This document shows, in pieces, positions 1-64,000 of a stretch of 64,000 nucleotides of DNA. The stretch covers positions 52,514,001 through 52,578,000 of the forward strand of contig NW_027266275.1 of NCBI RefSeq assembly GCF_022045235.1. Reading direction: 5' to 3'. A program made the translations under genes and the position numbers. How positions within the stretch are numbered: the first letter of the stretch is position 1; each line of letters begins with the position of its first letter. The notes below the pieces were generated by a model. That model did no database searches and had not been told where the DNA came from. It was given only the letters and a program-made list of their open reading frames with translations. Source of the stretch: Haliotis cracherodii (taxonomy: Eukaryota).

Positions 1-85
1 TGGATGCTCACGCTATCGCTCACCGGTTAACATGTTCCAGACTGTCACTATCAACACCATATCTACTCTGTGTCTCTTGTACAAA

Positions 86-343
86 TGAAAATCCGGGGTA
101 GAATAGTCTTCAGCAACCCATGCTAGCCGTAAAGGGCGACTATGTTTGTCGTAAGAGGCGATTAACAGGATCGGGTGGTCAGGCTCGATGACTTGGTTGA
201 AACATGTCATCGATCCCAATTGCATGGATCGATGCTCATGATATTAATCACTGGATTGTCTGGTCCAGACTTGAATATTTACAGACCGCCGTCATATAGC
301 TGGAATATTGTTCGGTGCGGCGTAAAATAATAAACCAACCAAC
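86..343 (+). mobile_element. Meta/MESC-domain SINE (headless copy)
   Basis: ATCCGGGGTAGAATAG..CAGCAACCCATGC..TTGTCGTAAGAGGCGA Meta core, 3' tail GCTGGAATATTG..TGCGGCGTAAAA and (AACC)n end; homologous to 1126-1318, 6229-6490 and 36821-37015. Confidence 0.8.
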
Positions 344-1031
344 TCATGTACAGATTTTCGTGGTGCTATAAATTCATAATTCATAATTCAAAACGCACCT
401 ATTAAAACTAGAGTAGAGTAAATAAACTAGTGGCAGCACACCCATCGCCAACAATGCGAGGAACGGCCTGCATCCAACAGAGCGATACATTAACGTGATA
501 CGTCGATGCTGAGGTCTCTCCTCTCCCTCCTGCTAACCCATCATCCAAGTTACCTAACACCCGGACACTCCCTGTTTTACCCTCATCAGCTCTGCAGGTG
601 ACCTAGGTGTGTACGTTCTTTCTCAGTAGCCGTACATGTCGCTCGCATTGTGTCTCCCATCTGCTTTAAAGGGCCGCTATGATTCACGTTCAACTGTTGC
701 ATTGACTCAGCGTACAACATAGTCGGGAAGGCAGGTGTTCATGCTACAAGAGATTTAGTATTCCGCTTATATTTTGTTTCAGCTGCCCCTTTAAGGAATA
801 AAATCATTCATTCACCGCTGAAGACTTCCAATTACACGTCATGTCAGAACCTTTCATCCAGCCAATCAGAGCGTCGCTTGCCAGTTAATGATTGTGTTTT
901 CCAATCATGCAGCCTCGAAAAGAATAATACTAATTCTTGTTAGTCATTTCAATGGTTGGTCAAAATTCGCAAAAGGTCGTTCCGACGTGACCCACAATAG
1001 GATTCCGTGAACTAATAAGCGTGAACTAAGA

Positions 1032-1092
1032 GTGAATGAGTATAGTTTAACGCCGCTTTTGTCACTATTCCAGCAATGTCATGGCGGGGTCC
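1032..1092 (-). mobile_element. 5'-truncated SINE tail with 14-bp target-site duplication
   Basis: Tail of the tRNA-Asp-like SINE family flanked by AGCGTGAACTAAGA at 1018-1031 and 1093-1106. Confidence 0.75.
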
Positions 1093-1125
1093 AGCGTGAA
1101 CTAAGATCTGATTTCAATAAGAATG

Positions 1126-1318
1126 AGAAGATCCGGGTTAGAATTGGTCTTCAGCGTCCCATGATTGTCGTGAGAGCCGGGTAATCAGACTCGATGACTT
1201 GCGTTGATCGATGTTCATGATGTCAATTACTGTATTGTCTGACTCAATTATTTACAGACCGCCGTTATAAAGTTTTGATATTGCTGAGTGTGGCGTTAAA
1301 CAAAAACAAACAAACAAA
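1126..1318 (+). mobile_element. Meta/MESC-domain SINE, diverged
   Basis: GAAGATCCGGGTTAGAAT..TTGTCGTGAGAG..ATATTGCTGAGTGTGGCGTTAAAC followed by (AAAC)n. Confidence 0.75.
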
Positions 1319-2270
1319 GGACAATACTCGTTACAATAGATTCTTTTATCCGGAATTCTTTAAATCATTCCGTACTGATTAAGGATGTTTCATTAAGACT
1401 GTTCAGTATAATATAGTCGGAATCGTGCAATGAACTCTGCTTTTAGAAGACATTTCTTATGATTATGAAACAGTTTTGTTGTCTTTATTCCGAACAGGAG
1501 CTATACTTAATTATCCTACAAAAGGGTGTGACCATGTAGACGGCAGTTAATTCTGATGACTTTTGAATTTAAAAGCAAAAGTGATGATTTGCACATGAAC
1601 TACATGTAGCTTAGGCTTGATTATCAGTAAAACAGCTGATGATGCACAAGATTTTTTTTTAAGGAAATGATTAGGTAACTCAACACTAATTCTATTTTCG
1701 TTATCCGTCATAGTTTCCAGATGCACCCCCAGGTATTGGAACAGAAAGATAATTTGATAGAGAAATGTTTGTATTGAACTATAAAACTTGAATTCAAACA
1801 CCGGATGTTTTCCGATTACACATGATGGCCCTCTGTGAATGCCATTTAGTTTTAAGTTGTTTTGCAATAACATTAACATTTACAATTCTTCGTAGATGTC
1901 ATGCCAGGTATTCAACCCAAACTGCCTTTTAGACCAAAAGGTTTGTTATAATTATTCCATTTTTATATCATCCACCGGGTAACTGATCACTGCTGGAGGG
2001 ACAGTTGAAAGAGACATGCTTATTTTAGCAGCCAGCTCACGCATCCACGTACTATCCTGCCAACAGCTTGGTCACAATTTATACACTTGAAAAAATTGAA
2101 TTGGACCAAAAAATTAAAAACGTTATAAAAAAAATACTACGGTAAAAACACTGCGAACTCCAAAACACAACTATGATACCGTTTCAAGTACATCACAATC
2201 GAATAACCATTTTGTTTCATTTTTAGCCACCAACAAACATGGGCGTGCACTTTCTTTGCTGGCAGTTTAT

Positions 2271-3302
2271 GTGTACTACAGACAGCTATTGATACAGTTG
2301 ACTGTGGGAGTCGGTGTACTACAGACAGCTATTGATGCAGCTGACTGTGGGAGTCGGTGTACTTCAGACAGCCATTGATACAGTTGACTGTGGGAGTCGG
2401 TGTACTACAGACAGCTATTGATACAGTTGACTGTGGGAGTCGGTGTACTACAGAAAGCTATTGATACAGTTGACCATAGGAGTCGGTGTACTTCAGACAA
2501 GATACAGTTGACTGTGGGAGTCGGTGTACTACAGAAAGCTATTGATACAGTTGACCATAGGAGTCGGTGTACTACAGACAGGATACAGTTGACTGTGGGA
2601 GTGAGTGTACTGCAGACAGGATACAGTTGAGTGTGGGAGTGGGTGTACTGCAGACAGCTATTGATACAGTTGACTGTGGGAGTCGGTGTACTACAGACAA
2701 GATACAGTTGAGTGTGGGAGTGGGTGTACTACAGACAAGATACAGTTGAGTGTGGGAGTCGGTGTACTACAGACAGGATACAGTTGAGTGTGGGAGTGGG
2801 TGTACTACAGACAAGATACAGTTGAGTGTGGGAGTGGGTGTACTACAGACAGGATACAGTTGAGTGTGGGAGTGGGTGTACTGCAGACAGCTATTGATAC
2901 AGTTGACTGTGGGAGTGGGTGTACTACAGACAAGATACAGTTGAGTGTGGGAGTGGGTGTACTACAGACAGGATACAGTTGAGTGTGGAAGTGGTTGTAC
3001 TACAGACAAGATACAGTTGAGTGTGGGAGTCGGTGTACTACAGACAAGATACAGTTGAGTGTGGGAGTCGGTGTACTACAGACAAGATACAGTTGAGTGT
3101 GGGAGTGGGTGTACTACAGACAGGATACAGTTGAGTGTGGGAGTCGGTGTACTACAGACAAGATACAGTTGAGTGTGGGAGTCGGTGTACTACAGACAAG
3201 ATACAGTTGAGTGTGGGAGTCGGTGTACTACAGACAAGATACAGTTGAGTGTGGGAGTGGGTGTACTGCAGACAGCTATTGATACAGTTGACCATAGGAG
3301 TC
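2271..3302. repeat. Minisatellite with 43-bp and 38-bp monomer variants
   Basis: GTGTACTACAGACA(GCTATT/A)GATACAGTTGA(C/G)TGTGGGAGT(C/G)G repeated about 25 times. Confidence 0.95.
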
Positions 3303-3994
3303 ACGGCCATGGTAACCCGATGCACGTGAGTTCCTTGCAAATTGAAATGCACATGCGTTCCCCCATTTCTTGCCCAATTAAAATCCACCCCGAGTTTCAC
3401 TTTCACAACATTTGACACATTAATTTCAACCTTGATGATTACTTTTGCCAAGTTTCATCTTTTTTATATGTCTCAAAGTATGTTCACTGTGTTTGGACAA
3501 ATAAGGTTTCTAATATATCTATCCATGGTGACGTTTCTTTTGCGGTTCAGTATATATTCTTTTCGAAAATGTTTTTCTTCATTTGTTTATAGTCTCTGTT
3601 TCTGTTCTATCACAAAATGAATGGTGATACATACCTCCTTTACGTAAATAACACTTCACTCCAACCACAGGCTGCCGTCAGGCAGAGGTCATTTGTTGCG
3701 GGGGAGAGGCGCAAGTTCTACCCCCATCCCACACATATGCTTGCTCAGGACTGGTAAGGCCGCGGACAGTAACGTGATGAACATTTAGGTGACTTCACAA
3801 AACATACGTTGATCCCTGAAAACATTTCTTTAAAATAATTGTATTCATTTTGTTTTTGTTTTTTAAACAACATTCTTCATCTGCTATTTTAAGGAAACTA
3901 AATTTGATTTAGTGTGGTCTAGACTTGCCTAGGGTTTTGGTAATATCAATCACTGGACTATCTGTAACTACACGATAACATGCATCAACAAAGT

Positions 3995-4062
3995 CCCGTT
4001 AGACGCCTCTCACGACAAGCATAGGTTCCTGAAGACCTATTCTAACCCGGATCTTCACGGGT
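3995..4062 (-). mobile_element. Meta/MESC SINE 5' fragment
   Basis: Reverse complement begins GACCCGTGAAGATCCGGGTTAGAATAGG and has a single Meta core. Confidence 0.7.
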
Positions 4063-4097
4063 CTATTCTATATTGATATTTTCTCGCTTACACTCAT

Positions 4098-5050
4098 ATC
4101 AATCATCAATCATGGTATTTCCAATACATATAGGCCACAGGCCTTTGTGAACATAACTGAGTACAGACAGGTTTTAAACATTCGGTTGCGCATTTCTTAC
4201 TTCATTTGCATAATATAGATATTTTGCTAGATGTGTAATAATATATGTATCTGGTGATGAAAGAAGCATATTAAATTTATGAACGTTAGGATGACAATAG
4301 AACTTTGCTTTGAGATATAGTTGCCATAAGTTGACATACGTTGGACAAATAAGCAGGAATTTGTACTCGGTTTCAACACAGTCTAATTTAAAAAGTTTGC
4401 ATTTTCTTAAATTTCTTGGAATTTTATAATGACGTCCATTCTCAATTTCCAAAGCATGGCAACTCAGTCTGAATCTCGTGAGGGCTGTTTTCATATTTTG
4501 CGAATTTAAGAAATACAGATAAGGTTCACATTTAACACAAGTTTGAAAACAAGCATAATATGACATTTTTGAACTTGCAAGAAGTTCGCTATATCAGATC
4601 TGCTGAAAATTCTCTTTTAAACGTTGTTGAAACATATTAAGAAAAAGCTTTCGGTTTCCATACATTTGAAACATCCATACATCTCCGAACCCAAGTTTAC
4701 ATAGACAATTCACGCGACCATGTTCAGCATACAGGCACAACATATTGTAGCATTTTCTTGTTAAACGAAATGTTCTTGTTTAGTATGTTCAACCAATATT
4801 TCACACATCTGGTCAAAGCATATACACGGATAGGGTATCTGCCACACTCGCCCAATACAGCATTATTTGATGCAGATAATTTTAAACCCCAAAGCCGTTT
4901 GCAAGCATATAACTGCACAGTTTCCAATTTTTTAACATTTTCAACCCCCCCGACCTCGGCACCATACAGAAGCACTGGCATGATCTTCGAATCGAAAATT
5001 TGGAAGTAGAAATCTGGTGAAAAAGGTTGTAGTGAATGTATACCTCTCAG
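4098..5050 (-). mobile_element. CR1/L2-group LINE, 3' fragment of ORF2 (degenerate)
   Basis: IFDSKIMPVLLYGAEV, NNAVLGECGRYP, LTRFRLSCHALEIENGR..ETEYKFLLICP post-RT motifs; 3' hairpin AGGCC-TGT-GGCCT and short-repeat tail. Confidence 0.85.
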
Positions 5051-5305
5051 GATAGTTATCCATACCCATTTCGCCTGCAGGGCAATCTTATAACTCAGAT
5101 ACTGCGTAGATACCACGTTTTACTCTTACGTCTGCTGCAAAATGGCGTCGACAGTTGGGAGAAGTGAAGAGGAACTAAAATAACAACAACAAATATTTGT
5201 CGCGTGAAAACACAAGTTGGTAAACATTTTGGATTTTTCCAACCTGTATTTACAAACGTGTGTTTCCCTTGTAATGTTGTCTTTATGTTATCTTTGTATT
5301 GATGC

Positions 5306-5467
5306 GGGGCGGTCGGGTAGCCTTGTGGTTAAAGCTTTCGCTCGTCACGCCGAAGACCCGGGTTCGATTCCCGACATGGGTACAATGTGTGAAGCCCATT
5401 TCAGGTGTCCCTGGTGTTGATTGCTTGAATATTGCTAAAAGCGGCGTCAGACCGAACTCACTCACTC
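5306..5467 (+). mobile_element. tRNA(Asp)-derived SINE
   Basis: A box TAGCCTTGTGG, CGCTCGTCACGCCGAAGACCCGGGTTCGATTCCC (tRNA-Asp-like anticodon arm plus B box), tail AATATTGCTAAAAGCGGCGT and (ACTC)n. Confidence 0.85.
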
Positions 5468-5639
5468 AATTATATCGATACACCTTAACTTAATTTGAAA
5501 CCGAGCATTTGTGTGTCAAGGTCCACACCTAATAATTCAAACATTTGCCTGTGAGACTTTTGATGTTGTGGTGAATAGTTTATTGCCTATATAAAGTACA
5601 CGTGCGTGCATGCATTAGTCCGGGCTAGCCTTTGCAAAA

Positions 5640-5849
5640 ACCATGCCGCAGTTATAACATGAATACCCCACACGTCAGACACAGGTAACTGACGCCAAGC
5701 CGAGTTCATTCCTTAAATACCGAGAGCCAGCCTGGGTAAGAAAAAATATCATCTTTTAACGTCTTTTGGTATGACGCGGCCGGGGGTCGAACCACTAATA
5801 TTTCGCTCTCCCGGAAAACGCCCTATCCACTGGACCACAGAGGTGGTCC
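5640..5849 (-). mobile_element. V-domain-type tRNA SINE
   Basis: Minus strand: TGGTCCAGTGG A box, GGTTCGACCCC B box, then GCGTCATACCAAAAGACGTTAAAA..GCTGGCTCTCGGTATTTAAGG. Confidence 0.65.
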
Positions 5850-6228
5850 CAACATACATGTATTCTGAAAAATAAATCAGGAAAGGTAAAAAGCATGGCG
5901 GGGTAAACTAGTATACAGTCATGGTTCTCTATGTTGTTTGAGTGAGACGTTAAGGCTAACTATCTGTTGCAGTTTAATCACATTCAATAATTTAAGACCG
6001 TATGCTCATCCCCGCCCGCTCCAACCTGCCACTATCCCCAACCCTCCACTGCCCATCGCCACTACTGTCCCTCCCAAGTTCTACCCCCACCCAAATGCAC
6101 CACTATCCAAACCCACCACTTTCGACGCCCAACTGCTATCCCCACCGCACCACTACCCCCATCCGCTACTGTCCCCATCCCACTACTTTCCCTACCCCGC
6201 AGACTTCACTCTGCTGAGGGTTGGGTTG

Positions 6229-6490
6229 TGGTGTTTGCTGTTTAACGCCGCACTCAGCAATATTCTAGCTATATGACCGCGGTCTGTAAATAATCGAGTC
6301 TGGACCAGACAATCCAGTGAATGACATCATGAGCATCGATCCACGCAATTGGGATACGATGACATGCAATAACCATGTCAGCGAGCCTGACCACCCAATC
6401 CCGTTAGTCGCCTCTTACGACAAGTATAGTCGCTTTTTATGGCAAGCATGGGTTGCTGAAGACCTATTCTACCCCTGATCTTCACGCGTC
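6229..6490 (-). mobile_element. Meta/MESC-domain SINE, complete headless copy
   Basis: Near-consensus copy with duplicated core CTTGCCATAAAAAGCGACTATA + CTTGTCGTAAGAGGCGACTAAC. Confidence 0.85.
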
Positions 6491-6776
6491 CCCTCTGCAG
6501 AGGTGACATGCGGTCATATAACGTAGTTCAGTGACAGTGTTCATAACAACGTTAAACCCAACTACCTCACTGAATGTCAATGTGAATATGCGCACTGTTT
6601 GCTGCCTGTTTATGCCACGTGTGATGTGTTTTTTTTGTTCTTGATTCCCTTTCATTGCGATGGCACAGTATGCATACCGCCACACAGAAAGAAGCGACAA
6701 ACCTCTCAATGTGTTGTAGCAAATGTGTAATGCGTTAGTATATAACTGACAAACATGCACTGCTAACACACGATAA

Positions 6777-6938
6777 TGAGCGAGTATGGTTTTACGCCGT
6801 TTTTTGGCAATATTCCAGCAATATAACGGCGTGGGGACACCAGAAATGGGCTTCACACATTTTACCGATATGGGGATTCGAACTCGGGCATTCGGCGTGA
6901 CGAGCGAATGCTTTAATCACTAGGCTACCCCACCGTCC
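6777..6938 (-). mobile_element. tRNA(Asp)-derived SINE
   Basis: Reverse-complement homologue of 5306-5467. Confidence 0.85.
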
Positions 6939-7856
6939 TAAGACTTTCGTCAGTCATCACGAACATATGGTGTCGGCATTTGATATTTCTTTCAGTTTAC
7001 AAGCATTGTATTCACGTCATTCAATGTTTCACGTTGCTAGGCGACTTCATTTAGGAAACAAGGCCTATTGAGTTTCAAGTGGCTTCTAGAGCTCGAATGA
7101 ATGTTAACTGTTTACTTGCGGTATTTTCAAAAAGTGTTTATCTTCTATTACACATACAGTTAATACAGTTTACTCTCTTGGCGTTGATGTCTTTCTGGTC
7201 TATGTTGTCGTGATGTAGCAGACAATACAACTCACCGGCGTAAAACACTACTTACTCCACCTTGCCCTCCGTGCCTCATTCTGGAAAAAGGATTCTCGTT
7301 AATCCGAACGAAATTAAGCCCTGATTAACAAATGTCCGGATTAACAACTCACTTTGCATACATCGACCAAATGCCAATGGGTATAGTAATGACGTAAAGA
7401 AATCAGTGGCATTAAGTGTTGAAAAGACAGTGTTCATTAAACTACAGCCAGTTGACCGAGTCGAGGTCACCGAAACGACACCTGTCCTTGTTTGAAACCA
7501 CTCCTAAAAATATAATGAAATCAAAGAGACTGCAATTTTTTGTGATTTTCGAAATTTCAAAGGTATGGTGGCTGATACCTGATAGTTCGGAGTGATCAAA
7601 ACCACGGGAGTGACAGGATGGCCACTGGCAGTGATGAGTAAAGCATTAACTCTGGATTAACCTGCACGCATTGAGTGTCATATCACGTCAAAGATCGCTC
7701 ACAACATTAAATTTCAGTTTAATATATCAGGACTTCAAGTCCTTGAGGTTTGTATAAATGTATGAATATTGTGGTCATGTCAAAGGACAGATTTTTTGTT
7801 TTAGTGACGATGTATTAAAGTGTACATATTCAATCTTTTGTTGAAGAATAATATGG

Positions 7857-8220
7857 TGATTGAGAAATGGGGTTTTATGGCGCTTTCGAGAATATTGCAC
7901 TTACAATGTGATTGAGAAATGGAGTTTAATGGCGCTTTCGAGAATATTGCACTTATAATGTGATTGAGAAATGGAGTTTAATGGCGCTTTCGAGAATATT
8001 GCAATTATAATGTGATTGAGAAATGGAGTTTAATGTCGCTTTCGAGAATATTGCACTTATAATGTGATTGAGAAATGGAGTTTAATGGCGCTTTCTAAAA
8101 TATTGCCCTTATAATGTGATTGAGCAATGGGGTTTAATGGCGCTTTCGAGAATATTGCACTTATAATGTGATTGAGAAATGGGGTTTAATGGCGCTTTCG
8201 AGAATATTGCACTTATAATG
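7857..8220. repeat. 52-bp tandem repeat, 7 copies, derived from a SINE 3' tail
   Basis: TGATTGAGAAATGG(G/A)GTTTAATGGCGCTTTCGAGAATATTGCACTTATAATG x7. Confidence 0.95.
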
Positions 8221-8337
8221 TGACCTGTGGCAAGCGCCAGGCAGGGATGTAAGGAGCTCCATCCTTTCACGTAGTTTGGTTTGACAGGCGGGGATCGAAC
8301 CACCGACATTTCGCTTTCGGGAAGAACGCCCTATCCA
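8221..8337 (-). mobile_element. V-domain-type SINE head and body
   Basis: Minus strand: TGGATAGGGCGTT..GGTTCGATCCC..GTCAAACCAAACTACG..CCCTGCCTGGCGCTTG; homologous to the head at 5780-5830. Confidence 0.7.
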
Positions 8338-8569
8338 AGAATGTCCAGGGGACATCATTAAGGAACATATGAAAACAAAGAAGTGGTACTAAACTTTTGT
8401 TTCAGCTGTGTTATTCGTTCCAGTGCCTTGTTGGACTTTTACCGTCCTCAGCACTATGTGTGCTGTATAGAACGAGATACCTCCTCCTTAACTGTTAATG
8501 TTAAAAACTGTAGATCTAGGAGAAAACCCCAGTACGTTTTTATATTTAGAGGAGTAGAATGGTAATGTA

Positions 8570-11246
8570 AAGGAGAAGGTATCCAAGGACTTGACTTTGC
8601 CGAGAGTTAGGGGCACACGGGACAGAACCAAGACAAATAACTTCGGTAATAAACTGATTGGTATTTGTAAAATTCGGAATTTATTTTTAGGAAATGGACG
8701 ACAAGGTACAGATAAACTAATTGGAAAAACAACATGTAAGGACAAAACTGTAATTGATCATGTCATTGCTTCCCCCGTGTGCCTACACATTTGATATAAG
8801 GAGTTCTCCCAACTATTCTCGGATATACGTTGTCCACTCACATTCACGCAAGCTGTGACAAAACCTAACTTAGAAAAACGTGGACCCCCCTAAACCGTAC
8901 AACATACACCAGGATATGAATAAACCAAAACGTTACGACAACAACAAAACTGACTTATTCCGCCCAAATATAGATGTTGAACAAATAAATAAACTCACCC
9001 AGTTCGACCAAACAATCTTGGAGACAGCGCTAACAGACGCTGCACGTGCGGCATTTGGTGTAAGAAGCTGAAGTGGTGAAGCTATGTACCGTAGTAAAAC
9101 TGATAAACAATAGTTCGGAAATGAATGCAAAAAGGCAATAAAAATGTTTTACAAAGCCAAACTTCGTTTTAAGAAGAATAATACAGGAAGAAATAAAAGT
9201 GTCTGCCGACAGCATTCGAAGGCTTATAAACAATGCATGGACAAGTAGTTTCGAAATTATAATAACCAACTGACCGAAGCTTTTTGCAAAAATATCAAAC
9301 AATCGCCAAAGAATTTTGGAAAATAATAAATAAAAAACATACTACAGAAAAGAAAAATATACCGGACATTGCTAGCTTCTTTGAATCTTTCAAAAAATAA
9401 ACCAGAACCCTAACAAGACGAAGATGATTTTAAAGATCATATTTTAGACGGGAATGTAAGTGACTGCCGTATTTTGACTGATATCAGTACCGACGAAATT
9501 TTAAAGGCAGCAAGAAACTGAAACGGAACAAAGCAGCTTGTATAGACAATGTAGAATATGACTATATCATTGACAGTGTCGATTTATTAGCCCCTTTATA
9601 TACTGAATTCTTTAATCTGGTATTATACCTGAATCATGGTTAACAGAAATAATAAAACCAATTAAAACAGAGAGTTGATCCGTCTGAACTTATTTCATAT
9701 AGACCGATAACATTGCTGAATTGCTTCGGTAAATTGTTGACAAGTATTCTAAATGACCGATTAAAACTCTTTTTAGAAGAAAACGATCTTTTAACATCAG
9801 CGCAAGCTGGCTTTAGAAAGAACTTTTCAACGACAGATAATGTATTTGTAATTCATGTGTTATCACAGATATTAAAAACTCAAAAGAAAAACTCTTCTGT
9901 GCCTTTATAGACTTCACAAAAGCATTTGACACTGTCTGGGGAACTGGCCTTTGGACAAAATGTTAAAAACAGGCACAAAGGGAAAAATCTTTTATTTGGT
10001 AAAAATATGTATATAGAAATAAAATCATTGGTAAAATCAAATAATTCATTATCTGAGTATTTTCCGTGTGGATCAGGTGTTCGACATGAGGAAAATCTGT
10101 CAGCCCTTATGTTTTGAATCTTGCTTAATGACCTGGAATCCTGTTTAATCGGTACGAATGCGAATGAATTAATATGGACTGCTTAATTGTAACGGAGAAC
10201 GAGACCCAGGTTTGGATACATTTGATAGTATTCTTACATGCAGATGGCACTGTACTTTTTAGCGAAACTTGACAAGCTCTACACAACTCACTAGATGTGT
10301 TTCAAACTTATTGTTTAAAATGGAAACTAAACGCAGTTATATCAAACATACCATACATTCCAAAAATATATATAATTCCATAGAAACAGAAGATTTGTTA
10401 TTGGAATAAAAGCTCTGTACTGCGATGTACTGCTTATTTAAAGGAGCTAGAAATGTAAACCTACCACTCGATTGTCTCCAAGTTGCTCTTGATATTATGG
10501 TTGCTCCAATCCTTTTGTATTGTTCAGATGTATGGGGTTTTGAAAAGTTAGAAGTAATAGAAAAAAAATAAACTTAAAATTATTGAAACTTAAAGCCGGT
10601 TTAAGAAAATTAACGCCAAATTATATGGTGTATGGAAAACTGTATATGAAACTGTTTAAATTATGATAACTTATTGGCCAAAATGGCATAAGTAAAATAT
10701 CACATTTTTTGTACCGCTACATTCTCTCAAAGCCAGCCGAATACAAAGCTAATTTCCCATGGATTGTGTGTTCAAAAGATACTAAATGATGTTGGACTGA
10801 GTGAAATATTTCATACACCATACATATGCTCTACGAAGGGGCTGGTCTCAACGGTCGAACAGATACTTAAGGGTCAGTTTATACAAAAATGGAGGGAAAG
10901 TATGGAGTCGAGTCGACAGGGTATGTACTATAAACACTATAAGCAAAACCCAGTTTATGACTTGCCCGTTGAGACTGGTCGATGGCAGAATATACCAGGA
11001 GAAAAAAGACTTTGTCAACTCTGTTATTCATTTTCAGTAGGAGATGAGTTTCACTATCTTGTCAGATGCGAAGCTCTACTCCATCAAAGAATTCTGTATA
11101 TCCAAAAATATACTTGTGGCCAAATAATTTTAAAATCTGTAGAACTGTATCACCCCAAAGGCTGAAAGATATGAGAAATTTGTCCAGATATATTGTATGT
11201 CTATGTAAGTTAGTGGTTTCTTTGAGAATAAACTGAATCTGAGTCT
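8570..11246 (+). mobile_element. CR1/L2-group LINE ORF2 relic (APE endonuclease C-terminus, RT, C-terminal Cys motif) with many stops and frameshifts
   Basis: NNFGNKLI..NGR..TVIDHVIAS; YRPITLLNCFGKL..QAGFRKNFSTTD; AFIDFTKAFDTV; GVRHEENLS; LHADGT (YADD-like); LPVETGRW..RLCQLC..VGDEFHYL; AATAAA-CTGAATCTGAG tail. Confidence 0.9.
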
Positions 11247-11997
11247 GCTGACTGACATTTATAGATATCGCTGGAGGTTAAGGGACGTGCCCTGAGGGGG
11301 GTTGTTATTAGAGGGGACGACGAATGTTTGCTGAGCACATTAAACAGACAGAGGAGATAGAATTTCGGCGCACTTATGAAACATATTGACACAATTAGAT
11401 ACTTTAGATAAAAGAAGTTTTAAAGAAAATTATTGAAATGGTATATGCTGTAACAATAGTAATCCCTACCAATGTCACTTAGTGTTATCATATATAAGTC
11501 CAATATACTAGTATTTAATTGTTGAAACAAACTAAGTCTAGGCTCATTCAAAGGACCACATCTGATTATTGTTTTTGGATCAATTTTTCAATTATGCGGT
11601 TCCCGAAGACCCAAAATAGCCTGGTTCTTTCATTCGAAACCGAATATATATACTACCATGACAAAACAAACTCTTTAGTGAAAGCTGGTGCGCATGAAGA
11701 GTGATTTGGTTGAGTATAACTTTTGCCAAAAGTTGAAAGATGGAAATCAGGAAAAAATATAATATTGTTTTCAGATAAGTGACACAATAAAGCCCAATCA
11801 CTTCTAAAACAGCGAAACAAATCACCCAGTATAAAAACAATGTGAGCAATATATTATTCTAACTGTCCAAAGCTAAGATATAAAGAATACACAACTCGTG
11901 TGTTCTGACTTGTCAGACATCATCAGCACAGTACGTAATAATGATGGTAATGAATTAAACAATGCCTTCTCTTTACCATCTGACAGTGATGCCGTCG

Positions 11998-14900
11998 CTC
12001 TAAACAGTGGTATTAACCCATGGCTCACTGGGCTTGGCCGCTCTAAACAGTGATACTGAAACATGTCTCACTGTGCCGGGTGTCTCTAAACACTGATACT
12101 GACCCATGTGTCACTGTGCCGGATGTCTCTAAACAGGGATACTGACCCATGTCTCACTGTGCTTGGCCGCTCTAAACAGTGATACTGACCCATGTCTCAC
12201 TGTGCCGGGTGTCTCTAAACAGTGATACTTACCCATGTGTCACTGTGCCGGATGTCTCTAAACAGTGATACTTACCCATGTCTCACTGTGCTTGGCCGCT
12301 CTAAACAGTGATACTGACCCATGTCTCACTGTGCCGGGTGTCTCTAAACAGTGATACTTACCCATGTCTCACTGTGCCGGGTGTCTCTAAACAGGGATAC
12401 TTACCCATGTGTCCTTGTGCCGGGTGTCTCTAAACAGTGATACTGACTCATATCTCACTGTGCCGGGTGTCTCTAAACAGGGATACTGACCCATGTGTCA
12501 CTGTGCCGGGTGTCTCTAAACAGTGATACTGACCCATGTCTGACTGTGCCGGGTGTCTCAAAACAGTGACACTGACCCATATCTCACTGTGCCGGGTGTC
12601 TCTAAACAGTGATACTGACCCATGTCTGACTGTGCCGGGTGTCTCTAAACAGTAACACTGATCCATGTCTCAATGCACCTGGGCTCTCGGGACGGTAACA
12701 CTGATCCATGTCTCAATGCACCTGGGCTCTCGGGACGGTAACACTGATCCATGTTTACATGCACCTTGGATCTCGGGACAGTAACACTGACCCATGTTCA
12801 CATGCACCTGGGCTCTCGGGACGGTAACACTGATCCATGTCTCAATGCACCTGGGCTCTCGGAACAGTACCACTGATACATGTTTACATGCACCTTGGCT
12901 CTCAGGACAGTAACACTGATCCATGTCTCAATGCACCTGGGCTCTCGGGACGGTAACACTGACCTATGTGTACATACACCTGGGCTCTCTGGACAGTAAC
13001 ACTGATCGATGTCTCAATGCACCTCGGCTCTCGGGACGGTAACACTGATCCATGTCTCAATGCACCTGGGCTCTCGGGACGGTAACACTGATCCATGTCT
13101 CAATGCACCTGGGCTCTCTGGACGGTAACACTGATCCATGTCTCAATGCACCTGGGCTCTCGGGACGGTAACACTGACCTATGTGTACATACACCTGGGC
13201 TCTCAGGACAGTAACACTGATCGATGTCTCAATGCACCTGGGCTCTCAGGACAGTAACACTGATCGATGTCTCAATGCACCTGGGCTCTCGGGACAGTAA
13301 CACTGCTCCATATCTCAATGCACCTGGGCTTTTGGGACGGTAACACTGACCTATGTGTACATACACCTGGGCTCTCAGGACAGTAACACTGATCCATGCC
13401 TCAATGCACCTGGGCTTTCGGGACGGTAACACTGATCCATGTATCAATGCACCTGAGCACTCGGGACGGTAACACTGATCCATGTCTCAATGCACCTGGG
13501 ATCTCGGGACGATAACACTGATCCATGTTTCAATGCACCTGGGCTCTCGGGACGGTAACACTGATCCATGTTTACATGCACCTGGGCTCTCTGGACAGTA
13601 ACACTGACCCATGTCTCACTGTGCCGGGTGTCTCTAAACAGTAACACTGATCCATGTCTCAATGCACCTGGGCTCTCGGGACGGTAACACTGATCCATGT
13701 CTCAATGCACCTCGGCTCTCGGGACAGTAACACTGCTCCATGTCTCAATGCACCTGGGCTCTCGGGACGGTAACACTGATCCATGGTTCAATGCACCTGG
13801 GCTCTCGGGACGGTAACACTGATCCATGTCTCAATGCACCTGGGCTCTCGGGACGGTAACACTGACCCATGTTTACATGCACCTTGGCTCTCGGGACGGT
13901 AACACTGACCTATGTGTACATGCACCTGGGCTCTCAGGACAGTAACACTGCTCCATGTCTCAATGCACCTCGGCTCTCCGGACAGTAACACTGCTCCATG
14001 TCTCAATGCACCTGGGCTCTCGGGACGGTAACACTGATTCATGTCTCAATGCACCTGGGCTCCCGGGACGGTAACACTGATCCATGTCTCAATGCACCTG
14101 GGCTCTTGGGACGGTAACACTGACCCATGTTTACATGCACCTTGGCTCTCGGGACGGTAACACTGACCTATGTGTACATGCACCTGGGCTCTCTGGACAG
14201 TAACACTGATACATGTCTCAATGCACCTGGGCTCTCGGGACGGTAACACTGATCCATGTCTCAATGCACCTGGGCTCTCGGGACGGTAACACTGACCCAT
14301 GTTTACATGCACCTTGGCTCTCGGGACGGTAACACTGACCTATGTGTACATGCACCTGGGCTCTCTGGACAGTAACACTGATTCATGTCTCAATGCACCT
14401 GGGCTCTCGGGACGGTAACACTGATTCATGTCTCAATGCACCTGGGCTCTCGGGACGGTAACACTGCTCCATATCTCAATGCACCTGGGCTCTTGGGACG
14501 GTAACACTGATCCATGTCTCAATGCACCTTGGCTCTCGGGACGGTAACACTGACCTATGTGTACATGCACCTGGGCTCTCTGGACAGTAACACTGATCCA
14601 TGCCTCAATGCACCTGAGCACTCGGGACGGTAACACTGATCCATGTCTCAATGCACCTGGGATCTCGGGACGGTAACACTGATCCATGTCTCAATGCACC
14701 TGGGCTCTCGGGACGGTAACACTGATCCATGTTTACATGCACCTGGGCTCTCTGGACAGTAACACTGACCCATGTCTCACTGTGCCGGGTGTCTCAAAAC
14801 AGTAACACTGATCCATGTCTCAATGCACTTGGGCTCTCGGGACGGTAACACTGATCCATGTCTCAATGCACCTCGGCTCTCGGGACAGTAACACTGCTCC

Positions 14901-15725
14901 ATGTCTCAATGCACCTGGGCTCTCGGGACGGTAACACTGATCCATGTCTCAATGCACCTGGGCTCTCGGGACGGTAACACTGATCCATGTCTCAATGCAC
15001 CTGGGCTCTTGGGACGGTAACACTGACCCATGTTTACATGCACCTTGGCTCTCGGGACGGTAACACTGACCTATGTGTACATGCATCTGGGCTCTCGGGA
15101 CGGTAACACTGATCCATGTCTCAATGCACCTGGGCTCTCGGGACGGTAACACTGATCCATGTCTCAATGCACCTGGGCTCTCGGGACGGTAACACTGACC
15201 CATGTTTACATGCACCTTGGCTCTCAGGACGGTAACACTGACCTATGTGTACATGCATCTGGGCTCTCGGGACGGTAACACTGACCCATGGTTCAATGCA
15301 CCTGGGCTCTCGGGACGGTAACACTGATCCATGTCTCAATGCACCTGGGCTCTTGGGACGGTAACACTGACCCATGTTTACATGCACCTTGGCTCTCGGG
15401 ACGGTAACACTGACCTATGTGTACATGCATCTGGGCTCTCGGGACGGTAACACTGATCCATGTCTCAATGCACCTGGGCTCTCGGGACGGTAACACTGAT
15501 CCATGTCTCAATGCACCTGGGCTCTCGGGACGGTAACACTGACCCATGTTTACATGCACCATGGCTCTCGGGACGGTAACACTGACCTATGTGTACATGC
15601 ATCTGGGCTCTCGGGACGGTAACACTGACCCATGGTTCAATGCACCTGGGCTCTCGGGACGGTAACACTGACCTATGTGTAATGCACCTGGGCTCTCAGG
15701 ACAGTAACACTGATCCATGTTTCAA
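11998..15725. repeat. 43-bp satellite, about 86 monomers, two subfamilies
   Basis: Type A CTCTAAACAGTGATACTGACCCATGTCTCACTGTGCCGGGTGT (to about 12660); type B CTCTCGGGACGGTAACACTGATCCATGTCTCAATGCACCTGGG. Confidence 0.97.
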
Positions 15726-15730
15726 TCTTA

Positions 15731-16730
15731 CATGATGATATGTGCTTGGGAGGCGTAATATCATTTGATGACTCATTACATCAAAGCTGTAGATATCTTG
15801 TGTTCCTGCGTGAAAGCTGTACCTGTTCATTTTTTTGGAGAAAAATAATGTATTTATCAATTACATCCGGAGTATTAGATCTGACATGTGCGTACTCAAA
15901 TGTCTAGGTTTCTGTACCCGAATCTCTGGCCAGCGTGACAGAAAACTATAGTTCCAGTGCAAACCGAGAGGGGTTGACTTATCACCAAGTCCAGGGTGAG
16001 GAGCAAAGTCGGTAACATTTTTTTGTCGTGTAGCCATACCCGATGTCGCTAGTGATCTTGATGCAGTCAACAAGGATTTAACAGTGACATTGCAAACGCT
16101 GCCTTTTTCCGTGTTATGATGGGAACTCCCCATCGTTTGGCTGCACGCTGTACCATTACATTTTCACTGATCAGCAAAGCTTATGTGTTATGTTCTCAGT
16201 CTAGTTACATCATCTCGACTGCATGCTTAAATTTAATTATGCGGTTAATGCGGCTGCTAAAACAATACTCTCCGCTTCAAGCGAAAACATACCCCACCTA
16301 TTAATACCAAATAAAAATGGTCCCAAAAGATTTCAGTACTTTATTCAGAGTGCGCAAATAGGCGTCATCAGGTTTGGTCCAACCTAATTTTAGAATTCCC
16401 CTCTGTGGCAGACGAGCGAAATGGATGATGTTTTGATTAGATTTGATTACTTAAATTCGTCAGTTACAACTAGCCAATTTTGATAATAAAAACACTACTA
16501 TTAAATATGTTGTTCTCTTTGCATTTAAACTTAGCTTACCTTTCAGATATTCATGTTTGATGAAAAGGTGGTTTGAGCACACACTTTCAACGGACAAGTT
16601 AATTACTTTTTCGGAATGACATTTATATCATTCCACTTCTCATGCACTAGCATTTGAGTATCTTGCTGTGAACTGGAAATACCCTGGCTTCTCCTTCGAC
16701 ATGTTCAAGAGGTACATTGATGTAGTGGCT
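15731..16730 (-). pseudogene. Candidate decayed multi-exon gene, DBF4-like (motifs N, M, C)
   Basis: Minus-strand splice signals (AAAG|GTAAGC about 16540, AATAG|G about 16297, AACAG|G about 15822, CAT|GTAAGA about 15730); peptides EKVINLSVES..LKGGV, RAAKRWGVPII, GDKS..WPEI and RYLQL*CNES..KHISS in DBF4 order, interrupted by stops and frameshifts. Confidence 0.3.
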
Positions 16731-16815
16731 TCATAAATAACATAAATAACAGAAAAAGAGGAAACCCGTTTCAGTGTTTTAATAGCATTTGTCTAACATA
16801 GTGTCTGGTCGTTCG

Positions 16816-16947
16816 AGTGAGTGAGTGAGTTTGGTTTTACGGCGCTTTTAGCAATATTTGACGGAACCAGAAATGGGCACTACACATTGTACCCATGTCG
16901 GGAATCGAACCCGGATCCTCGACGCGACGAGCGAACGCTTTAACCAC
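16816..16947 (-). mobile_element. tRNA(Asp)-derived SINE, partial
   Basis: (GAGT)n, TTTTACGGCGCTTTTAGCAATATT, GGGAATCGAACCCGG..GACGAGCGAACGCTTTAACCAC. Confidence 0.8.
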
Positions 16948-17964
16948 GTTCGAATCCCACCAACGACGGACCAAAGACATGCCTGTTGAAACTGTCCAAA
17001 CTGGTACTGATTTGGTGTAGTAGAACCTCTAAGGGACGTATTTTAGGGATAGGCCCTCTGTGTTTACCTCCCGCTATTAACCCAGCCGAGGGTACTCACT
17101 CAGCAGAGTGTTGAGTTAATTCACTCCGGTGTTAATTAGTAGCAGCGTAATAAGTGTTTGGTACTAGTTCTGACTGCAAGCAGTTCTGATAGTGAAAGCC
17201 TCGATTATCTGAATAATCTAGTCGATCTCGGTTACACGGGGAACAGTGTTTCAAGCAGGAGAAAGTCTTCAGTCTCGAGAACAATTTAGCGTGAGGTTAG
17301 CTTGTGGCCATCAGGCCGTGAGCGGTCCGTACGAGAAAAATAATAGTGAGATTGAAGACTTTTCCTACACTTAAGCCTCATGCCTTCGAACAACCGGATA
17401 CGACGGACACAACGGGAACAATCTCTAGCAGAGTAGTTTAGGTGACTGGGAAGACCGAATCGTACTTTTTTAGTACCAGGTGCGAAATCGGATCAACAAA
17501 ATGCGACTGTTGATTGATCAAAGATCAGCTTCATCAACACCAATTAGATTAGAAATCCAATCTTGAAGAGGAGAGAGTGAGTGTGTGAGTCGGGTCTTAC
17601 ATCACATCGTATGAGTCTGATGTCATGCAGGTCCTTAAAGAAGTGCCTTTTTGGTGAAACCCATAAGAACAACCATAGTGCTGACAAACCAAGAACCATA
17701 ATCAGAGCGAATCTGAGATTCGAACCCCCATTTTCCTGGACAAATCATAAATTAGTAAAGAGGATTATGAAATTAATAGCTTCTTGTAGTTTTGATTCAA
17801 GAATGATAAAATGACGAAGAGCGCGAACGAAATGATGCTAACGAGCGCTTGAACGAGAGGATACCGAGGATGAAACGTTGTATGATTCTTTTGTCAACAA
17901 TAATATGTTTCCTAAAATGTTCAAAAATAATGCGTCCTTAGTAAGGATACTGGAGTTCCATACT

Positions 17965-18225
17965 GGAGGCAATGTTTATACAGTAGGGTAGATATTGTAT
18001 GCTGGAGTTCCCGTATACAATATCTACCCTACTGCATAAACATTGCCTCCTACGTGTATATATACTTGCTTACTGCACTCTGTACATCACTTGCTTGATA
18101 ACGGTGTTAGAACCTACACCGAAACGTCGCTCTTAATTGTAATAAAGAAGTTGTTCATCCATAAATTCTTATCCTTACGTAGTACTCCAACTTCTAAATG
18201 CCTATCAAAGAAGTTAATTGTGTCC
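17965..18225 (+). mobile_element. Penelope-like pLTR relic with inverted 5' segment
   Basis: 36-bp inverted repeat 17965-18000/18015-18050, then a hammerhead motif and AATAAA at 18141. Confidence 0.6.
18090..18132 (+). ncRNA. Minimal hammerhead ribozyme motif, U3-A8 variant
   Basis: TTGATAA-C-GGTGT(tagaacct)ACACC-GAAA-CGTC; stem II is paired; stem III is the minimal palindromic ACGT. Confidence 0.55.
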
Positions 18226-18660
18226 TTAGCTGTTACAAAAACATGAACCCGCTCTGTGGTCAAGCTGGATGTTCTAAGATATAAAATGTCATCGCTAGAA
18301 AAGAACGAGTCTCGATTATCCGACGAAACAGTTTCAATTGGACGTAAAATATATGAATGGATCGATGGATCTCAGTGATGACAGGTGCAGGCCTAGATAG
18401 TGGTGATATAATTAACCTATCCGCGATAAATTTCCAATGCAATAGATGTCGGGGTTCTGCTAATACAAACACTGTCAGTCGTGAATACTATCATTGTCAG
18501 CTCTGTGTACGTTCAAAAGACTACGCCGACAACCGTTCCAGCAACGCCGCTTCTTCTACCTCGTAGTGAAGGTAACTCACATTAGATTAGTATAGTTTTT
18601 AAACTTATCCTAAACAAATCCTAAAAAACAACTAACATAGGCTTACTGTGTATTCAAGAT

Positions 18661-19663
18661 TGAAATGACTATCACCTTTATCTATCTGTGTATGAGAGAG
18701 TTAAATGACTGTCACCTGTATCTGTCTGTGTATGAGAAAGTTAAATGACTGTCACCTGTATCTATCTGTGTATGAGAGAGTTAAATGACTGTCACCTGTA
18801 TCTATCTGTGTATGAGAAAGTTAAATGACTGTCACCTGTATCTATCTGTGTATGAGAGACTTAAATGACTGTCACCTGTATCTATCTGTGTATGAGAAAG
18901 TTAAATGACTGTCACCTGTATCTATCTGTGTATGAGAGAGCTAAATGACTGTCACCTGTATCTATCTGTGTATGAGAGAGTTAAATGACTGTCACCTGTA
19001 TCTATCTGTGTATGAGAGAGTTAAATGACTGTCACCTGTATCTATCTGTGTATGACAGTGTTAAATGACCGTCACCTGAATTTGTCTGTGTATGAGAGAG
19101 TTAAATGACTGTCACCTGTATCTGTCTGTGTATTAGAGAGTTAAATGACTGTCACCTGTATCTGTCTGTGTATGAGGGTGTTAAATGACTGTCACCTGTA
19201 TCTGTCCGTGTATTAGAGAGTTAAATGACTGTCACCTGTATCTGTCTGTGTATGACAGTGTTAAATGACTGTCACCTGTATCTGTCCGTGTATTAGAGAG
19301 TTAAATGACCGTCACCTGAATTTGTCTGTGTATGAGAGTGTTAAATGACTGTCACCTGTATCTGTCCGTGTATTAGAGAGTTAAATGACTGTCACCTGTA
19401 TCTGTCTGTGTATGAGAGAGTTAAATGACTGTCACCTGTATCTGTCCGTGTATTACAGTGTTAAATGACTGTCACCTGTATCTGTCCGTGTATTAGAAAG
19501 TTAAATGACTGTCACCTGTATCTGTCTGTGTATGAGAAAGTTAAATGACTGTACCTGTATCAATCTGTGTATGAGAGAGTTAAATGACTGTCACCTGTAT
19601 CTGTCCGTGTATGAGAGTGTTAAATGACTGTCACCTGTATCTATCTGTGTATGAGAGCGTTAA
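18661..19663. repeat. 40-bp minisatellite, about 25 copies
   Basis: TTAAATGACTGTCACCTGTATCT(A/G)TCTGTGTATGAGAGAG. Confidence 0.97.
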
Positions 19664-19917
19664 GTGTCACAGTTATCTACTGTGCATAATATTGACAAAT
19701 AACTGTCACCTGTATCTGTTTTTGGATTGCGGCCCCGATAACGCAGTTTAGTGTTTTGCCTCGGAAAGGATACACTAAAGTATTTGTTGTTAAAGAAGGC
19801 ACAATGTTCTTCTCGCTTACCAGAGCCCAAAGTTACGAAGCGATTTGGATTGATTCATTTTCAAAGCTGAGACTTAAAAATGTAAGCACTGTACATTGTA
19901 TAATATGATTCCTATAA

Positions 19918-20065
19918 NNNNNNNNNNNNNNNNNNNNNNNNNNNNNNNNNNNNNNNNNNNNNNNNNNNNNNNNNNNNNNNNNNNNNNNNNNNNNNNNNNN
20001 NNNNNNNNNNNNNNNNNNNNNNNNNNNNNNNNNNNNNNNNNNNNNNNNNNNNNNNNNNNNNNNNN
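19918..20065. other. Assembly gap (148 N)
   Basis: Run of N. Confidence 1.
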
Positions 20066-20987
20066 AAAACTACAGTATGTGCTATTCCTCCCAGAATTCC
20101 AACCTGAAGACGGCACTAAAACCTCACGACACGGCTTTAGCATCTTACAGTGTGTTTCTGCCTCGGCAAACACAAACTTCATCAACATTCCATGTTTTCA
20201 GTATTATTTAAGTTTTCGTTTACGAATCTTTACCAGAACATTTTTGAAAAACAGAGATGTGCGATCTCAACATCTCGCGTAACAACACTGTCCCTCGTAT
20301 TTCAGGTTCGCAGATCGTTGGCTTAAAAACCAAGAAACTTGCAGTAACACACATTTTGCTAACATGCTACACAAAATGAATAAAGTTCGGTAAGGATAAG
20401 TCTGTTAAAAGCCTTGATTCGCAGGGCTTTGTTCAAAATCAAGAAACAAAAGCAACAATTAAGACAATGTTTCATTAACATGCTACACTTAATGAGTAAA
20501 ATATGGTAGCCTGTTAAAAGCTTTTGGCAATAGAACTATGGCACTAAATGACCATCTTGAGTGTTTGTATACTACTAAATATGCCAATCCGGACTGTGTG
20601 TTTATACGTTACTTAGAGTGAGTGTGCAATATAAAGTGAGAGTATATACAGAGTAAAATGTTACACGGAGATCACATTAAAAAACACATTTAAAATAATG
20701 CAGGCATAATTCGGGAAATGTACATGGCACTGACTGTTTGTGAGTGATCGTTAGTTTGTCAACAAGGAGTTATCGCGAGTCGAATATGGGTGTGGTGGTG
20801 GTGGGGGGGGGGGGGGGGGGGGAGGGGGAATGGGGTAGTGGTGGTGGTTGTGCTGCTTGCGTTTTGGGCTGGGATAAAGAATACATAATATGTCCCTCAA
20901 CATTGAATTTTTTTATTAGGCTTCAGACCGTTGAAAAAGTATTGCCTGCGACATTAAAAACTCATGTTTATATCTGTAGGAAGAACA

Positions 20988-22995
20988 TTCTCTTCCCCAG
21001 ATATACATCACAAGGAATGACTTCTCTTCTCCAGACACATACATCACAAGGAATGACTTCTCCTCCTCAGGCATACATAACAAGGCATGACTTCTCTTCC
21101 CCAGGCTTACATCACAAGGGATGACTTCTCCTCCCCAGGCATACATCACAAGGGATGACTACTCTTCCCCAGGCATACATCACAAGGGATGACTTCTCCT
21201 CCACAGACACATATCACAAGGGATGACTTCTCTTCCAAAGGCATACATCACATGGGATGACTTCTCCTCCCCAGGCATACATCACAAGGGATGACTTCTC
21301 TTCCCCAGATATACATCATAAGGGATGACTTCTCTTCCCCAGGCATACATCACAATGGATGACTTCTCTTCCCCAGGCATACGTCACAAGGAATGACTTC
21401 TCTTCCCCAGACACTAATCAATAGGAATGACTTCTCTTCCTAAGGCATACATCACAATGGATGACTTCTCTTCCCCAGGCATACATCACAATGGATGACT
21501 TCTCTTCCCCAGGCATACATCACAATGGATGACTTCTCTTCCCCAGGCATACATCACAAGGGATGACTTCTCCTCCACAGGCATACATCACAAGTGATGA
21601 CTTCTCCCCCCCCCCCCCCCCCCAGCCCCACCCCACCCCCCACCCCCACCCCCCAGGCATACATCACAAGGGATGACTTCTCTTCCCCAGGCATACATCA
21701 CAAGGGATGACTACTCTTCCCCAGGCATACATCACAAGGGATGACTTCTCCTCCCCAGGCATACATCACAAGGGATGACTTCTCTTACCTAGGCATACAT
21801 CACAAGGGATGACTTCTCCTCCCCAGGTCATACATCACAAGGGATGATTTCTCTTCCAAAGGCATACATCACAAGGGATGACTTCTCCTCCCCAGGCATA
21901 CATCACAATGGATGACTTTTCTTCCAAAGGCATACATCAAAAGGGATGACTTCTCCTCCCCAGGCATACATCACAAGGGATGACTTCTCTTCCAAAGGCA
22001 TACATCACAAGGGATGACTTCTCCTCCCCAGGCATACATCACATTGGATGATTTCTCTTTTCTTGACACAAATCAAAAGGGATGACTTCTCTTTTCTAGA
22101 CACATATCACATGGGATGACTTCTCTTCCAAAGGCATACATCACATGGGATGACTTCTCTTCCAAAGGCATACATAACAAGGGAAGACTTCTCCTCCCCA
22201 GGCATACATCACGAGGGATGACTTCTCTTCCCCAGGCATACATCACAAGGGATGACTTCTCTTCCCCAGGAATATATCACATGGGATGACTTCTCTTCCT
22301 AAGGCATACATCACATGGGATGACTTCTCTTCCAAAGGCATACATCACAAGGGATGACTTCTCCTCCCCAGGCATACATCACAAGGGATGACTTCTCTTC
22401 CCCAGGCATACATCACAAGGGATGACTTTTCCTTCCCCAGGCATACATCACAAGGGATGACTTCTCTACCCCAGGCATACATCACAAGGGATGACTTCTC
22501 CTCCCCAGGTATACATCACAAGGGATGACTTCTCTACCCCAGGCATACATCACAAGGGATGACTTTTCCTTCCCCAGGCATACATCACAAGGGATGACTT
22601 CTCTACCCCAGGCATACATCACAAGGGATGACTTCTCCTCCCCAGGTATACATCACAAGGGATGACTTCTCTACCCCAGGCATACATCACAAGGGATGAC
22701 TTTTCCTTCCCCAGGCACACATCACAAGGCATGACTTCTCTTCCCCAGGCACACATCAATAGGAATGACTTCTCTTCCCCAGGCATACATCACAAGGGAT
22801 GACTTCTCCTCCCCAAGCATACATCACAAGGGATGACTTCTGTTTTCTAGACACATATCACATGGGATGACTTCTCTTCCCCAGGCATACATCACAAGGG
22901 ATGACGTCTCTTCCCCAGGCACACATCACAAGGGATGACTTCTCTTCCCCAGGCATACATCACAAGGAATGACTTCTCTTCCCCAGGCATACACA
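20988..22995. repeat. 34-bp minisatellite, about 58 copies
   Basis: CATACATCACAAGGGATGACTTCTCTTCCCCAGG; one unit carries a poly-C/(CCCCA)n expansion at about 21605-21654. Confidence 0.97.
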
Positions 22996-23383
22996 TCACT
23001 TGCAATTTGTAACAGTTTCTGGAACTAGATCCTGATTAGTGTTGAGCCCACCTCAGCAGTACTCTGGACATTTAGGTAAAAACTTACAAATAAAGTTTAT
23101 GTTGAAAAGTAAGTGAAAAGGGTAGTTCAAGAATCTTAAAACTTATCCTAATTTACTGCATATGATAAATTGTATAAAAAAATTATGATGGTTACACATA
23201 ATTTGAATGTGTATGCCCTACGTAACTACGTTCTTAATAACTTATTGGTACATGCACATTGAGGATCATATGTCGTGATGTTTTCTCCCTGAGTTGTACT
23301 ACCTTAGGCTTCCAGTAGAGTAGCAGGAAGTTGTACCTCCATAAGTCTTAATCTTAGCTGAATTAATAAGGTCAATACCTTAA

Positions 23384-23572
23384 GGGTAGTCATCACTCGG
23401 CTCACTTCGGCCAGAATTGGGAGGTATCCATATTGGAACGGGGTTCACTAGTTTCACTAGTTCACGTGACTGTCACATAACACAAATGGCGGCAGTTGTA
23501 AGCCGGAATTATATGTTGGTGATTATCAAATTGTAATCTTTATTTTCATTAAACCATTAACAAATCATCACG

Positions 23573-23621
<49 letters not shown>

Positions 23622-23774
23622 TGTCTGTCTCCACTTCAATCATTGTCAGATTAAATGACATGATACGTCGTCAAACAATCTTGAGTAAATGAGTCTTGAG
23701 ATAAGTGACGTGATTTATCAATAACCCATGCTAATGGTGAGGTCCCGCCCAAACTGGCGGAAACGATACCATCT
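23384..23774. mobile_element. Possible TTAA-flanked (Kolobok-like) non-autonomous element
   Basis: TTAA at 23380-23383 and 23775-23778; degenerate inverted ends (TTCGGCCAGAATTGGG / CCCAAACTGGCGGAA); contains (TG)n. Confidence 0.3.
23576..23630. repeat. (TG)n microsatellite
   Basis: About 22 TG units followed by (TCTG)n. Confidence 0.95.
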
Positions 23775-24164
23775 TTAAGATGCCCTTCGGAGACAGAATG
23801 AAATGTATTAATCCCCAGGGACCTGCGACGAAACTATTTGTGGATCCTATTATGTCAATTACAGGGCCTGGTCTTGTTTTGTGATTAGTGTTATCTGAAG
23901 TCCATCAGCAATGAGATGTGTTATAAGTAGATAACACTTGTACAATCAGGATATTAACATTTACATTACCCATTACCCATGTAGGTTTGCATTTCCTACC
24001 GAGACTTAGCTGAATGCATGTGTCTCAACTAGTCTTCGTATCCATTTCATACTATTTCCTCGATCAACAAGGTATTATTTTCTATTTTAACTATAAGATA
24101 AGTATCCCATTTTTACACTGGTTGCTCAGTTATAAAAATCATTTTCAGTTCGTATCTGTTTGTA

Positions 24165-37410: not shown

Positions 37411-39384
37411 CAGATCACTAAAGTTTGATCTTGTGGAACGTATACATGTACAAGCATACATGTGCATACCGCTACATACACAACAGGTAGCACATTGCGA
37501 GCAGCCGTGCGCTGCACATGCGCCGCGGTTCGATGCAACATGTGAGATATTGCTGTGATTTGAATATTAAGCAGAACTCGCCACAGCACATCATAAGACA
37601 AAACATGGAATCAAAAAACATTGAAGAACTGCCGAAAGACAATTAACGTTACGTCTATAAAATATAGTTGGGATTGTAAAATCTCAAGAAGAGAACAATC
37701 GGGTATTCCTTTAGTTTCTTGTCTTCCTTTTGTCAGTGTCAAGCATAACCTTATTTGATTATGTGCATTGCATTCATAGGATAGTTTGCGTCATGTTTGT
37801 TTCAAACACAATTTAGTTGTGAGATACAGTACAGTACATTTTCAGGGCTCAGAAATCTTTTTCAGGTTTCAAATATCAACATAATGACCCCTTACATCCG
37901 TATTGTCTGACCCCACTGGCGTTTTATATCACTTCTGAGGTGGGGTATTACAAACTTAATACAAACCTGCACACGCACGCACGCACACTTTCTTTGGTTG
38001 TGGTTCCACGCTTTGTCTTGGTATTACATCTATTAAAATGTCACTCACTCCAAAGGGGAAGAGTTTCTTTTCCTTTCACATTATTTTAAGTGCGCTTCGT
38101 ATGTCTTACACGTCTTCTTTCAGTTGAGCGTATCCAGTAAGACAATTACCAGCTGAGGTGAGGTGAATTATGTCTAACGTCTAAGCGATTATTGCACATA
38201 TATAGCAATGTGGATGCATGTGTGTAGTGTGTTGTGCGCTTGTATCTGTACGGACTGATCCCGGTTTTCGTATACTATTCAAGATGTCACTATGCCATAC
38301 TCGACGGTAGCCACTTATTCCTTTAGAGTGTCCTATAACTTGTACAATGTTGTGTAGACGAGGGACTGAGCAGTAGCCATGCGTAGGAGTCTGGACCAGG
38401 TAAGCAATGACAAACTGCATGGGCAACGGGTCACAATGAAGCATATTCAACCAAATAATAACCATCCGATCCTCAGATTATTCAGTTAATACGTCAATTC
38501 AATATTGCATCTATGCTCGGTTGTCATGCGTAAAGCCTCGTGTCCGTATTGTGCGAGCGGTCATAACATTGTTGTTCTATGCATCCCCATGAAGAAGTGT
38601 AAATTACTAGGTACAATGTACATTGTTCCACAAGTGTGGTATGTACTACATTTTGATACCTTGTATGAACAACTTCATAAACTGATGGAAATCTAAACAT
38701 GAGAAATATTTCATCTGGAGACTCGCCAGTGGATGAATCAACACCCAAGATGAAGCAGGGAGATAGAAAATATTTCCACAAGGAATGGAGAGTGACCCAC
38801 ACAGACAGTACACAATATTGGCATTGCATGTTTTTGTGAAATACCAAGCAAACTTGGACAATTTTTCATTTGAAAGTGATCGTTCATGAGAATGATGAAG
38901 ACAAGTTGAATGATGTGTGACATGGTGTGATGTAGCTACAAGAAGACCATGACGTTCCTGAAGGGTATCAAGTCAGAAGGGCCCAAAGATAACATTCGAA
39001 AAAGATTGAAAAATATATGCATTTCTGACTGGGTGAACCACAGTGTCTTACATAATGAAGTTCTCGGTGAGGCGATATCAAACTCGACGAGCGTCATCGT
39101 ACTTCAATGGCATAGCTCTTTGCTCCTTCTTTCAGACACTTAATTGTCTGGTCCAGACAATACGAAAAGGCCGCAATACAACTGAGATGTTGTTGACTGC
39201 GGCGTTAAACAACATTAACGGCGCCACTGTTTAGAGATTATAAAGACAAAAACAACCACGGGAGCATTAAGCATCATCTAAAGAAGCATCACTCCTAGCT
39301 TACATCTACTGGGTATATCTTTACAGTCGGATCCCCTTATCTCGAGATCCGTTATCTCGAATGTACCGATATCTGGAAGCATCA

Positions 39385-40450
39385 CTACATTAATAAGTTT
39401 AAAAAGGAACTTGGTATGAGTAACGTAACACATAATGCCAAATATAAGGCCACAATATTAACTCTCAGACTGGAAGAAATCTGCCAAAACCACTCATAAG
39501 TACTATGATAATTGGACCAGACTTTTGTAATGGTTCCAAAGCTTCATAAACATCCGTACATAAAGAGATACCAGTATATTGCTGGTTCCCACAAATGTGC
39601 CTCCAAATTCCCGTCTTAAAGAGTAACCAGAGTGCTTAATACACTCAAGGAAAGACTTTCTTTGTAATCACAGAAAGTATTTGAGACAAGTGGAACACCA
39701 TGTGAATTTTCAAAAGCTCAAATGATTTCTTTTTGATTTATGCATTCTTTGAAAAGAACAATGTTCAGTGACGACAAAACTTTTGATTTTTCATTTTTTA
39801 CAACACTATCCTACACGAAAATCTTAAGGAAAAACTTCATTCCTTGCTCCATGGGACGTTTAACTAAGCTTCAGGTATATCGATGATCTGATGTCACCCC
39901 ACTATTGTCAAATAACCAGAACCCTCCACTCAGCCTTTCATTTCCCTAACCAAGATACCCACCTTACCTAGAAATAAAATGACCAGTGGAACTCCCTCAT
40001 CTGTTTCATATTTAGATCTATGCATGAAGAGGCATGACTTCAACTTTCCAATAGTCAACTTTCCAACTTTGTCGAGCAACATTCCAGCAACTTTAGCCTA
40101 TGGTGTCTACATTTCACAACTTTAGAGGTACACTCGAGCATACACTTTCTACGAAGACTGAAAAGTGCACCATACGAATCTTGCTCAAAAGGTGTTTGAC
40201 CAGGACTACAGCATTTAAGGCATTAGTGAAGCTTAGCGAAGCTTAATCATCAGTGACATAAAATATGTCCAATCGAATTACCTATTTTGACATATGTTCC
40301 CGTGAATGTTTCAGTTGAATACTTGACTTGACTTAAGGCGGGTTCCACCGATGGGTCAGGATACGTTTATCCTTTCGCGAATACCTAGTATCTTCACTAT
40401 TTGATAGTGATTCATGAACACATGCTTGTGATATGGTCGGAATCATACAA
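39385..40450 (+). mobile_element. Penelope-like retroelement RT relic (Naiad/Chlamys-type motifs)
   Basis: MVPKLHKHPY..YIAGSHKCASK, KTFDFS, SVSYLDL, KRHDFNFPIVNFPTLSSNIPATLAYGVYISQL; heavily deleted. Confidence 0.8.
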
Positions 40451-40983
40451 TAGACTTTAATTTGGATTATGGATTTTGTCGTGTTTTTTTCACGAAGTTC
40501 GCTGTCGCTGGTTACTGTGAGTTGAGATGTTTTCTATAATAGTTAAAGTTGCAAGTTACATGTATGTTTCCGCCACTAATGATAGCAGACCGCAGCGACC
40601 TCAAATATAATCGTCAAAACCATTTCCATAATCATGAAATGGAGTGCTTACTGAGTTGGTTGCACTACACGCTACCTTAAAGACGCCTAAGGGCTTGAAA
40701 TAAACATGTTTGGTTTCACTGTTTGACTGCAGTAGTAAGTTGCTAAACATGTCAAGCACTATGCAGCATGTTTACATGTGGCTAGGAAACCTTCCTTAAA
40801 GATTTCTTATTCTCGTGGCCACAGACAGACAAAATTCAATTGATGCCTGGAAAAAACTTTGGGGCTGCTTTGGCACGGCCACCGTGGTTTGTGTTTTGGA
40901 TGGTTGACATCATCTTTCTATATTTCTTCCCAGGGAATGATATTCAGTTCTCCGACAAGTTTCTTTGTAAAAGAAACTATTAC

Positions 40984-43900
40984 ACTGGGGGCGGTTAAGG
41001 CTACAATTGTGCACTTTGGGTTAAAAGCACCGAACTTGGCACACTTATACATTGAACCATTCCAAACATTTTTGGATATGGATCCACCGCAGCAGGGTCC
41101 CACGGCGGTAGAAAATCCAAGATGGCCGCCAACATGGCTGAACGCTCTAATGGTGTCAATATATACTCAGTATATCATACTCATCTGATCCATTTATACA
41201 TATACCCATACTAATGCATGCGGAATGAATTGCAGCAGAGCTGTGTATAATTCAAATATAGTTTGCAGCGCCCCCTGGTGGTAGAAAATCCACGATGGCC
41301 GCCAGCATAGCTGAAATTTCTGATGATATCAATCTGTACTCAACACATCATAGTTATCTGGCCAATTCATACAAATTATCATTGTAATGTATTTAGGAGT
41401 AATCACAACAATCCTGTATATAATTCAAACCAAGTATGCAGCACCCCCTGGTGATGTCGAAAATCCAAGATGGCCTCCAATATGTTTTAGTTTTCATAAA
41501 TTGTCTATTTCTACAGCGGATATAGATATCATTTGATATCTTTGGACTAAGGATAAGTTGATAAGTTTTGATATGATGAAACATTTTAAATGACATTGTA
41601 TCAATTAATATGTATTGTCTATGATCTATTCTCGGCATATTAATTTATAAATGGTCTACTGAGAAAGGTTCCACCCAGTTTATATTAGATCACCCCAAAA
41701 TCATTCATCTGGGAATGGATTCATATCTTAAAAACAAGAATGTATGTAAAGGAATTATTGACATTATTGCCATGAACCTATGACATTGACTTACTTCTTA
41801 CTTAAGTAGGACCAGGAATATCGGTTCAATGTATGTGCTTACGGTTCCATAATTCACTTACACTGAAATCTTTTCTTCAAAGTATCACATAGCACTGTAC
41901 AGGCAGGCAGTGTAAAGTTTACTTAGGTTTGCAAGATTTCTTGCAGATGCAGTGTTAGTTTATAACACTTCTTTGTGCCTGACCAAGTGTTGTCCACTTG
42001 GATATCTATATATTACTGCATGTCCTCTCCCAACCCCTGGCTACAAGATTCTGTAGTGTGGGACGTTTGTCAAGCACCTATCCCCAAATATGCATTGGTG
42101 CTGTCTCAGAGCTGCCTCTTTGGGTTGAAATGTCAATTGTCTGAGATCTTCATGAACAGAGATTTTGCCTTTCATTGACCTTCCAAATAAACCAGTGAGA
42201 ACGACAAACCGCTCAAGAATCTGCATTGTGTTGTCAGAGATATCTGCTGATGATGGGAAAGCATTGGTGACTTCAGGAAATACTTGACACATATCCCAAG
42301 CATATGAACCGGTGATGGCAGGAAATAGTGACAATGTCTTTGAATTCCGTGGGCCTCTAGTAGAAAACTCTCGGCTGTTTCAGTCAATCCAACTGCACCT
42401 CCATCTCCCTTCATACGGTTATTGAATTAATTGTTCATGTGTCTGACCCTTGTGTCACACAAGAGAATGTCCGTTTAGTCTTTAGTTTAATGTGTCACGA
42501 ATCCACCGGAACAATACTCGAGGTACAGCGGTGCTCGTGCTCTACTGTAAGAGGGACATATCTGTGAAACGCAAGCCCTTAATATGACAAGTGATGCTGC
42601 AAACTTTGGGAAATCTGCTTTTTGAATTGCAGCCACCAGGCACAATATACAAAGTTCTTGTTCAAGAACAAGGGGCCAGTAGTGAAATGGGCTGAGCAGC
42701 TTTCCTTTCTGAAAGGATCGTCTGTTTTCGCTTCTGTTTCCTTATATCGCACATATGTCTGATGTTGTAGTAAGATGGGTACTCATGATGCGGGAATCAG
42801 CAAATCTGACTGAGGCAATTCCAGCAGCACAAATTGCAGTTTTCCATCTACTTCCTTCGGGACAGTTTCTGAGAATCCTGAAAGCAACTATTTCTATATG
42901 CAAATCTACCAAACATGATAAAGAAGTTTATCACATAATTCAGGACAGTTCCACTGGATTGTTTTAGCAATTGTGTATAGTGGTTCATCCAAGGCAAGCA
43001 CATGCATCTGACCAGGATTCAAATGCTCAATACCCTTTTTGTACCACATTAATTGAATGCTGTATCATAGCAACAGAGTGTGCATATTCTTGCATATGGG
43101 CAATTGTTTGTCTTATTTTCCCAATACTCCCATGGTCAGGCATTGTGTTAACACTATCTACATCCTGGGTGAAAGGTAAATTTAATTGAGGGACATAATT
43201 ACCCATCTTGCTAAAACAGGATTGGGGTACATTAGTATATACTGTGGGCTGTTTGGAAATGGTTTTCCTTGTTTGCGTGCTTTCTTCAGACAAAAGAACA
43301 ACATGTGATCTTCCTTCCTCTTCAGCTTTTGAACGCTACTGCAATAGTGAAATGTTGGTACCATGAAGTGAATATGTTGCTGTTGTAGAGCAGGGATTAT
43401 GATAGATGTTATCTTTTGAGAATGTTGGTGGGTATACCACACCTTCGTCTTCATAAACACCACAAACTGTGCTATGTCTGTTCAAATACACAATATTTTG
43501 AAATGTGTCAACAAGATCACGTTTTCTTGTTAAATACCAAGTAAACTGGGACTTGTATTTCTCGGTCTCAGTGGTGTCTTTGTGTTGATGAACTGGTGTA
43601 CCGAGATTTCACACTTTGAAGACAAGATGTTCTGAGATACAGTAAACTATGTTTATAATGATAACGCTTATAACGAACTGGCGGAACTGGTTTTTTTGGT
43701 CCAAGCCATTTGCAGTATATATGTTGTATATATGTTTATAACAAACTACGGTTACAACGAACTCAAATTAGTGGTCCCTTTGAGTTCGTTATAACTGTAG
43801 TTTACCGTAGTTTTTTTTCATACCTGGTCCTACAAATTTCATACTGACTAGAGCTTTCAAAGAGGCAGGTACATACTGTTTATGGCAGTCGGAAGGAAAT

Positions 43901-44585
43901 GTTCCTCTGAAAGTTTGTTTCAACCTTAAATCATGTCTGTGGATAAGTGTTGCTCGTTAAGTTAGCCTTAATGATTCAGAATCAAAAAGGTATGTTTCAG
44001 TGCTGGTCCAATATTTTTATCACATTCCAAGTTCAGTTACCGAATTTTAACCAAGTTCATGCAGTCCAATATATTCCCCAGATCTGCCTTCCGGAATACA
44101 GATCTTGCTTCAAATGAATGAATTGTAGTACCAAAAACTGATACATTCAGTAAAGCACTACTTGGAATTGTTTTGAAGCCATATTTGAATGAAATGATTG
44201 CAATGAGCAAATGATACTGATATTGTGGACAAACATTTGACATTTTTTGAAGATTAAGTCATTTTGGCCGCCATCTTGGATTTTCTTCGCCACCGGCGGG
44301 CGCTGCATATTAGATTTGAATTATATACAACATTGACTCAATTAATTTTATATAAATGACTAAAATTGACAAAAAAATGATGGTATATTGAATATAATTT
44401 GACGTCATAAGAGATTTTAACCATTTTGGCGGCCATCTTGGATTTTCTACCACCAGGTGGCGCTGCTGAGGTGGATCCATATCCAGAAATGTTCGGAATG
44501 TTTCAATGTATAAGTTTGCCAAGTTTGGTGCTTTTAACCCAAAGTGCACAATTATGACTAAAATCCAGCCTTAACCGCCCCACTA
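40984..44585 (-). mobile_element. Academ-like DNA transposon with long TIRs and decayed transposase
   Basis: Inverted ends GGGGCGGTTAAGGCT..AATTGTGCACTTTGGGTTAAAAGCACC / ..AGCCTTAACCGCCCCACTA; subterminal AAAATCCAAGATGGCCGCC repeats; minus-strand peptides AHSVAMIQHS..LNPGQ..DEPLY, KGDGGAVGLTE, LERFVVL, WTTL..CICKKSC. Confidence 0.7.
43640..43807. mobile_element. Tigger/pogo-like MITE nested in the Academ-like element
   Basis: TA|CAGTAAACTA..TATAA ... TTATAAC..TAGTTTACCG|TA. Confidence 0.7.
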
Positions 44586-45254
44586 TGATCAATAATTGAT
44601 GTGAATGCCATCAGATTGACAGGAATGATAGAAAGATGGTACCAAAGATACGTTAGATCGCGAGGGGTAGGGGCAATTTGAACAGCGTCGTGACGTCAAT
44701 CTATTATGACGTAACCCAGAAATTATACTTTATCTTGGAACATGCTTTCCGCCCACATGCTCCTTTACGCAACACCAGTCCTGGTATCATCACTATTTAA
44801 TTCTAGGCACATACTTAGGGTATGATCGGAATCATACAGTCGACTGCTTTTGGCAGAGATTTCTTATGGACGTGGAAAGGGAATATATGGTAATACTTTT
44901 TGACACTAATTTTATAAAATGTATTCATTGCTGTCCGCCCCATTTCGTTAAGGAATTATTGTTCTATTTCTCTAGGTTCTTATAACATGTGGCAATATAT
45001 TTTTTAAAAACAGTGAAACTTGCGTAATGATTGTTTAATATCATATGAATATATAATAACTTTTCTTTTAACTGTTCTTGCTACAATACAGTATTACCTT
45101 TTGCAAAATGTCAGTAATATGTCAAATGTTTTAAATCACACTGCACTTACTAACCATCGCAGTTACTAACCATCTGACAAGGATGTCAGACTATAAAAGT
45201 CATCCTATGTTTCATCATGATAAAGACACGGAATATAATTGACTGACATTTACA

Positions 45255-46226
45255 TTATTGACACTCCCGACAACAGAACATGTGCATTGCCAGGAACATT
45301 TTAAGAAACGCCTTCTTGAAATCCTTGTTCATGAAGGAATATATTATGAAGTTCATGCCAGAGTTCAGTAATCCAAGAGATAGTGTTATGCTCGTAGTAG
45401 CGCTGCCCACCCCGTAGGTATTGCCAAGAATGTTTACCACTGCCGACGGTAACCAACACAAGACGAACGTCCCGTACACCATGATAAAAAGTCTGACGGA
45501 ATGGAATGTTGATTTGTAGCGTATTGTAGATCTCATCGGTGACCCCCGTGCTTGAATGCGTTGACGGTGTTGGATAGCTTCCCTTGTAATGAGGCCGTAC
45601 ATGATTGCGTTCAACACAAAGACGGTGGCTGTGAAGGGCATGATGAAGTACAGTTGAAATGGTTTGGACACCACGTGGAAGAAGCTACAATACCCAGGCC
45701 AGGTCGACGTCAGCAGAGTAGAAGTCCCCACTAATATGGACACACACCATGTACACAGGATGATGAAGCCAGTTTTCTTCGGACTGAGGTAGATGTGGTA
45801 ATGGAGAGGGTGCTTGATGTAGACGTACCTGTCCACGGATATAGCACAGATGCAGAGGAAAGACTCAGACAGAATTAAATACAGCGCCCCATATCGAAAT
45901 GCACAGTTGAACCACGACCTGTCTAACATGTCCTCCACTCTAGGGACAATAGAGGACACGTAGAAGGGGAATGCAAGTCCTGTAAGAAAGTCACTACATG
46001 CTAAAGACACGATGTACATGTTGGGCGTGGTGCGGAGTGCCTCTGTCCGATACACAGCTACTACAGTGAGGAGATTGCCAACACAGACTAAACATCCTAC
46101 TAGTGTGAACAGAGCCAAGGTGAATATCTCAGTGCCACTCAAACTCCTGCATGATGCTATTGCCATGGTCATCATATTGGTGGAGTTCACGGTAGACAGG
46201 TTGGCACCCAACGGAATATGTTCCAT
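45255..46226 (-). CDS. Intronless class A (rhodopsin-like) orphan GPCR, about 323 aa
   Basis: Seven hydrophobic segments; GN, LAxxD, C3.25, DRY, W4.50, P5.50, CWLP, NSxxNFIIY and helix 8 (DFKKAF); N-glycosylation sequons NLS and NST; first ATG at 46226 (the track starts at a TTG immediately after an in-frame TAA). Confidence 0.93.
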   Translation of the reverse strand: MEHIPLGANLSTVNSTNMMTMAIASCRSLSGTEIFTLALFTLVGCLVCVGNLLTVVAVYRTEALRTTPNMYIVSLACSDFLTGLAFPFYVSSIVPRVEDMLDRSWFNCAFRYGALYLILSESFLCICAISVDRYVYIKHPLHYHIYLSPKKTGFIILCTWCVSILVGTSTLLTSTWPGYCSFFHVVSKPFQLYFIMPFTATVFVLNAIMYGLITREAIQHRQRIQARGSPMRSTIRYKSTFHSVRLFIMVYGTFVLCWLPSAVVNILGNTYGVGSATTSITLSLGLLNSGMNFIIYSFMNKDFKKAFLKMFLAMHMFCCRECQ

Positions 46227-46794
46227 CGATTTTAAACACAATTATAATTTAAGTCATAGCCTGTTGTTAGAGTTCACCGTTTATATCCAAAGTCCAAACG
46301 TTATCACGCATGCTTTCGTCCAAGGCAAACTAACAGCTCCCATATGCATATCTCTCTGTGCGTATCCTTGGTGTAGACGAATTCTTCTGCAACTGGGATC
46401 CTGTCAAGTCGGACAAGTTTCGCCAGACCAATACTTCAAGCGACACGAATTTCAATACACCTCTCTATTGGTAGTTATTACTCTATCCTTCATATATCAC
46501 ACTGGCACGGTCAGCGAATGTGTTTTATCAGTAAATTGTCTCTCATCCACCTGCTCCTCGTCTTGTAATCCTGGTGCGTGTTCAAATAACCTTATCTATC
46601 ACTCTAATCCATCCATCTATAACAAACGCATTGCCAGTGTTATATTTTGGCGTTTATCACTGTTATATAAAATGTATACGTCAATCATTCTATTATTGGA
46701 AATAATAGCCTTTCACGTCTCTGACAACAGTATTTATGACATAAAACGTCCGGTAAAAGTAAACGCCACAGCACCTTATGGTGAAGTGGTGAGG

Positions 46795-46940
46795 TGAAAT
46801 GGAATGTAACGTGGCGTTGAAGATCATTTCACTTATAAATATAGCGACGTGCTTCACAAATTGTACCAAAGAGGGGAATCGAACCCAGATCTTCGGCGTG
46901 ACGAGCGAACGTTTCGACCACTTGGCTACCCCACCGCCCC
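46795..46940 (-). mobile_element. tRNA(Asp)-derived SINE, diverged
   Basis: GGGGAATCGAACCCAGATCTTCGGCGTGACGAGCGAACG..GGCTACCCCACCGCCCC. Confidence 0.8.
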
Positions 46941-48892
46941 TCACATTCAGAGAACGGTAATCGGACATATACGAAATACTTTGATATCTTTGTTGCATTT
47001 CTGCCCTTGACCTCCTGCATAACAAAACCACTCCTCCCGATTTGAATATTTTAGCTCGCCTGGCTTGACCAGTTAGCTCAATCGAATTTAGCTTTTCGCC
47101 ACATAGGCGATGTGCTCAAACATTCTTATATAACATAATGTATTTGAGGAATAAATCCATGATGTATCTACCTGAATTGTAAATCAAGTTATCTGTTTGT
47201 ATCGCATAATTCAAGTTAATACTGGATGCTATGACACTCAGTATGATGCACGCCAAAATATGGCGCATACGGTGTGCTAATAGCATTGTTCGATTATTGT
47301 TTAACGCCGCACTCAACAACATCCCAGCTGACGATGACCTGTAAATAGTTCAATAGTGGATAGCTCTATCCACTAGATCACGGAGTCCGTCACGGAACTA
47401 TAGGAAACTATGTTGAAATAAGATTAAAAATTATATTTGATATAGTTTCTCGCCGCAGGCAGCAATATGTACCGTAGTGGGCGACTTATAAATAATCTGT
47501 ACCAGTGGCTGAAATCATGATCTTAATCTTTTTTCCGCATTATCACTAATAATAACAGATAATCTTATCTTAATCTTAATCTGAATTTCGCGTTATCACT
47601 ATTCAAAAACAGATACATTGTCATATCTACCACTATGGGTGTTATTTGTATTATTCCAAAGTACAGACATTTTCAAGCCAGTCATTGTTATATCCGAATT
47701 CGTACCAAGATAACCTTATTCACAATTGAAGGGGCCTTTAGATCAAATACAAATATTGGACGAGCAATCAACAACTGTTTCTGAAGCAATAAAACAACTT
47801 TCGATAATTATTAACTAGCCACGTGTGTTGAGCCTAAATATAGACCCATAACCATTGAGTAAACATTAACATTCATTATTCTAAGTATAAGGGTTAGTTT
47901 GTTTTACACTGAAGGAGCGCGCCATTTTGGTTTCTCTAAAAGATTTGGAGTTTTTAAAATGAAATGAGAGTGACTTAATCTGGACATGTTTTAGCCAATC
48001 GCCTGTCACATTCTGTGACTTAGTCATGTTTCGTAATGTAGATAATCCATGCAATCTGTTCTTTGTGTTTTTGAAAGGGATAAAAATGTTTAGGAAAAAC
48101 ATATCTCATTTCGCGAAAGTTAACCGATCTATTTTTTGTAAGAATAAACTTGCGCATTGAGCGATTGTCGCCTTTAGCTATAGGCGTAGTATAGAGCTTT
48201 ATCACGCACTGACCTTGCAGTGCTGTACATCGTATCTTATTCAATCTGTATCACTGAGAGTGAGTGCTTATCACCCTTACCCGAATAGCTCTACTGCGCA
48301 CTACCTTTACAAGATATCACTATGTTATTCAGGCAGCCAGCAAGAAAGGTTCCAGGTGGGAACTATGGTCAAGGATGTAACGCGCTCTCAATCGTTCACC
48401 CTTAACACTGCTATTGGCACTGATTGTTCAACGCGATTAATTACCAGGTTTCTATATAGTATGACTTTGTTTAAAAAAACACATGTAAAGCAACGGGTTT
48501 GATACTAGAAATTTGTAATTAGTTGTCTTCATAATCACATGTATGGTGCGTGATGTGAATAGTGCACAGTATTGTTTCAAGTGGTTTACTGTATGTAATG
48601 TATGATGTACCGTCTCATGCCGCGGTTTACGGTTCTGCATGGTTTATTGTTTTAACAGTTCGTTAACTTCCGACCGAGATTATACACCCGTATATGTCCT
48701 TTGCTTTTGGATACATAAAAATCAACAGGTTGGTCTGTACTTTGCAATTATTTTCCGAAAAAGTAGGGTTGCATGATATATTCACGATTTTTGGGCTGAG
48801 CATAGTAACATTCTTCTAAACATACTTCAAATCTAAACCGGAAGTAACAACACAAACCAAGTTAACCAAAACGGAACCGTACACAAGAGTAA

Positions 48893-49121
48893 TGAGTGAG
48901 TGAGTTGCGTTTAACGCCGCTTTGAATAGTATTCCACTTATATCACGGCGTATCAGCTTGATGTTGGAGGAAAGCTCGACGTGATGCAGGTCTTAGACGT
49001 TCACCACTTTGGTGAAACCCACGAGCGCGCTTATAGTGCGACAACATAATTAGGGCGCCAGGTTTCTGGCGTGCATATAGCGAGTTGCAGCGCCTTAGGC
49101 GATTGTGCCAACCGTGTCCCC
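48893..49121 (-). mobile_element. Fourth SINE family (tRNA-like head, shared tail)
   Basis: Minus strand: GGGACACGGTTGGCACAATCGCCTAAGGCG..TTTCCTCCAACATCAAGCTGATACGCCGTGATATAAGTGGAATA..AGCGGCGTTAAAC(ACTC)n. Confidence 0.55.
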
Positions 49122-49399
49122 GTACACAACTGTAACAAACTGTCACACAACAAATATGTTTTAGATGAGATATGTATTACGTTATATTCCACGAAGAAAC
49201 ACTGGCAATATTACACTATCACAAACTGCAATATATATATACACAATAAGTGCAAAACACACAGGCACATTCAACATACAAAGGAGGTACATTATAACAA
49301 TTCTATTTTAAAGCAAATGTATTATAGTGATATGGAAACAATATTAGAATTGAACAAAACTATGGTAAAATGTTGTACATAAAAAGGAATATGTTTATA

Positions 49400-50050
49400 A
49401 TTGTAGATATGATAACAGATCTTGGAAATTGTTTCTGGATAACTGTTGTTAAACATTATTAAGAATGGTTCCTTTTAACAGAGTGTACTAATTCTTTATC
49501 GTGATTGAGGATTATTTGTGATTCTCTTTCTTGGTTGTAAAATGTTGCTCATCTTCGAAGACATCACATGTTTCACAGAAACGTTGTTCGAATGGAGTAC
49601 CAGTTTCAATCTTTAGTTTGTGATTACTTAAACGAAGTTTTGAGAACAGTTACCTGTGAGCTTTGTTTTTAAAATATGTAAGATAATTCTCAATATTTAT
49701 AGATAGCTGGACCAACCTGTATGTTCTTAACTTGCTGTCGGATAAATGGGAATCCCTTCATGAATGCGTGAACATATTTTTACATTTGGACTTAAGTTTT
49801 TTTTACTGTTGATTCATTACATTTGTTTGTGTTTACTATTGCCAAAGTTTGTTTTATTTAACCCAGCCAACATTTTGACCAGACAGATTGATATTTGCTG
49901 CCAAAGCATGTTGAAGAATGACATTTGTTGTGTTATCAATATAGGACTTGTATTCAATTATTTTATATATCATTGGTACTAATAGTGGGTATATACCAAG
50001 TTCTGCCTGACAGGCCCATTTATGTGTTTTCTTGCTTTGGTTATCCTTGT
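49400..50050 (-). mobile_element. CR1/L2-group LINE 3' relic
   Basis: WACQAELGIYPL; FSKLRLSNHKLKIETG..RFCETCDVFEDEQHF. Confidence 0.8.
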
Positions 50051-50359
50051 GCTGACCATTTATAGACACTGTTTCTTTTATTGTGCTTTCCAAAGATAAC
50101 TACATTAACAACAACCAATTTGAACTTTACACCAATCCTCTCCTCCCATTGCTTACACTTCCTTCCTCTGCATATGACATTAAATGGCGGGGGGAAATTG
50201 ATGCACTGCAGCAATCTCTACTTGTATTATTTAGCATAGATATATGTCCGTGAATAAACTTGCCTCAGTCCCAATTCTTTCCACGCGTATTTATCAATTG
50301 ATAAATGTACGTTAATACAGTAGCTGTGTGAAGTGGGCTGTTTGTTGAAATACGCATTT

Positions 50360-53300
50360 TTAGGGCTCCAAGCCTGAAAGGCTGTAGAGCCCTATTGTAA
50401 TCGGTGTGTTTATTATTATTATTATTATTAGGGCTCCAAGCCTGAAAGGCTGTAGAGCCCTATTGTAATCGTTGTGTTTATTATTATTATTAGGGCTCCC
50501 TGCCGACTAGGCAAGAGCCTTATTGTAATTGTTCGATTTATTTAGGGCTCCCTGCCTACAAGGCAAGAGCCCTATTGTAATTGTTCGATTTATTTATTAT
50601 TATTATTCCGACGATTTTTGTTCCAATCGTAACTCCAAAACTACTATTCAGAATATCTTCAAAATTTCCACAAAGATACCTTAGATCCTGAATTTATATC
50701 CACAAAAATCTCAAGACTCTTAGACTCAAGATCTGAGGGCAGATAACTCAAAACAACTTTAAAAATCGCAATTTCAACAGCTAAAATCTCCGCCACGAAA
50801 GCTCCAAAGACTTCCAAAATTCTTGAACAGGTGCGGAATCAGATGCCGAACAAAATCTCTACACATCCAATGTAGCGAAATTGCTTCGTTTGGCCTCCAT
50901 ATTGGATTAAGTGTTTTGGCACTGTTTTTTACCAAATTTCTCAGTACTTGACTCCCAAAATCACCTCAGCTGAAACTACCAGCTCAAAAGCTTCCAAACT
51001 CTCCATACCTTGTCTCCAAGTACCATACTACCAACTTCGCAGAAAGCGTCATGCGTTTTCCTGATACCTGATGTCCTGGCGATTCCAGAACACCAAACCG
51101 TTTGTCTGTAGCTCAACGGACAACGGAGCTACAGCGTTTTAAAGAGGGAACTCTTTGATAACCTTGCCATATAGCAAAACTCCAAACAGGCGTAACTCCC
51201 AAACTACCTGTCCGATTTCGGCCACATTTCGTGTGTGTATGTAGAATGGGGATGTCTGTTAACACGCCCAATTGTAGCGACACAGGAAATAAGACGACGG
51301 AGAGAGAAATGATGCATAATTTATGTATAACAACATCTTTCAACATATTGCGCCTAACCAGATCATTCAATAACTGGCAGGCTAGGCAATCTTTAGTATT
51401 TACATGTGCAATTCGATATTGAAATGCAGTCACAAATCACAAATCCTACTACATCAAACTACATCTTATCTCACGTGTTTTGAAAATGTCATTTTGTGGG
51501 GGTGACAAAGGGGCTTTATGACACTTCAAATATTTTTTTTAAAGTAAAAGACACTGAAAGAAGCAGCAGTAAAATTACAAATAAGTCCCGTTCACTGCAC
51601 TTCAATCGCCAGCAATACTGTGTCCTCTTTGCGCTATACGCTACATTATTGTCGCTAGACCAGTGGTATCGGTTTATTTATATAACCAACTACAGTCTGC
51701 AGTACGTGAGCTTTGTGTATAGTTTTCGGCTGTGGACTACAGAAATCAGTTGCCAGGGTCAATGAGATACAGTGTTTATACAGCTGATGGACAACGCAAG
51801 CAGAAACGGACTATAGAAATAGATTTACGTTTGCGCTCGTATGTTCAACGGTTCTGCATAGAAAACCGTGTAGCTTGGAGTAAATAACGACATCGTATGT
51901 TTTGTTATGTGAAAGCTCATATCTGCATCAATTGGCGCGAATTCACAATACACATTATCAACAGAGTTAAGCAAAGAACTGCGCATACATGTTTGTTGGC
52001 CTCACAGCGTGTCAGCGTACCTAAGTCAAAAGAAAACAGTGCAGCTTGGTATAATATATCGATATCGTAGTTTTTATTTTGTGGAAGCTCAAATCTGCAT
52101 TGGCGCGAATTCACGATACACGTTGTCAATAGAGTTAAGCAAACAAAGAATGGCGCATGCGTGCTTATTGGCCGCACAGCGTGTCTGAGTCCCAAGCGGC
52201 TTACCTCGTTCTTAAATGCTGTTCAGACTGTGGGATTTACGGTAGGTTTGTGATTGAAAGTTTGATATCGCTGAACTCTCCGATTAATGTACTATCTTTT
52301 AAACGTACTTGTCATAATTTTCTTACCGCAACCACAAGTAATAACAGACTGGTTCACTTCATGTTTCGACGGTAGTGATTTCTATAGTCTGTTTCTGTAT
52401 AGATTTTCTTTGCGCCATATGTTGTACTCTCTGCCAGCGGGAAGCACGCAGTTTCGCGCACATGCACGTATGGACGATACATCCCGATGTGTGTAAAACG
52501 CATAACAGAACCAGACACCTTGTACGACATGATGTATGGAGAGCATTAATGTTTTCAGATGGATCTATATCAACATCGTATTTTTTGTTCGTTAGTGGTG
52601 CACGTGGAAGCTCATATCTGCATTGGCGCGAATTCACAATACACACTGTCAATAGAGTTAAGCAAACAAAGAATTGCGGAATGCATGTCTATTGACTGCA
52701 CAGTGTATCAGCTTGGCTGAGGATGGATGAATTGAGTGCATATTGGAGTGTGAGCCAAGGTTGCGAAGAGCGAGACGCGCTAATTAAGCTCCCGGTAGAT
52801 TGTGTTAAAGGCACAAACACTTATTCTTTCAGCCGGCACTGGTAATAGGTAAAATAGAAGATAGGAGAGCAGTATAATACTCGGGTACAGGTGTTGATAC
52901 TGTTATAGTGGCGGGTAATGAAGGCTCCAGTTGCCAACGGGAAGAATAGAGTTACCACCCTTGATAATGCCAAACTGGACCTGTGCCAAAATGGACTGTT
53001 TTTCTCAGTCAAAACGGACAAGTTACATGTCACATAGTTAATAAAGGCTATATTATAATGATACACAGTAATGCAGATATCCTTCCTGATACCGGTAGTG
53101 AATTATGAATGACCATGACCTTGAATCATTGGTATCAAAGTAACATCATTTGGTTTCTTGGAACGGATTTCCGCACTATCAAATTACCTTTTTATAATGC
53201 GAACCTGTTCATTATTGAAAATTCCATTTTTTCTGAGACATCCCTGATATAATGCCAACTTTAAGAAGTATTATTTACCCATATCATTATGGTTTAGAAA

Positions 53301-55070
53301 CCAGTCCCTTTCTCAACCTACTTAAGTGCATTGATCTCCATTGTGTTTACAGCTAATCTTCTTTTAAACTTTGATCACAAACGCTTGGAAGACTTGGGGT
53401 TTTCTTTGCTGATTGGTTGAATTGCTTCAACAAGAATATGACAAGAGGTGACCCATGTGTTGTTACTGTTAGATAATGCCCCATGCCATCTCTTCCCTTA
53501 GCACGGGTCAAATTACAAGATCCATTTCCTGCTTATTACAATAACAAGTCACCAATACCCCTTCATGCTGGTATCATCCATCCTAAACAGGTCCAGAATC
53601 AAAATGGACACTTTTTTTCTTGGTCAAAACGGACCGGTGAAATATCCTATTGATAATCCAGCTCATCTTATACACAGTATAGCACATATCCTTCCGCATA
53701 TCGGAATGCTCTTATATAGAACATGTCTTAATGGTAATAGATTAGGGTCATTAACAACTCAGTTTCAATCGTTTTTAGAAATCTGTATAACCAAAGTGTA
53801 ATTTTGCAAAAGTACTTCTATGAATGGAGAGCAGGATCCGCTGCTACAAAATTACGATCGGGAGCCCGCCATCGCTGCTCGCAGCTATATTTATTATTAT
53901 TATTATTCCGCCGTTTTTTGTACCAGACCTACAAAAACAACCAGTAGCCAGAATGGCTTCAACATCGACAGCAACATCGGCACTAACGTGACGCAGTAAC
54001 CAGCAAAAAACCAAGGCCATAGGCCCAATGGCTAAGGGCAGATAACTCATCAAAGTTTCAACTTCAGCAGCAATAATCTTCGAAACTAATTGCAATCATA
54101 TGCCCATCATTTTGTACTGCAGGACCATGGTAGCTACAACGCACCGTTTGGCAGCCATATTGGATTTAAAGGTTTTGGCACTTCTTTTCACCATTTTTCT
54201 CAAAAGCTTCCAAACTTTCTATACTTTGTGTCCAAGTACCATACTAACAACTTCCGAGAAAACATACTTAGGTCAAAAGTCATGCGTTTTCCTGATACCT
54301 CATGTCCTGGCGATTCCAGAACACCAAACCGTTTGAATGTCGATAGACGGACAATGAAACTACATCGTTTTAAACATGGTACTCTTTGGCCCGTCCATAA
54401 ACTTGCCATATAGCACAACTCTAAACACTAATATTTCGACTAATACTGGGCCGATTTCGCCCAAATTTCGTGTGTATGTATACTGGGCCTGTTCATAGTC
54501 ATGCCTAATTGTAGCCACGTCGCATTGAAGGATAGGAAGAGAAAAATGTGAACAGAATTCATCTATAACAACAAATTTTAACCTATTGTACCTCACCATA
54601 TCATCCAATAAATGTCAGACTAGTCACGCTTTAGTATTTAAATATGCAGTTCGACATTGAAATGCTTTCACAAAATTCCACGTTTACATACAGCAAACTG
54701 TGATCCGACTGTGAAAATGTCATTCTATGGGGAAAACAGTCAGATTTTACGACACTTCAGTAAATAGACTGAAAGTAGCGTCCTTGCTCTTGACGCTGTA
54801 TCCGGTAAACCTGTGGTATATGTTTGTGGATTTCATAAACAAGTTCGTGGACTTTCTGTGTAATTTTGAGCGAACTGCGGTTGTGTTTATCCGTAATGGA
54901 CTACATAGATTACTTGTCAGTCTCAGTGAAATAGAGTGTACATTATGCGGGTAAACAACGCAAGCAGAAACGGACTATAGAAATATATTTTTAGAAGCAG
55001 TGAAAGAAGCTGCAGCAAAATTTCACTATAAGTCCCGTTCACACAATTTCAATCAACTAAGAATACTAAA
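50360..55070 (+). mobile_element. Outer Helentron-like element interrupted by the inner copy; 3' end not found
   Basis: Two AGGGCTCCAAGCC..GAGCCCT 5' ends at 50362 and 50430; (ATT)n resumes at 53892, followed by a body homologous to the inner one (51048-51106 vs 54279-54335). Confidence 0.65.
50491..53891 (+). mobile_element. Non-autonomous Helentron/DINE-1-like element (inner copy, complete)
   Basis: 5' AGGGCTCCC..GAGCCCT inverted repeat plus (ATT)n; 3' sub-TIR GGGAGCCC (53860-53867), hairpin GCTGC-TC-GCAGC and TATATT; T-rich junctions; no TSD seen. Confidence 0.75.
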
Positions 55071-55581
55071 GAACGTCCTCGGAAGGGCCTTCTCCAATCA
55101 ACCAATAAACTACCAAAACCAAACCACATAATCTAACTAACAAACATCCATTCTCAGCTCCCTTCATTTAACGGTACTGGCGTAAGCTTATCCATACACA
55201 CACACACTCACACACACACACCCCACCCCCACCCCCACCCCATCCCCCTCACCGGTTTAACCTCCTTCCGGCCAAGTGACCATACCAAAGATTGTCAATT
55301 ATCTACGATTCCTCTCCAGTGGCACGCCCGAGATTTACGGAATTTACCGAATGAACTCATATTTAGGAATCATAAAGTAGATATCCTTTTAAAAGATTGC
55401 ATATTAACGATTATCTATAAAAAAGTTTCAAAACTAATTCTATTACGATTTTCAATGTATTTTTAAGGGAGAAATAAATACTCTGGAAATAAATTTTTGT
55501 TCCGCCAATTCATATCACGTGACCAGACCTCCCCTGCTAGCGAAGAAGACATCGCCAAAGTCAGTTAGAAACATTGATACC

Positions 55582-58500
55582 ATGGCGTCGAGTTCTAAAA
55601 AGATAAAAAGAGACGACACGACAGATGAGTCAAGAACAGGTTACGTGGTGAACGTATCACCCATCAAACTAGGAGGTAAGTATGGCACTCCTTACTTTAA
55701 CCTGAAGTTACAGACGGGGGAACATTCAACAAGAGATGTGGTAATTTACTCGGGCAGTACTGACAAGCGTAACGAGTTTGATGCAAGAAGTAAAACGAAA
55801 GAAGGCATTGAGCTACTTGGAGTCACTGACATTCCCAGTAAGTGTTAACCTTTTATTTTATTAAATATTTTCACTTTTCAAAAGGGGCACTGATCTAACG
55901 CAATTCCCCGGGACTGGTTGTTGTCTTTGTTATTGTCTTTTTCCAGTGAGTACCCGGATGTATAGCAAAAATCTAGACTAGTTCGCGACCTCTGCTGCGC
56001 CATTCGTAAACGCATTAGTCACTTTTATGGGTAGTAATAAGGGCGTATGGTCACATTTATCAACAAAATGAAATACAGTTTTCGTGATAATAAGGAAATG
56101 TAGGTATCTTTGTGGGTAGCCTCGGTAATGGTGACGAAGTTTTGATAAGTCACTTGCCTGGTAATTTTGCGATTTTCGTTTACACTATTTTGACTTGCAA
56201 CACAAAGTAAATATTTCACCTGAGCATTGCTTTTTTTATAGTGTGTATATTATTTTTACTGTCAAATGTGTAACAAATTCATTAAACGTCTAAATATTCA
56301 GTTATTTTACAAAGTGACTGAAAAAACATTTCCATCTGTATTATTATGATAACGAATTCCAAACATCATGAACATTTTGATGTTTAATGTCATCACCAAG
56401 AGACTGAAAATGTTAGGTTGAAAAGTACATTTCTATATTGTTTGATTTCTAATCCTACATAATAATCTGTTGTGATGTTTGCAGGCCCTTTTGATCGTCT
56501 TAATCAATCTGGACAGATTTTTGTCAAAATGACGGAAATATTTACACATTTTATAAATTGCCAGAGAGAATCACATTTTACAAATTGACGGTAATATATA
56601 CACGCTTACAAAGGAAAAGACCAGAATTCGAAAACAATCAGTGTATATGCTTCTTAAAGAACATTCAACGGTTGACTCATTACATACAGAATTGCACATT
56701 TACTAGTGGTTACTTTACAAACAGCTGCCAGGGGGGATATGTCATCTTTCTGATAAATCTTGTTTTAATTACAATAACTCAAACCTTCTTGCTCATGATG
56801 CCTTCTAAACCATGCTAATCTTTATTGAAATTCCATTTTAGGCAGAAACCATCCATCACAGTGGGATTTGAGTGGAAATCAGCACACAAAAATCATCCCA
56901 AGAAAGCTTGATTTTAACCTTCATCAGTAGACATCGCGAAAGAAATCAAGACTTCAGAAATTAAAGATATTGAAGAAATTCAAACACAAGCCATCGTAAG
57001 TATATCAACTGCCTTACAGTTACACCAAAAGATCTATCATCTTTTCTAAATTAAATGGGATTATACTAAAGTTATATTGATATCTTCTCATCCCATTATT
57101 GCTAGATCTTTTGAAAAAAAACATACTTTCATAACTTGTATTTGTCAGCCTGACCTGTGACCAAGATTCGTAATTAAGTAATATGTACCTATTGTAATAT
57201 TACCAAAAACACAAATACTTTTGGATAAAATTATTGTGTTTTTCATAGAACTCACTTTGAGTTGAATGATATACAAAATAATAATTTCAAAGTTGTAATC
57301 CATAAAAATGTGGTCATACTGTTTACATATGCTGGTAGCGAAATAGTAATTGCATCTGGTAGATATTTTAAAATTTTGCACATGATGCATCGTCAAAGAC
57401 TGCAAGACTAGTAGGCAACTTTAAATCTGTAAAGTCAGAAGTAAGTAAATAACGTCAGTCTGTTTATGTCAAACATTTATTACACAAGAACTCTTGTCAC
57501 TGTCCTACAATCTGGATCAAGAACCACTGTGTTTGAAAAGAAATGTCTTTTACACACATTTCCTTAATTGAATACTCACAATATTGCCTTTATTCACATA
57601 AATGTCTTGAGCTTTGTCTGTTATATTTCATTTAAACATGTGTTTTTCAGGAACATATGAAAATACATTGATAAACAATCCAATTGCTTAACCTAAAACA
57701 GGTCTTCATACATCTTACAGTCCATATTTAAGTAAAGTAGAATGTAACAAATGAATTGTATACATGCCAACTTAGATGTCTAAATAGGATACATATGATT
57801 GAAGTTTATATTGATCAATTCATTAGAAATATAAGTTTAGTTATTTTACTGCATGGTTCCCCTGAAATCAAAGAAGGAATTTGATCTGCATCGTTATTGT
57901 ATGTGAAGTAAACACATATCTTTCATAAAAAAACAGAAGTTCTCTGCAAATACCATCTCCCAGTAGGCGTATAGTAGGGTAAAGTTAACTTAATGCTGCC
58001 CACCCTGGATAGAAACCTTTGTATTTAACATTTGATTATACATTTTACCTATCAACAGAAACTGAATGAAAATACTGTGGACAGACACCATAGAACAGTT
58101 TTGACTGCTCAATGATATCCGAGTATATTGTCTTTTCTTAATCTACTTTAAAATATTTTCAGGTAAACGTCACAGCAAAAGTGATTGAGACTGTTGAAGA
58201 AATTCAAGAAGTGCTTGTGGGGAACAGGAAAACACCTGTGAAAACTGTAAAAGTTGGAGATCAAAGTGGAGCTATAAACCTCAAGCTCTGGGGTGCCAAT
58301 ATCGACAGAATTGTATTGGGGATTCACCTCCCTTGGCGTCCGGGAATACATGGGTAGAAAATACCTAACAACAACGACGCCGTCATCGTCCTGGTTGGTT
58401 GTTGACGACATTCCAAACGTCAACGAGGAAGATGTTGGAATCAAGGAGAATGTCGTAGTGAGAGGAGAGGTCACTTTAGTGACCGTCACCCTATCCAAAG

Positions 58501-58822
58501 CCTGTCTCTCGTGCCGCAAAACGGTAACTGCCACGGACACAGGCAGTCAATTCGTAAAGTGCCCGGAATGTAAAATGAAGATGAAAAAAGACAAAATGAT
58601 CGACAACATGTTATGTAAACTATCTGTGGACGGTAACTCCTCCAAGTATTTGGTTTCTTCAGCAGTCCTGACAGAGTTTCTGTGCAGCACACAGAAGAGG
58701 ACATTCAAGGAAATGCAGATGAAATTGAAAACCATCTGCTCACATGCGGTGAAATAAAGATGGAGATCCCTCAAAATACGAGTCGTGCTGTTTCAACATG
58801 TTCAATGAAACTCGTGGACTAA
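55582..58822 (+). pseudogene. Three-exon RPA-like OB-fold ssDNA-binding protein with C4 zinc ribbon; three frameshifts
   Basis: Kozak ACCATGG; exons 55582-55837, 56842-56995 and 58163-58822 with GTAAGT/AG introns; VNVTAKV..VGDQSGAINLKLWG OB motif; CLSC..CPEC; AATAAA at about 59172. Confidence 0.8.
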
Positions 58823-58849
58823 ATTAACACTTTGAACATAAGGAACCTG

Positions 58850-59135
58850 AGCAGTCACTGTCAATGTAGGGGGAGAGGATCCCCGTGTACAGGAGGGACA
58901 TCAGTGAGGTTCACCCTGGGTAGGTAGCAGTCACTGTCAATGTAGGGGGAGAGGTTCCCCGTGTACAGGAGGGACATCAGTGAAGTTCACCCTGGGTAAG
59001 TAGCAGTCACTGTCAATGTAGGGGGAGAGGATCCCCATGTACAGGAGGGACATAAGTGAGGTTCACCCTGGGTAGGTAGCAGTCACTGTCAATGTAGGGG
59101 GAGTGGTTCCCCATGTACAGGAGGGACATCAGTGA
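58850..59135. repeat. 76-bp tandem repeat, about 3.7 copies
   Basis: AGCAGTCACTGTCAATGTAGGGGGAGAGG(A/T)TCCCC..CCTGGGTAGGT at 58850, 58926, 59002 and 59078. Confidence 0.95.
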
Positions 59136-61106
59136 CATTTTGTCATGCATTTATCCTTCCATGTTCATCAAAATAAAGTTTTTGTTTGTGATATTAAAAA
59201 TATGTCTTTGTTCTTTATCGCTGCACTCAACAATGTTCCTGCTACATGACAGCAGTTTCTAAATAATGGAATTTCGAACACAGAATCCAGTGATTGGCAT
59301 CATTAGCATTGACATGCATGAACAAAGTCAGACATCAAGTATCACCACCCCCTTACTCAGTGCTCTCCAAAAACAATCATAGTGTCAGTTGTAATATAAT
59401 TATGAAAGATCCATGAGTCGATAGGAAATTTATTAGGGAGTATAACCATATAATGCTTTTTCAGTCACAAGTCAATGAAAAACATTTGTTAATCTCGACA
59501 AATATAAACAGGAGGGGTCTGCATACAATTAATGAAGGTGGTGTTCTCGACCGTAATGTGGGGTCATGTCTTGACTCTTGCACACTATCGCGGCTCTCGG
59601 GCAATGAACACTTTGAATTGCAAGTGCATATTATTCCAAACACTAATCGATTAAGCCGGCAATTAGGTGGGTACAGTCCATGAGTGAGTTTGCTATTAGC
59701 GGAATTGCTTATATATAAATCTGAGTTACGTCCCTTAGCCGCTAATATTCCAAGCTCCTTTCCAGCGCGTGACACCTTCGTTACACAGTATAGAGAGCTC
59801 CGGGAACGTACTATCGCTGTGAGGAGCTTGCTATTATTCACCAAACTCCACCACAGAGTTTGTCTCATATTAATATGCATTTCAAGAGCTCCGCCAGGAA
59901 GATGTTGCTGTAAGGAGTATCAGCATTTCTGACGTGTAGGGCCCTATTCCACAAAGCGACCTATTAGTGCTAAGTTGGTCTTAACTCCCATGCTTTACCA
60001 TAGGCTTACGATCAACGTAGCACTAACATAGCTTTGTAAGGATTAGAATAGTGTTGTTGGCTGAAATTTGTACCTGTTTAGCCAAGTAGTTGCATGTATA
60101 TTATGCGTACTGTTCTGTCCCGTCACCTATTTTCGAGGTATTTCCATGATTAAGGGTGCGATCTGTTCTTGTGTGAAACACGGATTTTGGGTCTTAAATA
60201 CCGGTTTTATCTCCTCTGAAACTGGGGAAGCATTGGTCCGATACTGACCACATTTTACGCTTGTATTCAGACGATCAGTGCCGGTTCTAACTGTGAGGAC
60301 TACGGGAGATTCATATTATTGAAACTGACGGCTATAAATGAAGTACCACATATAACTGTATGATCTTTAAAGATAACCTGATGAAAGTTTAAGGATCAAT
60401 GTAGTTTTATATTCTGATCTATTACCAGAGGAAATCTAATGTTTCTGCATATTTCAAGCAAAATGATACATTACTGAAATGTTATTGAATAGGTTCTGAA
60501 GTAAGACTCATAACAGAAAAAGATACCCACTATACCCCAAACAAATAATAAACAGATTATCTATGTGCATGTAGTCCTATGTCCATATGTGTACTTTAGT
60601 AACTGACGCCCCGTGATTCGCTGCATCACTTTTGGCTTACCTCCCACATTAAGCTGGCATGCAATCTTATAACTGGAATACTGTTAAAAGCTGCGTACGC
60701 GGGTATACTCACTCACTACACCATGTATACTGTATTGGTGTTTTATGACAACATGATCCAAATACATACTCAAGCAATCATAATTTCAAACAAATTAACA
60801 CTGTTAATGTTGTGAATTTCTTTTATTGCACATCTTGTGTTTCTTAGTTTATCAACATATAAAAATTTGGCGCAGGAAATGCTACACTTTCAGAACATCA
60901 TATACAACCATCAATATACCTCATACATTATAAATGTTCTTTAATTTCACAATTTCAGCAATAGCTCAAGTATATGAATGTATGAAAATACTCAAATATG
61001 AACAAGCAAACACAGTGACCTTTATGAAATAACAATTGTATTGTCTTCTGAAAACATTATAGGAAATAAGAAAAATATCAAAACATTGAACATATCAATG
61101 TTTCAT

Positions 61107-61640
61107 GGGTTACAGCTAAAACGGCGCTTCAGCAAAACGGCACTGATTGGTGAAAACGGCACCTCGCCGCAAGCGAAAACGTCTACAACTGCCTGTCAAA
61201 AACTGCACCCTATTTATTTTTACCTTGGTAAAATAAATGAAATTAGACTTACATGGTCACTTGCAAACACCAATAATTGTGAAATGTTAAAACTAGTTAC
61301 CATTTGAAATTAGCCTCTACTCCAACTATATTCGAACTTAGCCTATACGTAACTCAATTTATTGTTAAAACCTAACATGCCTTTAAGTTAAATAAATGAA
61401 ATTAAACTCACATTGTCTCTTATAAAGACTAACAGTAGTGAAATCTTAAAACAAGTTTACAGTACAAATTAGCCCCCTATTCCAAATTACTCGCTGACTC
61501 TGATTGGGAGGTGCAACTAACTTATTGTGAAAATATTATATCCTTTGAAGTAAAATAAATGAAATTAAACCCACATTGTCTCTTACAAACACCAATAATT
61601 GTGAAAAGTTGAAACATGTTTACATTCGAAATAAGCCCCC
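61107..61640. mobile_element. MITE-like end with AAAACGGCAC repeats followed by an approximately 160-bp internal tandem repeat
   Basis: GGGTTACAGCTAAAACGGC..; AAATAAATGAAATTA at about 61231, 61390 and 61553. Confidence 0.45.
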
Positions 61641-62019
61641 TGAGTCAGCTACTATCACAATGCTCATTGGTACATGGGCCGATATTGTAAAGTGGGATGA
61701 AGATGAAAACTGTGGAGAACTGTATACATGTGAATGTATGTAGTTATGTGTGAACAACTGGAAAACAGGAAATAATATGTAAATACATCAAATAATATGT
61801 AACAAGTAACATAAATCAGATATACTACCACATATATCGTTATTAGCAATAGAGGAACTGTTTTCGCCTCCACCCATGTATCTAATAAGAAAGATGAAAA
61901 AAGTTCATTGCCCAAGCATCACTATATGAACACATTTGTACAATTAACATACTATAAACAGATATACAGAAGATATACAAATCCCATTCCTTTGGAAATA
62001 AATATTTTGAGTCTGGCTG

Positions 62020-62840
62020 GAAATGGATCTATTCTTGAACCTCTGTTAGGTATTTTGTAATAATTTCTTAAGGTGTTACTCCATGTTTGAATCTAGCTAA
62101 AGTATGTAGATCCGTATTAGAATCAACAATTTGGTAGATTGTGGGGAATTCCTTGATTCTTACCCCAGGTTAGAATGTAAGTAAAGTAAGTATTTATTAG
62201 AATCAATTTGTGTTGATTTTAGAGATTTTTGCTGCAGGTTCGACCCAAGCTTCAGGATATACATATATATTAGAATCAACTCTAGAATATTTTGCGGTGA
62301 TTTCACAGATGCTTACTGCAGGTTCGAACCTAGCCATAGGGTGTAGATCCATACAAGAATCTGCCTTTGGCTGTAAAATTATTTTCTTAAGATCTTTCAG
62401 ATTATACCCTGAGGTTCAAAGACACTGTAGCTCATGGCAAGAATAAGGTGTATTGTGCCCTTAGAACCGAAGTATGAAGAAAGTAAAATATCAACACACT
62501 GAACATGTATTATGTAGGCATGACCATGATGACAAGTTGAACCTATTGTGACCAAAACAACACCATATGAATACATCTCTACAGTGATAGACAGAAGACA
62601 TATCAGCCTTTTCACAATGCTTGATATCAGTAATAGAATAAAATGGTGTATGTGATGCCTGAGGTTCAAACCTGCCTTGAGGCTTTAGATCAATACTACA
62701 AAGTACCCTTCCATTTTTTGAGGTCATTTCCCCATATCTTACCCAGAGGTTCAAACCCAACTACAGGCTTTAGATCAATTATAGATTATGTCCTTGGGTA
62801 TATTCTGAAGATATCGTAAGTTGTTACCCCAGGTTTGAGT
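62020..62840. repeat. Old degenerate tandem repeat, period about 80 bp
   Basis: Recurring ATTAGAATCAA and (C/G)AGGTTC(G/A)AAC motifs at 74-83 bp spacing. Confidence 0.55.
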
Positions 62841-64000
62841 GTATTCTTCGTGTCTGAAGGAATTGCAAGGATGTCCCTGAAGTCTGAACTGTTATACCAG
62901 AGCAGGCAGTCAGAACATCAGTACATAAACAGAAATCACTGAGGCCTATCAGTTGCAGGTTTGTTTGATGTTTAGGGTGTTCACATTCACATCTCTGTCC
63001 AAACAATTTGGAGACGAACTCAATAGTCCACATTCAGAAATCACTTTTAAAGTAGAGCGATGACACCAGTACACACAATCTTATCTTGTTCTACATATAG
63101 CACCAGCATTCACCGAAGGAAAAGGTCACACCACTCTGTCAAGTCAATTGTGATTGTTTTGTTGCTATTGATATCATATGATGTCACTTGGCTGTATCAG
63201 AATGATAATAGTTCTTGTTGATAGAACATATCCTTGATAATAGATGACAAGGTACTTGTAGTCCTTATGTGACTCTTGATCTGTCAAGCTCTCACAGAGT
63301 CTGGAGGACTAGTCAAATGGGGCCTCTTCAACTGTCTTGTGTCTGTATTTGAGAAATGTTTTCAAATACATCGTAACCCATTCTGTGTGGTTATGCCTTA
63401 TTTGTTCTTGTTGTTCATTACAGAAAAGTTGTCAACAAACAAGCTATTAATTTCACAGTTCACTGAACTTGTTGAAGCAGAACCAATCACAGTAAGTTAT
63501 CATTAATCAGATATCAATACATGTGATAAAATCTTCAAATGCACGTTTGTATAATAATACAACATGCATTCATGCCATGATCAACCTCTTCAGAACTTCA
63601 TTGTATGCTTGTATGAAAGGTGTACTGAATTTTGTATGAACATCATACAGCAATGACAAATAACTATTATCAGCATTACACAGGTAGAATCAATAATACA
63701 CACATCTTTCATGTAACACATGATAAACAATTCAGGAATCAGGGTTACCATGTTTACTACCTCACATAATGTGTACTGTATAATTCATAAATCAATTGAT
63801 TTGCATTTATGATTATAAACATTATGGCCAAACATAATTAATTTCTGAAAAACTTCACCAAAGCAATAGAAAATACATTTCTGCACAACAGATACATGAG
63901 TACCCAATGTATGTTACAGTATCCATTGATAAGTGATTACTTGATTGCAGTAATATTTAGTGTGTAAACTTCGGTGGTACCAAAACCACATGCCTATTTG

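What the first reader, a model, noticed from the sequence alone, without database searches (positions are those of the whole stretch)
55582..59180. Spliced RPA-like OB-fold/Zn-ribbon gene sitting in a Helentron-like element
Seen: three exons with canonical GT-AG introns, a strong Kozak context and a polyA signal. They give MASSSKKIKRDD (basic, NLS-like), then an OB-like segment GYVVNVSPIK..YFNLKLQT, then VNVTAKV..VGDQSGAINLKLWG, then CLSC-x15-CPEC and ADEIENHLL. Reconstruction needs frameshifts at about 56917, 58320 and 58697. Established: RPA70-type OB folds bind ssDNA, the C-terminal OB carries a C4 zinc ribbon, and some Helitron/Helentron families encode RPA-like proteins. Inference: this is a compact (about 355 aa) element-borne ssDNA-binding accessory gene for rolling-circle transposition rather than host RPA1. 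It starts about 0.5 kb after the outer Helentron body, whose 3' end is not in the window. Whether this family is already described cannot be determined here.
Basis: partly seen in the sequence, partly recalled or inferred. Interest (0 to 1): 0.75.

Follow-up and report, generated by a model that had tools for sequence, protein, structure and literature searches.

The report
Dead RPA-like gene inside a Helentron
This is a broken copy of a small single-strand-DNA-binding gene, a miniature of replication protein A, carried by a rolling-circle transposon in an abalone genome; such genes are already known, but its exons have an oddly older history than the DNA around them.

Summary
Three GT-AG exons (55582-55837, 56842-56995, 58163-58822) encode an RPA70-like protein. 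Contigs from two independent DNA studies carry the same indels, so they are real.

An intact 356-aa paralogue lies on contig C34. Its exon 3 folds (pLDDT 94.9) into two OB folds, the second with a C4 zinc ribbon. The best matches are archaeal RPA and human RPA70 DBD-B/C. A full-length relative aligns over 318 residues with RPA70 DBD-A/B/C.

The gene sits in a repeat of at least 19 kb, present on three chromosomes. Convergent with it, just beyond the window, that repeat carries a Helentron polyprotein: two proteases, DUF6570, Rep, PIF1 and an AP endonuclease. Host RPA1 is elsewhere.

RPA/Ssb-like genes in Helentrons are in print, so this is a new member of a known kind, and the window copy is dead.

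One thing is unexplained. Divergence between copies is 9.7% in this gene's exons and UTRs, against 2-3% in introns, spacers and RepHel (dS 0.36 against 0.037). The change is sharp at the splice sites.

The parts
55582..55837 (+). Exon 1 (ATG in ACCATGG; 85 codons plus 1 base): basic N-terminus and the first strands of OB fold 1
   Evidence: It is 92% identical to the C34 copy at protein level. It is 40% identical to the N-terminus of the scallop family member P0008, E 6e-14. It matches profile positions 1-84.
55838..56841 (+). Intron 1 (GT..AG). It holds a very high-copy interspersed repeat at about 55881-56720.
   Evidence: Depth in contigs and reads is 1e4-1e5 here, against about 10-100 beside it.
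56842..56995 (+). Exon 2 (end of OB fold 1 and the linker). One base is missing at about 56916, which shifts the frame into a TAG.
   Evidence: The C34 exon 2 is open for 51 codons. X1 and X5 contigs match 56831-57025 exactly.
56996..58162 (+). Intron 2 (GT..AG), low copy
   Evidence: It is 97-98% identical to C34.
58163..58822 (+). Exon 3 coding part: OB fold 2, and OB fold 3 with the C4 zinc ribbon (CLSC..CPEC) and C-terminal helices. It is broken by an 11-bp deletion (58322/58323) and a 1-bp deletion (about 58698).
   Evidence: AF2 model of the intact C34 exon 3 has pLDDT 94.9.
58823..59180 (+). 3' UTR with a 76-bp tandem repeat x3.8 (58850-59135) and AATAAA at 59172-59177
59181..64000 (-). 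Non-coding spacer of the same repeat unit. It runs on beyond the window to the stop of the Helentron RepHel-endonuclease gene (C12:52579395, minus strand).
   Evidence: It is colinear with C34 and C6 at 91-98%.
50356..54428 (.). Helentron end-type repeats: GC-rich hairpin plus (ATT)n units, and copies of a 1.5-kb unit that forms tandem arrays next to other copies. This is the likely 3' part of the element that carries the gene.

Best explanation
The locus is a decayed copy of an accessory gene carried by an autonomous Helentron (HLE2 rolling-circle transposon) of an abalone genome. The closest public protein is named Haliotis cracherodii. The intact form (contig C34, 356 aa, three exons) is a miniature RPA70. 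It has a short basic, NLS-like N-terminus and three OB folds equivalent to DBD-A, DBD-B and DBD-C, the last with a C4 zinc ribbon. It has no DBD-F domain. By inference, the protein enters the nucleus and coats the single strand that the element's Rep nickase and PIF1 helicase peel off during rolling-circle transposition. This would protect that strand and keep it unfolded until it is re-inserted. The window copy cannot do this. Three frame-breaking deletions interrupt it, and its partner RepHel is also split into several frames. Shown here: the gene structure, the indels, the fold, the family, the linkage to RepHel, and purifying selection on the gene. Inferred: ssDNA binding and the role in transposition.
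For: Fold and family. A profile of 69 family members hits Sulfolobus SSB (E 1e-14) and archaeal RPA (2e-10 to 3e-9). With full-length members it also hits human RPA70 DBD-C, 1l1o_C, at E 1.4e-3. The AF2 model of C34 exon 3 has pLDDT 94.9. Foldseek's top hits are P. abyssi RPA at 6e-10 and human RPA70 at 1.4e-9. VIA gives 1o7i Z 14.1 (97 aligned, 2.4 A), and 9pd4_N Z 10.8 with 208 residues aligned to RPA70 317-598. The full-length relative P0008 (pLDDT 90.5) aligns over 318 residues with RPA70 194-597, Z 13.8. The four Cys are invariant or nearly invariant in 69 sequences. Among members, Pfam finds Ssb-like_OB in 16, REPA_OB_2 in 11 and Rep_fac-A_C in 2 of 69.

Linkage. The unit of at least 19 kb that holds the gene is colinear at 88-99% on C12, C34 and C6. 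It carries Herpes_teg_N, OTU, DUF6570, Helitron_like_N, PIF1 and Exo_endo_phos, as one 2684-aa ORF on C34.

Selection. Exon 3 dN/dS is 0.11-0.17.

Host RPA1 is elsewhere, on C27.

Literature. Helentrons are reported to encode RPA-like ORFs, including a 358-aa one in a mite (PMC4067079, section 7 read). RPA and Ssb-like_OB domains are reported as recurrent in HLE2 (PMC11417382, passages).
Against: There is no RNA evidence. No listed holder is on record as RNA, and no spliced joint was seen. Pfam finds nothing above threshold in the abalone protein itself. Only 3 of 23 near-full RepHel places in this genome carry the gene. Two RPA-less elements examined (C9, C78) have none by profile search. So the gene is dispensable in cis, and its use in transposition is unproven. 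The element's termini and T-T insertion sites were not defined. C34 and C6 share about 10.6 kb more upstream than C12, so part of the copy history could be segmental duplication. Solo diverged copies on C45 and C4 have no RepHel within 20 kb.
Confidence: 0.8

Rival explanations
1. Passenger gene. A host or foreign OB-fold gene was captured by one Helentron subfamily, as Helitron-type elements often do, and is carried along without any part in transposition.
For: The gene is present with only 3 of 23 near-full RepHel places, and absent from the C9 and C78 elements. The spliced gene structure looks like a cellular gene. HELIANO's authors suggest such domains are not essential and may come from ancient captures (PMC11417382, passage).
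Against: dN/dS is 0.11-0.17 over a dS of up to 0.36, so the protein has long been kept working. The same about 360-aa architecture recurs in 579 representative clusters across molluscs, fish, a hemichordate and a nemertean. RPA/SSB-type genes recur in Helentrons of unrelated hosts.
Confidence: 0.13
2. Host gene that merely lies beside Helentron insertions, for example a domesticated ssDNA- or telomere-binding factor. On this reading the three copies come from segmental duplication.
For: C34 and C6 share about 10.6 kb more than C12 beyond RepHel. Solo copies on C45 and C4 have no RepHel nearby. Public annotation calls it an ordinary uncharacterised protein.
Against: Three copies lie on three chromosomes, always in the same order and orientation relative to RepHel and to the hairpin/1.5-kb repeats. 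Two of the three are decayed, which is unlike a needed host gene. The 1.5-kb end repeats also follow RepHel in the RPA-less C9 element, which places the gene between RepHel and the element's end part.
Confidence: 0.05
3. The frameshifts are assembly errors and the window copy is in fact intact.
For: One of the three breaks lies in a short T run.
Against: Contigs of DNA runs from two studies reproduce all three sites with 0 differences and 0 gaps. One break is an 11-bp deletion.
Confidence: 0.02

Closest known systems
RPA-like ORFs of Helentrons (for example the 358-aa second ORF of Helentron-Mo-1A of a mite; Thomas et al. 2014, PMC4067079)
   Same: It is a separate gene beside a Rep-PIF1-AP-endonuclease polyprotein. 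It is about 356-358 aa and homologous to RPA70 DNA-binding domains. It is proposed to bind the single-stranded transposition intermediate.
   Different: The mite ORF is reported without introns and is recognised by CDD as DBD-A/B. The abalone gene has two introns and is invisible to Pfam on its own. It lies downstream of RepHel on the other strand.
Ssb-like_OB, RPA and HIN domains recurrently found in HLE2 elements by HELIANO (Li et al. 2024, PMC11417382)
   Same: 16 of 69 family members hit Ssb-like_OB and 11 hit REPA_OB_2. HIN-200 OB pairs are also among the structural matches. The partner element has the Exo_endo_phos, Herpes_teg_N and DUF6570 marks of HLE2 subgroup b.
   Different: The paper states that the RPA domain in HLE2 is enriched upstream of RepHel and limited to subgroup a. 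Here the gene is downstream and convergent, in an element with subgroup-b marks. I could not see the paper's figures or supplements, so I do not know where it places Ssb-like_OB.
Eukaryotic RPA70 (RPA1), DBD-A/B/C
   Same: Three tandem OB folds, with a C4 zinc ribbon inside the third. A family member aligns over 318 residues with human RPA70 194-597 (Z 13.8). The family profile hits DBD-C 1l1o_C.
   Different: It has no N-terminal DBD-F or long linker, is about 356 aa rather than about 600, and shares 12-16% identity. The host's own RPA1 is at C27. Whether it pairs with RPA32/14-like partners is unknown.
Crenarchaeal SSB, human SSB1 (SOSS-B1) and archaeal RPA
   Same: These are the best single-domain matches of OB fold 2: 1o7i Z 14.1, 4oww_B Z 13.2, profile E 1e-14. 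P. abyssi RPA is the best two-domain match.
   Different: Those proteins have one OB fold with a flexible tail, or a different domain count. None is transposon-borne.

Membership tests
RPA70-like ssDNA-binding proteins | Tandem OB folds of the DBD-A/DBD-B type | tested here: met
   C34 exon 3 residues 1-98: Z 14.1 to 1o7i and Z 10.4-10.6 to RPA70 1jmc/1fgu. P0008 residues 21-243 align with RPA70 194-425, Z 14.0. Exon 1 is homologous to the first OB of P0008.
RPA70-like ssDNA-binding proteins | C-terminal OB fold (DBD-C) with an embedded C4 zinc ribbon | tested here: met
   C117, C120, C136 and C139 are invariant or nearly invariant in 69 sequences. The profile hits human RPA70 DBD-C 1l1o_C/9mj5_C at E 1.3-1.4e-3, covering chain residues 42-143. 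Two-domain alignments to RPA70 317-598 and P. abyssi RPA are. The domain was not folded and searched alone.
RPA70-like ssDNA-binding proteins | N-terminal DBD-F domain and linker; Pfam gathering scores for REPA_OB_2 and Rep_fac-A_C | tested here: not met
   The protein starts about 20 residues before OB fold 1. The abalone exon pieces and C34 exon 3 match 0 Pfam families above cut-off. So it works like a trimmed RPA70 but is not a canonical RPA1. Host RPA1 is at C27.
RPA70-like ssDNA-binding proteins | Binds ssDNA; forms a trimer with RPA32/RPA14 | not testable with these tools
   No biochemical data. This is inference from the fold only.
Helentron (HLE2) autonomous element, as carrier of the gene | Rep (HUH) plus PIF1 helicase, with an AP endonuclease fused at the C-terminus | tested here: met
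   Helitron_like_N 1.5e-33, Pif1_2B and Exo_endo_phos 9e-13 in the window-side copy. On C34, one 2684-aa ORF has Helitron_like_N, PIF1 2e-26 and Exo_endo_phos 1.6e-12.
Helentron (HLE2) autonomous element, as carrier of the gene | Helentron-type Rep motif 2 with Ser between Gly and Pro (..QxRGSPHxH), as given by Thomas et al. 2014 | tested here: met
   VEFQHRGSPHTH is read in the Rep ORF translation. The criterion is read in PMC4067079 section 7.
Helentron (HLE2) autonomous element, as carrier of the gene | OTU-type protease and DUF6570 accessory domains | tested here: met
   OTU 2.9e-09, DUF6570 2e-16, Herpes_teg_N 8.5e-12.
Helentron (HLE2) autonomous element, as carrier of the gene | Insertion between T and T, subterminal inverted repeats, 3' palindrome | tested here: inconclusive
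   GC-rich hairpin plus (ATT)n units lie at 50356-50596, and the same unit is in each 1.5-kb repeat beside the C34 and C9 copies. Exact termini and empty sites were not determined. The 5' side of the window copy ends at C12:52587119, whereas C34 and C6 run on.

The most novel reading that the evidence does not exclude
The gene's mature-mRNA parts (5' UTR, three exons, and the 3' UTR up to the polyA signal) have been replaced at least twice, in different copies, by sequence from anciently diverged lineages of the same gene. Introns, spacers and RepHel kept a young common backbone. The simplest mechanism that gives tracts ending exactly at splice sites is conversion templated by a spliced transcript or its cDNA, or by an intron-less or differently-introned donor. 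Such a transcript may anneal to the element's single-stranded transposition intermediate. If so, a DNA transposon's accessory gene would be exchanging alleles through RNA.
Probability: 0.2. Interest if true: 0.75.

Novelty: new member of a known kind. Interest (0 to 1): 0.4.

Why it matters
The finding gives a clean, structure-backed annotation for a large family. The family has 579 representative clusters at E<=1e-3, all 10 looked-up examples are unnamed or 'uncharacterized/hypothetical', and they come from molluscs, fish, a hemichordate and a nemertean. These are compact RPA70-like proteins, most plausibly Helentron cargo. That helps to keep them out of host gene sets, and it points to a testable ssDNA-handling step in Helentron transposition. 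The window copy itself is a dead relic. The exon-restricted divergence, if it reflects transcript-templated conversion, would be an unusual route of allele exchange among transposon copies. It is directly testable with population long reads.

Tried and rejected
Pfam on the six exon pieces gave nothing usable. Five of 6 pieces had 0 families. The 154-aa piece had 11 sub-threshold hits, mostly zinc-ribbon/zinc-finger models, best E 0.0089.

The word-indexed protein search found only 3 close abalone proteins among 173 candidates. The exhaustive HMMER search was needed to reach the family.

RNA evidence was sought and not found. No listed holder of the stretch is on record as RNA. The one 'RNA?' run that was laid (X15, another species) carries intron sequence too, and no spliced joints appeared. 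The raw-read run X21 was sampled at about 1 in 100 and gave almost no depth outside the intron-1 repeat.

I looked for an RPA-like gene in two RPA-less Helentron subfamilies (C9, C78; 30 kb each) with a family HMM. There was none.

I considered editing, hypermutation or CpG decay as the cause of the exon-restricted divergence. I rejected these because transitions number 63 and transversions 82, with no A>G or C>T excess. In addition, 20 of 25 exon-1 coding differences are at third codon positions.

I considered positive selection and rejected it, since dN/dS is 0.15.

I considered assembly artefact and rejected it, because independent contigs span exon/intron borders exactly.

I did not define the element's termini. 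C34 and C6 share about 10.6 kb more than C12 upstream of RepHel, with no ORF of 150 aa or more except one 176-aa ORF whose translation looked to me like a retroelement remnant (not searched). Its meaning is open.

A paper search for cDNA-mediated conversion patterns gave only general gene-conversion papers, which I saw as listings only.

Supplements of PMC11417382 (Table S11, Figs S9-S14) and of PMC4067079 (Table S3) are closed. They may already list mollusc Helentrons with Ssb-like_OB/RPA genes and their positions.

The joined three-exon protein was never built, searched or folded. Exons were handled apart, and the natural database proteins P0001 and P0008 were used instead.


Full report
**1. 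What is at the coordinates**

The window is G000:C12:52514001-52578000 of a 1.18-Gb, 80-contig eukaryote assembly. On the + strand, an ATG in the context ACCATGG opens at 55582.

The gene parts are:
- Exon 1: 55582-55837, followed by GTAAGT.
- Exon 2: 56842-56995, after AG, again followed by GTAAGT.
- Exon 3: starts at 58163 after CAG, with a stop ending at 58822.
- AATAAA: 59172-59177.

To read the gene through, three frame changes are needed.

Alignment with two paralogous copies shows what these changes are:
- one base missing at about 56916;
- 11 bases missing between 58322 and 58323;
- one base missing at about 58698;
- two in-frame insertions of 3 and 9 bp.

Contigs of DNA runs from two different studies (X1, X5) lie on 56831-57025, 58228-58445 and 58416-58879 with 0 other letters and 0 gaps. 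The indels are therefore real, and the window copy is a pseudogene. One of the two runs may be from the assembled animal, but the two studies differ.

**2. Copies in the same genome**

tblastn with the 154-aa exon-3 ORF gave 6 matches from 18 scored candidates:
- the window itself;
- C6 at 84% identity, open frame 226 aa;
- C34 at 85% identity, open frame 226 aa;
- two broken copies on C45, at 65% and 44%;
- one on C4 at 32%.

Exon 1 is found only on C12 and C34, 2 matches of 4 candidates.

On C34 all three exons are open:
- exon 1: 85 codons plus a split codon;
- exon 2: 51 codons ending ..QAI;
- exon 3: 219 codons.

C6 has no exon 1. Its exon 2 has a stop and a frameshift. Its exon 3 is open.

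A public model of the C34 gene, P0001, is 236 aa and is named as an uncharacterised protein of Haliotis cracherodii. It sits on a contig of the same length as C34. It starts inside exon 2 and crosses the same exon 2/3 junction.

**3. What the protein is**

Pfam sees nothing in the abalone pieces.

An exhaustive HMMER search with the C34 exon 3 found 579 representative proteins at E<=1e-3 and 62 at E<=1e-10. Many are 340-370 aa long, with the match in their C-terminal two thirds.

Ten were looked up. Eight carry names and two (both from Logan) carry none. The named ones are unnamed-function proteins of Pecten maximus (three of the ten), Lottia gigantea, Ptychodera flava, Lineus longissimus, Labeo rohita and Carassius auratus.

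Exon 1 of the window is 40% identical to the N-terminus of the scallop member P0008, E 6e-14.

A family HMM hits the three exons at contiguous profile positions, 1-84, 85-139 and 135-353. This independently supports the exon model.

Profile searches against solved structures:
- A profile of 69 members hits Sulfolobus SSB at 1e-14, archaeal RPA domains at 2e-10 to 3e-9, and human SSB1 at 7e-5.
- A profile of 41 mostly full-length rows also hits Ustilago RPA70 at 1e-9.
- The zinc-ribbon domain of that profile hits human RPA70 DBD-C (1l1o_C, 9mj5_C) at 1.3-1.4e-3.

Pfam on the 69 members gives Ssb-like_OB in 16, REPA_OB_2 in 11, tRNA_anti-codon in 3 and Rep_fac-A_C in 2. The abalone sequence itself matches none.

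Structure of C34 exon 3:
- The AF2 model has pLDDT 94.9.
- Foldseek's best matches are Pyrococcus abyssi RPA (5.9e-10), human RPA70 in 9pd4 (1.4e-9), CTC1 and Ustilago RPA70.
- VIA-align gives Z 14.1 to 1o7i (97 residues, 2.4 A) for residues 1-98.
- Two-domain alignments are 201-208 residues long, to P. abyssi RPA and to RPA70 317-598, that is DBD-B plus DBD-C (Z 10.8-10.9).
- The rmsd of those two-domain fits is high, about 9.6-9.7 A. I take this to reflect domain orientation. The third OB fold was not folded and searched alone.

Structure of the full-length relative P0008:
- It folds with pLDDT 90.5 into three beta-barrels with OB topology.
- It aligns over 318 residues with human RPA70 194-597 (Z 13.8) and over 315 residues with Ustilago RPA70 190-606 (Z 13.4).

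The ESM Atlas gives the same picture. RPA70 clusters match at TM 0.60-0.63 over 324-338 residues, and the nearest clusters are large unnamed animal families.

The four cysteines are invariant or nearly invariant.

The host's canonical RPA1 (Rep_fac-A_C over the curated cut-off) is a different locus, on C27.

So the protein is a trimmed RPA70: DBD-A, DBD-B and DBD-C with its zinc ribbon, and no DBD-F.

**4. The carrier**

blastn shows that the window from about 54258 to its end, plus the next 9119 bases of C12, is colinear with C34 (reverse strand) and, from 56646 on, with C6. Identity is 88-99%.

Just beyond the window, on the minus strand, lie ORFs with these Pfam domains:
- Herpes_teg_N
- OTU
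- DUF6570
- Helitron_like_N (1.5e-33)
- Pif1_2B
- Exo_endo_phos

On C34 these form one 2684-aa ORF that also has PIF1 at 2e-26.

The Rep motif reads VEFQHRGSPHTH. This is the Helentron signature given by Thomas et al. 2014 (PMC4067079, section 7 read).

The RPA-like gene is therefore about 6.2 kb downstream of the RepHel stop, on the other strand, so the two are convergent.

What lies upstream (50356-54428) is GC-rich hairpin plus (ATT)n units, and copies of a 1.5-kb unit. That same unit forms a tandem array beside the C34 copy, and also follows RepHel in an RPA-less element on C9. This places the gene between RepHel and the element's end repeats.

I did not determine exact termini or T|T target sites. 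C34 and C6 share about 10.6 kb more than C12 upstream of RepHel, and I cannot explain this.

In the window-side copy RepHel is split into at least six ORFs, with an open frame of 748 aa around Rep, against 2691 aa on C34. The whole copy is decayed.

**5. How common the pairing is**

The 745-aa Rep ORF has 64 matches in the genome, from 83 candidates of which 60 were scored. Of these, 23 places cover nearly the whole query at 84-100% identity, and 17 of those 23 sit in open frames of 2600 aa or more.

Only the three copies of one subfamily carry the RPA-like gene. The C9 and C78 elements (30 kb each) have none by HMM.

The diverged copies on C45 and C4 have no RepHel within 20 kb. The C4 copy is a tandem array, of about 704-bp period, of an OB-fold fragment.

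The gene is thus not needed in cis by most copies. It could act in trans or be dispensable.

**6. Comparison with what is in print**

Helentrons are reported to carry RPA-like ORFs. The mite Helentron-Mo-1A has an intron-less 358-aa ORF with RPA1 DBD-A/B hits (PMC4067079; passages and section 7 read).

HELIANO (PMC11417382; passages read) reports the following:
- RPA, Ssb-like_OB and HIN are among domains stably included in HLE2.
- The RPA domain in HLE2 is enriched upstream of RepHel and limited to subgroup a.

The abalone gene differs in four ways. It has two introns. Pfam misses it. It is downstream and convergent. It sits in a subgroup-b-type element.

Tandem repeats carried by Helentron derivatives in an oyster are in print (PMC7492417; I saw only the search listing).

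I therefore class the finding as a new member of a known kind. The papers' supplements were closed and may already list such cases.

**7. An unexplained feature: divergence confined to the exons**

Substitutions between the C12 and C34 copies:

| Region | Differences | Rate |
|---|---|---|
| RPA-like gene exons plus UTRs | 145 of 1492 | 9.7% |
| Introns and spacers | 290 of 9082 | 3.2% |
| RepHel coding sequence | 151 of 7562 | 2.0% |

Fisher tests give p = 2e-25 and 6e-40.

The change is sharp at the gene's borders:
- Exon 2 has about 21 differences in 154 bp, while the 12 and 10 intron bases shown beside it have none.
- The 37 intron bases after the exon-1 donor have none.
- The rate falls back to 2% just past the polyA signal.

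Exon 3 has dS 0.36 and dN 0.056 between C12 and C34. The Rep ORF of the same two copies has dS 0.037.

The spectrum is unbiased, with 63 transitions and 82 transversions. In exon 1, 20 of 25 coding differences are at third codon positions.

So these are old, selectively filtered differences, not hypermutation.

Three-way site patterns disagree between parts:

| Part | Sites | C12 odd | C34 odd | C6 odd | All differ |
|---|---|---|---|---|---|
| Intron 2 | 1164 | 8 | 18 | 51 | 0 |
| Exon 3 | 648 | 60 | 9 | 5 | 0 |
| Exon 2 | 154 | 3 | 14 | 10 | 4 |

In exon 1, a contig of another species (run X15) sides with C12 at 26 of the 29 C12-C34 differences. The H. rufescens protein P0002 shares the C34-type end of exon 2.

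At least two exon-limited replacements in different copies are needed to explain this.

I can think of two causes. One is conversion templated by a spliced transcript or its cDNA. The other is conversion from donors whose introns are not homologous. No such donor is in this assembly, so this stays a hypothesis.

**8. Verdict**

ssDNA binding and a role in rolling-circle transposition are inferences from fold and context and were not shown here.

The joined three-exon protein was deliberately not built or searched.

Noticed in passing
window 55500-59180 compared with L013/L009 (C34) and L014 (C6): Substitutions between copies are confined to the gene's exons and UTRs: 9.7%, against 2-3% in introns, spacers and RepHel. 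Exon-3 dS is 0.36, against 0.037 for Rep. The breaks are sharp at splice sites and at the polyA signal, and exon and intron trees conflict.
   Followed up: yes
window 55881-56720 (intron 1): A very high-copy interspersed repeat. Read and contig depth is 1e4-1e5 here, against about 10-100 beside it, in four runs of two or more species. It is also present in the C34 copy, so it predates the copies. Its family was not identified.
   Followed up: partly
window 58850-59135: A 76-bp tandem repeat, 3.8 copies at 94% matches, in the 3' UTR. Each unit holds a short palindrome (GGGGAGAGGATCCCC). The blastn matches suggest fewer units on C34 and C6 (not counted).
   Followed up: partly
L012/L016 (G000:C4:33910000-33929999): A tandem array with a period of about 704 bp. 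Each unit encodes the same fragment of the RPA-like OB fold (profile positions 177-222). There is no RepHel within 20 kb. This is a gene fragment turned into a satellite.
   Followed up: partly
L013/L029 (G000:C34:37626136-37640999): At least 10 head-to-tail copies of a 1500-bp unit that are 100% identical to each other. Each contains the hairpin plus (ATT)n end motif also seen at window 50356-50596. Perfect identity may be real recent amplification or an assembly effect.
   Followed up: partly
L028/L019 (C34) and L020/L027 (C6): C34 and C6 share about 10.6 kb (95.8% identity) upstream of RepHel that the window-side copy lacks. It has no ORF of 150 aa or more except one 176-aa ORF whose translation looked to me like a retroelement remnant (not searched). 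This could be an element part, a nested insertion or a segmental duplication.
   Followed up: partly
G000, 23 places listed: Seventeen of 23 near-full Helentron RepHel places sit in open frames of 2600-3200 aa, so this Helentron group looks recently active in this genome.
   Followed up: no
window 45255-46241 (-): A 328-aa intron-less ORF that looks like a seven-helix (GPCR-type) receptor, presumably a host gene.
   Followed up: no
window 33844-34908 (-): Two adjacent ORFs (174 and 163 aa) whose translations look like the two halves of a mariner-type transposase, judged by eye and not searched.
   Followed up: no
window 24000-32000: About 8 kb with strong negative GC skew (-0.26 to -0.33) and AT skew. 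It is full of periodic repeat ORFs on both strands, a long tandem repeat array.
   Followed up: no
window 12001-16000: A 4-kb block with G+C 0.52, against about 0.40 around it.
   Followed up: no
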